Assembly (NCBI GenBank): GCA_973895155.1
Contig: OZ316893.1
Location: 16,212,645 to 16,276,644 of the forward strand
Length of the DNA: 64,000 nucleotides
Direction: 5' to 3'
DNA from: Marsupella aquatica
Taxonomy: Eukaryota > Plantae > Marchantiophyta
Part shown: one piece after another, positions 1 through 64,000 of the stretch
How positions within the stretch are numbered: position 1 is the stretch's first letter
How the letters are laid out: each line of letters starts with the position of its first letter
Notes under the pieces: generated by a model
What the model was told of the DNA's origin: nothing
The model's input: only the letters and a program-made list of their open reading frames with translations
Databases searched by the model: none
Translations under genes and position numbers: made by a program

Positions 1-1245
1 AAATCATATTCTTGTAACAACAATGCCCATCGTGCAAGCTTTCAAGTAAGCTTGTCAAACTCCATTAACCACTTGAGAGGCTGATGATCAATGATCAAAG
101 TGAATGGATTACCAAACAAGTAGCAACAAGTGTGCAACAGCCCACACTGTTGCCAAACACTCTTCCTCATAAGAGCTATACTTAGCCTCCATTGAATTGT
201 TTGATCTACTTGCATTTGTCACAACAACCTCATCATCCCTTTTGAGTTAGTACTGCTCCAAGTCCTACTCCATACCAATCAATGTGCAGCTAAAATAGTC
301 TTCCTGGAATGGGTCTTCTGAAAATAGGGGATGACGCCAATCTTTCCTTCAACTCATGAAAGGCATGCTCCTGGTCATCACCCCAAATCCACTCCTGGTC
401 CAACTTAGAGAGTATGGTTAAAGGCTTAACAAGCTGGCTAAATCCTTTAACATACCTCCTATAGTAGCTTGCCAATCCCAAGAATGCACAAACTCTACTC
501 ACATTAGTAGGACAAGGAATCTTTGTAATGGCCTCCACCTTAGTCTACTAGCACACACCAAATCGCCCTAGGTAGATAGTGTGGCCCAAGTACTCAATCT
601 GGTCTTGAAAGGACTTACACTTGCAAGGATGGAGTTTCAACCCATGTTCTCTCGATCTCTCCAACACAATTTGTAAGTGTTGTAGATGTCTTCCATAGTA
701 GATGAATAGACCAGAATATCATTAATATAGCATCTAACAAAGTCCAAACTTGCAAGAATTTGATACATAACTCTATGGAATTTAGCTTGTGCATTCTTTA
801 ACCCAAATGGTAAGAACAATCACTAATACAAATGATCCTTGCCATACATATCAATTCCCCAGAAGGCTATATTGGACCTGTTTGAATGCCTAATTGGCAA
901 CTGATGATACCCCGCTCTGAGGTCCAATGAACTAAAAACCTTTGCATGCCCCATAACATCAAAGATCTCCTCTAGTGTGGGCATGGCATATTAATCAGAT
1001 TTTTTCTGACGATTAATAGATCGGTAATCACCACACATTTGCCTATCCGTGTAATTGCCATGCACATCCTTCTTGGCTGGAATAACTCTGACAGATGCAT
1101 ACTCCCCGTATGAGATCTCCACAAAACTAGCCTCCAATAAATCCTGAGTTCTGCTCCGGATCAAGGACCTCTCCATGTCACTATACCGATATGGTCTATG
1201 AAACATGAGAGTGAGAGAAATGAGTTTGAACAATGTGCACATCTA
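1..1245 (-). pseudogene. Degenerate Ty3/Gypsy pol fragment (RT-RNase H), same broad clade as the element at 15-30 kb
   Basis: ORF pieces give PAKKD..RQMCGDYRSINR, LPFGLKNAQAKF, CYINDILVYS, FLGLASYYRRYVKGFS, and KLARWALLLQEYDF at the window start. Many stops and frameshifts. Confidence 0.9.
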
Positions 1246-4200
1246 CTGTACTAAGTTCCCCTTGTGGTTTAATTTTTCCCCTTGTGGTTTAATTGAGTTG
1301 ATTGTCATATAGCATGTTCATCCTACTACATGCCTATTTCGACTTATCTGAAAATTGATTGTCATTACCTATAAGCAATGAAAATTTGTACTGTATGTGC
1401 ACAACTCTTATTGTATGTGCACAACTCTTTAGTAACTTTGTACTTTCTTGGTCATAATGTGCTTTCCTTTGCATATGTACTTATGGTTTCGTGTGTTATA
1501 TCACTCACGCTTAATTAACAGATATTAATTTTTTTGTATACACTTCACATGTATCTACTTCTTTTATCATAAAATTAATTAAATGATTTACATATCATTA
1601 CAAAAAATAGGCATGTTCCAGGATGAACATGCTATATATAGTAGTAGGAATAGAGAGCATATGTAGCATCATTTAATTTCAGTTTTCAAAATCTTAATTC
1701 ATCAATACATCTTCAAGCCGGGGACACATATTGCCTCCCCAAAAAAGGTGCAACTAGTGCACAATTTCTGGCACTACAATGACTGTGCTCAAACATGAAA
1801 GGAAAGAAGTCAAAAGTTACTTGTGAAAGCAATTTTATTCATTAGGCTCACTTCGTCACAACATGGAGAAGACAGATTGTCTACAATAGTTCATGCTCTC
1901 AGACAATAAGATCATCTCATGTGATGGAAAACCTAGAGGAAAATGGCTTGTGGCTAGGAGTGAAAGCAGGATGCAATATGTTCATTCCATCTGCAACTTT
2001 TGTCTCTGGACCATGGCTTCAAAAGTGACCCTTCTATCTTCTCCACCAATTTGTCTCCTTGCTATACCACATTTCACACGCATTAATTTATTTACCAACT
2101 CCAACTAAGCTAATGAAAAACACCCCAAGCCAAGTAACAAGAGGTCCACTGATGAATTTTAGTCAAGTTCAACTGTCTTATTCGTTGGTCAATGTAAGCG
2201 TGCGAGGAAATAGTAAACTTTTCCTCACATGAGCAAAAGTTTTACTCAGATGACGATCCCTATTCTTTGACAGCCAACTGACTTACAACAACTTGGTTGG
2301 TGACATCCAATTTTGGGACTCCTCTTTGGGTCATTTGCAGTCTTAAAAAAATACTAAAAATATAAAAGGTAACTAAAACGAAAAAAAATTAAAATCATTA
2401 TTGACTCCTTAACAACATTCTTCTTCTATCAAAATTATTGTTTGCTTGCATTATACAATACCTTGTTATTAGGCAGGGTATTTCATTACGGACCCCACTA
2501 GAGGTCCCTTCCAAAATTCCTGGCACCACAGTGTGTCACGTCAACAACAACTGCAACAAACAAGACTCGTCGGTTTTGTGAACGATAACATGCACAATTG
2601 AGGAAACATAGTTTATAGGGCCAAAAATCATTCAACGGACAGCTGTTAAGATGAGGAGAATCTACGGGCACCATGGGTTTCACTCTCGTAGGATTGCTTT
2701 CCGGGTGTATGAATGCTGTCCTTTTGGGTAGGAAGCCCTGACTGGCCGTTTTTCTCTGATGGGTCAGGGAGGGTACGGCTCGTCTGACTGATGCTGTCGT
2801 CGGAAGGACGGAAATATGGATTGGTGACTGACTAGGGTTGGAGCTGTATGACAATGAGAACTTTCTCGGAAGACGGGCAGACGTACCAGACCTTTCGAAG
2901 AAATTACACGATCCGGTCAGTACCAAAGAGGGACTGATGGGATTTACCGTACAATGCAATTTTGTATAGGTTGGCTCGACTGTAGTGTTTTCAACGGAGC
3001 GCCACGATCAATGACCATCCATAAGCTGTTTTTAGTTTATGGAATATTTAAAAAGGCAAGTAACGCAGGTCCCTTTTCTCAGACGGTCGCAGAAGGGGAG
3101 AGACATTCTTAGAAGATACGGTAGCCTGATGACGTCAGCTGATTAAAAGAGAAGATGTCTGTCTCTGGAGTCCCAAGTTATGTTACGGCAATCACGGTCG
3201 AAAGCGATTCCTGAAAAGTGGGTGTGGCGTTACGAAGATTCATTCAAGAGGACCTTCTCATTGGGTAGTTGAGCGAAGTCCTCCAGATGATGTCAGCAGG
3301 GTGTCGAAACGGACGACTAAAGATTTTCCAGACAGCCGGCAGAACACTCCAGAGTATTTCCACTGCCACTACAGTTTTACCGACCCAATTGTTTGGTGGC
3401 TGGCTCAACTGCGAGCCTAAACGGGTGGACCTCGTTTTCGCTCTCGAATTGCACCGTTGTGAATTGGCGAGCCAGTAAGGGGAATCGAAGTCGTGGGTTG
3501 TTCTTCCACTGGTGGGACACGAGGATGATGGGAGACAACTGGATTTGTTCTGAGCCCTCGGTGTACATCGGTGAGTCAACTTTTTGACCCATATCAAACG
3601 CACAATGATGGGAGCCATTGTGGGGCATAACATCTGTACTTACTTCTTCTCAACTCGCTGGGGACGATACTTTCAGATTGCATGGCCCGTGAGGGGCGGC
3701 ATGAATTTATAGTAGCAGTTTTTGTCTACCCTCACTGAGTCACCTTGTCAACTCCCGACTTTCACGCAACGCAAGAGACGAGAGCTACTACAGGGGTTCT
3801 GACGAGGGGTGTTTGAGGTAGACGAGATCCAGAAGCTATTTCCTCAGATAGATCTTGGAAATGATTGCAAGTTAAGACGGGAGCAGCTGAATACAATTTC
3901 AGCTAGCACTAAATTGGTTTCCGCAACTGACTGTAATAGATTTTTGGAGCCCGGGGCACAAATTCGTGGCCCGCTCACGGGACCAAATGTGTCCCCTCTC
4001 AGGAAACTCCGTGTGATAGTGCTGGCTCTTTCGGCTGTCCTTACTCTCGGTGGTGAGGTAAATTTGTACACTTCTACGCTGATTTGAAATGAAAAAGGCT
4101 TCAGAAGACGTAATATTTGAATGACTTGAAAGAGTATATATCCTCTGAGAATCTCGATTTATCAGCGCTTGGAAGATTCTGAGTCAGTTTTAGGAAAATC

Positions 4201-4998
4201 TAAATATTTGGAGGTCAGCAGGTGACGGCCAGAAAATGTAAATAAACTTCTGCGTTAAGTTCGTGCCAGATAAAAAATAATTAATCTGGACTCAGACCAC
4301 GGTAGTCGGTGGTCCAGGTCACTTCTCTCCTGGAATCAAGCAAGCAATAAAGCTAAAGAACTAGGCCCCACCAAAGATGGTCAACAAACACTGATAATTT
4401 ATTCACTCGAAATACAACTAAAAGTCGGGACTACAATGTACTGTTACAGTGGTGATAAGGTTGGGAACGAGGACGTATAGCAGCTGGGCTAGCTGCTTTC
4501 ACTGCTCTCGATGGATGACTCACAACCACTCCAAAACAAAATTCGATTGCCACGGTCCGTCATAGATATGCAGGTGCAATCATAACTCTAGTCCACACCT
4601 TTTTTTGGGGGGTGGGGGGGGGGAGGGGGCGAGCATATGTAAAGCGCTACAGTCATAGACTCATAGCTGTTTATCTGATCGTCCCAAGCCTCCTGGAGTC
4701 GCATAGTTAAATTGATATCTTTCAAGTGATCTCTGGTGTAGGGTGTTAGGGTCGTTGACATAAATTCGCCAATCATAACATACTTTGGTCCTTTGGAGTC
4801 GAAGTCCTCTAACGATACCGTTGATGAAAGGCCATCAATCGCCCTCTCTTTTCGTAATTTCATTTGCCACAGCGATCAATTCGGAAACCGTGTCTTGAGA
4901 AAATGATGTTTCCCCCGACTGGAATCACAAACCAGACTAATTAGGAAAAATATCATAACATGGTGAATTAAGAAAGCAGCCCAGATGGGTTGAGACAT

Positions 4999-5451
4999 TG
5001 TTAGTGCCCCTCCGCATGGACTGCAGAAAGTTAGCAGCCACTCTTACATCTGGTTAAATTACTTGGACTGCATTTTAATAGTAGTTAAGGGTTACTGAGG
5101 TTAGACTAGTGATGAAAACCTACACCTTGGATGAGCATGTGATTGTGCCAGAGTGTGCTCATACTTTAGACATCAATTTCAGGAGTGAAAGACTAACAGC
5201 AAGAGAAGATGACTTTGTCAGAGAGCAAATATTGAGCTTATTAGGCTTATATGGCAGATGTACTGGCTATGCATAATGTTCTTGCCTTGGCAGTAGAGGT
5301 AGCCTAGATGGGGTGAACCCTGCATCATTTGTCCTTGTCAATTTCTGGATTGTACACTGGTTACATGTGAAATTGTGTTATGCAATATTATTGTCTCAAC
5401 ACTTCCAAGTGTCTTTCAATCCAATTTTATCATAACAACTGGTATCAAAGC
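4999..5451 (+). mobile_element. LTR remnant followed by a tRNA-iMet primer-binding site
   Basis: Starts TGTTAG at 4999, ends ...CATAACA at 5437, then TGGTATCAAAGC at 5440-5451. Shares blocks with 8950-9266 (aaggg.tactgaggtta.actagtg; ccaattttatc). Confidence 0.65.
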
Positions 5452-5569
5452 TTGGTTCGTGAAAGATGTTGAGTATTGCTCTTAGTCTTGTGACTCTAGG
5501 GCTAACCACAGTTAGGCTAACTCAGGTTAGGATTTAGCTAAGGTTAGCAGTGATGCATGCTGTATATAA

Positions 5570-5829
5570 CTAGGGCCGATGCCAGTCCCTGGTGGATCTT
5601 CAGTTCATTGTTGGAGTGGAGCAAGAGAGAAGTAACGGTCTCTTGTTTTCCCATGGATGTAGCCTCAGTCGTGAGGTGAACCACATACTCGCTGTGTCGA
5701 CTACTTTATATGGTGTTTACCTGTGCATGGTGTCTCGGGATAAGGATTATCCCCAACGAAGGGATTATCCCCAACAAAAGAGAGTGAGGGAAGTTTTGTA
5801 ATCAATCATTTATTTTTTTAAACACAACA
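5570..5829 (+). mobile_element. Partial LTR related to the Copia LTR at 22902
   Basis: ccatggatgtagcctcagtcgtgaggtgaaccacatactcgctgtgtcgact resembles ccgtggacgtagcctcaaggaggtgaaccacgtatctcttgtgtcgact in the 22902-23322 LTR. Ends in ...caaca. Confidence 0.55.
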
Positions 5830-6349
5830 AAAGTGGAAAATATTTCAATTGATGAGTTGATTGACATTGTTGCAATCCCCTGGGGGATCACTTAGTGTAG
5901 AAACCCCCTAAAATGTTTGCAAAATTAATCTGTGGACCCCCATGTTATTTTAGAGGCACTTATCTAGAAACTGAAGCCTAGATGGACTTCCAAATCTAAA
6001 GAAAAAATATTCAAAACTGGACAAGTCAATGTTTGACACTTGAAACAGTTGCCAAACTTACCAAGGCAACCATAATTAATATCAATAGTAAAACCAGCTG
6101 CAATGTGAACTATGTTTAATGTGTGGGTAGCTTTTGCCCACTTCAGCAAAACGGTGCTCGAAAGTTTCTTCCACGGTACCGACCGGATGCTAGATGCACT
6201 CAAGTTGCATCGAAAGTAATCACTTTCAATTCCTACACGCAGATAGACGAAGAGAGAGAAGTCATTGGTGTCATCAAATCATTAACTTTGCATAATCATT
6301 TGAGACAAAAAGTTTCATGGAAGCAAATCTCCAATTGTGGAATTTGGAA

Positions 6350-6570
6350 TCGATCGAAAGCTAAAGAAATTTAGAAACTCATGACCACTTTAGTACTTGA
6401 AAAAATCTCCCAATGTTACATTCATTGGAAAGCTAAAGAACATTGGAAACTTATAATCTCCTCAGAACTCAACTAAATCTATCAATGTTAAGTTCATTAA
6501 AAAGCTAAAGAATTTTAAAATTCATAATCTCTTTAGTACTCAATAAAATCTGTCAATTTTAGGTTCATTC
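6350..6570. repeat. Diverged ~72-bp tandem repeat, about 3 copies
   Basis: aaagctaaagaa recurs at about 6357, 6429 and 6501 with similar flanks. Confidence 0.7.
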
Positions 6571-8134
6571 TCATGGAGGGGGTCAACATTTAAGGGGTTG
6601 TACAACAAAGTTTTTATTCACGTTAGAGATTATGAAATCACGGGAAAATTTTATTTTTCAAATTACTTACTCAATTCTTACCGAATGATGACAATGCTGA
6701 GCTCATCAGGACCGTCTATTCAAGATCTTTCTAACGTCATATTATACGTGAGTTTTCATTATGATTTTACTCAGCAATGTCAAATTGAAAATTGCTACCG
6801 AGAAAATTTTATGTTTTGAATAAAATCAAAATGTAAATAAAACAGTTATTGGGAGCAGTTTTACCTCAATCTTTTGTCTTTTGATTTGCATGTCAGTTTT
6901 TTTTACATTCTTTTTTACGGCATGGCGTCCCAGTTTTTACAGAAAACTTGCCACAAACACGAATGCAGAAGTTAATTTTATCCGAAAACAAGTCTCTTCC
7001 TGTTTGCAGCGTGCCATGATGATGTGGCATGCTGTGGAGCCAGGAATTTTGCAAAGGACCCCCAATGGGGGTCCGTAAATAATAATTAAATTTGAGAAAA
7101 TAAATTAGAAAGTAGAAACCCTTGCATCCCTTCTTATATGACTTTTGACAGATTATATATCTTGTTCAATATAAAAAATAATACTTTTGCCAAAGCTGGA
7201 TTCACAAGTGTCTTTAATATAAAATTTTGATTATAAGTAGTAGCCCAACGGGATCAGAAATGGCACTCCTTTAATCCCACCCAGTTCAATTGATCCAACG
7301 AGTGATTCCCTTGAGCTGCTATCTGAATTAGAAATTGATAGATTGTTCACATTTGATCAAGAAATATATTATTACAGGTTTGACAAATTTGGGTTCACTA
7401 TGGTGTTTTTTCAATTATTGAATGAAACAGAACGCTGAGTGCTCGGATCAGGATTTTTTTAAGGGACTTAAGAAGAGCATGTCTTTTTGGATGGAATGGT
7501 GTGTCATTAATCAACAGTAGCAAAATTGGTCCTTGGTAAACAATATCATGTCAGTTTCAAGTTCATGAATGCTCGATCCAATACTTTGTCAGGTAGACTT
7601 AATTCTAGTTAATTCTAGCAAAAGAGGATCTAGTTACCTTCAAAATTTTCCGTGGAGATTCATATAAGTAGTCTGTTGTACATTTGCTTTCTTGGCAACC
7701 AAAAAATTGTGAAATGAGTCATGGGACCTAGTGGTATAGAAGCTGGTGGCCAGCAAAGATATTTGCCTCAATGAGGGACCATCATTGAATGAGGGGCAGA
7801 AAATAACTGCCTTAAACTCCTTATGCTCACAAGATTGATGAGAGCTTGAGCATGAGTATGTATAGCACCAACACCAACACCAACTGATTTGGGAGGAAGA
7901 AAATCATTTAGAATATCATCTTCATAACCATCAAGAATTCCAGTAAGTATGGTACGTGATATCCCATGAAGATATAGTATATCGAGCTGCCAAAAAATGG
8001 AGGGCGCCAAACCGGGAGACATGATCCCTCAGACAAAAGACCCAATCAAGGGGGGGACCACCAAGGGGCCAAGAAAGGCAAGAAATCAAAGAAACAAAGA
8101 ACTACCGCAGACCCAAAAAAACAGGACCCAAAGC

Positions 8135-8389
8135 CTACCTATCAGCAAACTGAAGAGCCTGGTATAGCTCCGGTGTGAACTGCATGGGAGGGTCAAGCAA
8201 AGGAATCCTACTAGAGGACCTAAGCCCAAGAATGGTGAACGCCTGTGCCTGCTGAAGCGCAATAGTCACCCTCTGTCTAAAAAATGCGGTGATGACAGAC
8301 ACTGGGGGATAGGACCTCCGCTCGACGTACTGAACTGTGCAAGAGCGTAGAAAATGGTCAAAGGATAAGTGTAGCACCCCAAGATACAT
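8135..8389 (-). pseudogene. 3' fragment of a non-LTR retrotransposon (restriction-like endonuclease type C-terminus)
   Basis: Translated tail FFRQRVTIALQQAQAFTIL resembles the QRxSxAxQRxNA end of RLE-type non-LTR elements. It interrupts a Copia remnant. Confidence 0.45.
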
Positions 8390-9266
8390 ATGAAACAAAA
8401 CCTTGTATCGCAGTCTTCTTTTGAAGTTGAGTACCTCGCAGCAGCAAAAGCTACATAATAGGTACTTTGGTTGAACATGCAGGTCTGGAATCTGGGGACC
8501 CAGCCACAGCCATATGAATGAGTGAATCCACATTCTGACAATAGAAGTGCTTTGCACATTGTGAGTAATCAGGAAGCACATAAATATGAGATATGTTTTC
8601 TTAGGTAATTAGTGTTTGATAGCCAGATTGAATTCTTCAAGATAGATTGATGGCAAGCTCAATCACTTTGATATGCTGACCCAAATTATTCATGTACTGA
8701 TTTTACTAGAAACTACAAGATATTGCAGAGTTTTGACATACACCAATTAGTTAGTAAGCTTCTATGTATGTATAGATTAGTTGACAGATTGTCAATTATG
8801 TCTTAATTCTAGCTAAAGTGGGGAGTTACCTTTTAGAATTTCTGTTGGAGATACAAATAAAGAATGGAGTAAGTTTGCAAAATAGTTAACTCAGACTAGA
8901 CTTAAGGAGGAATTTGTTTGCTACTCTAAGTCTAGTGGCTGGTTAGGTTTACTAAAGCATATTTGAACCATGGTCAAGGGCTACTGAGGTTATACTAGTG
9001 GAGATGGCCTATACCCTAGAAGAGCATTTCATTGTGCTCACACTAGAGATCAGTCGGTCTTCAACAGTTGAAGATTGGAGAAAGAGATGAGGTGATTGTC
9101 ATAGGCTTGCCAGGCTACGGCGGATGGATGGTGTTAGTAGAGTGATTGTTTTCTCTCGGCCATGGACATAACTCAAACGGGGAGAAGCATGTATCTTTGG
9201 TTGTGCATCAATTGTATATTTTACACTAGTTCATATGACGTTGTGTTATCCAATTTTATCTCAACA
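8390..9266 (+). mobile_element. Copia remnant: RNase H fragment plus 3' LTR
   Basis: Plus-strand translation KQNLVSQSSFEVEYLAAAKA..LWL..HSDNRSALHI..KHINMRY at 8390-8600. LTR-like block similar to 4999-5437 ends in ...tctcaaca at 9266. Confidence 0.7.
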
Positions 9267-10489
9267 GTAATAAAGAAAAGAAAAAGTGACGCATTGCATC
9301 TTGGAGAAAATTTTGGGAGGACTTTTGTGAAAAACACCCTGCATAATTTGGGCCTGAGTAGAAAACTACCACTTTTAATGAAGTACACTTGTATTGCTCA
9401 CACTGGAGTAAAGTGCATAGGAGGGTCTTAGAATTTGTAAATTTGCTTAGAGTCCATAAGAGCAACAACCTCGGCACTATGTCGAAAAGTGCAGGCTTAA
9501 GCCCTCTAGTGCAACAAACATCCCCTATCTAAAAAAGGCAATGAGGACTCTAAACAATGATTCCAAACTACTACAGGGATCAGAGCAATGGTCAAGTTTT
9601 TCTTCAGTATGAGTAACCCAAGGATCTTATTATAATTCAATCTTGTTTTCCTTCAAGTTGCTCAACATAGCCTGGTGTTCTCTCAGACTTACTGTGGAGA
9701 TGTTCAATGCCTTTTTATGGCATGTCCACAAAAAGTTTTTCCAGGTCAATGCCTTCCCCTTACGTTTCTGTGAATTCCTTTTATATAGTATAAATCATTT
9801 GTATTGCAGGTGAGGGGTCTGTAAGTGGGTTGTAACGAGATTCTTTCACTCTGATTAAATGTCCATTCCATCACTAAAAATCAAGTTTTGTACTTTCCAT
9901 ACTAGGCCCCTTCCTGAAACAGGTGACAAAAGAGAAATGAACAGCTCCTCTACTCTGAAAGGGTAAGTCGTCCTACTTAAATTATATGTATTTTGCTTTG
10001 CAAGGCATCCTTTACTGTTGAGGACTCTGTAAACCTGAATAAAACAAAGTTACTTCTTTGTTTTGAGCGTTTGTGACTGCCATCTTCCCCCAAACATAGG
10101 GCCTGGGCATTGTGTTAATAAATGGACTTCTTTGGTCTCATAAAAAAAAGTACTTGTAACTCAAACACAATGCCTGGGCGTTATGTTCTCAACGACAAAG
10201 TGGGCATTTGAATTTGGTGTTGTGTTCACCTTTGACCCAAATAAAACTAACAACATTGAATACCAAAGGTGAGAGTTCAGGGATTGCATGACACAACTAT
10301 ATACTGTGAGCTTCATTCTTAGAGGCAGATCAAAATGGGCAATTGGAATGGTTGTCTGATCAATTGAGAGTCCTATTGAGAGCAATCTCAAACATGCAGT
10401 CACATTTCAAACCCAACACAACAAGTACAAAAAACCAAACTTAGTGCTGGTTGGACTCCGTCAAAATTTGAACATAACAACACTGTTCA

Positions 10490-10790
10490 CCTTAATTAGT
10501 GTTATGCAAGTCAGAATTAGTGTTAGTAACACTAATTTTGGTGAAAATGATTTGGAGTCTAAGTAACACTAATTTTTTCCGGGTTTTTCAGAATTTTCAC
10601 TTTTGTTTAAATTGCTAGTAACACTAATTTTTGTGGATCTTACAAATTAGTGTTTTTCCCTTTATTTTCTGACTCTTTAGACCACAGTAACACTTTATCA
10701 TTTGCACAAAAATAGTGTTAGCACAAAATTAATGACTAACACTAATTTGCAAATAAACATTGAAAATTGAGATCTCAAATTAGTGAAATA
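10490..10790. repeat. AT-rich fold-back region of AATTAGTGTT / AACACTAATT units (MITE-like)
   Basis: About ten copies of the motif in both orientations, including the near-palindrome aattagtgttagtaacactaatt. Confidence 0.55.
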
Positions 10791-11189
10791 AAATCCTGGA
10801 TGGACCGAGACATTGTCCGAGCCCATCCCCATCTATTGCATGAAGCAATTGTTGCTTGTACACCAAAAAGAAAAAGGAACTTGTTGAGGATTGTAGTTGA
10901 CTACTTTGACTACCTTGGGGAGAAAGTAATCAAGACATCATGGTGATCATGAGTAATAGTATGATGTCTTTCAGATTCAAGCTAGTCAAGTTGTCAACTT
11001 ATTCAGAAAATTGTTTCAATAGTGTAATTAAAACCGGTTGCAAAAAGATAAAGAGATTGTTTCCAGGTCATATTTTAGTTTAAACTTTAAAAATATTATC
11101 TGATTTAATTTGAAAATTCTGATAAAGTTTATTCAAGCTTTACCAGTCCATCTAAGTTTTATAGACAAAGTATAGATCCATGAGACATA

Positions 11190-11295
11190 TGCTTGATGGG
11201 CCCTCTGGTGAAACTTTCTTACCTGATGGGCCCCTACGAAACAATTTTTACCTAATAGGCCCCTAGGAATGTTTTTTTACCAAATAGGCCCCCTC
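11190..11295. repeat. ~32-bp tandem repeat (gatgggccc / aataggccc), 4 copies
   Basis: The unit ttttacct.atgggcccct recurs four times. Confidence 0.65.
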
Positions 11296-11919
11296 TTAAT
11301 GAGCCGTGCTAACTGTTCTTCTGACCACAACAAGCCCTATGTTGTACACTGTGTGTTTACGTCCAGTCCACCATGGTCCGCACCATAGTGAACCATGCTC
11401 CCAACCGAGCGCCAACAACACAATCAACAATGGGACCGTTCTAAATAGGGCGGGGGTTTAGCCATGAAGAGATATAATTGCATTATGTATTTGTGTGTTG
11501 TGAGGGGTTTAGGGTTGAATGTCACCGTTACCTGTCAATCATCGCTCTTTGATTCTTTGTGTTGCAGGAGGGTCCAAGCACTCGGGTTTTGTCGATGCTT
11601 GGGCTTTTGTCGACGCTCGATACTCGGATTTTGTTGATGCTCGATGTTTGGGTTTTGTCGATACCTTCAGGTTGTTGATTGAAGCCCAGTGCCTAGTCAG
11701 TGACCAAAAAAATGCTCATGGAAGTACCAGGATCATAATGATTGCACATGTACTCCAAACTGATAGTCACAGATAAAAATGTCGAGAAAACTATATGTGG
11801 AGCACGTGAAAGTAAGCCCTATGACTATTCCATTGTATGGTACAAATTCAAATCTGAAGACATAATCAATGTTTCCTTCATTTTGCAGTTGTGTAGCGTC
11901 CACTATTCAAATCCAAATA

Positions 11920-12079
11920 TATAGTTCATATTGTCTTCATTCTGCAGTTTGGTTAGTGACGCCCACAATTCCACGGTTCTCCTAATTGCGTCATTGTATA
12001 GTTCATATTGTCTTCATTCTGCAGTTTGGTTAGTGACGCCCACAATTCCACGGTTCTCCTAATTGCGTCATTGTATAGT
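11920..12079. repeat. Perfect 77-bp tandem duplication
   Basis: atagttcatattgtcttcattctgcag...gcgtcattgt starts at 11921 and again at 11998. Confidence 0.9.
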
Positions 12080-13439
12080 GTTGTTCTACCGTGCGAGGTT
12101 GGGTGCAAGGTTCGATAGTACAATTTACCTTACATTCATGGTTGATTATGGAGTTTTTTGTAAATGTAATTGATCATTGCATGAACCAAAAGTTGGTTAA
12201 AGTGGTTAGTTAAAATGACTGCTAGAAAAAAAATTGTCGCAAAAGTGTGAAAGGTGCCATTTCGGTAAAAAATAAATTATTGGGGCCATTATGTAAGAAA
12301 AGTACACCACACACGCCATCAAACATATACGGTACCTCATAGATCCGTCATGGCTTGAGTTTCTGTAATTAGTATTAATGACACTAAATATGATGAACAA
12401 TGTATTTAATTAAAGTATCCAAATATCCAATGGACCACTTTTCGAATGCAACTCCATGTTTGGTATGGATGGATAAATGCGATGGCATGTGGCCAGTACT
12501 TCTGGCGAATTTATAGGGAATTTCAAAAAGCGTCTATGAGCCAAACCGAACGTCAAATGTACTTTCCGATCGATTGGGGATAGAATCTACGGGGAGCATG
12601 TAACCCATAAACTAGAGCTCTCTCTCACCGTTGATTTGGAGATGAATGCGCTATCGAAGAGATTGACTGACTGAGACGCACCGTCTGCCATTTTGCAAAG
12701 AATTTGTACAGGGGTAAACCTAAGTTCTGGTCCTCAGCTACTGACTGGTGAGGTGTACGCGAGCCCATTTATGGAAAGAATCTGAACCAAGGACGTTACG
12801 AGATAGATACCGCAAACTGAAATGGCAATTGAGTTAAAAGTATTAAAGTTGGTCACCTGAAATTCATTCCCAGTTTCCCACGGTACCAGAGACAGTTAGA
12901 CAGACGTGGACTCCCTTTGGACAGTTAACGTTCTCCATTATGGCTGTGGACACAGACTTCCATTCCGCCATTCTGGTTCTACAGACCGGCCAGACAATAA
13001 ATAATCAAGTACGTACAGTACTAACATCCCCTCGAAGAAAGAGCAGCGTCTGCATGTCAGGGACTCCTCATCAATCAGAGCTAAATCGGTAGCGGTTGTC
13101 AGGAACGCAATTTAAAACCGAGATTCATTGCCTGGCAAGCAGTTATTCAAGGAATTTGTAGGCTTGACACTGTACGTCATCTGCTCGTACTTGTGGACGT
13201 CTTCCCTTAGATCGTTTCTGAAGCAAGAAGGGTGTGTGCGTGCGTGCGTTCGTTCGTGCGTGCGTGATCTCATGCGTGTGTTATTAGTGCAGTTTTTCGC
13301 TTGCGTGTGTGAGTACTAGTTGATTACCTGAGCGTCAATATAGAGGAGAAAAAAAACCAGGAAAAATATGCCGGAAACATTTGCTTGCTAAAACACATAA
13401 TAAAATATTTGATAGAACCCTGAGTTATCCAGATCGTTC

Positions 13440-14700
13440 AGTTTTTTATTAAAAAATTAATGTATTTTTTAATAAAACCCCCAAAAGGGCAAAAAACTTT
13501 ATTCCATACAACCGACAACAAACTTCCTAGGAGAAGGAGGGGGAGCAACAAACAATTAAGGGGGCTGAAAACAGGAGCACACCTAGAGAAGAGAGAAAAC
13601 GCCCCTGTAACCTGTCCGCCTAGTATGAAGGAGGTGGAACAGAGAAGGAAGGAGGGACCAGGACACGGCTACTTAGGATCTAAACAATAGAGCCAAAAAG
13701 AGCAACATAGGGAACACAGAACGGCAGGCAAAACCTGATAAACCCAAGGATCTGTGATGGAAGGACCAACCCAAATCCCCACTGGCTGCCAAAAACCCCA
13801 GGGCCATTCCCTACAAACTATTCCCATGCATGCTCTTGTCAGATGTCATGTGTAATCCTCATTGGAAATCCTCTCGATCTATAGGTGAATAGGACCTGCT
13901 CAGAGTGGACCACAGATTGAACCATCAAACAAAGAGTGTCACCCTGATATATCCATGTGTAGACTCCCCCAGGTTCAACCCTCTATTCCCATCATATTAA
14001 ACCAGAATACCTCCATCAGAATCTGGTTCAACAGAAAAGGTTGAGGCTAGTATCCACCTAGCCAGGAGAGAGGAAACCACTATAGTGGTGTCCAAAATTG
14101 CCAACCAACCGAGAGAGCAATAACCCAATTGGCCTGTACCTCACCAACAATACACCGGGGTGCAGAAGAAGTGGCCTCCACGCCTGGAAATCTACCCATT
14201 TGGCATCACAAGAACAATAAAACCCCTATCTTTGTATCATCACATGTCACCTACATCTTGCATCACCCCCCATGATCACCAACAGCTGTTTCTTGTGCTG
14301 TGGATGTGTGTGCCTCCTTCCCAATTTATTCTCCCACTTTTTTCTCACCACTGCAGTAGAGAGACACACCCCCTGATTTTTCCCATCTTCCACCACCTTG
14401 ATAGTCCTCCGCACCTCACCACACAACAACCCCAGCCGAGGCCAGCCCAGTGGAGACAGGATAAGCAACCCCAAGACTGAACCATGAATGAACCAAGCTC
14501 AAAACCCGATCAATGAACAATCCTATATTACTCTAGATTTGCTGGACCTACGACAGACAAACTGAATAACTATACTAAGATCCTAGAACCATATAATGGA
14601 TCATGGCCAAAATACAATGCTACCATCTCCTACCTAGGAGACAAAAAGAACTGTCTAATCAAAAGGAGAGACCAGATCCTAGAGTAAAAGGAAGAACCCA
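13440..14700 (-). mobile_element. Possible heavily decayed LINE 3' end
   Basis: T/A-rich tail at about 13440-13480 and purine-skewed body. No intact motif could be read. Confidence 0.25.
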
Positions 14701-15218
14701 ATGTGTCGTATGCTAATAAAAGCAAATATCAAGAAATATATGCTAAAAACTCGGTGTTCGTTCCTGTGGAATAACAAGAATGAGATGATAAAATATTTTA
14801 AAGTCTTTTGAGTGGTTTAGAGATGGTACTCGACATCTTGAAGAAAAATAGAATCTTAAATAAAACATAGGTAATTAACAAAATATGAACAAAAGTGACA
14901 TTTGTTGAATAATAGAATCTTAAAGCTTTTAGAGGTATAGTTTAGCAATCTTTAAGTCCATCCTCATGTATTAAGAAGGAGTTATGGCATTGTTTGAGAC
15001 TGTCGTGACATATAGTATCGTAGCCATATAGTGTATCGAAAACATACAAGTCACCAGCAATGCATATGTGCAAGCTGCTAGCAACCAACATGCATAGAAA
15101 AAGTTCAATCACATTCACAAGTGCCAAGAAAAAGCAAGTGAGGTGGTATGTACGTAGTGGAGGTATAAACCTCTGTATCCCCCCCCAGACCACAGCCAAA
15201 AGGAGGGCTGAAGAAAAG

Positions 15219-16910
15219 TCAGATAGCACGTGGAGCACAGGAAGGGCAAAACCATAACCCTTCTGGCACCTGGGTAAGTTCAGGCCGAAGGCAGAAAAGA
15301 TGGTACCCTCCATTGCAATTGTCACACAGCAGCATCATCAATTCGCAAACACACTGATCTGATAAAGCATCAGCATCATCAATTCGCAAACACACTTTGC
15401 AAGGGTAGTCCACAGGTGGAATCCAAGTAGAAGTCACAATGGTGGGATCCAGGTTAGGCAGATGACAAGGGGCGCAATTCTTGGCATTGTCAGCAATTGT
15501 GCGCCCATCTGCCCCTTGTAACTCTAGCACTCCAGACGGTCGAATAGCTTTAACCCTGAGAATAGTACGACTGGTAGAGGTGTCCAGGGTGTCGTTAGCT
15601 TGCCGCTGCAAGTACACAAAATCTCCCACATCAAACTTCCTGACCTTGGGCTGAAAAGTGCCACCTCGTGTGTGTGCATAACGCAGTGTGTCCCTGTGCT
15701 GTGCAATGGTCAAATTCTCCATGGCCATGGGCATAACCCTCCTGAATAGGGCAGCCCTCTCAGAGATCACATCAGACCAAGTCACAGCTGAATCCAAGTC
15801 CACCACCTGAAGCATGTGAGCAGCAATAGCAGAAGGTGGAACTGGGTGACGACCAAACAACAAGAAGTAGGGAGAAAAGTTAGACAGTGATGCATGTCTG
15901 GACATCCTATACCCCATGGCAATGTAGGGTAAGGCCAGGTCCCAATCCTCCTTGTTTTTGGTGAGGCAGATCTTCCGGAGACCCTTCTTGCATGTCTGAA
16001 CCATGCGCTCTGCCAAGCCATCTGCCTGTGGGTGATCTCGTGATGTCCGGCGATGATCAATGAGGGCCTGATCAAGCAGCTCCTGGAACTCTCCTCTAAA
16101 CTCTGAGCCCTGGTCAGTGAGACATTCTGCACAAGCTCCAAAGCGGCTGAGAACTTGTTGCAGGAATGCCTGGCTGGTGCTACGGGAGGTCTTATCCGGC
16201 AATGCCACAAGTTCTATCCACTTGGAGAAATGCTCTATCATGATCATGATGTAGAGATTACCCCGAGATGTGAGGGGTAATTCTCCAGCCAAATCACATG
16301 ACCAGCGATAAAACATGCCCTGAATAGGGAGTGGATGAAGTGTGGGTTGCCGAGATGTGAAAGAAGTCCTCACCCTATCACACTGTTCACACCGGGCAAT
16401 AACATCTCGAACCTGGCCATGCATGCCTCTCCAATGATAATGAGGGACCAAGAGGCTGTAAGTCCTCTTAACACCAAAATGACCAAGCTCAGAATGTACC
16501 TTACGGATAAGGCCAACCCTCTCATGAATGGGTGGAACCACCACTTCCCTGTCTAGCAAGCAGCGCACGAGATGATCTCCCTTCCACAAGTAGCGCTTGG
16601 ACCTTTGCTGAATTCGGTCTCTCTGGGCAGCAGTAACATGTGTGGGGTACTCCCCATGCTGCAAAAATCTCAGAGTGTCGCTGTCCTCCCATATGTCCAC
16701 CACAGGTTGGTCAACAACATAGCATGGCAGCAAAGCAAGATAGGTCGATGCATGAAATGTAGGCAGGATGGAAACCTGGTCAAAATCTTGCCGTGCATCT
16801 GAGGAATCATCAGAGGTAATCAAAGGGTTGCGGGACATAGTGTCAGCATTCTGATGTGTCACACCAGGCCTATGAATTACCTCAAAATCATACTCCTGGA
16901 GTATGAGCGC
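15219..16910 (-). CDS. Integrase with C-terminal PHD finger
   Basis: HHCC motif (HSELGH..CEQC), DDE core (CDLAG..TDQGSEF..LAERMV), then CKVC..MLLCDNCNGGYHLFCL..VPEGLWFCPSC (Cys4-His-Cys3). A short tandem duplication at about 15330-15396 lies inside the PHD. Confidence 0.92.
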   Translation of the reverse strand, partial: ALILQEYDFEVIHRPGVTHQNADTMSRNPLITSDDSSDARQDFDQVSILPTFHASTYLALLPCYVVDQPVVDIWEDSDTLRFLQHGEYPTHVTAAQRDRIQQRSKRYLWKGDHLVRCLLDREVVVPPIHERVGLIRKVHSELGHFGVKRTYSLLVPHYHWRGMHGQVRDVIARCEQCDRVRTSFTSRQPTLHPLPIQGMFYRWSCDLAGELPLTSRGNLYIMIMIEHFSKWIELVALPDKTSRSTSQAFLQQVLSRFGACAECLTDQGSEFRGEFQELLDQALIDHRRTSRDHPQADGLAERMVQTCKKGLRKICLTKNKEDWDLALPYIAMGYRMSRHASLSNFSPYFLLFGRHPVPPSAIAAHMLQVVDLDSAVTWSDVISERAALFRRVMPMAMENLTIAQHRDTLRYAHTRGGTFQPKVRKFDVGDFVYLQRQANDTLDTSTSRTILRVKAIRPSGVLELQGADGRTIADNAKNCAPCHLPNLDPTIVTSTWIPPVDYPCKVCLRIDDADALSDQCVCELMMLLCDNCNGGYHLFCLRPELTQVPEGLWFCPSCAPRAI

Positions 16911-17052
16911 TCAACGAGCAAGCTTGCCAGTAAGCTTGTCGTTGGTCATCAACCACTTCAAGGGCTGGTGGTCGGTGTAGAGAACAAACCTGGTCCCATA
17001 GAGGTAGGGCCTATAATGTATGACAGCCCACACAACAGCAAGGCATTCACCC

Positions 17053-19359
17053 TCATAAGAAGAATAATGACTCTGCCTGATTGTTGCTCCTGGATGCATA
17101 GGCAATGACGTACTCTTTACCTTCCTCATCATGCTGGCCCAGAATGGCACCAATCCCAAGGGCACTCCAATCTGTGTGTAGCACAAAGACCTTGTTGAAA
17201 TCAGGTCTTCTTAGCACCGGGTATTCTGAGAGCTTCTCCTTCAAAGTGGCAAATGCTGCCTCAGCATCTGTACTCCATGTCCAAGTCACATTCTTTTTCA
17301 ACAAAGCATACAATGGGTGTGCAATGGTACTGAAATCTTTGATGTAGATCCGGTAGTAATTGCACAACCCAATAAAACTCCTCAAAGTGTGAACATCAGT
17401 AGGAGTGGGCATTTCCAAGATGGATACCACCTTGGCCCAGTGAGCCATGGTTCCATTTGGAAGAATGCGATGCCCAAGATATACTACTGATCTGACAGCA
17501 AATTCACACTTCTTGGGGTGTATCTTTAGGTTCACCTTCTTAAGCCTCATGAATAGCTCCTCAAGGTCAAGTAGATGCTGGTCAAATCCTTTGCTGTGGA
17601 CCAACACATCATCAATGTAGCATTTCAGAAACTCAGTACCTTGCAGAACCTGGTCCATGACTCTTTGAAAGAATATGGGCGCATTCTTCAAGCCAAATGG
17701 CATCACCAACCACTCCCATAGTTGGTTACTACCATGGAAAGTTGTTTTCTTGCGATCCTTTGCAAGCAGCAAAATCTGGTTGAAGCCTTGCCTTAGATCC
17801 ACAAGAGTGAAGATGTCTGAGTCTCCAATGCTGTCAAATAGCTCCTCTGGCCGCGGCATGGGGTACCTGTCCTGGGGTGTGACCAGGTTCAATGGCCTAT
17901 AGTCCCCACACATGCGCTTCTCTGTCCACAATCCACTGGAATCCTTCTTTGCTGGCATCACTGTAGCTGCCGCAAAATCTGATGTAGATGGCTGAATAAG
18001 ACCAGCTTCATAAAGCTCTTGGCACCTCTCATCCACCAGCTGCCACTCATGCTTACTCAAACGGTGTCTCCGCCTAAAGATAGGTGTTTTATCAGCCAAC
18101 TCAATGGAGAACTGCATAGTCTTGCACTTACCCAAGTCCTTCATAGAGAAAGCAAACACATTCTCATGCTTGAGGAGCAAATTCAGCAGCTGGTCCTTCT
18201 GTCTTTTACTCAGGTGGTTGCCCATGATAAATGTGTAGTTGACAACACTAGGAATAGGACCTGATGTACTCGTGCTTGAAGAGCCAGAAGTGCCAGCCTC
18301 TCCACTGTCCAAGCTGCTAGCATGCTGTTGATAAGGTGATGAGGCCTCTCCAAGGCCTGTTGTATCTGTTGCTCTGGTCTGATCCACACCATGAAACTCA
18401 GAAATAATGTCAGCCACATTACAAGGGACCTCCTCCCCCCCAACACTTGGACTGAAGCGGTGAGTGTTGAATAGAGGTAAGTGCACCTGGTCTGGATGCC
18501 ATGTAGCAGCACTATGGAGGGGTAGGGCTGGAGCTCCTAATGCTGGAGGAATGTACATCTGAAAAAGGATGCAAGTGACCAGAAGCCAAGTGAGAGCATT
18601 GAGATCCATTACCCTACCAAGTAAAGCATTCCTGGCCAGCCTGGTGATTTTGGTGTGACCTGTAGTACTGGGTTGGAAGCCCATAGCCCGTTCTCTCTCC
18701 TCAGGACTAGGTTCATCCCATGTACCGGTAGAATGTTGATAAACCAGCCCAGGACCATCACCCTGAAAAGCATGTGCACCTGGAAAGGACACAAATGTAG
18801 GCCAAGCAGCACGGGGTTGTCCAATGGTATTAGCTGGATACCAAGGTGCTGGCTCATGCTGTGTAACTGGTTGGCAAGAACTGTCAGGATCCAAAATCTG
18901 GTCCACTATAAGGTTAGTGTCCCTGGATGTGTGGTGAAGAGCCATCTCCAGCAAGGAAGGTGGTGCAAGGTTAGTCCAAAAGTTACAAAGACGATGTGCA
19001 TAAGAACCACAGTGCACTGCATCAATGAGAAGGGGTGGTCCCAAGTAGTGCTGGACCACACTGAAATCCTCTTTGACCTGTGGACGCTGGTCAAACTGAG
19101 ATGGAGTATTCTCAATGATATAACCAACAGCAGGATAAAGGGATTGAGCCCAGGTGAGAATCTGAACCAATGCTATGAAAAGGCCAGAACGAGAATCATG
19201 CAGTCCAGCACCGTGACCAGCAGCTAAAAACCCTTGGCATTCCCAACCAGCTATGATCAAATCAAGGGAGCCAAGAAGGGTTAAGTGCCGGTGCTGGACA
19301 AGCTGGATATCTGGAGGAAAGAAAGAAAATGCAGACTTCCATGCACTGTGTGGAAACTG
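17053..19359 (-). CDS. DNMT3-like catalytic domain (motifs IV-X), reverse transcriptase and RNase H
   Basis: DLIIAGWECQGF (IV), YIIENT (VI), AHRLCNFWTN (VIII), ERERAMGF (IX), RLARNALLGR (X); RT RMCGDYRPLN, MPFGLKNAP, YIDD; RNase H LHTDWSALGIGAIL. Frameshift near 17070 and a W-to-stop at 16911. Confidence 0.9.
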   Translation of the reverse strand, partial: QFPHSAWKSAFSFFPPDIQLVQHRHLTLLGSLDLIIAGWECQGFLAAGHGAGLHDSRSGLFIALVQILTWAQSLYPAVGYIIENTPSQFDQRPQVKEDFSVVQHYLGPPLLIDAVHCGSYAHRLCNFWTNLAPPSLLEMALHHTSRDTNLIVDQILDPDSSCQPVTQHEPAPWYPANTIGQPRAAWPTFVSFPGAHAFQGDGPGLVYQHSTGTWDEPSPEERERAMGFQPSTTGHTKITRLARNALLGRVMDLNALTWLLVTCILFQMYIPPALGAPALPLHSAATWHPDQVHLPLFNTHRFSPSVGGEEVPCNVADIISEFHGVDQTRATDTTGLGEASSPYQQHASSLDSGEAGTSGSSSTSTSGPIPSVVNYTFIMGNHLSKRQKDQLLNLLLKHENVFAFSMKDLGKCKTMQFSIELADKTPIFRRRHRLSKHEWQLVDERCQELYEAGLIQPSTSDFAAATVMPAKKDSSGLWTEKRMCGDYRPLNLVTPQDRYPMPRPEELFDSIGDSDIFTLVDLRQGFNQILLLAKDRKKTTFHGSNQLWEWLVMPFGLKNAPIFFQRVMDQVLQGTEFLKCYIDDVLVHSKGFDQHLLDLEELFMRLKKVNLKIHPKKCEFAVRSVVYLGHRILPNGTMAHWAKVVSILEMPTPTDVHTLRSFIGLCNYYRIYIKDFSTIAHPLYALLKKNVTWTWSTDAEAAFATLKEKLSEYPVLRRPDFNKVFVLHTDWSALGIGAILGQHDEEGKEYVIAYASRSNNQAESLFFL

Positions 19360-22300
19360 CTAAGGAAATCGCTCTGAACATTCCAGCAGACGGGATTCAG
19401 CCACTTGCCTTGCACCTGGATCAATATCCACATAGATGTACTGCTTCACCACCATGCCAGACTGTAGGAGAGCTTCCAGGCCTGTAGAAATGCCACCAAA
19501 AAGCTCAAGCAATGTAAGGCCATCTGAAGGAGGAGTCCATGTAACTGGTGCGCTCAAGATTGGGGCTATTGGTAGTCCATGATGCTGCCCAAGGTCCTCA
19601 AATTTGTGCAATGCAGCCACCAAAGGTCCATGGGCTACTTGGAGCCGTTGTACCACCTCTGGTTGATGATCCACGTTGCTGGAAAGTGCTGCTACACGTG
19701 CAGCAGCATGTGCAGTAGCCACCTCATCCTCATCATCCTCAATCCAATCCTGCAATGGGTGGTTGACATAGGTAGCTATGTGCACTGCTTTCAATACACA
19801 GTGGTGAGCCATAGGTGTATGGGCACCATGCAAATCAAGTGGAATGTAGCCCAAGTGTGAGCCATCCGTATGCCAATCAACTCTGTAGTATGCATGCTCA
19901 TGCCAATTGTCAATGGTAAAACCTGGTGGGAACAAAGCCTCCTGGCCAATGAGCACATCATACGTAGTGGCATTGGTAACCAAACATCTGACTGGGAAAT
20001 GCAATTCCTGATCTGTACCTCCATTAAAAGTGAGAGTGAGTAAAGTAGAACTCTCACCCAGCACATCCTCCACAGTGCCACTAGCAGTCCGAATGTGCCA
20101 CCTGGATTGCTGTAAATGATCAGTCAACAGTCCCATCTTCTTGGCAAACTGAATGCCCAATATCACTGGTTGAGCACCTGTGTCTAGCATGACCACCTGA
20201 GGAGTGTGACCCTCCAACTTGACTGCTGAATTCCTGTTGTCAACAATGGCAATGGTGGTGGAAACTAAAGTCCTGTCACTAGGCACCACTTTTGGCAAAT
20301 GATGAGGTACCTTGTGAAGGGAGTTAGTGTCCACGGTCTTTCCACTCAACAACATAGCCAGGAAAGATGGAGCAGCATGACCAGAATCAAGTGTAGCTCT
20401 GGTCACACAATCAGCAGCAATCGGTACTGGGGCAGCCAAACCAGTGGAAACATGTAAAGGAGAAGAAAAAGGTCCAGTATGTACATGAGATTGGACCTCC
20501 AAAACCGGTGTCATAGGGGCTGATGAAGAATGCAGTGAGCCCTCTAGCGCTCTGATGACAGCTCTAGCATCCAGCTGTAAATCATGGCAACTGAAAAGTG
20601 GAGTTGTAAGAATCCTTTGTGCCATACCGGAGGTGAAATGCTCAAGCAGCTCAGGAGAAACAACTCCCTGTGAAATGTCAGCAGCACCTGGTGGTGGAAT
20701 GGATGTAGCTGCAGCTCCCTCCCCCCTCGCCAACAAGGTGCGCTCTTCAGCAAGTGTGAGTGGCTGAAAAGATTGGGGCAGGACAGCCCGAGCGCCCCTG
20801 GCTCTAGTCAGAGGACCGGCAGCAAGACCATCAGCCTGTACAATGCGGCGTGTGGGAGCAATACGGGAGGCAACACTGGCCTGCTGGTAAGCAAAATAGG
20901 AAGGGCAGAATGAATCTGAAAATTCTGCTGTAAGGCCAGGCTGTGGAGCAGAGGACAACACACACTCACCCATATGAGCATCAAATGGTAAGCCATAGAA
21001 AGAGCGGGGTAGAGGTGCTGAACTGTCAGCGGTGCCTGGGCCAGGGATGGGTTGCACGTGACCAGCCGGTTGAGAAGGACCAGCAGAGGCAGTGGACTTG
21101 CCTTTGATGTTGGCAAGTTGGGCACGTAAGGACTCAACCTCATGAGTCAGAGACTGGAGTTGAGTTGCCTGTGCGTTGTGAGCCTCCTTCTGAGCTGGTT
21201 GCTTCTGTGGCTGCTTGGGCAATTTGTTAGCACCGGGTGCTTTGCCACTGGAAGGAGGAGCAGTGGATGCAGTAGGAGCCCTCCTAGCTGGTGGGGGAGT
21301 GGAAACAGGAGCAGGATGAGTGGCCTGCTGTCGTAGCTGCTTCCTCTCGGGGAATTTGGCAAAATAGACTGCCTCCAAGTGGCCCACTTTCCCGCAAAAA
21401 TCACAAGATAGGTCCTCAGCAACAATATCACATTCATTAGCCTTGTGATTAGGGTTACCACAGTAGTTGCAAGATGGCAGCATGAAAGCAGCATGTGCTG
21501 GCTTGGTCTTGGAACCATACTGTGGCACACGGGGAGGAGTGGCCAGTGTAGGGGCAGCAGCCTGGTACCTGGATCGCGGTGGACGTGCAATACTGGCCTC
21601 ATAATGTGCATGGGCCAACTCAAGTTTCTCAGCAGTGTCATAGACATTGAGCAAGGTGTAGCTGTCTCCAAACTCTGAGAATACTTGTTGCAACACTTGT
21701 GAATGGAGAGCTGGTGTGCCCTCCAATGCGCGAAGATAGCGATGAGCAACTTCCAGGTCAGTGATGCTCTGGGTGTCCTCCTTCAGCTTGAGAAGCCGGA
21801 GATACATCATCTTCAATGTTTCATCGCGCTGCCTCACAAAGGTGGCCAACTGCATGATTTTGTCAGCACTCTTGATTGGGAATTCCAATTCAAGAACCTG
21901 GAAAAACTCAGCCACTGGATCAGCAAAGGCAGGGGAATCAATGGTGGGAGAAATGCCTGATGTAGCCTGTGCCAAGACAGTGGGAGTAACAGGCGCAGTG
22001 GTAGGAACTGGAGTAGGAGGGGAAGTGGCAGGAGCAGCAACATGGGCTGCAATGGCATTTTGTAAGGCCAATTGTGAAGCTGCCACAATTGCACTGGCAT
22101 AGGTAGGTGGGTTAGGCAACTGTGTGACAGCAAGCAGCCGTTGAGAGTGCTGCTTATACACATCTAAAGCCTCATGGTGCACATACCTGGCTAGCTGCTT
22201 AAATGCAAACGCATTTGTGAAATTGCTGCCGTACTTCAACTCCAATTCGTAAACGACAGTGTAAAAAGTGGATTTGAACTCACATAAAGAGACAGTGCCT

Positions 22301-22614
22301 GGCCGCCCGCTGAAGCGCTCAATGCGGCCAGATGAGTGGCTGGCATCCATGCTGTATGTCGGTGAAGCAGGAACAACCACTGATGCAGAAGGGGTAAATG
22401 GCAATGAAGTGATAGCAGGCTTCGGAGTAGTGGTGAAGCAACCGCCAAATGTAGCAGGAGGATTGCGTGGTGTTGGTGCTGCTGCTGTCTGCGGACGTCG
22501 TCGAAATTGACGAGACTCCAATGAAATTGGCACCAATGGTCGTGGATCACTCCGTAAGTGGTACCGGGGTGTCGGTGGCGATGAGCTGCTACGACTCGGC
22601 TCCTCTGCTGACAT
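19360..22614 (-). CDS. Gag-protease plus N-terminus of the C5 DNA methyltransferase (first segment of the polyprotein)
   Basis: Zinc knuckles CNYCGNPNHKANEC and CDFCGKVGH; aspartic protease VMLDTGAQ; DNMT motif I LLELFGGISTGLEAL and motif II YVDID. Ends at an in-frame TAG, and the same frame continues into the 19260 ORF. Confidence 0.9.
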   Translation of the reverse strand: MSAEEPSRSSSSPPTPRYHLRSDPRPLVPISLESRQFRRRPQTAAAPTPRNPPATFGGCFTTTPKPAITSLPFTPSASVVVPASPTYSMDASHSSGRIERFSGRPGTVSLCEFKSTFYTVVYELELKYGSNFTNAFAFKQLARYVHHEALDVYKQHSQRLLAVTQLPNPPTYASAIVAASQLALQNAIAAHVAAPATSPPTPVPTTAPVTPTVLAQATSGISPTIDSPAFADPVAEFFQVLELEFPIKSADKIMQLATFVRQRDETLKMMYLRLLKLKEDTQSITDLEVAHRYLRALEGTPALHSQVLQQVFSEFGDSYTLLNVYDTAEKLELAHAHYEASIARPPRSRYQAAAPTLATPPRVPQYGSKTKPAHAAFMLPSCNYCGNPNHKANECDIVAEDLSCDFCGKVGHLEAVYFAKFPERKQLRQQATHPAPVSTPPPARRAPTASTAPPSSGKAPGANKLPKQPQKQPAQKEAHNAQATQLQSLTHEVESLRAQLANIKGKSTASAGPSQPAGHVQPIPGPGTADSSAPLPRSFYGLPFDAHMGECVLSSAPQPGLTAEFSDSFCPSYFAYQQASVASRIAPTRRIVQADGLAAGPLTRARGARAVLPQSFQPLTLAEERTLLARGEGAAATSIPPPGAADISQGVVSPELLEHFTSGMAQRILTTPLFSCHDLQLDARAVIRALEGSLHSSSAPMTPVLEVQSHVHTGPFSSPLHVSTGLAAPVPIAADCVTRATLDSGHAAPSFLAMLLSGKTVDTNSLHKVPHHLPKVVPSDRTLVSTTIAIVDNRNSAVKLEGHTPQVVMLDTGAQPVILGIQFAKKMGLLTDHLQQSRWHIRTASGTVEDVLGESSTLLTLTFNGGTDQELHFPVRCLVTNATTYDVLIGQEALFPPGFTIDNWHEHAYYRVDWHTDGSHLGYIPLDLHGAHTPMAHHCVLKAVHIATYVNHPLQDWIEDDEDEVATAHAAARVAALSSNVDHQPEVVQRLQVAHGPLVAALHKFEDLGQHHGLPIAPILSAPVTWTPPSDGLTLLELFGGISTGLEALLQSGMVVKQYIYVDIDPGARQVAESRLLECSERFP

Positions 22615-22939
22615 GCTGCATGCTCACCCGGGGTGCCTAAATCAAAAATGTCCCCCTTCCCGGTGGTACGAGGTGCTGAGGGGAAAGAAACTGACAAGAA
22701 AAATGGGTGCTAGCCCCAAGGCTAGGAAATAAAACCCACAAAGGAAACAACCGTGCGAGGCAGAAATGTGTAGACTGGCCCTGCCGAAAATATACTCACA
22801 AAAAAAATGAACAGAAAGAAAACAAGAGGAAACGGCGAAAAGGGGCCTCCGTTATGTGTATAGACAGGGGTCTGTGTATACACATAAAGGGTACCGGTCG
22901 GTGTTGGGTATTTACTCTTACGTCTAGGTTAGGTATGAC

Positions 22940-23064
22940 GTGGTTGGTACAACAACGTGGGTTGGTACAACTACGTGGTTAGGTACAACTACGTGATTAG
23001 GTACAACTATGTGGTTAGGTACAACTACGTAATTAGGTACAACTATGTGGTTAGGTACAACTAA
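22940..23064 (+). repeat. 18-bp tandem array (GTGGTTAGGTACAACTAC) in the Copia LTR; repeated at about 28554-28678
   Basis: About 7 near-identical head-to-tail units with no spacers. Confidence 0.9.
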
Positions 23065-24028
23065 GTTGCACACTATATCATAAGAGGCATGTGTGCTTGG
23101 AGAGGTAGAACCAAGGCTCATTGTTATGGAGCCACTTGAGAGATAGGGAGAGCTTACACTGTGGAGACTCGGTATAGCCGACGGGCTTAGAGTTCAGTAA
23201 AGCTCTCTTGTGTGTTCCCGTGGACGTAGCCTCAAGGAGGTGAACCACGTATCTCTTGTGTCGACTATTGTGCGTTGGATGGTTCATGGGCTTGCCGTTG
23301 CGATCGTCGTCTATGCTCAACAATTGGTATCAGAGCATGCTTGGGAGGTGACGTGTGTTCGTGACGGGATTTCATGACGGTTTTTCCAGCGTTGAGTGTT
23401 GGTGGATTTTCCAGAGTTCCATCGCATGGAACTTGGAGTTTATGGGCTCAACGGATAGATCAGGGCAAGAGCTTTCTAACGGTGTGAAGAAATCGTTGAA
23501 CGGAGCTCGTGGTGCAGAGAGATCTAAGTTTTCGTCGTTCTGGATTTTGTGAAGAAAGTTGGCAATCGACTCGGAGGGAGAAGCGTCAAGTGTTTTGACT
23601 CAACGGAGAGATTGAGGCAAGACGATTGTTTTTGAGTCCGGGATTGGCTCTTTGATGCAAAGAGGAAGGCTAAGCAAAATCAATTACCTTGTTGGACTTG
23701 GTGACTGCACCAAGTGCAATTGATCAACATTCGTTGTTGACAAGTGAGGTCGTAGCCATTGAAGTTGGCAATGCAGCGCACCAATCACATCGCAATTCCG
23801 ACAACGGGTTGTACTTGGTATTTCGGTTATTCCCTGAGGTGGTCAAAACGGGGGAGTTTCCCAAGGTTTTACCCACCTCGACCGAAATTTGAATAACTTT
23901 TCCGTCAAATTTCGATTTTGATTTTGGTTTTCAGTATTGGACTCCTAGCTTTGTGGGCTACGCGGCGATGTTGAGTTTCGAGTTTTTTGAGAAGTTGTGA
24001 AAAACAACATTTTTTGTGACTTTCTCAT

Positions 24029-25063
24029 ATGAGTGATTCGGAGGAGTTTTTCGAAGACGTGGAACTTGAAGCACGAGGATCACCACGGAGGTTTCAGGGG
24101 CAGAGAGAGGAGCAGGAGGAAGAGCACGTGACACCGATACCATCACCGGTGCGGCGTGTGGTGGAGGAAGCAGTACTACTACCGGAGCTCACGGTAAAGA
24201 AGAAGATGGGGACTTTCAAGCTTGGGGGACCCAAGTATGAAGTGACAAAGTATGATGGGCGCTCTGACTACTTGCTATGGGAGAAGCAGGTGAAGGGAGT
24301 GCTTTATGCGTCAGGGATGGGCCAACTGCTGAGCCCTCGTGAAGACGATGTTGATGAGAAACAATGGGACCGCATGCAGGAGCAGGGAGTGTGGTGTGTT
24401 ACACTCTATCTCATGCCTCCCATCATCAAGCAGTTAGGTGCACATAAGGATTGCATGTCCTTGTTTGCGGAATTGCAGAGCAAGTATCACCGCAAGGAGT
24501 TGTCGAACCGGCTCTACACTTCCTACAAACTGATGAGTTTCAGGATGAAGGAATCTGGTACGAAGTTGCAAGACCATGTGGATGCTTTCAACGACATGGT
24601 CGTTGACTTGGAAAACCTTGGGGAGACTTTGAATGATGAGACGAAGGCTCTGCAGCTTCTTAGTTCATTGCCTCCATCTTACCAGTCCCTATCACGAGTG
24701 TTGTTGCATCGTGATAGGGATACCATTTCATACAATGACGTGGTAAGTTCTTTGCTTAGTGATGATCTTCAGCAGAAGATGCACATCACGTCACAGCCTT
24801 CATCATCTGGTGCTACCCTCAATGTTAACCGTGGGAGGAGTATGCAGCGACCAACTGGGGACCGTAGAACCCAGTTTAGATCTAAATCCAGATCTAAGTC
24901 CAAGGGTAAATCCCCTCAGAGGAGGCAGGTGACATGTTGGAAGTGCAACCAAGTTGGACACTTCAAGCGAGACTGTAAGGGAAAGGCAGCGGAAACTTCA
25001 TCGGCAAATGTGGCTAGGGCTGATGGAGAAGCTGATTTACTCAATGATGAGTATGTTTTATGA
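24029..25063 (+). CDS. Copia Gag
   Basis: KYDGRSDYLLWEKQV, LLSSLPPSY, and zinc knuckle CWKCNQVGHFKRDC. Ends in a TGA that is in frame with pol. Confidence 0.92.
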   Translation: MSDSEEFFEDVELEARGSPRRFQGQREEQEEEHVTPIPSPVRRVVEEAVLLPELTVKKKMGTFKLGGPKYEVTKYDGRSDYLLWEKQVKGVLYASGMGQLLSPREDDVDEKQWDRMQEQGVWCVTLYLMPPIIKQLGAHKDCMSLFAELQSKYHRKELSNRLYTSYKLMSFRMKESGTKLQDHVDAFNDMVVDLENLGETLNDETKALQLLSSLPPSYQSLSRVLLHRDRDTISYNDVVSSLLSDDLQQKMHITSQPSSSGATLNVNRGRSMQRPTGDRRTQFRSKSRSKSKGKSPQRRQVTCWKCNQVGHFKRDCKGKAAETSSANVARADGEADLLNDEYVL

Positions 25064-28000
25064 AGCCGGGGGTATGCCCTGTGCACGTCATCTAGGAGAG
25101 CAGATGATGTGTGGATTCTTGATTGTGCTTGCTCTTTTCATATTTGTTACATTCGTGAGTTTTTCAGTTCTTACTCTGTTTCAAACGGTTCAGTTCTGAT
25201 GGGAAATGATCACTCCTGTCAAATTGAGGGAATTGGGTCTGTGAAGATTCAAATGTTTGATGGCGCTGTGCGCACAGTGTCCGGAGTCAGGTATGTACCT
25301 GGCATGCGTAAGAATCTGATTTCACTCGGTGTGTTGGATTCAAATGGTCATCAATGGAGCGTTATTGATGGTGAACTTCAAGTCAGGTCGGGAGAGACAG
25401 TGATTTTGAAGGGGAGTAGACAAAAGAATTTGTATGTGTTATAGGGCAATACTGTATGTGGAGAGGCCAATATAACCAAGTCTCACGAGGAGATGACTCA
25501 ACTGTGGCATTCACGGCTAGGCCACATGAGTGAGAAGGGTTTGGCTATCTTACGGAAGAATGGACTCATTTCTGATTTGCAATCTTGTAAATTAGAGTTT
25601 TGTGAGCATTGCATTCTTGGAAAGCAGCATCGTCGTGCTTTTGGTGTTGGAACTCATCGTTCCAAAGCGGTTCTTGAGTACATACATAGTGACGTGTGGG
25701 GTCCATCCCCGACTCCCTCACACTCTGGAAAGTTGTACTATGTATCATTTATTGATGATTACTCAAGATTTGTGTGGATTTATTTCATGACGCATAAGTC
25801 TGATGTCTTGTCCATTTTTAAGAAGTGGAAGGCCCAGGTGGAGAATCAGACTGGAAACACGATCAAGTGTTTGGATACAAGGGTGAAGAGTCTGAGGTCA
25901 GACAACGGCGGGGAGTACACTTCAATGGAATTTGAAGAGTACTGTTCAGAACAGGGGATAACTCGCCATCTCACCACAGTTTATACTCCGCAGCAGAATG
26001 GTGTCGCTGAGAGGCTCAATCGGACACTGTTGGAGCGGTCACGGAGTATGTTGAGCCAATCAGGTTTACCACAAGAATTTTGGGCAGAAGCTGTCAATAC
26101 CGCAGCTTATTTGGTAAATCTTTCTCCTTCTAGTGCTATCAATTTCAAAACGCCATTTGAGATGCGCTATAAGCGGCAAGCAGACTATCATGGCTTGGTA
26201 ATTTTTGGAAGTGATGCATATGCTCTCACACCAAAGCAAAATAGGACCAAGTTGGATCCTACCTCCAGGAAATGTGTTTTTCTTGGGTACCAGAGTGGTG
26301 TGAAAGCCTATAGGCTATGGGATCCTATTGCCTGTAAGCTCGTTGTCAGTAGGGATGTTTCCTTCAATGAATCCAGATTATTGAAGGAGGGGGAGAATAC
26401 TCAGGTCTCCCGTACTGACAAAGGAAAATCTCCTATCCCGGATCTCGTTGAGGGGAAGATTGGTTATGAGGTGCATGACCGGAGAGAAGGAGTTGCTCCA
26501 ATTATGGAGCTGGTTCCTATGCCAGAGGAACCAGAGGAGTTTGTTGATGCTGGTGAGCAACAAGTGGATGCTGTTGAGCTTCAAATTGTACCAGCACACG
26601 CAGATCAACCAGAGTCATCGGCTAGAAGAACATCTGGTCGCACTGTACGCGCTCCATCAAGGTATGGACAGTGGGTTGATTCATCTCAACTGCAAGAGGA
26701 TGATTTTACAGTTGATGATGAGGGTGATGCGTTAATTTTGGAAGAAGGAGAACCTTCTTCATTTCATGAGGCAAGTGCTTCAAAAGAGAAGCAGAAGTGG
26801 ACTGCAGCAATGCAAACGGAGATGCAGTCACTAAAGGACAACAAAACTTGGGAGCTTGTTAAGCTGCCTAAGGGTCAGCAAGTGGTGGACAGCAAGTGGA
26901 TTTACAAGCTGAAGGATAATTCCATAGGAGGTGGATCGAAGGTCTACAAGGCTAGATTGGTAGCAAAGGGATTCACACAAGAGAAAGGTGTGGATTACAA
27001 TGAGGTCTTCTCACCAGTTGCTAAGTACTCTATAATTCGACTATTGTGTGTACTTGTTGTAATGTTTGGTCTGCTCCTAGATCAGATGGATGTTGTCACA
27101 GCTTTCCTCTATGGCACATTGGAAGAGGTGATCTTCATGAGACAACCGCTAGGTTTTGTGAAGAGAGGACAGGAGGAATTGGTTTGCAGATTGCTGAAAT
27201 CCTTGTATGGGTTGAAGCAGTCACCAAGACAGTGGAACAAGCGGTTTGACGATTGGATTCGGTCACAAGGTTTTCACAGAAGTGTATTTGACCCTTGTGT
27301 GTATTTGAAACCGGTGAAGAATGTTGTCTTTGGGTTCATTATTTTAGTACTTTATGTGGATGACATGCTAATTGCAGCCAAGGATAGGTCTGAGATTGTT
27401 AAGCTCAAGGCACTGCTTAGTGCAGAGTTTAAGATGAAGGACTTAGGGCCAGCTAAGAGGATTTTGGGTATGGAGATCACTAGGGACTTGGAGGCTGGCA
27501 AGCTATGGTTGACGCAGAGCAGTTATGCGAGGAAGGTAATTGCAAGGTTCAACATGGAGAATAGCAAGCCAGTAAGTACCCCGTTGGCTCCACACTTCAA
27601 GTTATCATCAGCGTTCTGTCCTACGGATGACACAGAGAAGGGGTTGATGTCAAAGGTTCCATATGACAAGGCAGTGGGGAGTCTCATGTATTTGATGACT
27701 TGCACTAGACCTGATCTTGCCATGGCTATGGGCAAGGTGAGCAGGTACATGTCGAATCCAGGGAAGGTACACTGGGAAGCAGTGAAGTGGATTATCAGGT
27801 ACTTGAAGGGTACCGTGGATCATGGTCTTTTATTTGATGCGAATGCAAAGAATGCTAGATCATTGATTGGCTATGTAGATTCTGACTATGGACAAGATTT
27901 GGACCGAAGGAGATCAACAACAGGATACGTGTTCACACTTGGCGGTGGATGCATAAGTTGGAGGTCTACTTTGCAGAAGTGTATTGCTCAGTCTACTACA

Positions 28001-28324
28001 GAAGCGGAGTATGTTGCAGCTGCGGAAGCGATTTGGTTGGATAGACTTATCACTGAAATGGGATTGCCACAGGGGAATGTGAAGCTCCATTGTGATAGTC
28101 AAAGTGCGCTCCACCTTGCTGTGAACCAGGTGATGGACAGCAGAGTGAAGCACATTGACGTCAGGTACCATTTTATCAGGCAGGCTGTGTCTGATAATTT
28201 GTTTGAGCTAGTCAAGATTGATGGTAAACTCAACCCGGCTGACGCATTTACCAAAGTGATTCCTTTGGAGAGTTTCTCTAGACACCGTGACGTATTGCAG
28301 GTTTTGCAATTGCATCACAAGTAG
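25064..28324 (+). CDS. Copia Pol (PR-INT-RT-RH) with one internal TAG at 25442-25444
   Basis: WILDCACSFH (PR), WHSRLGH..CEHC, HSDVWGP, SDNGGEY, QNGVAER (INT), KARLVAKGF, LYVDD (RT), YVDSDY..STTEAEY..KHIDVRYH (RH). Confidence 0.95.
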
Positions 28325-29815
28325 AGTTTTCTTAAACATTCATTGTAATTACTGATATATGCTCTTCCTCATTCCTATGTATTAGGCTACGGCTTAGTTC
28401 TGGTTTGCTCTAGTTAGAGAGGGAAACCGGTTTGGTTTTTGTCCAGAACTTCCCGCTGAGGGATCATATACATTGGCAGTATTACTCTCCCCTAGACCAG
28501 AGTCAAGGGGAAGATTGTTGGGTATTTACTCTTACGTCTAGGTTAGGTATGACGTGGTTGGTACAACAACGTGGGTTGGTACAACTACGTGGTTAGGTAC
28601 AACTACGTGATTAGGTACAACTATGTGGTTAGGTACAACTACGTAATTAGGTACAACTATGTGGTTAGGTACAACTAAGTTGCACACTATATCATAAGAG
28701 GCATGTGTGCTTGGAGAGGTAGAACCAAGGCTCATTGTTATGGAGCCACTTGAGAGATAGGGAGAGCTTACACTGTGGAGACTCGGTATAGCCGACGGGC
28801 TTAGAGTTCAGTAAAGCTCTCTTGTGTGTTCCCGTGGACGTAGCCTCAAGGAGGTGAACCACGTATCTCTTGTGTCGACTATTGTGCGTTGGATGGTTCA
28901 TGGGCTTGCCGTTGCGATCGTCGTCTATGCTCAACAGTCGGTACCCAATGTGGATACATCGTCGGGCTCCCTGGAAGAAAAAGAGGCGGGAAAGAAGCAG
29001 GTGTACGCACACTCGGGAGGCACGGTACCCTATGCTGCAGGGCGAGGCGAGGCGAGGCTGAGGCGAGGTGACAACTTAATGGCTCGGGCCCTGCATAGGG
29101 CTTCGTGCCCCACTATGAGCTCCCCCTATCCCCCTTTTGGGCCTTGTGCCCTGGCAGCGAGTGACTCCCGAGAGAGGAGTCGCGAGTACTCCCCCCCCTC
29201 TTTAAAGTTGAATTAAGGGCTTCGTGCCCTGCAGGAGAACTCCCGTGTGAGGGAGTTCGAATTGAACTCCCCTCCTCCTTGCACACTCGCTCCCCCTCCT
29301 TCCTGCTTTGGCTTGTACTTGGCTCCCCCTGCCCCTGCTTTAATGTTGCTTAGGGCCTCGTGCCCTCTCCTGCGCTCCTGCCTCCTGCCCTGATTCCCCC
29401 TATCCCTGCTTTAATTACTCCATAGGGCCTCGTGCCCTCCGTCCCCCCTCGCTTGCTTGTGGCAGGGCGACGAAAAGGAAGGGAGTCGATCCCCCTCCCC
29501 TTGTGGCAGAAAAGAAAGGAAGAAAAGGGGCGTTGCGAGGGGGAGAAACGGGCGCGCGGCCCTATGCACTTGGGAGGTAATCGCGGGGTGGCCGAGGCTG
29601 CCAGGAGGTGGTCGCGCGGTGGTCGAGGCAGCCGGGAAGTAGTCGCGCAACGGCCGGCAAACACCGAAAGAAAAATGGCCCAAATAAGCACCGAAAAATG
29701 CCAAAAGTGGTGGATGAGTCGTGCAGTCAGCAGTCGGCAGCCATAGTCGAGTTGCGGCCGACAAGAAATATCCGGGCCCCTTGTTATGTGTATACACTTA
29801 AGTATACACATAACA

Positions 29816-32800
29816 TCACAATAAACCCATAACTTTTAACTCGTCACTCCGATGTCCGTCGAAGAAATTGCAATGGCTTCACCAGAAATTGTCGAAATCG
29901 TCATGAGCAATCTTCTTCCCGTCACCGCTAACTCGAGAGTTCTTCTTGAATAAAAGGCGTGATAGAAACAAACGTACTGAAATCGAATCGAAAACCGGCG
30001 AGATGCCAAGATCGGCCAGGAGCATCTAACGAATCACTGTGTGAATTCCGTGTACGGAACCGACGAGCAGCCTCTGAAAAACTCTGTCTCACAGCGATTC
30101 AAGAAGAACTGAAGAACGGCAAAGAAAAACATGCCCTAAGTAGGACCGGGTCCAGGCGTCACACTAACAAACCCCTTTTGCTTCAAGAACAGCCCAGACT
30201 CGCTACAAGAACATGACACTAACTCAAGTAGTACATTAGCCCTAACCATACCTAGCGGGCATGCGAGGGACATGCCGATGTGCACAAGCGGCACTGTCCC
30301 TCGGCATGACAAGACATTGATAAATTAAACATAACCTTGCTATAACTGCTCTCTAGGTTTCTATCATAAATCTAAGTTTGAGAAGTGTCTATGCTCACAA
30401 AACCCAAGATAAGTTTTGGATTGTGTGTATAGTAGTGTATCATTAAAATGCCGGCTACATGTTTTCTTCTTCAACGATGCGCAATTCCAAAGGAAAACTA
30501 ATGCACATTCAGTATACCACAATGGTACTTCAAATCTGTGAATTAAGAATGTTGCTACTTCTTAACATATAGATTTCTCTTTCTTGATTACATGCAATAC
30601 TTATCTTCCAAAGATAAGTCCTTCATGTAAAATACAGAAATTGACAACAAATATTGTAGTTTGAATTAGGCACCAACCAACGGATCTTCCAATACAAATA
30701 ACAAGTTATATTTTTATAGGTTTTACTTCTTACGGCAATTGCAACATGCATTACCATACAAAGGAGGGGTAGACTCCTAGCACAAGCAATAAAATTTCAA
30801 GATATACAAATATTCCTTGCAAAAATTGCATTACAAGTACAAGGGACAAACTCCAAGATGAGGAGATGCAAATAACTATCCACACTGTCTCAAAATGAGA
30901 CTGGTATCACAATAAGTACATAAAATTGCCCACTGACTAAGGAGAATGAAGAGACATGCCTCTTCATTTCCTAAGTCTAAACTAAGTGAAATAAAAGTCA
31001 ACTTTGACTAAGGAGTAGTCAAGTAGTCAAAACTAGAATAAGCTAAGTAAAAAGTCTATAAGATAAAGTACTAATCTCATAGTATAATAGGAGAGGGGTC
31101 AACTACAAATAAAGTAAGACGAGCTACAAAACCAAGGCTATCTTTCCTTTAGCCTTCTGTCCCTTCAGATACTGTCGACAAAAAAGGTCCTCACGATAAT
31201 GAATAAGTTGTGGCTCACTGGTCTTTCGGATGGGATGTTCATCTGGTCCGATCCAAACAAAGTAATCTGATGGCCATGGAATGTCTGGGGTTGAAAGAGG
31301 GAAAGGTGCAATGACCTTTTTACAATGATAAACCCAACTCCACAAGTCAAGAGTCTCAATCTCTGGCAGTCGCAGCTTGTTGATAGGAAGCCACAAAATA
31401 CCACGAGAAACCGGAACTGTGTCGTAGGTATGTGGAAAAGGAAAAGACTCACGTCCAAACATAGGTGGAGGTAAGGGAGGTGCAAGAGGAATGCGTGCGT
31501 CAATGAGTGACGTGATCATCCTAGCAAACTTGGAGGGAAAAACAAAAAATGGTTCAATATCGGCAACAAAAGAGACAATAGGAGGCTGAGACACCAAAGG
31601 TGTAGGAGCTATAAATGGTACATTGGGAGGCTCTACAGTCTGAGGCTCAGGCTCAGTCTCAGGAATAGGCTCTGGGGTGGGTTCATTTTCTTCCCCAGTA
31701 GGAGAAGGAAATGAAACAACAGGGAGTGGTAGGGTGGTATCCTCGATGGGGGAGAATGGAATTGGAGTGGGTACTGGTGAAGGGGGTAAAGGCTCAAGGG
31801 TAGGAGATGAAGGGTGCTCGGGTGTAAATGTAGGAGGGATAGGTAAATCAATAATGGGAGAAGGAATGGGATCGGGTAAAGGGGGTGTAGGTGTGGATGG
31901 AAGAGGGAATGAAGGGTCAACAATAGGTATCTCCGGCTCATCCACATCCATAGGGTGGTCAGGCTATGGTGAAGGTGCAAGGGGTGAAACATGAGGTAGT
32001 GGGGTGGGACGAGACTTGAAAATCAAAGTACAAATACAATCAAGTAATTGCATGGGAGTATAACTCTTGAAAAGTCTAGTGGCCTCATCTACCAAATGCT
32101 GGTTGAAACCAGTCACACTAGCTAGTCTCTTGGCATCACCAACAAAATCAGTCCACAATGTGTAAGAGGTGGAAGCAACAAAAGAGGGAGAAATCATCCC
32201 TGGTAGGTCTGGTGCTATCATCTGCTTCACTGGATGGGGTCTTGGTGAAGTTGTGGGCGATGGAGTCAACTCTCCTCCTCCAATTGCTCAGCTCCACCGG
32301 TAACAAGCAGCCTCTCAAAAAGTGAATGTGCGCCAAGTAGGGTGTCAAATAAGTATCATTGGTGGTAGTCACGACAACCACCTGCTTGGCGATCACCTTT
32401 GAAAGAGCTAGGGCCCAGTTGATCTTCCTCTTGCCGGTCCATGAAGCAATGATGGAGCTGGCCAAGTAAACCATAGCCCTGGTAGGCTTGGTCGGATGAA
32501 AGATAGGTACAAGGAATCGGAGTAAATGAGCTAACTCCCGGTTCCTACACTAATCAATCTTCCAACCAGACCTTTGGTTTCTGGTACCTCTAAAGTAGGG
32601 GACAGTCATCTTCTCCAACAGAAATCAATCTCTCTCCAACCTGGCTCAACTGGTACACTAGACCAGTCAAGGGCCTATTTAAGCAGATGAAAATCTCACC
32701 ACCTAAAGTTCACCTAAATGTCTACTACATACTCATGCAGGGGAGTGACCCTAAAGGTTTTCTCAGGATCCAAGAACTTCTCAGCAAAGCACTATCTACT

Positions 32801-32820
32801 CCACAGGTCCATTTCAGCTT
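29816..32820 (-). mobile_element. 3' part of another LTR element (probably Gypsy): extra ORF, long 3' UTR and start of a 3' LTR
   Basis: Broken ORF 31124-32800 (FLVPIFHPTKPTR..INWALAL..YLTPYLAHIH, then a Pro/Glu-rich tail). Minus-strand AAAAGGGGTTTGTTAG is followed by TGTGACGCC at 30163. This LTR is cut at 29816 by the Gypsy-DNMT element. Confidence 0.55.
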
Positions 32821-32849
32821 CTAACAGTCACTATTCTTCTTACTTGTGC

Positions 32850-33115
32850 CCTTAAAAGTGCCTTGCGTTCTGTTTCTAGGAGCTTCAAAGCTATATTTAG
32901 CCGTTCCTATTTCTTACAAGAGAGGGAGGTAGCTCCCGCCGACATCGCCGTGATGTGATCCATGCATTCAGAAATGATTTGCATCGGATCAAAAGAGCGG
33001 CAAGGTGTTAATTCGAACACTTGTACATTTCTAGCATTCCACAAGTTCCACAAAACCTGATAAATTATGAAGGCCTGCAGTGATAGAAGAGGTGAGCGTC
33101 CCTGGAGGGTCGCAA
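32850..33115 (-). pseudogene. LINE ORF2 C-terminal fragment
   Basis: VLWNLWNARNVQVFE matches the W-x-IW-xx-RN-xx-F motif at the end of plant LINE ORF2. Confidence 0.6.
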
Positions 33116-33248
33116 CTTGATATGATACCTTTGAAAATAGTGCATCAACATCTTCATGCGTATGACTAACCATTAGAAAAGATATTTGAACAGTTTCAAA
33201 TATTCCTCTACTCACAAACTCACTACAAAATGCTATGACAGTCTGGTT
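33116..33248 (-). pseudogene. C-terminal piece of a DDE transposase (Sola-like), continuing the 53425-54242 fragment
   Basis: Minus-strand translation NQTVIAFCSEFVSRGIFETVQISFLMVSHTHEDVDALFSKV begins immediately at a CACTA terminus. Confidence 0.75.
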
Positions 33249-34433
33249 CAGTGGTACATATTTTGGGTTTTTCCGATGCTCTTTTTTCAGTCAGCGACAC
33301 TTTCCGATACAGAGAAGATCGGTACCCTCCGATTGTATCCACATTGGGCATTTACCATACTTTCTACATCGGACAATTGTTGTCCCATACTCTTACAATC
33401 AGAAATAGTTTCCCATCTACAAAATATTGGAGCGTTTCCCATTCTAGATGCATCGGACAGTGTGACTGCCGCGAGGCAAGAGGCATCCGATAAAAAACCT
33501 ATTGCATGGTGTTTCCGATGGAAGGAGGGACAAAATGTTTCCGATATGATTTGTATCAGAAATGTTTTCCCACTTTATTACAAAAATATTACAAACGGAC
33601 GTTGTGTCCGATGTTATAAAAATGGCAAAGTTTCCCGATACATGTAGTATGGCATATGAGTTTTGTTTCTTATAATATTAAAAATATGGGTTTTCAATAG
33701 AGTCAGGGTTTTTTGAGGGGTTTATCATTTTCCTTCTAAGGCATGTTGTGTTTCCAATTGGTTTTTGACTCCATTTCCATTTGAAGTATGTGGGAACTCA
33801 ACTAGGGTCAACTTGAAATGAATTGGAAGCTTTCATTTCATATATATTAAAAGTAGGACTCAACACAAATAGCCACAGCTAGAGCTCGGAGATATAAGTG
33901 GTATATATAAGTAAAGTAACATGCAGCAAAGAATATGGTAATGACAATGTAGATAACATATATATGCCGATAAAATCAATACATGGAGGGAAGTGGTCAT
34001 TAATTAGGTCTAGCAAGTGTTAGCTACCTAGCTTTTACCATGAAATTCCTAAGTAGCTAGTTGTTCTCATTTTCCAAATCTTCCACAACAACTACATTTG
34101 GTTGTTCTTGGACTATGGATTGGGATCAAGGAATGTAAGGCATTACAATGGACCACTTGGGATCATCTGGATAAGGGAGATAGAATGTCTGCTCAAGATT
34201 ATGAGGAAATGCAAAAGGATCTGAGGCCCTCCAATTTGAGCCGCAAGCATCCTCTTCACATGTCCGATTGTGGCCAACAAGATTCATCCAAAACCATTTG
34301 CACTTCAGCACCACCTCTTCCAATGTTGTATGCGCATGGTATTTTACAACAAGGATCTCCTCTATCTTTCCATAGTGAGCTATAGTAGAACGGATGGGAT
34401 TTGTGTCAGATCTGATACTTACAGAATCCTGGG
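33249..34433 (-). mobile_element. CACTA element end with transposase C-terminus (DUF4216-like)
   Basis: Terminus CAGTGGTACA (variant of CACTAGTACA), dense CCGAT/ATCGG subterminal repeats to about 33640, and ORF HYGKIEEIL..LKCKWF..DPFAFPHNLEQTFYLPYPDDPKWSIV at 34126-34420. Confidence 0.8.
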
Positions 34434-37400
34434 TTGGAAAGCATACACACTGATGTGTGCGGACCGATAGACCCCCCAAGTGGCCCATTCCAGTTTTTCC
34501 TGGTTGTCATAGACGGATCCACAAAGTGGTCTCAGATATCTCTGTTATTGACCAGAAACCTAGTCTTTTCCAGACTACTGCCCACATTTTAAAATTGAGA
34601 GCACAATTCCCTGAAAATTAGATTAAGACCCTCAGAGTTGACAATGCAGGAGAATTTACCTCCAAAACATTCAAAGATTACTGCCAAGCAGTGGGCATAG
34701 ATGTCTAGTATCCAGTCCCCCACGTCCACTTCCAAAATGGGATTGCCAAATCCCTGATTAAACGCCTGCAAATGATGGCACGACCACTACTCATGCAGAT
34801 GAGCTTCCCAACAGCAGCCTGGGGGCATGCCATTCTTCACTCCGCTGCACTACTCAGCTATAGACCATCATCATTTAATTCAAGCACCCCACATCACCTT
34901 GCACTAGGAAACACACCGAACGTCTCTCACTTGAGAACATTCGGCTGTAAGGTCATGGTTCCCATCCTGGGTCCCAAGCAAACCAAGATGGGGCCACAAA
35001 GGCATGCAGGAATATACATTGGTTTTGATTCCGCTTCAATTATAAGATACATGGAACCTGCCACATCTGACGTTTTTAAAGCACGCTTTGTGGACTGCCA
35101 CTTCTATGAAGAGATCTTTCCTAGACTGCAAACGAAGTAGCAAACCGATAAAGAGAAGACCTCGGCACTTACTTGGCAAATTGAGGCTGGATTTTGGAAC
35201 GACCCCCGGGACAGCCACACAGACACAGAAGTACAGAGAATCCTACATCTTGCAAGGATGGTAGAACAACTACCAGACTCCTTCACGGATGCTGCACAAG
35301 TGACCAGGTCACACATACCAGCAGCAAACGCTCCATCCAGAATCCAAATGGAGATAGCACCAGCATCAGAGTCAGCCCCAAAGGCGAAGAGAGGCCTGCC
35401 CCCAGGCTCTGGAGACAAACAACCAAGACAGAGGAGAGCTGCCCCCCCAGTGCACCCAGTGCATTGACCAGGGATCAAACCCTAATATAACCGAATGCAC
35501 CAGAAGACAATGAAGAGATATCAATCAATTATGGCAGAACCGGACATGTATGGGACAGAAAGAATACCACAATAGAAGAGCAGTTCGCCTTCCACATAGC
35601 ACAACAGATCGAAGACGAACTGCCCGACCCAAGAACAATCAAGGAAGCAGAAAATCAATCGGACTGGCCTGAATGGCAGAAGGCCATCCACTTAGAACTC
35701 GATTCATTAATATCTCGCCAAGTGTTCGAACCGATAACAGCAACAGAACCTGAAACACATCTAACAGGCTATAAATGCGAAAGGCGAGGTGACAAGATAC
35801 AAGGCCCGACTAGTGGCCAGAGGGTTCACTCAAGTTTCAGGCAGGGACTATGACCTAACGTATTCGCCCGTAATGGACGTGATTACATACAGGTACCTGA
35901 TTACATTCTCTCAACACCACAATTTATCCATGCACCAGATGGATATTGTGACAGCTTATTTATACGGACACTTAGACAAAGTGATATATATGGAGGCCCC
36001 TCCAGGACTGGTGCAGCGAGTTGAGCACCACAGCAAGGGGAAACAATCACATCCAACCGGGAACCAGAAACAAATGGAGACATTTGAGCATACAAACTCA
36101 GCCATCCTAAACTATAATACACTTTTGCGCCCTTTTTTGCAGTGTCAAAAAAAATTCAAAAAAAGTTAATCCGAGCAAACCAAGGAATCAGAGCAATATT
36201 AAATTTAGTGTACACCAAAAGTGAATCAAGTGCATTCCAAACAAATGGGGAATCAAATGGGACACAAAAAAGAGCGAACCAATGCACATGCACGAGTATC
36301 AAGGAGATCACTTATCCATACACAAGAAGTACAAAGGTACATTTAATGCATATAATACTTTCTATTATTGCAGGAACTGCAATATTATTGTATAATATAA
36401 TAATGATAATAATTTAATTAAAATATCAAAAGCTATTAAAGACTATAATACAAAGTTGTGCATTTTCTTCTATGGTCATCACTCAAAATGGCGGGGCATT
36501 TTGGGTGGAAAAAATTGACACTAAAAAAGTGGAAACTATAAACAGCAAAAAAAAAAACTGAGTGCACAAAACGTCCCGTGGTGACCCCGCTTTCCCTCCA
36601 GCACCTCGACTCGGTGGCGCACCGACGAGCCCTGACAAGCCCAACCGTGTCACGGTCTCGCTCCCTCCCCAACAGCCCCGACTACCTTGCTCCCTCCCTT
36701 GACAAGCCCCGACAAGCCCACCGTCGGCGACCCTCCATCCTTGCCCCAACTCCCGCTCCCTCTCTTGCCTGCTCCTCGCCTCCGTCTTGCCCCGCCCTCC
36801 CTCACCGCGGCCTTGCCTTGCCTCACCCAAGTCCCTCCTCCTCCTCCAGCCCCGCCCTGCCTTAATGGCGCTGGAGTGCACACTCAGTAAGGAAGACCAT
36901 TGGATTTTAAGGTCAGCGGGTACTAAATTTCAGTCGTGGTCAAAGAGTTCTTTACAAGGGGAAGGGTACAAAAATTGTGAATTGTTGTGATTGAGGTAAA
37001 TTGTACATAACACGGTGTAGAAAAAAATTCAGTCAAACTACAGAACATTTAGACTCTATGAACATACATTTTAGAGAGCATTGTTAGCCATAATGCCCCC
37101 AAAACAAGGGTTTTAGCACAAGTTTTGAGAGTTAATATTGTTCATAATCAGGAATAGGAAGTTAACACACCTGAAGAGTAAAATATTTTCATTTTCCTCA
37201 CTTTAGTAAAAGCAGAGGAGAAATAAAAATGTGGCGATCCATATTTTGAATGTGCATTTTTTTTATAAATGCCCTGAAATTAATTGTAAAAAGTAAATTC
37301 ATGAAGGGCTTAAGCTAGGAAAGTGATAAGAGATAGATTATCTTATTTGAAGGCCATTGTAAAGGCCTATTTTTCCGCATTTTATGTCCAAGAAAACTAT

Positions 37401-37891
37401 CCATGTGTGCATTGGAGGATATGAACATAGCTCAAAAATTTCACTTTCCATTATGAGAGCCTTTGTAAATGTTTGCAATTAGAAGAAATTAAGGTCTCAT
37501 GTTAATTGCTTTTGCTTTTTGTTATCTCTATCAAAACATATAATACACTATTGCACCAGAAAATGGCGTGACCATCATTTGAATTTAACATGATGTTTTG
37601 GGTGGGAAGTACCAAAACTGTAAAAAGAAAGGAATAAATCTGGAAAAACTGTCCTCCACTTTTCTCCCCGCAACCCTCTCCTCTCGGCCCTCAATGCACA
37701 GTGGTGCAGCCACGTGTCGCTCTCCTCCCCCCCCCTCCCCGCCATGCTGCCCTCTTCGGTGTGCTCCTCTCTCCCTCCAAACTCCAAGTACTCTAAGGAG
37801 ACAAAAATAACAAAACCTCCAACCTTTAACATCTTAGCTTGCATCTTAGGCACCTCAACATCTTTTTACTTTGCGCCATCTTTGACATAAC

Positions 37892-40800
37892 TGTTGTAAT
37901 AGACAACTAAAGGAACGCTCAAAGATACTCCAACAAGATAGATCCATTACTATTGATGAGGGGATATATATATCCCCTTGGTTACATGGTAGGCAAATGC
38001 CCTTATACTGGTCCTATGGTTAGGAGTTCTCATACTATGGTTAAGGGTTCTCGCCCTATGGTTAAGGGGTAAACTAGGGTTTACAACACTCCCCCTTGGT
38101 TAGTTTATGGAGGAGCATAAAGTAACCACATCTCTTGAACCTAGGGTATAATCCGGTTTAGGGGTCCACCTGTGTGATGTAGCCTCATTAAAACCTCGCC
38201 GCTTTCTTCTCGAGGAAAGAGTGCTACCATCACTTATATAGGTGGTTTCCCATATCTAATGTCCTGGTTAAGCCTTTTTGCCATGTCTTAGTTAGTGTTA
38301 ATCGTATGTGCTAAGTGGGGTTATGTGAATGTTCCTAATGGATGTCTAGTCTCCCCCTCAGCTCGTTGCCTGGTGTGCGCCTCGTGTTGTTCTTCATGTC
38401 GTTTTGCGTATTGCGCTTCGCTTCGTGTTGTGCTTTGGGTTAGTGAGGCCAAGTCGGGCGTTTTTGCGTTGGTTTGCGTTGTTTCACGTCGGGGATGTGG
38501 TGTGGCGCTCGCCGAGTGTGGTGGTCGGGCATCTGGAGGCGGCTTCATCGGGCGACAGCTTCGTCGTTGGGTAATCCTTTCGAGCTTCAGTGTTATGAGG
38601 TGGGCTTGATCGTGGACAATCTGCTCATGCCTATGCCTTCGAGGTGCGCTCTGTGCAATCCGGCTGGTAGTGGTTTCGTAAACATGTCTGCTCGATTGTC
38701 CTGAGATTTGATCCATGCAACATTGATACTTTTCCCTTGTTGTTCTTGCGTGAAGAAATACTTGGGGTCAATATGCTTGGTCCTCTCGGTCTTCAGGATT
38801 CCGTTGGTTATCTGGTCGATACACGCCTTATTGTCTTCGTAGATTGTGGTTGGCTCTGTTATCTGTGGTTTACCGGTGCTGGACCTAATATGATTGATAA
38901 TGCTTCGTAGCCATACAGCTTCTCTGCACGCCTCGTATAACGCTATGATTTCCGAGTGGTTGGATGACGTTGTGGTCATTGTTTGCTTTGAACTTCGCCA
39001 AGATATTGCTGTCGTCCCCTGTAAGAACACGTACCCAATCTGTGATTTGGAGTCCTGGGGGTCCGACAGGTAGCCGGCATCAGTGTAACCGGTAAGCGTA
39101 TCGGGGCTATTCTTAGGAAAGAATAGTCCAAGGTCGATCGTCCCTTGTAGGTATCTCATGATCCTCTTGATGCCGTTCCAATGCCTGATGGTGGGCTGTG
39201 CGCTGTGTCTCGCTAAGAGACTGACGGCGAACGATATGTCAGGTCTCGTCTGGTTCGCTAGATACATAAGGGCGCCCACCGCTGATAGGTACGGTTTTTC
39301 TGATCCCAGTATGGGTTCGTCTTCTTGGCGCTTCCGAAACATATCTTTGATCGGGTCTAGAGATCTGAGTTCCATCGGGGTGGAGACAGGGTAGGATTTC
39401 TGCATGTTGAATTGATGAAGTATCTTCTGCGTGTATGTCGATTGGTAAAGGAATATGCCTGTTTCTAAGTGTTCGATCTGCAGGCCTAGGCAGTGGTTGG
39501 GTCTTCCAAGGTCCTTCATCTCGAAGACTCCTTTCAGTGTATGTATTGTGTCTTTCATCATCTGTTTAGTCCCGAATAAGTTCACATCGTCCACGTACAG
39601 TGCTAGTATCAGGACTTCGTCCATATGCTTTTTGATGAAGATGCAGGGGGCCAGTCCGCTATTTGTAAATCCGAGGGCGAGCATCTTTGTCTGGAATTTC
39701 TGATACCAGATTCTGCCGCTCTGTTTAAGTCCGTTGATGGAACGTAACACTTGGACTGTAAGTTTTGTTGTTAATTTCTTTCCTCTGGTATGCATTGCCT
39801 GTGTATTTCCACTTTGCATCAAGAGGGCCTTTGTATCCCCATCAGGTATTATTTGGCTGATGCCCTTTTTAATCTCTGTATTCAGGTTCTGGGACGTCTC
39901 CCCCTGAATGTGCTGCTTGACCCTCTCTATCAGTTCCGGGGGGGCAGTCATGTATATCTCAGTATCGAGTGTGCCGTAAAGGTACGCGGTTACCACGTCC
40001 ATAAGGTTATTAACCAGTTTATGGTGGACTGAATGTGCTGTGAGATAGCGATATGTAGTAGCGTCCATTACTGGTGAGTATGTTAAATCGTAGTCCCTGC
40101 CCGGGATTTGTGTGTAGCCTTTGGCTACTAGCCGGGCTCGATATCTTACTACTATGCCTTTCTCATTTCGTTTTTTCAAGAATGTAAATCGAGAGTCGGT
40201 GTAATGTGTACCTGGTAATGCCATTTTAAATGGTCCGAATACTTGTCGCTTGATGAGGGCGTCCATCTCGGTATGTATTGCTGCTTGCCACTTTGGCCAA
40301 TCTGGTTGTTTCTTTGCCTCGTTTATAGTGAGCGGATCAGGAATATCGTTGGTGATTTCCTGTATTACGTTATAGGCAAATTGTTCATCAATTTGGGTTG
40401 TCGGTCGTTTATATATGTTACCTGTTTGCATGTATGTGATTGACATTTCCTCGTTTTCTTCACTCAGTGGGTCGTTTTGATTTATCGCTGTCACGTTAAG
40501 TGTGATCGCTGGTTCCAGCGCGGGTGTACCCAAGTTTGCTGCTGGAGTTTTACGTTGGCGAGGCTGGGAGTCCTTGATCCCTGGTGGTCTGCCTCGCTTT
40601 GCTCTGGGGGCTGTTACATTGGCCGGTGTCGAGGAGGTTTGTACTCGCGATGGCGCATTAGCTGCTAAGTTGTGGGATCTTGTGACATTTGCAGCGTCGT
40701 TAAATGAGTCTGGAATCTTTTCGAGCATTTCATGTAGGTGGAGAAGTCATCTGACTTCTTCGTCTGCCTGCTTGGTTCTGGGGTCATTTCTGTTTTGGTC

Positions 40801-43097
40801 TGCTTTCCAATTTATGGGCATTTTCGTTGTGTCCTTGGATTGTGTTGATGCTGTATTCGTGAGCTGTGGGAATTGATCTTCATAAAAATGGCAGTCCTGA
40901 TGTCTTGCCTTGAACAGGTCTGCCGTAGTCGGTTCAAGGTATCTAATGATCGAAGTAGAGTCAAACCCAACATAGATACCTGCATTCCGTTGGGGTCCGA
41001 GTTTTGTTCTCTTTGGTCCTAAGATAGGCACCATTACCTGGCATCCGAAAATGCGTAGGTGGGACAGGTCCGGTGGTATGCCGAACGCCAGGTGGTATGG
41101 TGTCTTAGAGTTATATGCTGACGGTCTATATTGGATTAGTGCAGCTGCGTGAAGGATGGCATGTCCCCATGCTGATGTGGGTAAGTTTGACTTCATTAAC
41201 AGTGGTCTTGCCACCATTTGAAGTCTCTTAATAACCGACTCAGCTATACCGTTCTGAAAATGAACGTGGGGAACTGTATATTGAGTATCGATGCCCGCTG
41301 CCCAGCAAAAGTCGTCGAATGTTCTTGATGTGAACTCGCCAGCTCCATCTACTCTTAATCTTCTTGTAGGATACTCTGGGAACTGTGCTCTTAATTTAAG
41401 AATATGTGCTAAGATCCGCGCAAATGCCAAGTTGCGGGTAGATAGCAATGAAATCTGCAGCCATTTAGTTGATGAGTCGATGATTACCAGGAAATATTTG
41501 AAAGGGCCGCTCGGGGGGTCTATAGGTCCGCAGATATCTGCATTGATCTGCTCTAGGAACTGTGGTATTGAAAATATTGTTTTTGGTATTGATGGTCGTA
41601 TGGTCATTTTTCCTTGTGAGCACGCTATGCAGGCTGTTTTTACCTTTGGCTTGACTGTCTTGGGGATTCCTTTGGAGTCCCTTATAATCCTGTTGTACAT
41701 AGTGGTACCCGGGTGGCCCAGTCGACAGTGCCAGATGTATGTCATATCCTCTGATTCTTGGTGTATATGGAATGTTTGGATACTGGTTGCGTATAGGCCT
41801 GGGGGGATCAATGCAAATGTTTCTTTAATGGATGGCTTACCCTGTATGTCTTGTATGATCTGTAATGTCTCTGTTTTGCCCTGAGTATTCGTGCGCAGTT
41901 GGAGGTTATTGGATCTGATATCCTGGAAGCTGATGAGGTTTCGGGTCGATGTGGTGGGGGGTCTGATCCTGCTGGGCGCTTTCTGGCGTTTTGCAAGGCC
42001 ACGATCTGTTGCTTCTCTTCCACAAGTAAGTGAGCAATCAGATCTGAGTACTTAGTGAAACGCATGTTCCTATATTGTGTACCTAATGTGATATTAGATT
42101 CAGGGAATGTCGATAGTGTCTTATCGATTCTATCTATGTCATTTATTGGATGTCCACACATTTCTAATTGAGATGTAATTCTGCACAGTGCGCTATTGTA
42201 ATTGGCAATTGTGGTGTGGTCCATGACGCGCAGGTTATGCCAATCCCTTCTTGCCTCTGGGAGCCATATCTCCCTCATATGATCAAATCGGGCTTTGAGG
42301 AGATCCCATAGTTTTCTTGGATTAATTTCGTTCATATACTCATTCTTTAGTTGAGGGGTTAGATGTTGCCTGAGTAGAAACGCTGCCTTAGCCTTTTGTT
42401 TGAGCGTGACATCGATGTCGGTATCTAAGGTGTCTTCAAGGTCTTGTGATGTAAAGTAAGTTTCGACATCTGTGATCCACGTCAAATAGTTGGATCCGTC
42501 GACTTTAAGTGCTGGCCATAATAATTTTTCGACTGTATTCATTATTCGGGATGTCAGTTGATTTAAGAACTTTGGTGAAGATTGAATCGAGTGAAGTATC
42601 TCGATTGTACAATTGACCGGTTGGAAGCTTGTATATGGAGCTGAGGGAGCTTTCAATCATGCCAATAAAGTATTAGTCCTTTGGACTCTCGATATGCTGG
42701 TCCCGAATTGATGCTCTATGTGAAATTTCGTGTTTTGTAAAAAAATTCAACTCTGAGGCAAAAGAATGGAGACCAAGAAAAAAAACGGTTATGGCAGTTT
42801 CTAAAAAAAAATGCCACTTTACGAGCATTCTCCTCGTGTAAAACTCGATTGCATCTGCTTGAAAAAAAATGATTTTAGAGACTGGCTCGTGCTGATAACG
42901 TGTTGTAATAGACAACTAAAGGAACGCTCAAAGATACTCCAACAAGATAGATCCATTACTATTGATGAGGGGATATATATATCCCCTTGGTTACATGGTA
43001 GGCAAATGCCCTTATACTGGTCCTATGGTTAGGAGTTCTCATACTATGGTTAAGGGTTCTCGCCCTATGGTTAAGGGGTAAACTAGGGTTTACAACA
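37892..43097 (-). mobile_element. Young Bianca-type Copia with an internal deletion
   Basis: 197-bp LTRs (37892-38088 and 42901-43097), identical by eye. TSD ATAAC. PPT AAGGGGGAG. PBS CGTTATCAGCACGA at 42900-42887. Confidence 0.96.
38593..42542 (-). pseudogene. Bianca gag-pol: Gag, (zinc knuckle and protease deleted), INT, RT, RH
   Basis: DGSNYLTW Gag; junction near 41945 into RNLISFQD; WHCRLGH..CIAC; ADICGPIDPPSGPF; in-frame TGA at 40747; RARLVAKGY, YVDD, GYTDAGY, SNHSEII, KHIDPKY. Confidence 0.9.
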
Positions 43098-43102
43098 ATA
43101 AC

Positions 43103-43755
43103 ATCATTGTTTTACTTGACAACATCTTTGGCATCCTGACATCTTTCTACTTCGCGACATTTTACATGATACAACATCTTTTGCGCCATGGTATTTTTTT
43201 AATTTCTTGACATCTTTTTACTTCACTACATCTTTGGCACCACGACATCTTTTTACTTCACAACATCTTGACATAACAGCATCTTTGGCGCCATGACATC
43301 TTTTTACTTTGCGCCATCTTTGACATAACATCATTGTTTTACTTGACAACATCTTTGACATCATGACATCTTTCTACTTCATAACATTTTACATGATACA
43401 ACATCTTTTGCGCCATGGTATTTTTTTAATTTCTTGACATCTTTTTACTTCACTACATCTTTGGCAGCACGACATCTTTTTACTTCACAACATCTTTGAC
43501 ATGATAGCATCTTTGGCGCCATGACATCTTTTTACTCGATGACATTTCTTTACTTGATGACATCTTTCACATAACGACATCTTTGGTGACAAAACTTCTT
43601 TATTCTTAACATTTTTTTTCTTGGCGACATCTTTCACATAACGACATCTTGGGTTACACGACATCTTTTTTCTTATCAACGTCTTCACATAACAACATCT
43701 TGGGCAGAACGACTTCTTTTTTCTTATCGACATCCTGACCGACACGACATCTTTT
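43103..43755. repeat. Degenerate ~20-bp tandem array (GACATCTTT core) with a larger ~240-bp higher-order repeat, inside the Helitron
   Basis: acatcttt recurs more than 25 times. The array also appears at 37855-37891, left of the Bianca insertion. Confidence 0.85.
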
Positions 43756-44340
43756 GTGCAACGCACAGGTATTGAGCTCGTACTCCATAAAACTGCAGCG
43801 GCAATAGCACTCAGAGTTCCCATACAACAAATTCAGAAACAGAGGAATCCCACCTCAAGAACTCGCTTTGCAGTACAGGTTTTAAGATCAATGTATGGGC
43901 TTAAACAAAGCGGATTGACATGGTACAAAAGATTCAAATCCGAGATGCTAGCCATGGGATTTAAGAATGCTGATATAGCTCCATGCCTGTTTCTGAAGCG
44001 AGAGGAAAAAGAAATTATTATTGTGGCTATATATGTGGACGATTTGAACCTATTCGGAACAACAAATATTATGATGGAAACCATCAAGCTACTGAAAAAG
44101 GCCTTCGAGATGCGCGACCTAGGGCAGACTTCTTTCTGCCTAGGCTTACAATTTGAGCATCTGCAAAATGGCATCTTACTGCATCAGTCCACATACATCA
44201 AAAACATTTTGAAGCAATTTAACATGGACAAGGCCACAGCAGTCAAATCTCCCATGGACATTCAATCCCTTGATAAAGAAAAGGACATCTTCCGGAAGAG
44301 AAATGAGATGGAGCCACTACTTGGCCCAGAAAAACCGGGT

Positions 44341-44690
44341 ATAGTGACGGAGACAGGAAACAGGTAAATAGGAATTTTTTTTCCTATTTTTAATATGCTG
44401 TTACCAGGAAAAAATCACTGTTACCAGGAAAAAATCACTGTTACCAGGAAAAATGACAATTTAAAAATGTCTCCTAAAACATGTTATTTCCAACAAAAAT
44501 TAACAATGCAACATTTTTGGCTAGCTTTGGGCGTTACTATTAGCAGCGCCGGGTGCTAGCAAAAAAAACTGGTCAACCGAAGAAAAAAAATTCAAAAAAA
44601 ATTCAAAAAAAAATTCCACCCATTTTCCTGTGACCAGTTTTTTTTCCTGTTACCAGTTTCTGTTATTAAATCCTGTTTCCTGTTTGCTAT
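44341..44690. mobile_element. MITE-like element with imperfect terminal inverted repeats
   Basis: atagtgacggagacaggaaacagg pairs with cctgtttcctgtttgctat. Internal 20-bp repeat gttaccaggaaaaaatcact x3. No TSD seen. Confidence 0.5.
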
Positions 44691-45029
44691 CTTTTGTAAA
44701 CACCTCGACATAAATATCCGATGCATTTCGTGATGGTCCTAGTCCGATACAACTACCAACGCAAACATCTTGCGATGCATTAAGGTTCGGACGTATTATG
44801 TGGTCATGGCGACATAGTTTCCGATATGTTTAGTGTTGGACAATGTCCGATAGTAATAAGATGGGACAACGTATGCGATGGGTTCTACATCGGAATGTAG
44901 AGGTCTGATGGGATCAGGATCGGAAAATACATTGCGGGGCACATCGAATATTGTCCAAAGTGTTCGGAATTGGATGGGTGAAGTTTGGCTCAAAAGGAGT
45001 ATCGGAAAACTGCCAAAAATGTACTAGTG
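44691..45029. mobile_element. CACTA terminus (right-facing end)
   Basis: TGTACTAGTG ends at 45029, preceded by many CCGAT/ATCGG repeats. Confidence 0.8.
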
Positions 45030-45252
45030 AAGCGATGTAAGTTGTGTAGCGATGTGTATGCGCACGACAGCTGCTCCCGATGTTGATCTTCCCGAATACC
45101 CTCCAATGTGTGCCAACAAAGAGATTGAGCAAAGTGAAAGGCATCACTGTGCTCCTTCTCTGGGTGATGGACCCCTCCAAAAAAAACATTCCGAATGGCG
45201 ATCCATCCAGCCTCGGCATTATCGGCAATAAATCCTCCAATGAGTGGGTCAT

Positions 45253-46832
45253 CACTAGTACAGAATTCACCCTTAATCCAATTCTCCTCAAATCGGACCC
45301 CTTCGGCAGATTGTTGCAGTTTTTACCGATGTTCCAATTTAAGTCGCATTGTATCATCCAATCCCCAAACAATCGGGTTAGCGTTATCGGACCGAGATCG
45401 GACTTGTCCAATTAAACTAGTATCGGAAAGACGCATACAATTCAAAAGAAATGGCAAACAATTGTCCAATTATGTGAGAATGGCATGACCATTTCCAAGT
45501 ACTTCGCAATCGGAAACTATTGTGCTATTGTACTACAATGGGACAGGGGTCCCAATTAGAATCAAATCAAAAATTGAAGTGCGATTACCCCAATCGGCGG
45601 CCCTAGTGCTGCCCGGCCTGATCCTACTCCTCCACGGGTTGCATATCACTAGCTAACTGGTGTATTCTTTTGTGTGAGGCTTCAAGTCTTAGCAAGACTG
45701 TGGGCTACTAGAGAAGTCAGGTCACCCATCCCAAACACTATTCCTCAATAGGTGCTTAACTTCCTAGTTCTTAGCTCTTGCGTTGTACATGCAACCTTAG
45801 GCACATTTGATGTTTCTTATAGAGTGCCTGGGGTTTTTATACACCTTTGAGTTCATTTAGATCCACAGTTTGGGCCAATTCTTGATGAATTCTTGCGTAT
45901 CATGACATTGGGTTGCGTGTTCAATTATGAAAGCTCTATGTTGACCATATGGGAACCAATTTACCTATCAATGTTAGATCTCCAAACAAACCTATGTCCT
46001 CCTCAAATTGCTACAATTCCTTTTGGGGCGTGGTTAAGTTCATTTAGGGATACAATATATATAGAATTTTGACCTAGATGACAATGAAGACAACTATTTT
46101 TGTTGACCGCAAGAATTTTTTTTCATCGAGTCAAAAGGCTTTGACTTACAATTTAACGAAAACTTTTGGTAACCATTATAGGGTAGTGCATTGTAAAGAT
46201 AGGAATGGCCATTGGCATAAGATTTCTCATCCTAGGAACACATACTACAAAGGCTATGCTACACATGATTCAGGACCGGTCAATACTTTCCATGAGCAGA
46301 TGAGGGATGACCCTGGCCTTGCCAAAGGTTCCAATTCTAAATGAATCGTAGACACACTTCCAATTCCCAAAGAGTTGGACCAAGATCTCATTGTATTTGT
46401 ATTGCAAATATGAATCCCATTGCCTACCACTTGGAAACAATTGTCCAATCCTGAAAACCTTGGAATATCCAATTCCATGCGCATCAAAAACTTCCAATTT
46501 GTATTGAATGGCAACTTCCAATTCTAATTTGATCGGAAAACGTGCTTACATTTTTCTTTGGAAAGGGGTTCCAATTCATCTAGCATTGGAGAAGAATCGG
46601 ACCAAGCGGTCCAATTGTTTCTGGCTTGGACAAACAATCCAACTTTTCCTACATCGTAGTGACGGCCCGTTTGTGATTGGGTTGGAATGGTGATAGTCCA
46701 ATTCTAGTTTAATGGCAAGGTATGATACGCGTTGGCTTGGACGGTTGGATCGTACATCCAATTAGAATAGAATCGGAAACCTTGGCATCATCGGAAGGTG
46801 AGAATCGGACTAGGCCCCAAAATGTACTAGTG
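45253..46832. mobile_element. Non-autonomous CACTA element (1580 bp)
   Basis: TIRs CACTAGTACA (45253) and TGTACTAGTG (46832). 3-bp TSD CAT on both sides. ATCGG/CCAAT subterminal repeats. Confidence 0.93.
45719..45771 (-). other. 5S rRNA-derived fragment (not a full gene)
   Basis: aggtcacccatcccaaacactattcctcaataggtgcttaacttcctagttct aligns to the reverse complement of the plant 5S internal region (AGGTCACCCATCCTAGTACTACTCTCGCCCAAGCACGCTTAACT.CGGAGTTCT). Confidence 0.6.
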
Positions 46833-49203
46833 CATGCACATCATGATTAGAGGCAACTTCAATCATATGTCTCCATGCGGTTTCAAGAGACAAGGAGTCC
46901 TCCGCACGGAGCTCACAAGTGAAGATGGTACAAAGGGACTTGTAATTATGGTTGTACACATGGGCGCTGAATGTCAGCCACCCAGTGCTTATTCTCCGCA
47001 TCACATCAGAACTGATCCATGCTCCTTCCAGCTCACCTCCACTCCTCATCTGCCTGAGAATATCGACACCAGAACCTGGGCCATTGGTACTCATTTTGAA
47101 TACATGAGCCCTATCGGTCTTGCTCCCCTGGCCAGGGAAAATGTACCTCTGAACGTAAGGAAAATTATTCCGGGCTTGCATCTCACGAAGTGAATCCAAC
47201 TCACCTTTTTTTGGGTTATCCATTTTCACGCTCCGGAATATGGTCTGGAATTTCTCAATAGTGGACACAACTTTCATCGATTCCCAAATGTTTCTCTTCT
47301 TCTTTTGATAGTTCTGAAGAAGACTCTAGATGCAAAAGAGAAACCAGGTTTCCTATAGACTTGTTAAGAACACGCCTTGGCATACACACGGGATTTGCTT
47401 TATGAACACCAGAAACTATCTCCTCCGCCTGCTTTTTTGCCAATCAAGATTTCCCTTTCCAAACAACGTGGTCATGGAAACCCATGTGAACAGCCAATTG
47501 AGACATATGTTTTGCAACATTTGACTCAAGAGATGGCTTAGGATAGACGTACAAAAGTTTAGCCGGACATTCACGGATGCAGAGAGGCCTCTCCTCACAG
47601 AATCCGCACACCAACCCTCCTTCCTCCACAAGCTCACCAAGATGAAATGGCTCATGCAGTAAATTGTCCCTTTCCTCGGAAGGAAGAGTCATTTTTTGAA
47701 CCGGTGTGCTTCAACTTTCTACAGACCAGATTTTGACATTCAAGTACACCGGCACATCTGACTTTCGACACAGACTAGTGGTTGCGAGGTTTGAGATTAG
47801 CTGAAGTTGTGAGAAGTCTCGTCCATGGGTAGCCATCATTATCCCTATCCATGTCCTGAAGACCATATCCTCAACAAAATTGACCTTTGACTGGAGGAAG
47901 CTCAAAAATGCAGTTCCCGTTGTATGAAGTGGGCAAAGTCTGCACTTGAATCTCCTTCCAATCGTTTCCCCTCCGGAAATTTGCCAACTCGCTTGACCCA
48001 ATAATATTGAGGAAGGCATCATATGCACTAACTCTATAAAGAACTGGCTGAGATTGAAACTCGTTTTGACTCACTGCTTCAAAAACGGCTTTCTCAGAAG
48101 ACTTTATAGAGACAGAAGAGAGATCCCAACCCACACTCTCAGGGGAGATGTCGATAATTTTGGGTACTGCAAGTGACAGGCGAGTCGGCAATTCTGGATC
48201 TGAAACATTGATATGTGCAATGTCATCCTTGCATGAGACTAGCTCTACACCTGAACCACACTTCAGGTCCCAAGCTCTCTCTGACAATATTCCTTAACCA
48301 TTATCCGACACCTCGTGACTTCTGGATCCATTCCGAGAGTAAAGAAGGAACAACTTCCAGATGAAATCATCTTCCAAAAGCCCAAACCTCGATGAGAGGA
48401 AAGACTCCTTGACAGAGATAACATTATTCTCCGGAACATCCAGAACAACAACACCACCCGTCTTCTTTCTCTCGATCACAACCTTCGACCCCATAGAAGA
48501 CATGCTGACAGTTTTGGACATTACAGTCTACAACAATCCTCAAATGTGAGATACTTTGCTCTCCTCTTTCTCCAAATACATATGAGGAAACGTGCTCGTG
48601 TAGGTGTTTGACTCAACGTATTTATTTAATAAATGCCTCTTCTTCCCGTTACCTGACTGTTATTTTGTCTTATTTGAAACTATTTAATGAATGATAAAGC
48701 TAGCAAGATCGCTAGCTCAATCTACCATGTAAAATTGGTCAAAAACGTACATAACACCCTTCACGAGTTCGTGTATTTAGTGACCAGTTTTTGGCTAGCG
48801 ATGTCGCTAGCAAAAATAGTTTGTCATAAGTGACCATTATGACCATTTATATCCTTTGGAATTGGTCAATGGGTACCTCTATGTCAATGGTACGGTACAG
48901 TATAGGACACATGTCTCTTTGTTATTAGCTACTTTTCTTTCAGTCATGAGTTTGGTTCTTTGTATTTTCAGAAGTACATGTATACCTGACGGTGTCTGAA
49001 AAATGACTGTGAAGAGCGTCAAACAGAATATCTGCATCTCTTTTCACAACCGGGCGCATTCAGGTGAAAGCAACAGACAAGGGTACGATTATGTCTTTGA
49101 CTAGATGATTGATTCTCGGGTTTCAAGGATTTCTTTACGTTTGCAAAGCGTGTCGCCCTCGACCTTGACCTGTTCATACCCTTATCACGTCACGGACCCG
49201 CTG

Positions 49204-52200
49204 ATGGAGCCATTGCCTTCACCCAAGAGCTTGTCATCAATAGAATCGTTTCAAGTCAGTCGAGTCAAGCCGAAGGGAGACAAGGTCTACAGCAAACAAG
49301 AAGGCACTCCAGACAAGATTGAAAACACCAAGGAGATCAAAGATGGTGAACCAAGTGGATTTTGTGAATCCTACGTTTCAACCTGGAGCTTCAGAACCCT
49401 ATTCTGTTGTCATCAATCGCTATCTTTTCTCTTTTGGAAATGACAAATTTGGATTCCCCCTCGCTCCTCCAAGGATTCCTCTTTGCAGAATGCAAAATAT
49501 GCAGATCGAGACACTCAAGAATGAATTTTGGATGCAAGGATACATCGAGGATGCGCCTCAATTTTACGTACAAATGACCGACAAAGAGGGCCATGTCCAG
49601 ATGTGCGACGACATGATTCGGGAGTCGTGGGATGACATGTGGATTCTTCAGAATGAAGAATTCGAGAGGGAATGTGATTCTCACGAAGCTTTCAAAATTT
49701 TGAAAGACAAAATGTTTTGTGTTTTCGATGGAAATCATCGTCTCTACTCATGGATGCAGCTTGCAGACGAGAATCCACATGATGTCAAATATCATCCTCG
49801 AGTTGTTTGCCAAATTTTCAAGGGTGACAAGAACTCATTCGTACAGATTGAGTCGGCGATGCATGCGTTGAATAGGTTTGTTTCTTTTCCTTCAAGCAGT
49901 GAATTGTATATAAAATTCTTTCATTTCCTCTTGTTAGCGATCTCACTGACCTGTTTCTTTGGTTCAGGTTGACTCAATGTCACGTTGAGAATTCTTGGGT
50001 TCTTGAAGCAGAGTGAGTCTAGAAGGTGCTCAGCAATGACCTTTCTGTATACAAAGATATCATTGATGCAGACAACTACAAACTTTTCCAGCAGAAGATG
50101 GCAAATATCAGGAAACCAGCTTGGTGTTCAAAGAACATGACACTCGATGCCTGCACATACATTCTGTCTACTGCTAATATTGCAGCGCAGACGGAAGATT
50201 TGAAGAAGAAGTTCCAATTGAAAGAAGCGCAAGGAGAACCTCTTTCAAAAGTTTCACAAGACATGGCTGTGAAAGACATGATGAAGGAGAAACTAGCAGA
50301 TTGGAATGTGAAGGTGCCAAAGATTGGACCTCTTTTGAATCCTGAGTTTGGTGAATTTTTCCAGAAGTGTGTTGAGATGCACAACTATTGCAAACATGAG
50401 AGGACAAAGGCCCAACAAATAGACGATAAAGGAAGGGGTAATGTGTCATGTGGTCTCGATCGTGCGAGGCTATTTACGGGTGTCTCTTCGTTGACTCCGT
50501 AGCTCAGATGTGTACTACTTGAGGCACAATGCAGACCTGAGCTTTGCAAGAAGTACTTCCACCCTGGTCAATTCTCGGACAGCAAAACAAAACTTTGGCT
50601 TCACCGATGGGTTGTATGGGAGCAGGTCGAGTCAATTTGTTCTTCGCTCATGTCTGAGATTATTTCAGAGTTGATCCCAACTGTTCCAGATGCGAGGATC
50701 CTTACTTTGTCTGAGAAGACAAAGCCATCGCTGATCCTTGACATAGAGGACTTTGAAGATTTCTAAACAAGAGTGAAATCTTGTTTTTTCAAACAGATTT
50801 GGCCACCAAAGTCGGGTGAGAAGATTGACATCTCACTTTTTTGGAGGAGGGCGAAGAGATATACGTATTGTTTTTTTGTGGATAGAGAAGTTGCTGACAA
50901 AACATATTGGTGGTCCTATCCTACTTGCTTCTCGCCTTGGATAGAAGGGGTGAAAGAGGATCCAACCTCCATTAAATACGAAGAGTACTCGATGTACCCA
51001 TGTGAGGGAGTGGAGGCTCCAAGGAACATGAGTGAGTGGGAAGTCCTTCACTGTCCATGGTATTTAGAATCAAACACATGGGCAATGACATTTGACACAG
51101 CAGAGAAGGCAGCCTTTCATATGATAAATCGAGGCTTGATACCAGAGTCGTACATTACAGAGTCCAAATTAGCTCCTGCAGAAGCAGAGGCTGGCGGATG
51201 TGAGGCAATAGAGAAAGTTGTTCTTGGTGTAGCTGCCATTGTTGACCGGAGTAGATTGAGGAGACCTCGGAAGGTGCCGGTGAAGGACACGTCCAAAGAT
51301 GGATCAGTTTTGTCTGGGAAGCAAAGTAAGTCTTTTTCTCCTCTTTTTTTCATACCTCAGTCGGAGTAATTTTTTCTAAGTCACCTGTCTGACATTGACA
51401 TGTTTTTTAGAGAAGAGAAAGGCTGCAGCCTCTGGGAGTTTGAAGAGTGGGGCGAATGATGGAGAAGAACCCAAGTCTCCTGATGTTGAGGTCACAACAA
51501 AATCTGTTGTGGACCTTGGTTCAATCAAGCGTTTAAAGAGGAAGCGTAATGTCCAAATTCTCTCTGACTCGGATGAGGAGGAAGCATGCGTCGCTCAAGG
51601 AGTAGCACGAATGTGTGGTCTTAAGAAGGACGGTGAGAGAAATTTCTTGGCAAAGAGCAATCTCATGGAAACTGCAAACTCAATTAGCCAGAGGAAAGTA
51701 AGACCTCCCTGGATGGGCGATGCGGATCAGTGGTTGTTTGGAATGGGCAAATTGAGCAAACACCCAAACCCAGTGATGATCAACGGCAAACATTATGCTA
51801 GGATTGGTGCTCACTTGGGTTTCATTTTCCTTCCCATGGTCATCGAACGAGTGTCACAGACCGGGAGGTCCCGAAGTGGAATGTTTGGAGTGAGAAATTA
51901 CCATATTATTTCTTTGGAGTCATGCGTCCGATGCTTGCCGACGATGGTTATGTCGCAATTCTTCACAGCTCTGACTATAACCATATGAGACAAAAAAAAA
52001 TCTGCCGTCGAGCAGACAAACAAATTCAAACATGTCCGGTAGTATTCGGTTTTGCTTTCATCTCCTTTGTATCAGGCAGATATGGACATCGAGGTAAGAT
52101 ATCCACGATAGTTTGCGTGCAGTTTTTGCTAGCGAGCTTGCTAACCAAAAGTACCCATTTCTGACATATTCTTATTTTCAATTCAGGTAGTTACTCTCAT

Positions 52201-52661
52201 TATGGATGTCTTCTCCAAGGTGGAATTCTGAGAAAAGTCCCAAAACATACAGGATATGTTCCAGTGACTTCCTCTAAGGATGCCCGCCATAAATTGATGT
52301 TGAGTGTTTGCTACCCAAAAACTGATCCTAGTCCCAGGGTGGCTTTTGCAGGTTCCAATAGATTGTCAGTTGGGTTCATGCAAGCCGTAATGGAGATCCT
52401 TACTTTGCCAAAGGACATTGTCATTGACTGGACTGTTGGAGATGGAAGTGCTTTTGCCGCTGGGGAATACGTTGGGAGATTCATCTGTGTGCACAAAAAA
52501 CTTTGGCAAATATGTTGGATAGACATGCCCAGAAGTTGAAAGGGGCCGGAGATCCGAAGAATGATGATCCCAATGATGAAGGATCGGATGATGAGTTCAC
52601 GATCCCAGGAGATGATCAGGGAGGACCTGAAGACAAGAAGGATGAATTCGACCTGGAGTAA
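49204..52661 (+). pseudogene. Spliced gene: ParB/Srx-like N-terminus plus degenerate beta-class N4-C/N6-A DNA methyltransferase-like C-terminus
   Basis: VFDGNHRL at about 49720-49745. Candidate GT-AG introns about 49876-49967, 51326-51410 and 52093-52186. GFIFLP(Y/H)G..WNV..LADDGYVAILH, then RLSVGFMQAVMEILTLPKDIVIDWTVGDGSAFAAGEYVGRFI. Several stops and frameshifts. Confidence 0.6.
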
Positions 52662-53424
52662 AGCACTTGGTCTTTGATGTAGAATTCCCTATTTGGTGTT
52701 TTTCTTTTATTTGTAGAATTTTTGGATGTGTAGTATTGATCCAATGCTAGTGATTTCTTCAATGATAGGCGTTCAGATTGGTTTTTGGAGGAGATATTCT
52801 GTCTTCGGAAAGAAATCGAGGATCATTTTCTTGTGACCCCTGAGAAGGGATTTGCGCTTCCTTGCTATGCTGAAAAGACTGCAAAGGAGGTTGATGAAGC
52901 ACCCGTCGTTTTGACTTGGGAGGGGAAAGGTCTGCGGTCAGTGAGGGGTGCTCGAAAAGCCCTTTATTGCCCTCAGTTCATAGATGATGAGGCTGGTACT
53001 GTAGCACAGTATGTTGACGATTCGGCTGAGGAGACTAATAGGGAGTCGAGTAGCGATCCTAGTAATTCCTCAGATCATTTGGAATCAAAGGATTCTCAAT
53101 GACTCATGGTCAATTTCAGATGCAATCTCATTCCAGAAGATATTTGTCATACCAAAGCTTTATTAAAGATGGATTGTGAAAGGTTTTTTGACCTGGTTTT
53201 GTTGACAGTGATGATGTCTTTTCATTCAGTTCAGTGTAGTGAAGATCTCTATTTTTTTGGTTGTGAATATTTCAGTATCTGCATTTCCCTTTTTCATAAC
53301 TATTTCACAATATATATCGACAATCTTACTTGGGAATCCGCCTTAACTACCCTGAAGTTACCCACAAACTTGCCTCGCTAGCCTGTTGTCCTCGCTAGCA
53401 AAACTCTTGTTTGCTCGCACAATA

Positions 53425-54242
53425 GAATACCTAAAGGAAGAAGGGCTTCCTCCCATCACAGAGAATACTCTCTACAAGATCTGGAGCAACTCATTTGCAA
53501 ACTTCAGTTTCCATAAAGGTGGTGCATTTGCCAAGTGTACTCTTTGAACATTGTGAATACAAAGACAATTTGATGCAAGAAAGAAGGAAAAAAGAATGTG
53601 CTAAAATTGAAGAAAAACGAGTGCAACATCTTCATGAGCAAATGTCACGTAGATATGTTTACTACGCTTATCAAGTGATGGCCAAGCAACACCTAGGAGA
53701 ATATCTTTGCATTATTCATGACAAGATGGATCAAGCAAAGACATGGATTCCAAAAATAGTTAGTACTCCTAAATCACTTTTGGGTCATGGAATGCCGCAT
53801 TCCTATTGCTCTCATAGGGATGTTGACTCACGGGAGGGATCCAGGAGTTTATGCACATTTTGGTGTCATTGGCCTTTGGCCATAAGATGCCAATTTTACG
53901 GTGACATCCTTGGCTAAGTGTCTTCAAGACCTTGAAGAGTACAATGGAGACAAGACAGGTGACATGTTGGATGACCTTCATTGGGAACCTCACAGACCTT
54001 TCTTTCAAGCCCTACTTGACCTTGAAGCATTTTTGATGGGTTATTTGGAACCAAAGAATATACTAGTGAATAGGTATATTGGTTATGAAGATGGAACCGA
54101 CAATTGGACTGAGACCGTCCCAAACCGGCAAGATGAGGATGATGGAGAAGACATGCATGGGGAGCAAGGCAGCCCATCGTTCAAGCCCTTACCAAGGCAC
54201 CTAACATCATAGATGGATAATTCAGCAAAGGACAAAAAAAGC
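53425..54242 (+). pseudogene. N-terminal/central part of a DDE transposase (Sola-like)
   Basis: FAKCTL..HLHEQMSRR..CIIHDKMDQAKT..GMLTHG..DANFTVTSLAKCL..PLPRHL..MDNSAKDKK, ending at a CACTA TIR. Confidence 0.75.
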
Positions 54243-55279
54243 CACTAGTACATTTTGAGTTTTCTTACCGATTGTATTTCCATTGGACGCCTTCAAGAAA
54301 TCCGACGCGGAAATCTCACCTGTTCAATACCAAAAGAATTGCATTTTACGATCTAATTTGTATTGGAAAACGACAATCGGAAACCAATCGGAACTACCAA
54401 TACTACAAAGTTTGGGAGTTCTATCCTTTAAAATGTTGGGAATTGCTATGTCCGATGCTGGTTAATTGGATGTCTGTTCCGCACATTTTCTGTTAACGGA
54501 GGCATCCAATTCTAGACTGATAGTATGGGCATGGAAATTCCCGATTGTATTGGGATTGAAAACATCCAATTATTTGGGGAACGGAAATTGAGATTATACT
54601 AGCATCAGACTTTGCAATACTTTGGGAATGGAAAATTACGATCATTGTGGCAACGGATATGGATCAATATCTACCGGAAACTATTTGGCGAGCTTGATTG
54701 GGCCGATTTTAAATGGGGGGCTAATTGGGGGTTTAATTGGGGTGCAATTTAATTCTTTAACTGAGTTTTTATTTAGGGTTTAGAGAGGGCATTTAGTTGA
54801 TGGAAGTGAGACTATGAATTTTGATTGCACACTATGTACCTTGAAACCCGGGCATGACATGGCGTAACTATATCTTATATACAAATATGAAATATCCAGG
54901 GCAAAAGTACAAAAATGGAGAACATCTCCATGCATAGTGCCAGCTATGCTAAAGGCTGGGCATATCAAATGTACATAATGCCCTCCAACTATCCACCTCG
55001 CTAGCCTGGTACTAGATGTATATATGTCTACCTAGTCCATTATCCATACAAGCTATGTCGCGTCTTCCTCTTCTTCACACGGGAATGACTAGGCTGCTCT
55101 GCTCTACGAGTCTCTACTACTGACACACTAGGTAGCACATCATGGTCCTGGCTACCTGATCTGCCTCCATCGTCATGTGGATGAGGGGCAAAAGCAGTCT
55201 CTGGTACTCCCCCACCTCCAGATGCGCCTGAGCCATGGGAGGGCACTCCTTCCCCGACACAAGTGTGGAAAGAAGCCCC

Positions 55280-56000
55280 TCTAGCACCACCACCACTACC
55301 CCCCTCAGGCTGAGTCTCACCTCTATCACTATGATGGGAACCTCCCCTTCATGGAAACTCAGTTCACTCGCTCCGCCATCCGGGTGCGGATGAATGCGGA
55401 ATAGAGCGCACACGACTGGGTGCCTACACCACCACTATGAATAGGAGATGGTGTGGGCACATGACCACCAAGGCCCCCCCGACTGTCGCGAACCAGCTGG
55501 TACACTACCAGGGCCAGCCCTAAACTGACGAGGTGCAACAACTCCACCACTACCCCCTCAAGGCGAGACTCACCTCCACCACTATGGCTGGAACCTCCAG
55601 ACTGGATGCCTACACCACCACTATGAACAGGAGATGGTGTCGGCACATGACCACCAAGGCCTCCCCCTGACTGTCGCAAACCAGTTGGTACACTACTAGG
55701 GCCAGCCCTAAACTGACAAGGTGCAGCAACTCCACCACTACCCCCCTCAAGGCAAGACTCACCTCCACCACTACGGCCAAAACCTCCAGACTGGATGCCT
55801 ACACCACCACTATGAACAGGAGATGGTGCCGGCACATGACCACCAAGGCCTCCCTTGGACCGTCGTAAACCAGTTGGTTCACTATCAGGGCCAGCCCTAA
55901 ACTGATGAGGTGCAGCAACTCCACCACTACCCCCCTCAGGGTGAGACTCACCTCCACCACTACGGTCGGAACCTCCTGACTGGCCAACGACATGACCAGT
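55280..56000. repeat. ~189-bp tandem repeat, 3-4 copies, giving a Gly/Ser-rich minus-strand ORF
   Basis: ggtgcagcaactccaccactacccccctca recurs at about 55532, 55720 and 55909, with a partial copy near 55290. Confidence 0.85.
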
Positions 56001-59000
56001 ATGAACATGACCTGGTGTGGGCATATGAACACCAGCCCGCTGTCGAGACCCACCTAGTACAACACCAGGGCCAGTCCTCACTTGACCACCTGCTATGGCT
56101 AGAACTTGGGACTCACTACAAACCCTTCGGTTGTGACCTAGTGTGGCTGGAACCCGGGAGTCACTCCGTCCACTCCTACCGGCTAATCTCTGACAAGAAG
56201 GAGGCCTATCACCTGCTCTGCGCTCCATCCGGCAAGTGGAGCCACCTACACCCCGACCAGACTGGTGACATCCAGTCACGGAACTTGACTACCTTAACAC
56301 TTAGCTCCGGCATCGTTGACTCCGACGCCAAGCTCCCTTATGGTCCAGGCCCGGATAGGCCATCCGAGGAGGACTTAGCATGGGGAGGCTTGTGGGCAAT
56401 GAGACGTGGCACTAGCAAAGGCAAGGAGCCAAGCTGGTGACACACACTAAAGACTTAGGCAAGCTAAGAGCTGGTTGGGTCAAGGGGAAAGGGGCTGGAC
56501 TCAAGGTCGACCATCTGGGCCCCCAGACAGACTTTGAATTCTAACGACTTAAGTGTGAGCTCCTCTTGGGCCCAAGGCCAATGGAGTTGACGCCATGGGC
56601 AACGGACGCTCGGGGCGTGAGTTATGGCCCAATCCGAGTTTGGCCGATCGGGGACCCCGAGCGGCAATGAGACCTGAGGGCCTAGGCATGAGCATTGGGT
56701 TGGCCCAATCACAACGAGCTAAGGTAATCTGCTTGCGGACGCCTAACGAGAAAGTTATGGGCGTCGCCAGTTGGTGGCGCGCCCACTATGTGCGATAGGA
56801 TCCGGGTTGGAGGCCAAATGTTTAGGGGCCAAAGTTGGTACGGGGTGGCAGGTCTCCAGAAGCATATATGAGGGGAGTGGTGTCTCCCTGGGGGCCAAAG
56901 GCGAGCCGAAGTCATGAGCCGCGATGGTCGCGACACTAAGGGAAAGCGCCAAACGGAAACGGCAATAATTTTCCAACGGGAAGTCCGTCAGAGAACTTCT
57001 TTGGTGCATTGGAAAGAACTTGAGGAGGGCTACGTCCTCCTGAGCTCATCTGGGTCTGGGGGTGCCATGTGTTCTCAAGGTTTGCGGGTGTTAGCTCGCT
57101 CGCTTGCCAAATCCTGCCGAGCAACAACCAAGCCGTGTTCAGTCGCCCAAGGGAGCTTGTGTTGGGGAGGCAAGGCCAAGTAGGTGTGGAGGTTGAGTTC
57201 CAAGGGTGCTTAGCCCCTAGACCATCAGTGGGGCGAACCGGGAGTTGGTTGCTAGAGTCAAGGCCATCCTGGTCCCGACGTGTTGGGACAAGCTTTAGGA
57301 CAAGCTACGCTATTTGGGCCATGAGCATGTCCTGGGGTCAAGGCGGTCAGTTGGTGATAGGGTATGAGGGGGAACCCGGGCCGTGCCCAAGGAAGGAGCT
57401 GTTCTGGACAAACAGTGGGCGTTGTCATGAGGTTTCCATCCTAAAGGAGGAATCCTCATGTTTTGTGAAAGAAGTTGAAACCATTTTTGCTTCTAACTTG
57501 GGCAAGTTGACTTGACTTGAGCTAACTTGACCAAGGTGATGGAGGAAGTAGAGTTATGAGGGTCAAGGTAGGGATGAGGTCGAGCCTACCCACCCTTGTT
57601 ACTATTGTCCCGGGGTATATTTTTCATTTGTGACAAACAAGGTATTTAGGGTTTTGGCGACATGGTGACCAGGTCCATTGAATACATGAAGGAGGTGACC
57701 AAGTTCAAGGCATGTAGGAGGGTTTGGTCCAAGTGCATCAGTTTTGTGAGATTTAGACCAGATTCAGATTTTTGTGTTAAATGGACCAGATTCAATGTAT
57801 CTACTTCAATGGTGGATCTTGGTTTTGGTTAATGGATGGTTTGGATTGAAGGTGGAGATGTGAATTAGGGCTTGGTGGAGGTCGTGGCTTTTTCAAAAAG
57901 GTCGAAGCTCTTTTGGTTTGCAAGTTACTAAGGAGGGGTTTTTTGGCTCATTTCCGGCCGTTTGATCTAATTGGTGTGAGATCTAGGGCTGTGATTCAAC
58001 GAGGACTAAAACCATAAGTGGAGGAGCTTGTGGGTGCCCTGGGCCTTCCCACGTGGGTACTAAAGGAGGAAGTTCGAGTGGCCAAGGGTTCGGAAGTTAG
58101 ATACTGCTGAAGTGCTGCCGTTTTGCCGTTTTGGAGTGTTTAGTCCCATTTTTGAGTTGTAGGAGCGAACCTCTAGAGGGGAGCTCGAGGATGAGGCATG
58201 TGTAAGGGAGGAGCCCTCCTCCTTGTCTGTGGCCTTAGGTTCTTGAGGGTAGGAGATGTAGAACTCATTTTTAGAAGGAGAAGAGAGAGGTGACACTTGG
58301 AATGTTGTCACTTGTGATAGTTTTTTCTAGGGATTTTGAGGGAAGTTTCGAATGTAGGAGAGGCTGATCCGAAGCCTTAGGAAGGAGGTATACCATGAGT
58401 AGGAAGCTTAAGGAGCATGCATGAGAGATTGCCCACAAGAAAGCATACTCGAATGTAAGCTCTTGGCTCCAAGTTTTGAAGGGTTTGAAGTAGTAGGGCT
58501 GATTCAAAGCCTTAGTGGTGATATGTAACAAAAATTTCCTGAGCTTGTGTGTGTTGCATGAGAGAGGGCTCATTAAGAAGGCCTACTCAAGTGCAAACAC
58601 CATGGCTTGGGGGTTTTGAAGGAGGATGGTAGGTGTAAGGGAGTAGGAAGGGAGACAAAACTATTTTGAAGTCTTGAGATGGCTATGGTGGTAGTTTGGA
58701 GGCTAGGTAATGTCTTACTTGGTGTTTGAGCTTGTTTGGTTCTTCTTTGCTAGGAGGGTCTTGCTTGTGACCCATATTTTGACTTAGAAAAGTCCATGAT
58801 GTTTTTCATGTGCCTTTTGCCATGCATGTAGAGGAGTGGACTCTTTGGTTTTTGAAAGATGGTGTAGGAGGATTGTTTTGGGTATGAATGAAGGATGAAT
58901 GTATCATTTGTGAAAGCTATGTGATGTAATGGGTGTTTTTGATGATGTTTGAAGGCATTTTGAAAGTAGAATGGTGAAGGCATTTTCAGAAGTAAGGTGT

Positions 59001-60331
59001 TTGAGTTGGAAGGACTATTTGAATGAGAAAGTAGCTTATGATTGCTTATAGCTTGTGAGGGTTGCTAGAGTAATGAGTTTAAGGTTGCTTGATGTTTGTT
59101 AAGGAGTTTGTTGACCAAACCAAGGCAACCATGAGCAAAGTTGAAAGTATGTTGATGCTTAGAATGTTGAAAGCTATAAAGGATTGTTCTCACAATTGGT
59201 TATCTTCTCATGCAGCCATGCACCCGGTGTGTCCTTGAGCCTCTTTTCCCACCTCTTTGCTTATCCTCAGGACAGCGTGGGTTCTGGTTCCGGCTTATGG
59301 CATCGGGAGGACCTATTGTTGACCTATTTATCAACATCTATTGAGCTTGAGTTAGGATGCTAGACTTGGCAAGTCCTAGATCCTGAAGGGTTACTTACCG
59401 AGGTGCTTGGTTGCTTGTGCAGACAGTGAGGACCGTTGAGTAGCGGTCGTGTTGGAGAGCAAGTGCGGCTTCGTATGGGATGGGCCGTTGGCGGTGCAAG
59501 GGGCACTAGGTTGCTTGCTCGAGGTCTTCCGTGGAGGCGTTCGGGCACCAGGGGCACTTAGGCATGAGTTCTGGGATTGGTGAGGGCACTGGGTGGCAAG
59601 GTCCACCACTCATCCACTCTCTCGGGGTCTTGACTGGCCACGCGCACCAGTAGAACCTTGTACTGGAGCCTCGGCCACACTCCCCTCCGAAGCACTATCG
59701 TCCTCCTTGTCCTCCTTGTCCTCCTCCCCATCACCATCCTCCTCACTCTCCAAGTCCTCCTCACCCCCTGACTCATCCTGCACGTAGTAACAATCTCCAA
59801 TCCATATGTCATTCCGCAACATATGTACTAGCATGAAGCCATCTTTCAAATCATTCTAGTATCCGCACTTACCGAGGCTAACATGTTGTCCATGTGAATC
59901 TCTAGCGCCCAAGCACCATGCTCCTTTGCCACCTCTCTCTCTGCCAACAACAATGGTCATCCGTGCTCCTTCTCCTACACACCCCAACCATATGCCACCC
60001 CCAATACTAAGGTCAATTATAGCAACCCTACCCTGGCCTAATTAAATGTTCACCTAAACCCTTCACCGTCAAAGACCCATAAGAACACTTAGCCGTTCAT
60101 GCACAAACTATTCAAAAATTTGAATTTTTCCAATACTATTAGAATTGGTACCCTCGACAATTCCGATTATTTTTTAATGTCCGATGCTGCATCCAATACT
60201 TAAAGGATCGGACTAGAATCGGACCTTACATGCCGAAAGCAAAAAAAACTGAGGCATGATCGAGCGATCGACCTATGGGCATACAAAGACCTGTCATGGG
60301 TTTGGAAGGGTTAGGCATTTGTCAATTGGCC

Positions 60332-61402
60332 TCAGGGAGGAGGACTGCTGCTGAAGTAATGCATGGAGAGGAGGGGAGTGGAGCACTTACAAAATTGGCC
60401 TTGAGACACTATGATCCACCTTGCCCCATTCTGTGAGTAACCTTTGGCCTTGTTGTTACTCTCAGCAGAGCTTTCATTAGCCAGGATGGTGGGTCTCCAA
60501 GCAGGGATGATTTTGCAGACCATTCTTCAAGTTCCTAATGTATGGGTGCAGTATTCACCATCTCTCCTTGTTGAATCTTCTTCTGAGCTACTTGAATTTC
60601 AGCTTCCCAGCGTTGTGTGGCTTGCCAAGCTCAAACCTGCAACTCTTCTTCAAGCCAAGCACATGCACCAATCATCCTTAGGAATCTCACCAGTTGGGCT
60701 TCCACCTTTCCAGATCACCTCCTCATCCAGTTTGCATTCAACCAGGTACTTTTGCATCTTCTCTCATACATGATTTTGCATGTCTGCAAGTGAGACTAAG
60801 ATCTTTTTGTTTAAGAATCGATCATCCACAAATGACCCATTCAAAAATCTCTCTTTGATTTGCTCTCGAATTTGAAATCTCTCATCCTGCTTCTTCTTCC
60901 CCCAGTAGTCCATCGGGCCAAAATGAGACCTCACAATCTGCCTAACTTGACTCCCAAACAAATGATAACTCCTGGAGAGTGGAGGACCTCCCTCATTTAG
61001 AAACAATTTTGGCCTCTTGGCCCCGCTCTTGGCCCTATCCTCTGCCTTCTTTCGTTCCTCTTGAATTCTTTGTTGTTATGCAGCTCGAGCCTCCCTCCTT
61101 AGGCTCTTCTCCTTTTGTCATGGAGATAGGGCTTCCACTGGCCTCTCTCTCTCATCCTCCCTAGTGCTACGTTTCCTCTTCCTCTGCAATCTCTCCTCCT
61201 CGAGTCTGGCTTGGAAAGCTTTTTCTGCATCAGTGATGGCTACCTTGTGGGATGTGTCGATCAGTCCTTGAGTGAGCTGAGCTACCTGCAATGCAACCTC
61301 CGGCAAGAGCCCCACCTTCTCCCTAAACAATTGAGCCATGACTTCACTATAGCTGCTTGATGGCCCGGCACCATCTCCCATCCCTCCCGCATTCCTTTCC
61401 AT
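60332..61402 (-). pseudogene. Decayed accessory gene of the CACTA element (possibly TnpA-like), with a basic NLS-like stretch
   Basis: ORFs 61118-61402 and 60764-61006 are in one frame, separated by stops. Contains RKRKRS. Divergent from the gene at 62467. Confidence 0.4.
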
Positions 61403-62466
61403 CGCTACAAGCTCCGCAAAGGTGTCGTGAAATGCTCCCGATGCTCATCCCGACTAGAGTGCCTTCGCACTTTAGTCAGGTGACCTAAAAACCCAAAACG
61501 CATAACATCCAATACTTTTTGCATCGGAATTTCCGATTCTAGGTCAATCGGACTAAGTATAGGACCCCTCCTCCAAAGTATCGAACTTAACCCTGCCAAT
61601 GTGTTTTCTGATGGTTTTTGAATGGCATGACCTTGGCATTTGGACTTTGGCATTTGGATCCCATGTATACTATAATTTCCCCTTGTATGTTTGTTGGGGA
61701 TTAATTATGCTATATTGTGGGCTTATTAGGTGTGCGGCGCAAAACGGGCATATCAACGTACAGTTGCCATGACAAAGCTAGCACACTATGTTTTGATGGG
61801 TATGGGTGATCATTGAATGTATGTACCCAGTTTACATCTATTTTCAGTTTGATTTAAAATGATTCCCATTTTGACCATGAGGCAATGCTATATGCATGGT
61901 GCAACTTTTGGGCACTATAAGAAGTCACAAATTAAATTAACACTCTAGTGCCGTTTTGTGCCGTTTTGTATTTTTTGTTTTTGGAGGGTCAGGTCGTTGC
62001 TTTTCCTTGGTTTTCTTAGTAGGGTTTATTTTTGCCAATGCATTATGCACAGCGAGAGTCCGCGCATCCAAAAGGTATGACATGATCCTCTAAAATGTAT
62101 TGGAAATATTTGACATGATATATGCGTTACTTGTGGGAGTTTATAATTGGACATCCAACTTGTCATTGATTTTTATTAATTTCATTAATTATTGGTTTGT
62201 TACTAAGGTTTGCATGTATGTCATCTCATCTTTCAACTTCCCCACCTAGCCTATATGTGCAGGTTTTTTGGATTGGCCTTAGCATATAGTCTAAGGCTTG
62301 GAGCCTAGTAGGCACTGTAGAGCGCGGATATCATTCAGATACTAATTAAGTCCAACACCGCAAATTATTAACATACTATATATTTCCTGTTTGGGTTTAC
62401 CTCAAGTTAGGGTGATGAATCAATCTTGCATTTTGGTAAAGACTTGTTGTGTGTAATTGGCAGACA

Positions 62467-63769
62467 ATGTCAACTTCTGAGAGTTTGGATACAGATTCCA
62501 ACTCTGACTTGTCTTCCTCTGAGGGGGACATTCCTCCTCCCCCTCAACATCCTCGAGCACCCCCTCCATTAGGCCCTATTCCATGCTGGTGTGTTAGATG
62601 TAAAGGACTGGTGGTGCGTCAAGCGTGGCAGTCCATTGAACACATCGAAAACTATGGTCGACATGAGGGTGATTTACCAGGATATTCAGCTCGCCAGGTA
62701 TTGCTTGACATGAACTCCGCTATATATGATACACTATCATAATAGTTGGCTGGTTTGAGACCTTTTAGGAGACAAGTATTAATTTTTGTTTGTTTATGAT
62801 TGAATAGGTGCCTTGTAGGGCCCGTCCTCCATTGGTCTCTAGTCAGCTAATGCATGATGCATTTCTAGCTGGTGCTAGACAGTTGCTTGCATCATCAGTT
62901 GAACACCCTGAGCAATCATGTACCCCCGCACATGTTCAGGAAGATGTTGTTTGTGAACCCACAGTGGTAGAGTTGGAGCATGGTAGGGATGATGCACCGC
63001 CCCCTACTAGGGTTCTACGCACAAGACCACATTCTCATAGACGTCAACAACAGCATGTAGTTCTAGACATAGACCCATCCCATGAGCACTTCAGAAGCAG
63101 TGTTATGCCTCCACCAGGGGAGGAGTACATAAAAGTTGAAGGGAGGTTGGGCTTATCATATGTGACGGGAAAGACAATCAGTGTCTTCAAGGATTTTGAC
63201 CCTAAGAGTTTTGCGATTCCTCGTGGCCTAGCCATTGATATCCCTGTACATATATGGGGTCGGCAATGGATAGTGAAGGCATTGACCCTTGGCGGGGAGG
63301 TTGGATTAGGCTATTTGCTTTGGAGGACATTGAGGTCCCTCCAAAGCCTTGGCGTCGTGGCTATGATGGGGAACACCTTTTCCCTTACATTGGGTCTGTG
63401 TATACATCCAAGAGTTGGAACATCCTCTTGCGCCAACATCCAGTTTGGGGGGTATATGCATTGCAGACGGACTCTCACCCAGATGAGGTCCTAAGGAGGC
63501 CTTGGCATTGTAGGATAATTGATGGGGACCCTGTGCGTTCAGATAACATAGTTGGGTACATCAATAGTACACATGGTAGAGGGAGTGGACTCCAGCCTAA
63601 TGTAGAGTGGGCTCAGATTTTTGGCCCACCCACTCCGCCTTACTATGTCACACATATGGATGATCATGTTATGACAATAGCCATACGGACCATTAGGGCG
63701 AGTGATGAGTTGTTTTGTGACTATGAGTGGGACGCACCCAAGATGGGCATTCGATCTGGCCACACTTAG
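62467..63769 (+). pseudogene. Spliced gene: CACTA transposase-associated Zn motif plus SET domain (one frameshift); probably continues past the window
   Basis: Exon 62467-62697 with IPCWCVRCKG..IEHIENYG. Phase-0 GT-AG intron 62698-62807. SET motifs GLG|LFALEDI, FPYIG, IIDG..NIVGYINS, QPNV, AIRTIRASDELFCDY. 1-bp frameshift near 63310. A further exon may start near 63941. Confidence 0.75.
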
Positions 63770-64000
63770 CACATATGTGTATTCCCCATTTTTGAAGTAA
63801 TATAAGAATATTGTATTTTTTTAGGAATCCATGGGCTAACTCAAATGTATATATCCGTTTCGTGCGTTGTATGATAGAATGCATATGTTGAGCCGGATGT
63901 TGGGGTGTTACCACGAGCTATGCGCCAACACCTTGTTCAGGCCATAGAAGATTGGCGACATGCCTCTCTACCACCAGATGGCGATCTGGATGTTCCAGAG

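Follow-up and report, generated by a model that had tools for sequence, protein, structure and literature searches.

A DNMT3-like cytosine methyltransferase is built into the polyprotein of a Ty3/Gypsy retrotransposon on the minus strand of the window, as we call the whole 64-kb stretch of DNA analysed here. It is practically certain that this element is one copy of a family whose polyprotein holds the domain in conserved form. For its function and for the unusual arrangement of its terminal repeats we propose a joint explanation, to which we assign a probability of roughly 0.6: the methyltransferase would methylate the element's own new DNA, and the split repeats would originate from a circular intermediate.

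Structure of the element

The element spans 30311 to 15001 (minus strand, as are all its parts), has TG..CA ends and an A-ORF-B layout, and measures about 9.27 kb once a nested Copia is subtracted. The extent of 15219..22614 given in the preliminary description was too short. Repeat A, starting with TGTCATG, forms the 5' end (29950..30311), and repeat B, with the final letters CACGACA, the 3' end (15001..15178); both were delimited by alignment with the repeats of a related locus, L003. The leader contains a Ty1/Copia element on the plus strand (22902..28935), with Copia domains detected by Pfam, LTRs at 22902-23321 and 28516-28935 that are identical at 420 of 420 bases, and a 5-bp target duplication.

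According to Pfam and domain order, the polyprotein (22614-15219) is of the Ty3/Gypsy type and reads Gag-protease-methyltransferase-RT-RNase H-integrase-PHD. Gag with its zinc knuckle (21380..22614; first ATG at 22614, conserved start region from 22350) is about 60% identical to that of relatives, and its zf-CCHC match stayed below the Pfam cut-off (E 0.0056). It is followed by an aspartic protease (19861..20223; LDTGA at 20187; gag-asp_proteas, E 7e-7), the methyltransferase (18571..19530) and reverse transcriptase with RNase H (16830..18240; YIDD at 17619; RVT_1, E 4e-28), for which the best solved relatives were 4ol8 (E 9e-55) and the Ty3 Gag-Pol 7q5b (E 9e-54). In the window's lineage 118 and 124 residues separate the methyltransferase from its neighbours protease and RT. 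The DDE integrase with its H2C2 zinc finger (15501..16700; rve, E 1e-13; Integrase_H2C2, E 1.5e-13) has a spacing of 34 residues between the second Asp and the Glu of the triad. A PHD finger, overlooked in the preliminary description, closes the polyprotein (15219..15410, stop at 15221-15219; Pfam PHD, E 2e-7), and a G-run read directly from the sequence at 15179..15186 is the predicted polypurine tract.

The window copy is dead. One stop (19362-19360) falls within the methyltransferase, a second one at 16913-16911 follows a frameshift near 17055-17070 in RNase H, the second Arg of motif VIII is replaced by Cys at 18987, and the PHD finger carries an in-frame duplication at 15327-15396 (repeat D10, from comparison with P0011). 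Only three point lesions had been counted before; the lost Arg, the PHD duplication and the Copia in the leader have to be added.

The methyltransferase domain and its family

Seven C5-methyltransferase motifs had been reported in order and in the same frame as Gag, protease and RT, and all of them were located on the minus strand: ELFGG at 19506, VDID at 19431, AGWECQ at 19251, IENT at 19116, AHRLCNFWTN at 18999, ERAMGF at 18693 and RLARNALLGR at 18642, so that motifs I-X lie in order. The best solved relative of the single protein was DNMT3A (E 2.7e-6). A profile of 28 sequences matched DNMT3A with E 1.2e-19, versus 8e-11 for HhaI and 6e-7 for DRM2, and the predicted model (pLDDT 95) was matched to DNMT3A by Foldseek with E 2.9e-18. 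We thus agree with the earlier assignment to an unpermuted, DNMT3-type domain, on the grounds of motif order and of the best sequence and fold matches found here. The Pfam DNA_methylase search suggested there did yield a match, but at 21.1 bits the window copy scored slightly below the cut-off of 22, which was reached by 4 of the 13 relatives scanned.

With the catalytic domain of animal DNMT3A and DNMT3B, the element's domain shares the fold (TM 0.71/0.85), the motif order, the catalytic Cys, the Glu and the Arg-x-Arg. It differs in being only about 20% identical, in sitting within a polyprotein without PWWP or ADD, and in motif IV, where a Glu precedes the catalytic Cys in the place of the Pro of DNMT3A. 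Among 173 long relatives, this residue was Glu in 110 and Pro in 49.

The closest named relatives came from Calypogeia fissa (71% identity over 491 aa) and Sphagnum magellanicum (61-63%), in line with the earlier view of the element as a land-plant representative; the host of the window is probably a bryophyte. Chlorophyte algae were also among the named relatives, with the methyltransferase at another position of the polyprotein; no match named Klebsormidium appeared in the homologue searches. Altogether, 1103 representatives were found at E <= 0.001. We kept 80 of 256 confirmed loci, selected by their methyltransferase domain, and in all of them the domain order was the same; they collapse to 57 distinct copies, and L028 was the sole locus with internal deletions. 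Absence of the domain from sister copies, which would have spoken against its being a genuine part of the element, was not what we observed. Contig depth over the methyltransferase was similar in magnitude to that over RT and integrase, a measure that ranks nothing, and none of the 15 joints listed (370 others exist) skipped the methyltransferase. Most long relatives are ordered RT-RH-DNMT-IN-PHD, with the methyltransferase adjoining the integrase; it was located behind RNase H in 105 proteins. About one in three of these 105 entered two quick trees, which contained family members only and no outgroup.

The methyltransferase domain is under purifying selection, with a dN/dS of about 0.09. This value was obtained for L001 against L003 and L002 (dS around 1.1), and close pairs gave 0.09-0.35. 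For the window copy against eight loci the ratio was 0.04-0.11, values that are rough since dS (2.0-5.6) is near saturation. Across the 173 long relatives, which are 33-45% identical, the catalytic Cys is present in 172, the Glu in 173 and the two Arg in 171 and 172, whereas just 19 of 52 decayed copies retain all five key residues. Neutral evolution with loss of the catalytic Cys and Glu across the family, named beforehand as an outcome that would count against the proposal, did not show in these data.

The broken window copy, with its Pfam score below the cut-off, might have raised the suspicion that a single dead element had captured a piece of a host DNMT3 once, or had received it by nested insertion. 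The 57 distinct copies, the 1103 representatives and the purifying selection rule it out for all practical purposes.

Repeats, integration marks and priming signals

No pair of like LTRs flanks the coding region in the window, where the copy reads A-ORF-B, and no further copy of A or B occurs elsewhere within its 64 kb. The relatives have a split layout, A-ORF-B-A-B. With locus ends assigned by a best-match rule, the 3' ends at 25 distinct sites were B-A-B in 12, B in 12 and both in one, so that the full layout is present at 13 of 25. The site with both reads B-A-B in L020 but B in L035, which makes B-only ends an unreliable sign of one-LTR circles. At the 5' side, 28 loci had enough room to be judged: 24 showed A alone and four no repeat, B or a second A was never found upstream of the 5' A, and none of them had the mirror arrangement A-B-A-ORF-B.

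The joints between the repeats are of two kinds. A spacer of 2 nt separates B1 from A2 in 13 of 14 loci, giving a fixed internal palindromic att junction in the relatives (GACA-NN-TGTC), and the A2|B2 joint is variable, by a few bases between loci. A G-run stands directly before B1 in all five loci shown. Sister contigs link the start of A to the end of B and also the end of A to the start of B; both joints occur in contigs of runs that contain the window's own family. Beyond 15001, the flanks in sister contigs were mixed in four of four runs.

The window copy has TG..CA termini and an exact 4-bp target duplication, GTCT. At 12 distinct sites of relatives, the 4-bp duplication was exact in seven, had one mismatch in three and was absent in two. 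An empty site was recovered as well, with contigs of runs X2 and X3 linking 14996 to 30312 and four letters matching either side. These marks, together with the rve domain, are those of a DDE integrase, and the frames searched with Pfam gave no match to a tyrosine recombinase.

The putative primer-binding site (29938..29949) adjoins A directly and pairs at 12 of 12 positions with a putative self-primer at 30099..30110, the 12 bases with which the predicted transcript begins, the positions having been chosen by likeness to L003. The window's primer can pair over 14 nt with the sequence where A ends, a length equalled by none of 200 shuffles; in 12 of 22 loci, too, the complement exceeded every shuffle. 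Between the window and L003, two positions have changed on both pairing sides in a compensated manner, in what is one comparison of two lineages. In 19 of 20 loci a TATA box precedes the primer by 32 nt. The window copy has no clear TATA box, and the start of its transcript is predicted from the TATA box of the relatives; with this start, the site behind the 5' repeat is complementary to the transcript's beginning, as is typical of Tf1.

Observed/expected CpG in the element's RT-RNase H region was 0.22, equal to the value for an unrelated Gypsy piece at 1-1227 (0.22). Across the element it was 0.22-0.29 and in two Copia elements 0.44 and 0.79; the elements compared differ in age. In the loci, the control group of the corresponding comparison comprised two segments, of which one was misassigned, and there was no Copia segment. 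CpG loss, the footprint that self-methylation might leave, was thus not greater than in the neighbouring Gypsy.

Discussion

Two-LTR circles are a side product in retroviruses, and we know of no DDE-integrase retroelement for which they have been described as the normal integration path. The layout of the present family makes it likely that integration proceeds through such a circle with the DDE integrase. Transcription would begin inside A, and the initial 12 bases of the RNA would serve as primer at the site behind A, as in Tf1. Plus-strand synthesis starting behind the G-run would then yield a linear BA-ORF-BA, in which the att palindrome is internal to each repeat, not terminal. Joining of the ends would create the A|B joint, which is observed at the 3' side alone. 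A cut by the integrase in the first B|A palindrome, staggered by 2 nt, would then produce CA-3' ends and an insertion of the form A-ORF-B-A-B. The A-ORF-B form in the window may stem from B-B recombination, a one-LTR circle or a collapse in the assembly. Self-priming is established for Tf1 (PMC4600332), and HIV integrase has been reported to linearise two-LTR circles (PMC4372172).

The same layout could arise without a circle if reverse transcription included one more template switch and the resulting linear copy, bearing att ends, underwent ordinary integration. We regard this as rather unlikely, although it would account for just one of two possible circle products being seen, and TG..CA ends with 4-bp duplications would require no novel integrase activity. 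The A2|B2 joint, by contrast, connects a primer-defined end to a polypurine-defined start with a variation of few bases, as in end-to-end joining, and a staggered cut by the integrase would have just the geometry seen in the palindromic 2-nt spacer. A circle holds two B|A junctions, yet the mirror product was found at 0 of 28 loci, a bias that the circle model leaves unexplained.

Concerning the enzyme, the conserved residues suggest that the family is quite probably catalytically active. Because the methyltransferase belongs to Gag-Pol, it would be packaged with the RNA and be the first to meet the cDNA, which we slightly favor as its main substrate. It would probably mark CG sites, by analogy with dinoflagellate DIRS enzymes, of which SymbioDIRS-Dnmt3 methylates CG in yeast (PMC5890265). 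The integrase-linked PHD finger would probably read histone H3 tails for site choice.

This last feature also lends itself to another reading, in which the methyltransferase, held by an integrase-PHD complex, acts on host genes or on host chromatin, at the insertion site or close to it, and cDNA is not the main target. Methyltransferase and PHD finger do travel together, most long relatives have the enzyme next to the integrase, and the element itself shows no extra CpG loss. Still, the window lineage carries the enzyme between protease and RT, far from the integrase, and some methyltransferase-bearing relatives such as P0171 have no PHD match; we consider a host target improbable. Slightly less credit goes to the idea of a domain without methyl transfer, retained because it binds DNA or the cofactor or because it serves as a decoy to which methylation partners of the host are drawn. 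The Glu in motif IV in place of Pro and the missing CpG footprint would fit, as would KnitGypsy-Dnmt3, which produced no methylation in yeast, a result its authors deem inconclusive; human DNMT3B was likewise inactive in that same test (PMC5890265). Retention of the catalytic Cys, the Glu and both Arg in 171-173 of 173 relatives at 33-45% identity argues against this idea.

The closest known system, likened to ours by its description, is KnitGypsy-Dnmt3 of the charophyte Klebsormidium nitens. It shares the Gypsy domains, purifying selection and a DNMT3-like domain that is unpermuted and in frame with Pol, and its repeats are DIRS-like according to the legend of Fig. 4c, the arrangement A-coding-B-A-B being spelled out in the legend of Fig. 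1e; the relatives of the window family are bryophytes and chlorophytes instead. The portions of that text used here mention no PHD finger, and priming, target duplication and replication route were not seen in them (PMC5890265). PAT, Toc, Kangaroo, Ngaro and Viper likewise have A1-B1-A2-B2 split direct repeats (PMC4157794), and in SymbioDIRS-Dnmt3 and the DIRS groups a methyltransferase also lies within Pol; unlike all these tyrosine-recombinase retrotransposons, the window family encodes a protease and a DDE integrase, and its insertions have TG..CA ends and duplicate 4 bp of the target. A primer-binding site complementary to the transcript's 5' end is shared with Tf1/Sushi and with Tcn1, which occurs in mosses too, but those elements have ordinary paired LTRs, and the window family has split repeats together with PHD finger and methyltransferase (PMC4600332, PMC6317226).

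We tentatively picture, at somewhat less than even odds, an old Gypsy clade spanning the green lineage (bryophytes, chlorophytes and probably the Klebsormidium family) with a DNMT3 writer and a PHD reader, for which the two-LTR circle would be the obligatory integration substrate, methylated by the packaged enzyme before insertion. The known range of methyltransferase-bearing Gypsy elements, so far one alga, widens to include mosses, liverworts and chlorophytes. Bryophyte and chlorophyte hosts offer methylation mutants and methylome tools, with which it can be tested why a transposon should retain an enzyme of silencing. The structure of the ends leads to predictions of the start site, primer, circle joint and cut site for a circle-acting DDE integrase; if true, the circle route would be relevant to the long debate on whether two-LTR circles are precursors of integration. 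The family would escape LTR finders that require two like LTRs, and, judging from the method described in PMC6317226, this may be the reason why plant surveys are without it.

REM1 of Chlamydomonas is a PHD-bearing Gypsy element. The combination of a PHD finger with a green-lineage Gypsy polyprotein has a further parallel in Gypsy-7a_cRei of the same alga genus, whose domain list, as far as given in the source, is without a methyltransferase, unlike the window family (bioRxiv 10.1101/2022.06.16.496473).

The polyprotein and its methyltransferase

The methyltransferase-carrying Gypsy family is real and conserved, and its known kind is barely studied. In the window copy the polyprotein frame opened at the ATG at 22614 (minus strand) and continued through Gag, protease and RT. 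The seven methyltransferase motifs listed in the preliminary description were indeed found in order in this same frame, at 19506-18613 on the minus strand. Pfam matched protease, RT, RNase H, integrase core and integrase zinc finger, together with a C-terminal PHD finger absent from that description. Scored with X in place of the stop, the window protein reached 21.1 bits against Pfam DNA_methylase and thus stayed below the cut-off of 22, whereas 4 of 13 scanned relatives exceeded it.

The DNMT3-like identity proposed from the motifs held in sequence and fold searches. DNMT3A was the closest solved structure with a single protein as query (E 2.7e-6), and with a family profile it came first again (1.2e-19), followed by HhaI (8e-11) and DRM2 (6e-7). 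A structure of the domain was predicted from a 53-row alignment with a mean pLDDT of 95.4; in a fold search with this model all rows shown were DNMT3 entries (best E 2.9e-18, TM 0.71/0.85).

The window copy itself is dead. On the minus strand its frame was interrupted by two stops, at 19362-19360 within the methyltransferase and at 16913-16911, and was shifted near 17055-17070; the second Arg of motif VIII was Cys, and the PHD finger contained an in-frame duplication. A young Copia element with fully identical 420-bp LTRs and a 5-bp target duplication occupied the leader (22902-28935), some 290 bases upstream of the Gypsy polyprotein's first ATG, its own frame being broken by two stops.

Relatives and layouts

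Our scan of metagenome contigs confirmed 256 of 313 stretches, of which 80 were kept as loci, collapsing to 57 distinct copies. The methyltransferase was no one-off insertion: as far as the contigs reached, these loci shared the order Gag-protease-methyltransferase-RT-RNase H-integrase-PHD and none had another, with internal deletions in locus L028. The best loci shared about 85% identity with a protein of Sphagnum magellanicum. The land-plant character of the family, already suspected, was supported by its named close relatives, which were Calypogeia fissa, matching at 71% over 491 residues, and two Sphagnum species, S. magellanicum and S. compactum; a bryophyte is therefore the most probable host.

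A wider search returned 1103 representatives at E 0.001 or better. The domain was present in 136 of the 139 long proteins examined, lying behind RT/RNase H in 64, before RT or behind a protease in 24 and before an integrase in 31 whose records lack RT, and standing alone in 17; these counts include some members of one cluster. Named proteins with the domain between RNase H and integrase (P0257, P0401, P0287 and others) came from Haematococcus lacustris and a Chrzof1 gene model, which its label assigns to Chromochloris. In quick trees without outgroup the two layouts were separated by RT (10 versus 36 rows, support 100) and by the methyltransferase (support 97, with protein P0005 as the one exception), and the window grouped with Calypogeia and Sphagnum-like rows (7 rows, support 100). 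We consider the range extension of DNMT3-carrying Gypsy elements solid.

In a comparison with L003, P0004 and P0011, the window was 83% identical in RT and 81% in integrase to Sphagnum-like copies, and the best named match of its protease-methyltransferase part was a liverwort protein. Slow evolution or transfer between bryophytes may account for this. One relative, P0143, had a chromodomain added behind the PHD finger. Among the relatives listed, five (P0333, P0359, P0386, P0208 and P0286) carried PF01585, which we take to be G-patch.

Selection and catalytic residues

Neutral evolution of the domain was not borne out. The dN/dS of locus L001 against L003 and L002 was 0.09 at a dS of about 1.1. 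For the window against 8 loci it was 0.04-0.11, with dS near saturation, compared to 0.19-0.41 in the linker before the domain. Close pairs gave 0.09-0.35, much like RT (0.11-0.18) and integrase (0.18-0.35).

Four catalytic residues, including the Cys and Glu whose family-wide loss had been a concern, were kept in 171-173 of the 173 long proteins that could be aligned out of 174. Of these, 110 had Glu and 49 had Pro directly before the catalytic Cys. Among the 57 decayed copies the Cys was retained in 56 and the Glu in 50; for the two Arg the counts were 37 and 35, and all five key residues were intact in 19 of 52. The Arg losses occurred at codons that contain CG, a pattern that the decay of methylated dead copies would predict.

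Ends and repeats

No LTR pair of the element was found within the window. Relatives carried split direct repeats, arranged as A-ORF-B-A-B. At the 3' end, 16 of the 40 loci with room showed B-A-B, 19 B and 5 otherwise; at the 5' end, 24 of the 28 with room had A alone and 4 gave no match. The 35 B and B-A-B loci represented 25 distinct sites (12 B-A-B, 12 B and 1 assembled both ways). In runs with the window's own family, contigs linked the B end to the A start and the A end to the B start, and many different flanks followed past 15001, which indicates that this host's family also has the B-A-B end.

Elements of the family started with TGTCATG and ended with CACGACA. Among the 12 distinct sites with both ends, the 4-bp target duplication was exact in 7, one base off in 3 and absent in 2. 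It was exact in the window and fixes the element bounds at 30311-15001. The empty site with the 4 shared letters was present in contigs of two other runs; the window element landed in another repeat. The flanks 14770-15000 and 30312-30900 were joined directly in contigs of other runs.

Where the two termini met internally as GACA-NN-TGTC, 13 of 14 loci (16 less two duplicates) had a 2-nt spacer that read GC or a variant thereof, and the A2|B2 joint differed by a few bases among loci. A G-run lay directly before the B start. Repeat A was followed by 12 bases whose complement occurred within A itself. In 12 of 22 loci, and also in the window, this match exceeded every shuffled control; the window differed from L003 at two positions, on both sides of the pairing. 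In 11 of those 12 loci the complementary stretch was the one downstream of the TATA box, and it lay 32 bases behind the box in 19 of 20.

Further leader features (29096-29439, 29770-29820 and 22840-22890) comprised five copies of a 17-base motif and, by eye, two similar hairpin-like palindromes; these are possible packaging or dimer signals.

Proposed replication route and function

The element would self-prime as Tf1 does, with plus-strand priming at the G-run. By the usual course of LTR reverse transcription, these two primers would lead to a linear copy BA-ORF-BA, the ends of which would not be att sites. End joining of this copy would produce exactly the genomic A|B joint. If the first B|A palindrome were then cut with a stagger, CA-3' ends would result, the ends that DDE integrases transfer. 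Insertion would then give A-ORF-B-A-B with a target duplication. We infer all steps of this circle route, and its weak point is the mirror product, found in none of 28 loci. Self-priming is described for Tf1 (PMC4600332), and cutting of two-LTR circles by HIV integrase as a side route (PMC4372172).

As part of Gag-Pol, the methyltransferase would be packaged, with the cDNA as the first DNA that it encounters. The likely gain from methylation would be arrival in a pre-marked state, passing as host DNA or damping the element's own activity, as discussed in PMC5890265. That paper demonstrated CG methylation by DIRS enzymes of dinoflagellates; the Klebsormidium Gypsy enzyme yielded none. We found no self-methylation footprint: CpG observed/expected was 0.22 in RT-RNase H, equal to that of an unrelated Gypsy RT-RNase H piece in the window (1-1227, minus strand, 40-45% identical to the element), near which no methyltransferase match was found. 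Through its PHD finger, the integrase is probably guided by histone marks; a PHD finger is reported in Gypsy-7a_cRei (bioRxiv 10.1101/2022.06.16.496473), and PHD and chromo fusions to transposons are known (bioRxiv 10.1101/2021.11.30.470311). Both the activity of the enzyme and the circle route stand as predictions.

Known systems and other repeats

KnitGypsy-Dnmt3 has the domains of a Gypsy element, carries DNMT3 within Pol and shows repeats of a DIRS-like kind (PMC5890265); the present family resembles it in having a DNMT3-like domain in a Gypsy polyprotein and split repeats. Other descriptions of split direct repeats concern tyrosine-recombinase elements (PMC4157794). A 2025 paper restates the 2018 report (PMC12344493), and a 2026 preprint, in its accessible text, mentions streptophyte Gypsy-DNMT3 with land plants not named (10.64898/2026.05.21.726589); the supplementary trees of both might contain bryophyte or chlorophyte members. 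The accessible part of a plant LTR-element survey, which required two like LTRs, held no match for PHD or methyltransferase (PMC6317226). Our search of openly accessible literature, mostly at title level, found no title describing Gypsy-DNMT3 in land plants or chlorophytes, or the circle route.

The window also contained a second Copia element (38593-42656, minus strand) and a further Copia RT piece (43693-44367). The LTRs of the second Copia may include the identical 197-bp direct repeats at 37892 and 42901. Tandem arrays were located at 43100-43750 (unit of about 35 bases), 55283-56114 (about 189), 6356-6570 (about 72) and 11920-12073 (about 77).

Follow-up and report, generated by a model that had tools for sequence, protein, structure and literature searches.

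Integration-site choice by plant retrotransposons is a long-standing question, to which the chromodomain is the textbook answer. The window analysed here, a stretch of 64,000 nt from contig OZ316893.1 of the liverwort Marsupella aquatica, raises this question in another form, as it contains a Gypsy integrase that appeared from its sequence to end in a PHD finger. The original prediction held that this finger stands in place of a chromodomain and that it is paired with the DNA methyltransferase (DNMT) of the same element as a histone reader with a writer. The identity of the finger, its conservation among related elements, its possible ligand and its relation to the DNMT were examined in turn.

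Structure and decay of the element

The finger belongs to a Gypsy element that runs on the minus strand from 30311 to 15001, measures 9271 nt (9.3 kb) without a nested Copia element, and is bounded by a 4-bp target duplication (Table 1). The domains follow the order gag (with a zinc knuckle), protease, DNMT3, reverse transcriptase (RT), RNase H, integrase and PHD. The window copy is dead: one stop interrupts the DNMT and another lies just before the integrase, the frame is broken near 17070, and its leader is split by the nested Copia. The latter has in-frame stops of its own at 25061-25063 and 25442-25444. The summed contig depth in public run X1, which is not a copy number, was about 100,000 over the element versus 100-300 in its flanks, and shows that the Gypsy-DNMT3 family is highly repeated. 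Among the matches listed, the nearest named proteins came from the liverwort Calypogeia fissa (78-86% identity).

Table 1. Coordinates of the Gypsy element, its coding domains, its terminal repeats and the nested element within the window.
Feature	Position	Strand	Remarks
Target-site duplication AGAC, left copy	14997..15000		Joined flank in runs X3 and X6
Repeat B, closing the element on its 3' side with ...CACGACA	15001..15178	-	Loose ends at 15001 in four runs
G8 polypurine tract adjoining B	15179..15186	-	
Last part of RNase H, then integrase (H2C2 zinc domain, DDE core and an SH3-like region lacking GPY/F) and PHD	15222..16910	-	
PHD finger (C4-H-C3), integrase C-terminus	15237..15401	-	PF00628, ligand codons and structure model
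Exact 26-nt repeat, two copies 15 nt apart; lengthens the C2-C3 loop by 30 nt net, in frame	15330..15396	-	
In-frame stop upstream of the integrase	16911..16913	-	Absent from most copies in public runs
RT and RNase H	17056..18221	-	Frame break near 17070
DNMT3-like C5 cytosine methyltransferase	18571..19530	-	PF00145 E 0.001 (weak); stop at 19360-19362
Gag with zinc knuckle, aspartic protease and DNMT start, in a single frame	19363..22623	-	
Young Ty1/copia element in the 5' leader	22902..28936	+	421-nt LTRs with zero mismatches; 5-bp duplication GTCGG
12-nt primer-binding site adjoining A	29938..29949	-	Complementary to 30099-30110; putative Tf1-like self-priming
Repeat A, opening the element on its 5' side with TGTCATG	29950..30311	-	Predicted self-primer 30099-30110
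Target-site duplication AGAC, right copy	30312..30315		

The insertion target was another repeat (14704-15000, and 30316 onward), and both flanks were found joined in runs X3 and X6. The 5' leader contains two related palindromes (22852-22887 and 29782-29815; TTATGTGTATA...TATACACATAA), which are possibly packaging or dimerisation hairpins. Elsewhere in the window, a decayed RT-RNase H of a related Gypsy lies on the minus strand at 1-1230 and extends past the window edge (36-60% identity to the related protein P0125), a second Copia-like element with 35-nt tandem units near its end occupies 37841-43745 on the minus strand, and a 189-nt tandem array is present at 55283-56114.

A PHD finger at the integrase C-terminus

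The minus-strand open reading frame (ORF) at 15219-16910 encodes 563 aa comprising the end of RNase H, the integrase and a terminal C4-H-C3 finger, with the ligand pattern CKVC-x21-CDNC-x4-H-x2-C-x14-CPSC closing the ORF. All eight zinc ligands were present (C504, C507, C529, C532, H537, C540, C555 and C558, encoded from 15401 down to 15237). The search with the Pfam profile PF00628, which had been proposed together with the original prediction, returned a match at E 2e-7 downstream of Integrase_H2C2 and rve, with 31.3 bits against a cut-off of 24. Besides the C4-H-C3 ligands and a score above the cut-off, the finger possesses the Trp two before C7 that belongs to the features of the PHD class. 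The top match of its structure model was the complex of the ATXR5 PHD with H3 (5vab; TM 0.82 on the target, rmsd 1.8). On the profile match, the eight ligands and the resemblance of the model to solved PHDs, the finger at the integrase end is a genuine PHD zinc finger, as had been predicted.

The SH3-like region closes with a conserved APCHLP-(N)-D-P stretch, and the finger follows it directly. No chromodomain was matched in the window protein (Pfam, E up to 0.1), and the GPY/F motif was found in 0 of 216 PHD-bearing related proteins. Among 52 relatives scanned, one (P0213) gave a weak chromo match, behind the PHD. The notion of a PHD "in place of a chromodomain" thus holds in that the position of the chromovirus chromodomain is occupied by a PHD, but in this positional sense only.

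Spread and conservation of the finger

In a protein search with the integrase as query, 240 of 606 matches were listed, and 216 of these 240 possessed a PHD by profile; of the other 24, 22 end too early, and two have room for a PHD, yet lack it. The named hosts of the listed relatives included Calypogeia, Klebsormidium, Coleochaete, Chlamydomonas, Volvox, Pleodorina, Tetrabaena, Haematococcus and Tetradesmus. Among metagenome loci, the best 80 of 493 were taken (including six duplicate pairs); all 71 with room for a PHD had one, and the DNMT was also present in 43 of the 45 with room on both sides. As integrase searches favour the PHD, which was part of the query, a separate search was performed with the DNMT alone (full HMMER, best 150 of 1088 matches). 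It yielded 49 matches with an integrase and room behind it, and the PHD followed the integrase in 47 of them. The finger is therefore dispensable in some lines, and no chromodomain was found in the two PHD-less integrases either. A word-indexed DNMT search of long proteins gave two matches, both with a PHD, and no relative was found in the viral contigs searched. By the counts for proteins (216/240), loci with room (71/71) and DNMT-found integrases (47/49), the PHD is carried by most copies, as the original prediction demanded.

Relative to related loci, pN/pS was 0.15-0.18 for the finger, 0.17 for the integrase core and 0.48-0.57 for the linkers (Jukes-Cantor dS was saturated for PHD, RT and SH3; raw pN/pS is quoted, with the six duplicate loci dropped). 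These ratios indicate that the finger is under purifying selection, with a constraint like that of the integrase core.

A tail of at least 280 residues behind the finger was observed in 67 of the 216 PHD proteins, and an SP(W/P)F-like motif occurs in 24 of these 67 tails. In P0357, the tail is similar to phage class I SAM methyltransferases (score 0.95); P0320 and P0194 are also tailed. Some chlorophyte-type elements would accordingly carry a PHD, a DNMT3 and an amino-methyltransferase.

Possible ligand of the finger

The best solved matches in both sequence and fold were the fingers of ATXR5, WSTF, BAZ2A/B, KDM5 PHD1, CHD4 and ORC1b, among which those of ATXR5, BAZ2A/B, KDM5 PHD1 and ORC1b are readers of unmodified H3. 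None of ING, BPTF and TAF3 was among the solved matches listed. H3 is contacted in KDM5B PHD1 via L325, D328, P347, G349, W351 and D308 (PMC4225485), and in the ATXR5 PHD via Pro60, Gly62, Asp41 and Asp44, the K4 pocket of the latter being formed by main-chain carbonyls that are invisible to sequence comparison (PMC5499861). Because the spacing of the finger equals that of KDM5B and ATXR5, the H3-contact positions map without gaps (the register to KDM5B was taken from ungapped KDM5D and Lid alignments).

Across the 216 fingers, the KDM5B L325 position (C3-2) was hydrophobic in 100%, the D328 position (C3+1) was D in 95%, and the P347, G349 and W351 positions were P, G and W in 98%, 78% and 90%, respectively; the window finger has L, D, P, G and W at these five positions. 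The most conserved non-ligand residues of the 216 fingers are those of the H3 Ala1/Arg2 pocket. At the position two before the His, which we take to be the site of the H3K4me3 cage tryptophan, 94% of the 216 fingers have Gly, and the aromatic cage tryptophan is absent. Since the Ala1/Arg2 residues are kept and the H3K4me3 cage is missing, the finger is likely a reader of unmodified H3, and likely does not read H3K4me3. Conservation is poor at the K4-contacting acid, with an acidic residue at C1-4 in 15% and at C1-3 in 53% of the 216 fingers, and at the position of the second Arg2 acid of ATXR5 (C4+1), with one in only 11%; binding may accordingly be weak, or insensitive to K4 methylation.

We therefore lean towards reading the finger as a conserved add-on of the integrase that probably binds unmodified H3. 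In an active family, the integrase-PHD would dock the integration complex on the free, unmodified N-terminus of H3, the finger holding Ala1-Arg2-Thr3 as its homology to KDM5B PHD1 and ATXR5 suggests. Such docking would bias new copies away from H3K4me3 promoters.

The finger and the DNMT3-like domain

The best solved relative of the DNMT is DNMT3A (E 2e-4). Motifs I, IV, VI, VIII and X are kept across 74 relatives (catalytic Cys 93%, ENx 93%), and pN/pS relative to related loci was 0.34 for the DNMT compared to 0.48-0.57 for the linkers; it may be active as a methyltransferase. The co-occurrence of PHD and DNMT, which had also been put forward as a check, proved near-perfect in integrase and DNMT searches alike: 92 proteins possessed both, three full-length proteins the PHD only, and two the DNMT only. 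It is so frequent that the two domains may be functionally linked.

In DNMT3 enzymes, the ADD domain is composed of a GATA-like and a PHD-like part and lies directly N-terminal to the catalytic domain. The PHD of the present elements is of the canonical type and C-terminal to the DNMT, 500-1130 aa away, a layout that is not that of an ADD, and no ADD structure was among the solved matches listed for the finger. The distance between the PHD and the integrase core has a median of 131-133 aa in every class, whereas the DNMT has two sites. In the streptophyte-type clade to which the window belongs (P0125 type; seven proteins and the window), it lies before the RT, about 1000-1130 aa upstream of the PHD; in the chlorophyte-type clade (P0212 type; 87 proteins), it lies between RNase H and integrase, about 500 aa upstream of the PHD and about 130 aa from the integrase. 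The finger being tied to the integrase, the DNMT being sited in two places and three elements having the PHD only, the ADD-like reader-plus-writer module of the original prediction is not supported. Five before-RT DNMTs nest as one group (support 0.96) among those found between RNase H and integrase, which suggests a single capture and a later move.

A functional version of the same idea would have the PHD guide or license the element's own DNMT3 at H3K4me0 chromatin, like the ADD of DNMT3A, so that the new copy or its flanks are methylated on arrival. It is consistent with the near-perfect co-occurrence in both search directions and with the DNMT3-like nature of the methyltransferase, and the short distance before the integrase in the chlorophyte type might leave the DNMT fused to it. 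In the window's clade, however, RT, RNase H and integrase separate the DNMT from the PHD, the DNMT moved while the PHD stayed with the integrase, three full-length PHD elements lack a DNMT altogether, and the finger is a canonical KDM5/ATXR5-type PHD. A further point in its favour is a shortage of CHG in the first 1.5 kb beyond the 3' end of related copies, at 26 of 30 loci (o/e 0.34 vs 0.75 further out), but CG in the flanks was flat (0.26 vs 0.31), and the CHG signal fits host silencing spreading from old copies; there being no control family, the gradient was not used as support for targeting. A reader-writer module acting in cis is consequently unlikely in the window's clade, and more thinkable in the chlorophyte clade.

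The CHG gradient was measured in the 3' flanks of 30 distinct related insertions; none is plain in the window itself.

LTR polyproteins are processed into separate proteins (PMC6317226), and by such processing the protease would free the integrase-PHD and the DNMT separately in the window's clade. Released in this way, the DNMT would act without the finger, on new cDNA inside the particle.

Circularly permuted repeats and integration ends

No direct LTR pair was found in the window. In related loci, a repeat B of about 180 nt lies behind the finger and a repeat A of about 300 nt opens the element. Among 52 distinct related insertions, 23 have the form A-coding-B-nn-A-B and 29 have a single B. 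The window copy has one B (A-coding-B), and the A|B joints of its family appear in the runs as loose ends at 15178. Both termini were available at 14 loci, where the 4-bp duplication was exact in six and had one mismatch in four more.

In 65 of 67 related loci, B begins directly after a G-run. The 12-mer adjoining the end of A pairs best 31-32 nt behind a TATA box in 17 of 21 loci, and in the window the primer site and the self-primer form a 14-nt inverted repeat, with 12 of 12 pairs and two compensated changes relative to related loci. The pairing score alone is weak, as control 12-mers reach 9-10 of 12 with G-U; the evidence for self-priming is the fixed position. The polypurine tract (PPT) and the primer site define the repeat as B-nn-A, but inserted copies open with A and close with B. 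This arrangement amounts to a circularly permuted LTR and suggests that integration proceeds from a junction inside the LTR. The A2|B2 joint varies, with 15 versions of its last 5 nt among 33 loci (TCAAT in 13), and one related insertion retains the PPT at this joint. The junction CACGACA-GT-TGTCACG is also present in the distant locus L078.

By reverse transcription, each cDNA end would become a B-nn-A unit, within which the insertion ends TG and CA would face each other across two bases. A cut at CA-nn-TG would yield the short form from a one-LTR circle and the long form from a two-LTR circle, and the variety of A|B joints would fit a ligation of cDNA ends. The inserted substrates would then be one-LTR and two-LTR circles, or a split linear equivalent, and the integrase would ignore the cDNA ends. 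The short form could also have arisen by recombination between B copies or by assembly collapse.

A symmetric two-LTR-circle model was considered and rejected: in the 21 loci with a 5' A, B before this A, which would give the mirror form A-B-A-coding-B, was found in none, and B-A-B at the 3' end in 10. As the mirror form was never found, the proposed cut would not be symmetric; conceivably, the junction completed first would be bound first.

In the four runs, repeat B (15044-15191) had 2 to over 10 times the depth of the element's internal part, more than two copies per element account for, and solo A-B units or shortened derivatives may be frequent.

The unusual end structure of this lineage may need extra parts, and the finger could be one of them, as a structural or non-histone module involved in integrase multimerisation, in the binding of an H3-mimic host protein or in recognition of the internal LTR junction. 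Its packing right behind the conserved APCHLP-(N)-D-P stretch and the variation of its K4-reading residues would agree with such a role. We nevertheless regard it as quite improbable, given that the top-conserved non-ligand residues match the H3 Ala1/Arg2 pocket exactly and that two relatives do without the finger.

With the finger as a reader of unmodified H3, the observations can be combined into one tentative picture, which we consider possible but somewhat short of an even chance: a green-plant-wide lineage with self-primed cDNA, whose integrase would cut the internal CA-nn-TG, whose PHD would dock on H3K4-unmethylated nucleosomes and whose packaged DNMT3 would pre-methylate the copy.

A private insertion in the finger of the window copy

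The C2-C3 loop of the window finger has 21 residues compared to the usual 11, a net gain of 10. The loop has 11 residues in 188 of 214 aligned related proteins (range 10-15) and in 60 of 73 related loci, the remaining 13 being unparsed. It contains an exact 26-nt repeat (15371-15396 and 15330-15355, offset 41 nt; chance about 2e-11), whose second copy is translated in another frame (ALSDQCVCELM). What had been noted as a small tandem duplication is therefore a real repeat, but not a simple tandem one, as 30 nt were gained overall, in frame, while the repeat's second copy is read in a different frame. Public runs carry the family finger without the 30 nt, which makes the insertion private to this copy: in two runs the contig over the finger aligned with 30 gaps, and in the other two the depth went down to about a tenth or less in the finger bin.

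In two AlphaFold models, pLDDT was about 50 in the insertion and 73-89 in the finger halves. As for the suggestion that the duplication may disable the finger, the insertion may well leave it folded, since the short model still matches the ATXR5 PHD best. The insertion is best described as a private lesion with which the fold may survive, and it is irrelevant to function, since the copy is already broken upstream. Although the same private insertion would suit a recent host-gene fragment or an assembly artefact on one dead copy, we give this origin practically no credence, as hundreds of relatives (in liverwort, Klebsormidium, Coleochaete and chlorophytes) share the finger at the same spacing, purifying selection acts on it, and run depth over the finger resembles that over the integrase.

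Comparison with known elements

With a DNMT3-like domain in an intronless Gypsy Pol ORF, the element is of the Gypsy-DNMT3 kind. In the integrase tree (FastTree, midpoint root, 226 sequences), the window, Calypogeia and Klebsormidium nitens fell in one clade of 83 (support 0.92), the K. nitens side being homologous proteins and not the curated KnitGypsy-Dnmt3 copy. By these features it is grouped with the published KnitGypsy-Dnmt3 elements and not with chromoviruses or DIRS elements. For K. nitens, a Gypsy with a DNMT3 and repeats in the order A-coding-B-A-B has been described (de Mendoza et al. 2018, PMC5890265), and the lineage studied here has the same DNMT3-like enzyme in Gypsy Pol and the same repeat order. 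Among K. nitens homologues, P0234 has the DNMT before the RT, and P0008 and P0029 have the integrase and the PHD. The lineage differs in that it also occurs in a land-plant-like genome and in chlorophytes, and the window copy in that it has the shorter A-coding-B form. "PHD" does not appear in the text of PMC5890265 or of its three supplements, figures aside, and the text offers no mechanism for the A/B repeats.

Two other assignments were rejected. The DIRS order was discarded on the DDE integrase and the 4-bp duplications, DIRS elements having a tyrosine recombinase. A chromovirus was discarded on the features compared, as the window protein has no chromodomain and GPY/F was found in 0 of 216 proteins. 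Chromoviruses, as described by Neumann et al. (2019, PMC6317226), resemble the lineage in having a histone reader at the integrase C-terminus that is thought to steer integration, and, in the Tcn1/Tf1 group, in self-priming; they differ from it by its PHD, its absence of GPY/F, its 4-bp duplication and its lack of a canonical LTR pair.

A PHD in Gag-Pol has been described for Gypsy-7a_cRei of Chlamydomonas reinhardtii, an active element for which the authors suggest targeting and report 2.6 times more intergenic insertions than by chance among 86 new copies (Craig et al. 2023, PMC9940879). This bias would agree with insertion guided by a PHD, but may come from selection. By description, Gypsy-7a_cRei shares with the lineage a Gypsy Gag-Pol with a PHD, whether or not the two are kin; it differs in its length (15.4 kb with an 11.3-kb internal part), in the absence of a DNMT among the domains named, and in the legend order, with PHD before INT.

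Readers and transposons have been joined repeatedly, PHD and chromo being the commonest reader-transposon fusions (bioRxiv 10.1101/2021.11.30.470311), and PHD-transposon fusions are common (PMC2836005, PMC8557442, PMC6673714). In Ginger1-9, a PHD also lies behind a Gypsy-like integrase (PMC2836005). EpiLTRs likewise combine a reader and DNA methyltransferases in one element, but with a chromodomain and a DNMT4-related enzyme; the same source names the streptophyte Gypsy-DNMT3 a separate capture, in a text silent on PHD (bioRxiv 10.64898/2026.05.21.726589). The ATXR5 PHD and KDM5B PHD1 share with the present finger the ligand spacing, the P-x-G-x-W of the Ala1 pocket and the Arg2 aspartate (PMC5499861, PMC4225485), but are parts of SET/JmjC enzymes, whereas the finger here is on an integrase and has variable K4 and second Arg2 acids. 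In full-text searches of the literature (subscription journals, Repbase reports and theses excepted), no paper was found in which PHD, DNMT3 and Gypsy are brought together for green plants at large, nor one that explains the split ends.

Implications for the lineage

Taken alone, the PHD finger is a known sort of add-on, and the end structure is the most surprising trait of these elements. Surveys of the LTR-FINDER type, which depend on matched TG..CA LTRs, would miss the family, as it has no canonical LTR pair. Gypsy-DNMT3 elements, previously from a single alga, are now extended to much of the green lineage, and in a lineage spanning chlorophytes, charophytes and liverworts a PHD is found at the chromodomain position. 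The intact gene model CHLRE_09g398141v5 in C. reinhardtii makes the targeting idea testable in a laboratory alga. If true, the proposed route would show in a natural eukaryotic element the circle-junction integration once proposed for retroviruses, together with a new kind of targeting domain.

Follow-up and report, generated by a model that had tools for sequence, protein, structure and literature searches.

Transposons of algae can carry accessory genes with ParB-like and methylase domains, and their products are presumed to methylate. Green algal versions of this accessory protein were reportedly noted by Iyer et al. in 2011. In the brown alga Ectocarpus, the large DNA transposon Sola1-1_Ec32 encodes an accessory protein of about 1100–1200 aa that combines a ParB-like domain with an N4/N6 methyltransferase domain (PMC12477816). 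In the red alga Bostrychia, Plavaka transposons carry ParB-like and N6-methylase domains in their accessory genes PAG2 and PAG3; this cargo moves between superfamilies (Mutator included) and has inverted repeats beside the ParB-like gene (10.1101/2025.02.11.637652). The two domains stand in separate genes there, one coupling ParB to a 2OG oxygenase and the other coupling the methylase to a SET domain, and the repeats lie in tandem arrays (10.1101/2025.02.11.637652). Only VANDAL, a Mutator-like element, is described as an experimentally known case of a transposon that encodes a protein protecting it (10.1101/2025.02.11.637652). Its protein VANC is itself transposon-borne and recognizes a short motif found within the element, both in introns and between genes (PMC5735166).

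Here, we describe a gene from the liverwort Marsupella aquatica that resembles the Ectocarpus protein in design. It lies in a 64-kb stretch (the window, meaning all of the DNA analysed) of eukaryotic DNA rich in repeats, Copia and Gypsy elements among them. The ParB-methylase design has already been described in Ectocarpus Sola1-1; a version from land plants that is a probable pseudo-enzyme and has a conserved site was not found in the literature searched, a body thin on subscription papers.

A broken copy of a five-exon gene

The copy in the window is a pseudogene of a multi-copy, five-exon gene on the plus strand (about 49204–53102). Its exons were drawn from six-frame reading, splice-site phases and homologue matches, with an uncertain start and last acceptor. 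Exon 1 (49204–49875) encodes a low-complexity N-terminus followed by a ParB/Srx-like domain; its part 49328–49873 is matched by residues 130–321 of P0154, a Riccia gene model. The DGNHR motif that the preliminary description had placed near the N-terminus lies at 49727–49741, preceded by a 40-aa insert. Intron 1 (49876–49967, GT-AG, phase 2) is read straight across by homologues. Exon 2 (49968–51325) encodes a conserved middle region of about 450 aa, which is matched by P0002 at E 2e-108 and for which neither a Pfam match nor a family assignment was obtained. Behind intron 2 (51326–51410, GT-AG, phase 1), exon 3 (51411–52093) contains a linker and the first half of a beta-class methyltransferase-like domain. 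The SAM-binding half and an acidic tail follow in exon 4 (52187–52657), after intron 3 (52094–52186, GT-AG, phase 0).

The gene extends past 52661, where the preliminary description had placed its end: the Calypogeia protein P0160 matches a further exon at 52779–53066 (46% identity, E 4e-18), which we draw as exon 5 (52769–53102, acceptor predicted), with the stop at 53102. This exon carries the C-terminal motif F-x-LP-x-YA ... P-x-FIDD-x-A and an acidic end, and the motif is found in P0160 and seven Riccia-type proteins. Over 52860–53010, its core (F-x-LP-x-YA ... FIDD-x-A) is conserved across the window, Calypogeia and Riccia proteins. The FIDD-type motif may resemble acidic motifs of chromatin factors.

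The reading frame is interrupted by four premature stops in exon 2 (50014, 50020, 50500 and 50764) and by frameshifts near 49360 in exon 1, near 51836 and 51995 in exon 3, and near 52232. In addition, a 29-letter deletion behind 52481 removed motif II from this copy; the stretch is present in other copies. Contigs of public sequencing runs contain copies without the stops and frameshifts.

A liverwort gene family

A phmmer search with 49969–52536 (X at stops) against 1.84 billion proteins gave 162 proteins at E<=0.001, of which 30 representatives comprise 9 from Riccia sorocarpa, 3 from Calypogeia fissa and 18 without a species name. A profile search for prokaryotic relatives returned 38 further matches, all of them liverwort proteins (33 from Riccia, on 8 contigs, and 5 from Calypogeia) and none prokaryotic. 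Phage matches were weak and covered the SAM half only, so no donor is named. Single window pieces gave no match in word-seeded protein searches, nor did window pieces alone in a Pfam search. Many Riccia members (e.g. P0152, P0154 and P0155) bear the UniRef label 'Trimethylguanosine synthase', for which the fold search gives no support. The sequence L002 proved to be a usual type of phage methylase, with an intact DPPY motif.

P0154 (1207 aa) matches exons 1, 2 and 4 in window order and is the one model, itself a prediction like all gene models here, in which all three regions are fused at full length. Besides P0154, the Riccia proteins P0024, P0156 and P0162 have both end domains, and P0160 spans exon 2 to exon 5; of the 196 collected proteins, 4 are matched by the ParB as well as the methyltransferase profile. 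Phase-consistent GT-AG sites and these fused models bear out the earlier view of a single, intron-containing gene, and the sequences make it unlikely that the two end domains belong to separate transcripts.

In a tree of 48 rows and 106 columns, which took no rows under 85 residues and had no Marchantia or bdelloid row, the window copy groups with Calypogeia and unnamed rows (support 96/95), apart from Riccia; the tree carries long-branch warnings. The named matches included no Marchantia protein. The family is repeated in public runs: in one of them (X1), 7768 contigs match, across all identity bands. Many divergent contigs cover the region 44400–55100 in 30 of 30 bins in all four runs, a depth that is not to be read as copy number. 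Among the contigs listed, none bridges the gene to either flanking transposase frame, nor any two genes.

A predicted methyltransferase fold with a degenerate motif IV

By prediction, the C-terminal domain has a beta-class amino-methyltransferase fold, with motif IV before motif I. PF01555 clusters make up 24 of its 30 language-model matches, the family profile matches M1.HpyAVI (E 4e-5), CcrM, TTHA0409 and M.MboIIA, and 28 of 64 members match phrog_3008. An AlphaFold model of the Calypogeia protein P0022, built on a 64-row alignment that included window pieces, has a pLDDT of 82–97 (about 90) over most of residues 121–390. Foldseek aligned this model with CcrM at E 8e-14. In structure comparison, the top 11 VIA rows are all beta-class enzymes, collinear with the model (Z 15.4–18.7), while MT-A70 enzymes reach Z 9.9–12.5 and all others 6.7 or less. 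A Rossmann methyltransferase fold, on which the preliminary description had staked its reading, is thus predicted, with the best score (Z 18.7) to CcrM. Beta-class enzymes (CcrM, M.BceJIV, M.MboIIA, M.PvuII and M1.HpyAVI; PF01555) share the fold, the permuted order and the SAM motif with the family, at 10–18% identity, but their [DNSH]PP[YFW] is absent from it.

The SAM-binding side of the domain is well preserved. The C-terminal block ILTLPKDIVIDWTVGDGSAFAAGEYVGRF is present at about 52396–52481, as first noted, and includes motif I (DWTVGDG, 52426–52446), in which the D is kept in 60 of 62 sequences and the first and second G in 58 of 62 each. The final I of the 'GRFI' read earlier is a product of the 29-letter loss; copies in other runs read on as V-V-G-V-E-D-R, which includes the acidic motif II residue and confirms that motif II is present there.

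Motif IV tells a different story. The motif IV-like FIFLP (51821–51835) does precede motif I, in beta order, and the degeneracy noted earlier for the D/S-PPY motif now extends to the whole family. The reading FIFLP(Y/H)G needs correction: the window is one base short at 51836, and other copies in all four runs have Thr-Gly after FIFLP, giving F-L-P-T-G (in exon 3, F-L-P-(T)-G from 51827, with PxWN downstream). Across 48 gap-free rows (near-identical paralogues included, not collapsed), the fourth place is T in 21, S in 20, N in 5, I in 1 and C in 1, and aromatic in none. The first Pro is replaced, as the second place is P in none of the 48. The first place, which closes strand 181–185 of the model as expected for motif IV, is D in 29 of 48 rows, all of the Riccia type, and F, Y, S, C or A in the window's clade. 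The motif therefore takes the form D-L/M-P-S/T-G in Riccia and F/Y-L-P-T/N-G in the window's clade; the catalytic [DNSH]PP[YFW] occurs in none of the family rows read. In the accepted mechanism, the motif IV aromatic stacks on and holds the target base (PMC4738411). Judged from the aligned rows, this catalytic signature is lost in every relative read, whereas the Ectocarpus protein is predicted to methylate (PMC12477816).

Is this loss simply decay? L001, a 1059-base metagenome contig, encodes a relative with 37 of 80 residues identical to the window (46%) and has intron 3 at the same position. Identity between the two at first, second and third codon positions is 0.56, 0.71 and 0.28, and four-fold sites differ at 13 of 16. 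Since third positions are saturated and first and second positions kept, the domain appears to have been selected in this state. Together, the family-wide loss of the motif and the saturated synonymous sites point to a conserved domain rather than to decay, and one that is probably non-catalytic.

A special link to the bdelloid and Marchantia 4mC enzymes, which the preliminary description had mentioned, was not supported. MpDN4MT1 (Marchantia) and N4CMT (Adineta) are also eukaryotic beta-class domains of prokaryotic type, but both are described as active, low-copy host enzymes with TSPPY or SPPY and no ParB (10.1101/2021.02.12.428880, PMC10406627). Adineta N4CMT also ranks below the bacterial enzymes (Z 15.7 versus 18.7 for the best). 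Closer in design is the accessory protein that the Ectocarpus transposon encodes (PMC12477816), a brown algal precedent that the preliminary description did not name.

A putative ParB-type domain

Exon 1 likely encodes a bacterial-type, ParB-type DNA-binding domain, an assignment that draws on DGNHR and language-model matches. The D-G-N is invariant in 14 of 14 aligned rows, and the full DGNHR, found in most members, fits the G-x-x-R nucleotide motif that follows a strand in the ParB/Srx superfamily. Atlas neighbours include clusters with ParB_N (11%) and DUF3723 (31%), at 0.92–0.94, and one of the 14 rows matches phrog_1033 (E 0.02). Against viral DGNHR proteins, hhalign gave probabilities of 83–93% with the motif in place, and the elements align with phage ParB_N proteins (83%) once the 40-residue insert is removed; of 10 viral DGNHR proteins checked, 9 were ParB_N matches. 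With the motif masked, the probability fell to 0.2–0.4% across 21 viral DGNHR proteins, as low as for shuffles. The ParB-like identity suggested earlier is likely on the strength of DGNHR and the language-model matches, and the wider similarity is lost once the motif is masked. A single-sequence fold of this piece reached a pLDDT of 31, and its profile gave no useful match among PDB sequences, phages and plasmids.

A palindrome kept in the same intron

Intron 3 contains an 18-bp palindrome (52128–52145) of the type GCTAGCGA-NN-TCGCTAGC. Two further copies lie between two divergent genes (48699–48716 and 48794–48811), and two half-sites TCGCTAGC on the plus strand (53375–53399, starting at 53375 and 53392) stand directly before the right-hand transposase-like frame. 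Another half-site is found at 54998, past a CACTA end at 54243. The 64 kb contain 7 half-sites against 0.51 expected, all within 48709–55005 and none in the other 57 kb; the pattern was derived from the window after the fact, so these counts overstate the enrichment.

The independent test is L001, a single locus. Its intron matches a window site at 15 of 18 positions, a score reached by 0 of 20000 shuffles, and the best match elsewhere in introns is 11 of 18. The palindrome is kept inside the same intron of a relative at saturated synonymous distance. We regard it as a likely candidate binding site of this family's protein. The main text of the Ectocarpus paper, by comparison, makes no mention of a palindrome (PMC12477816).

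Genomic context

To the left, on the minus strand, lies a broken gene (45030–48600), interrupted by a CACTA insertion and truncated at 45029. From its motifs, with a D...D...DxxH-like spacing, we take this to be a putative Mutator-like transposase gene; its pieces gave no Pfam, NCBIfam or PDB match. The insertion is a nested CACTA-type element (45253–46832) with termini CACTAGTACA and a 3-bp duplication CAT, and other copies of the gene join 45243 to 46833. The accessory gene of Ectocarpus Sola1-1_Ec32 likewise stands opposite in strand to its transposase gene (PMC12477816). P0117, a Riccia model, fuses a homologue of the N-terminal part of the left gene (38%, E 3e-14) to the family's middle exon, on the same strand there, and is the only one of the 196 collected proteins that matches a flank. 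This hints at an old partnership between the left gene and the ParB–methyltransferase gene.

To the right, a broken DUF7869 transposase piece (PF25273; 53404–54242, plus strand) is short at its 5′ end and cut by the CACTA end at 54243. The match (E 0.0018) scores 18.3 bits, which is below the cut-off of 26. We presume this piece to be a Sola-like transposase. The DUF7869 frame starts about 300 bases past the gene's stop (53102–53434), after two half-sites and an AG, and its relatives have coding sequence upstream; it is either 5′-truncated or spliced to upstream exons.

The gene had been proposed to be transposon-borne, between two transposase genes. The repetition and the transposase-like flanks agree with this; neither transposase reaches a curated threshold, and both ends of the element have been removed by CACTA termini, on the left at 45029 and on the right at 54243. 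On balance, the gene is likely an accessory gene of a large DNA transposon.

Several other features of the window may be recorded. At 44486–44583, other copies carry plant telomere-like AAACCCT repeats. The region 44337–44700 contains the start of an insertion that interrupts a Copia reverse transcriptase and has GCTAGC-type motifs like those at 48781–48811; this insertion may be a related element end. In a Gypsy element on the minus strand (15200–22700), a C5 cytosine methyltransferase piece (PF00145, E 0.001) separates the protease from the reverse transcriptase, and a PHD finger follows the integrase. On the plus strand, a frame at 63239–63769 encodes a SET domain (PF00856, 25.1 bits) and may be carried as cargo by a CACTA element.

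Possible roles of the intact protein

The explanation we favor, with restrained confidence, is that this copy is the remnant of a likely transposon accessory gene. The intact product would combine a likely ParB-type domain and a helical middle region with a predicted beta-class methyltransferase fold that keeps its SAM motif and lacks the motif IV aromatic, and it likely binds the element's own 18-bp palindrome instead of methylating DNA. In bacteria, ParB loads on parS palindromes. By analogy, the N-terminal half would load on the element's palindromes, in promoter and intron alike, and the methyltransferase-like domain would dimerize and contact DNA or SAM. The element might thereby stay transcribed or ready to transpose, as VANC achieves for VANDAL. 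We infer this binding and its effect from ParB/parS, from the inverted repeats beside PAG3, and from the VANC motifs in introns and intergenic regions. VANC is not known to be linked to the family by sequence, its motifs form direct arrays, and its anti-silencing is demonstrated, whereas that of the liverwort protein is inferred (PMC5735166). A bolder version, which we put forward tentatively and with more doubt than conviction, is that bryophyte DNA transposons use ParB/parS-like self-recognition: a clamp protein would load on the palindrome and spread, and the dead SAM-binding fold with its acidic tail would shield the element from silencing, independently of VANC.

Could the intact protein methylate after all? 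It would then work as an amino-methyltransferase of a non-canonical kind and place 4mC or 6mA on the element that encodes it; the target base would be held by a different residue, perhaps the conserved Trp of PxWN. Conserved motifs I and II, the Asp with which motif IV still opens in Riccia (29 of 48 rows) and purifying selection on the domain all fit such an enzyme, and the Ectocarpus authors suggest methylation for their protein (PMC12477816). We nevertheless think it unlikely, given that the aromatic is missing from 48 of 48 rows, that the first Pro is replaced, and that the window's clade also swaps the Asp for F, Y, S, C or A.

Also to be weighed is an unrelated role for the palindrome as a transposase-binding or regulatory site, in which case the protein would act on chromatin or RNA whatever the sequence. 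Half-sites before the DUF7869 frame and past the CACTA end (54998) would suit this, as would the conserved acidic FIDD motif at the protein's end and a ParB identity that is still putative. Against it stand the retention of the site inside the gene's own intron at saturated synonymous distance and the inverted repeats beside the ParB-like PAG3 of red algae (10.1101/2025.02.11.637652), and we judge it quite improbable. That annotation merged two genes, one ParB-like and one methyltransferase-like, would explain why most database proteins span one part only. Yet the splice sites are in phase throughout, the parts are joined in four Riccia proteins (P0154, P0024, P0156 and P0162) and in P0160 of Calypogeia, the window shows the same order, and the Ectocarpus protein has a like design and size (PMC12477816), so we hold a merger to be very unlikely.

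Concluding remarks

The family extends the algal ParB-methylase design to land plants, and its conservation in a form that probably lacks catalysis argues that methylation is not what is conserved. With a candidate binding site named, binding of the palindrome by the family's own protein becomes an idea that is directly testable in a liverwort.

Follow-up and report, generated by a model that had tools for sequence, protein, structure and literature searches.

A decayed CACTA transposon copy in Marsupella aquatica with a putatively element-borne SET-domain exon

A SET-domain exon downstream of a Cys/His exon

The window, by which we mean the whole 64-kb stretch of Marsupella aquatica DNA analysed here, is plant DNA rich in transposons; it has GT-AG introns and several remnants of Copia and Gypsy type. 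Exon 1 of the SET locus (62467..62697, plus strand; 77 codons, 231 nt) starts with an ATG that follows an AG and ends at a phase-0 donor, with GT at 62698. It encodes a Ser/acidic start followed by CWCVRC..H, a CxCxxC..H pattern that may form a zinc module. The exon's position and its CxCxxC..H pattern resemble those of PF13963. The first-pass annotation, made from the sequence alone, had gone further and equated the motif with PF13963. That assignment was not confirmed: six exon-1 pieces, P0016, P0029, P0048, P0089 and P0090 gave no HMM match at E-values up to 10, and the Cys motif matches no Pfam family. Matches to exon 1 in the Atlas were all below 0.9 and none had a name, while exon 1 used as a search query, a weak test, retrieved no longer proteins.

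A GT..AG intron (intron 1a, 62698..62807, plus strand) separates exon 1 from the SET exon. It was read from the sequence, and the same junction is present in the Calypogeia fissa model CAM6082608.1. The SET exon (62808..63769, plus strand) opens after the AG at 62806-7 and encodes a Pro-rich linker, a family-specific pre-SET extension and a SET core, ending in its own stop at 63769. The order of the two exons is thus as first annotated, with SET downstream of the CxCxxC..H exon. The frame changes by -1 near 63311. The first-pass annotation had proposed that repairing one base near 63310 restores a SET signature; the motifs that it named are indeed present, and the frame downstream of the shift alone scores above the cut-off of the Pfam SET family PF00856 in the HMM search that it had suggested (25.1 bits, cut-off 22.4, E-value 2.4e-5).

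One extra base behind 63311 was present in six of seven sequencing runs from four studies (X1, X2, X3, X4, X5 and X7) and absent in X6, where depth was below 3. The missing base in the window could conceivably be a sequencing error. The window copy also departs from all X1, X2 and X5 contigs at other positions, and its changes at 63552 and 63701 strike an Ala and a Gly of the SET core that the family has at these places. The extra base and these further changes together indicate that the relatives are in frame and that the window copy has decayed. Contig depth in X5 was 55-92 for the main contigs and 4-8 for minor ones, which fits several copies, although depth is not a copy number. Among named proteins, the unbroken C. 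fissa CAM6082608.1 comes closest to the SET frame, with 73% identity over 85% of the query, and it links the two exons found in the window. The other named relatives come from Riccia sorocarpa, and these best matches point to a liverwort as the probable host.

No phase-0 GT donor was present in the final 90 bases of the SET exon in the window. Beyond the stop, a phase-0 acceptor opens a frame that runs to the window end (63878..64000, plus strand) and is likely the first exon of a transposase body. This acceptor lies 108 bases past the SET stop, compared with 147 in relatives, and the exon starts with AG/AAT in both. The relatives' exon at the equivalent position runs in frame into Tnp2. The protein likeness between 63878-64000 and that exon is weak (shuffle p about 0.016).

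The CACTA end and the body of the window copy

The left terminal inverted repeat of a CACTA element, CACTAGTACA, lies at 54243..54252 on the plus strand and is identical to the terminus of a non-autonomous CACTA element at 45253-46832. Four exact copies of CACTAGTACA occur in the window (45020 and 46823 on the minus strand, 45253 and 54243 on the plus strand); with one mismatch, there are 11 matches in the window versus 3.05 expected. The terminus is followed by a subterminal repeat block (54243..54700), which was delimited from word counts and overlapping contigs. The 500 bases from 54001 to 54500 contain three ATCGGA-type and four TCCAAT-type words, against a background of 0.19 and 0.49 per 500 bases in 1-44000, and counts of these motifs exceed background at the other CACTAGTACA ends as well. 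Contigs 54369-54696, 54647-54971 and 54654-55066 overlap and lead from the subterminal block into the element body. The region had first been described as opened by this repeat. The repeat and its subterminal block are there, but they lie 8.2 kb upstream of the SET region and not beside it.

The element body at 54783..56270 (minus strand), probably the 3' part of a divergent gene, is joined to 59613 in other copies. Within it, 55283-56114 consists of four to five tandem units of ~189 bp and, on the minus strand, holds an open frame of 309 codons rich in Gly and Ser. The following 3342 bp (56271..59612) are a nested high-copy repeat foreign to the CACTA family, with CATCCA at both ends. Contigs of runs X4 and X5 join 56270 directly to 59613, and X3 has a near-identical joint; the shorter sides of these joints are 22 and 29 letters long, below the 31-letter bar of the tool. 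Depth over 56271-59612 was 10-100 times that of the flanks in most bins. Many copies of the nested repeat lack an internal segment of 1856 bp (57419-59275). With the 3.3-kb insertion set aside, the CACTAGTACA end at 54243 is linked to the SET region. Read contigs cover 59613-63997 piecewise.

A second gene, broken by stops, runs divergently from the SET locus (59613..61444, minus strand), and related elements keep a homologue in the same place. In tblastn searches it matched the related loci L019, L008, L007 and L004 (E-values 4e-7 to 8e-4), and reverse searches with L006 and L008 returned to 60385-60534 (E-values 2e-7 and 9e-9). None of its nine pieces matched any Pfam family above the cut-off. 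We infer a TnpA-like role for this gene. Clusters of the subterminal motif also occur at 60001-60500 inside the divergent gene and at 61501-62000 just upstream of it, between the two divergent starts; these are possible binding sites for an element protein. The 64-kb window contains no transposase core, and neither the right end nor the target duplication of this copy falls within it.

Related loci carry SET and transposase in one CACTA element

We examined related loci from a metagenome scan, in which 20 of 63 candidate stretches were related to the window locus. Since 19 of the 20 belong to one family (91-95% identical), the loci are not independent; the only others are L001, a sister at about 75% DNA identity, and the Riccia models. 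Two further scans, both of which needed a near-exact motif and say nothing on origin, found no relatives among 18 candidate stretches from viral contigs or 37 candidates from prokaryote genomes.

Transposase sequence followed SET in 11 of the 12 loci with at least 600 bases downstream, strongly in nine and weakly in two. The sole miss, L015, is cut inside SET, and the remaining eight loci are too short. One locus, L019, is a whole CACTA element of 9893 bp (6087-15979) with a CACTAC left end, a right end with one mismatch, and ACA on both sides as a 3-bp duplication. It encodes Transposase_21 (E-value 9e-39) and DUF4218 (E-value 2e-22). A transposase of this TnpD type is likewise present in Riccia P0022. 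Near its right end, a 143-codon frame on the minus strand (14689-15120) has no Pfam match. CACTA-type termini are thus present at 54243 in the window, at the left ends of L005, L007 and L019, and at the right end of L019. The left end is common to these three loci while their flanks all differ, indicating separate insertions. The proposal that a CACTA element carries its own SET gene is therefore borne out by relatives that have both ends, the 3-bp duplication, Transposase_21 and DUF4218, and by selection on the SET core, as described below.

The exon structure of the window locus is shared with these relatives. An exon-1 homologue lies upstream of SET in nine related loci, and exon 1 is 231 nt long in the window and the related family and 234 nt in L001. 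The exon-1 donor is conserved in 10/10 loci, the SET acceptor in 10/12 and the next acceptor in 14/15. All 19 related loci that cover it have SET's own stop, three codons past the last Tyr. The next acceptor follows about 150 bases past this stop, and its frame continues directly into Tnp2. The SET exon is open in five of the 12 loci that span it.

Beyond these loci, a search of cluster representatives placed the SET relatives in 60 clusters at 50% identity, with several family members per Riccia genome. In a quick tree of 69 SET cores, built without host SET classes, the window sequence grouped with C. fissa and P0005/P0066 (SH-aLRT 99), and the Riccia cores fell into more than one group.

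We next compared the family majority sequence with L001 to look at selection. Over 193 SET codons, dN/dS was 0.28 (dN 0.12, dS 0.43), whereas it was 0.80 in the linker and 0.50 in exon 1. The SET value was obtained by simple counting on a single pair and has no confidence limits. It is an indication that the SET core has been under purifying selection between the sister families, in line with the dN/dS check that the first-pass annotation had suggested. The 19 copies, when compared with their majority, had a dN/dS of 1.03 and 18 new stops, as expected because copies decay after insertion. In the transposase exon, 15 copies gave a dN/dS of 0.51 rather than about 1.

The SET domain lacks a post-SET region and has NS in place of NH

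The predicted model of the C. fissa protein was confident across most of residues 130-335, and pLDDT in the SET region mostly exceeded 90. SET domains were its best fold matches (Z 11.9-11.3, rmsd 2.4-3.2), and LegAS4, SET8 and MLL1 held the top Foldseek ranks. Because COMPASS, PRC2, SET7/9 and SET8 were tied at Z 11.3-11.9, the substrate or target lysine cannot be read from the model. A single-sequence search of the PDB gave no match, and a profile search gave weak SET matches (best E-value 0.023). Structure-based alignments put no canonical host SET class nearer than about 28%. In place of the usual peptide-binding region, the family has a long insert specific to it.

The catalytic motifs are largely kept in the aligned proteins, including GxG (36/38 and 37/40), Tyr/Phe-x-Gly (40/41) and the last Tyr (38/39). 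The Asn of the NH motif is kept in 38 of 43 proteins, the other five having Gln, while its His is Ser in all 43, which agrees with the altered NHS motif first noticed in the window. Judged from these alignments, NS is a family trait and not decay. Two places after the last Tyr stands Trp or another bulky residue. The proteins end a median of 7.5 residues past the last Tyr (38 proteins), and 37 of the 38 end at most 27 residues beyond it; there is no Cys cluster and no post-SET region. The post-SET region closes the active site of SET lysine methyltransferases, and its absence, like the NS motif, may lower or abolish activity.

A published account names XGXG, Y and NH as cofactor motifs of SET domains; it states that the Asn of NH bonds SAM and that, in the ternary complex of SET7/9, the His faces away to the outside (PMC5094779). 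Since the Asn is the SAM contact and the His faces outward, NS is compatible with activity. We consider it rather likely that the SET product is an active methyltransferase.

A nested exon and its possible function

The SET exon is very probably element-borne and selected. Alternatively, the locus could be a SET gene of the host, or a piece of host sequence that a Pack-CACTA carries passively; the lack of a transposase core in the window and the broken state of the window copy would fit this. Against it stand the fixed position of SET in the elements of Calypogeia, Riccia and the related-loci family, the dN/dS of 0.28 between families, the 60 clusters with several members per Riccia genome, and the distance to every canonical host SET class in the structure-based alignments. 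It is largely refuted, and we regard it as extremely improbable.

How the exon is used bears on the original proposal that SET is fused to the transposase. Because it has its own stop and no in-frame donor, the SET exon is likely an alternative last exon and not part of a fusion, and from the exon structure we would call this probable. On the simplest reading, the SET exon sits within the transposase gene's first intron and serves as an alternative last exon. In a fusion, SET would be spliced onto the transposase as a single zinc module-SET-Tnp2 protein that marks or reads chromatin at insertion sites. Three models do run from SET into the next exon, namely R. sorocarpa KAL3684834.1, which combines SET and Transposase_21, KAL3691187.1 and P0060, but these models are predictions and two of the three drop the last Tyr of SET. 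Only these models join the two parts. The 19/19 own stops, the missing phase-0 GT at the end of the window exon and the early ends of 37 of 38 aligned proteins having the last Tyr speak against a fusion. The fusion claim was therefore not upheld, and we consider a fusion quite unlikely.

Under the alternative-last-exon reading, one pre-mRNA would be spliced in two ways, with all splice sites in phase 0. Joining exon 1 to the SET exon would give a protein with a zinc module and SET, while joining exon 1 to the next exon would give a TnpD-type transposase; the two products would have the Cys/His module in common at their N termini. This shared module could recruit the SET protein to the element, or to the transposase that it encodes. 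There, the SET domain would bind SAM and methylate a histone lysine on the element's own chromatin, and with this mark the element would resist silencing. That the SET product acts on the chromatin of its own element against silencing is a possibility that we put forward tentatively. Taken as a whole, a decayed copy of a CACTA family whose conserved SET exon lies between the Cys/His exon 1 and the transposase exons, with splicing in two ways and a SET product that methylates the element's own chromatin against silencing, is the account that we moderately favour.

Two other functions would keep the nested exon but change what its product does. SET may be kept as a non-catalytic reader or decoy that blocks silencing or guides insertion by binding either a histone tail or one of the host's methyltransferase complexes. 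The change of NH to NS in all members and the missing post-SET region fit this; selection shows function and not catalysis, and inactive SET domains such as MLL5 are known (PMC5094779). However, the residues lost in MLL5 (GxG, Tyr and Asn) are kept here across proteins of 25-73% identity, and we find this reading unlikely. A methyltransferase could also be active on a non-histone target, such as the element's transposase, its divergent protein or a host silencing factor, and tune transposition. No histone-mark class stands out among the tied fold matches, the usual peptide-binding region is replaced by the family-specific insert, and exon 1 is common to the SET product and the transposase; yet a shared exon fits targeting to the element's DNA equally well, and a non-histone target seems very unlikely to us.

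More broadly, bryophyte CACTA elements might encode a distinct compact SET class, with NS and no post-SET region, that is aimed by a zinc module shared with the transposase via alternative splicing and keeps the element active through a histone mark. This would be a histone-writing anti-silencing system of land-plant transposons, a reading that we offer as speculative and somewhat doubtful.

Comparison with known SET-carrying transposons

The idea of a SET-carrying transposon is already known, even within the EnSpm superfamily, since cases in HarbingerS, MuDR, Helitron and Plavaka elements have been published. The accessory gene PAG2 of red-algal Plavaka elements (EnSpm/CACTA superfamily) carries a SET domain with a proposed chromatin role (bioRxiv 10.1101/2025.02.11.637652). 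Like the window family, it is thus a case of SET carried by a DNA transposon of the EnSpm superfamily, and activity is a proposal in both. PAG2 is described there as a separate gene that combines an N6-adenine methylase with SET in a three-gene cassette beside the Plavaka transposase. In contrast, the window family is of the plant CACTA type, places SET as one exon after exon 1 and before the Tnp2 (PF02992) exons, and has no methylase domain; this comparison is one of layout and not of SET homology.

SET genes in HarbingerS and in Phytophthora MuDR families are cited in PMC12730594, and SET-carrying Helitrons in bioRxiv 10.1101/2025.02.11.637652. Going by these citations, they resemble the window family as DNA transposons with a captured SET accessory gene, but they belong to other superfamilies and hosts, and the descriptions given there mention no first exon shared with the transposase. 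The Arabidopsis VANDAL elements encode VANC, an anti-silencing protein whose function has been shown and acts via DNA hypomethylation (as cited in PMC12730594 and bioRxiv 10.1101/2025.02.11.637652). Both systems thus have an accessory protein shown or proposed to counter silencing of its own family. VANDAL differs in belonging to the MuDR superfamily and having no SET, and for the window family anti-silencing is only inferred.

Maize En/Spm has CACTA ends, a 3-bp duplication and subterminal repeats, and makes two proteins, TnpA and TnpD, from one pre-mRNA by alternative splicing. The CACTA-SET family is alike in its ends, duplication and subterminal repeats, and is presumed to be alike in its splicing. 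Unlike this family, En/Spm has no SET exon, and the second, non-SET gene of CACTA-SET elements occupies the left end on the opposite strand and has no Pfam match. SETMAR, a host SET gene fused to a domesticated mariner, also combines SET and transposase in one locus, whereas the SET of the window family moves along with a mobile CACTA and has a stop of its own. The SET domain of SETMAR is among the fold matches of the Calypogeia model (row 35).

In the literature searched, which did not include Repbase Reports or most subscription journals, we found no title or opening of an abstract that mentions a SET exon carried by a CACTA of land plants. A nested exon sharing exon 1 with TnpD, and an NS domain without a post-SET region, were likewise not found there. 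For the oomycete and red-algal SET transposons, the role given in the cited sources is a proposed one. The CACTA-SET family occurs in land plants, is diverse, has members with open frames (the five loci above and the C. fissa model) and has relatives in Riccia. Riccia is a liverwort allied to the laboratory model Marchantia. With this diversity, the open-frame members and the Riccia relatives, it can be tested directly whether a transposon is able to evade silencing by writing histone marks. An NS motif together with the absence of a post-SET region would make for an unusual SET architecture, and even an inactive SET would remain a chromatin-binding accessory that selection has kept in CACTA elements.

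Other mobile elements in the window

The non-autonomous CACTA element at 45253-46832 is complete, with a length of 1580 bp, CACTAGTACA at both ends, a CAT 3-bp duplication and dense subterminal repeats. Since it has the same terminus as the SET element, it may have been mobilised by the latter. A further right end of the CACTAGTACA type lies at 45029.

A broken multi-exon gene occupies 49244-52660 on the plus strand, with transposase-like remnants beside it on the minus strand (46813-48500). Inspection by eye suggests a ParB-like motif near 49720 and one resembling a DNA methyltransferase near 52420, but neither was supported in Pfam and PDB searches. ParB-like and DNA-methyltransferase-like domains are found in red-algal Plavaka accessory genes (bioRxiv 10.1101/2025.02.11.637652). 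Finally, a Gypsy-type element lies at 15222-22623 on the minus strand, in which protease, RT, RNase H, integrase and a C-terminal PHD finger scored above the cut-off. Between its protease and RT, a cytosine-methyltransferase-like stretch, which has no Pfam match, was seen by eye.
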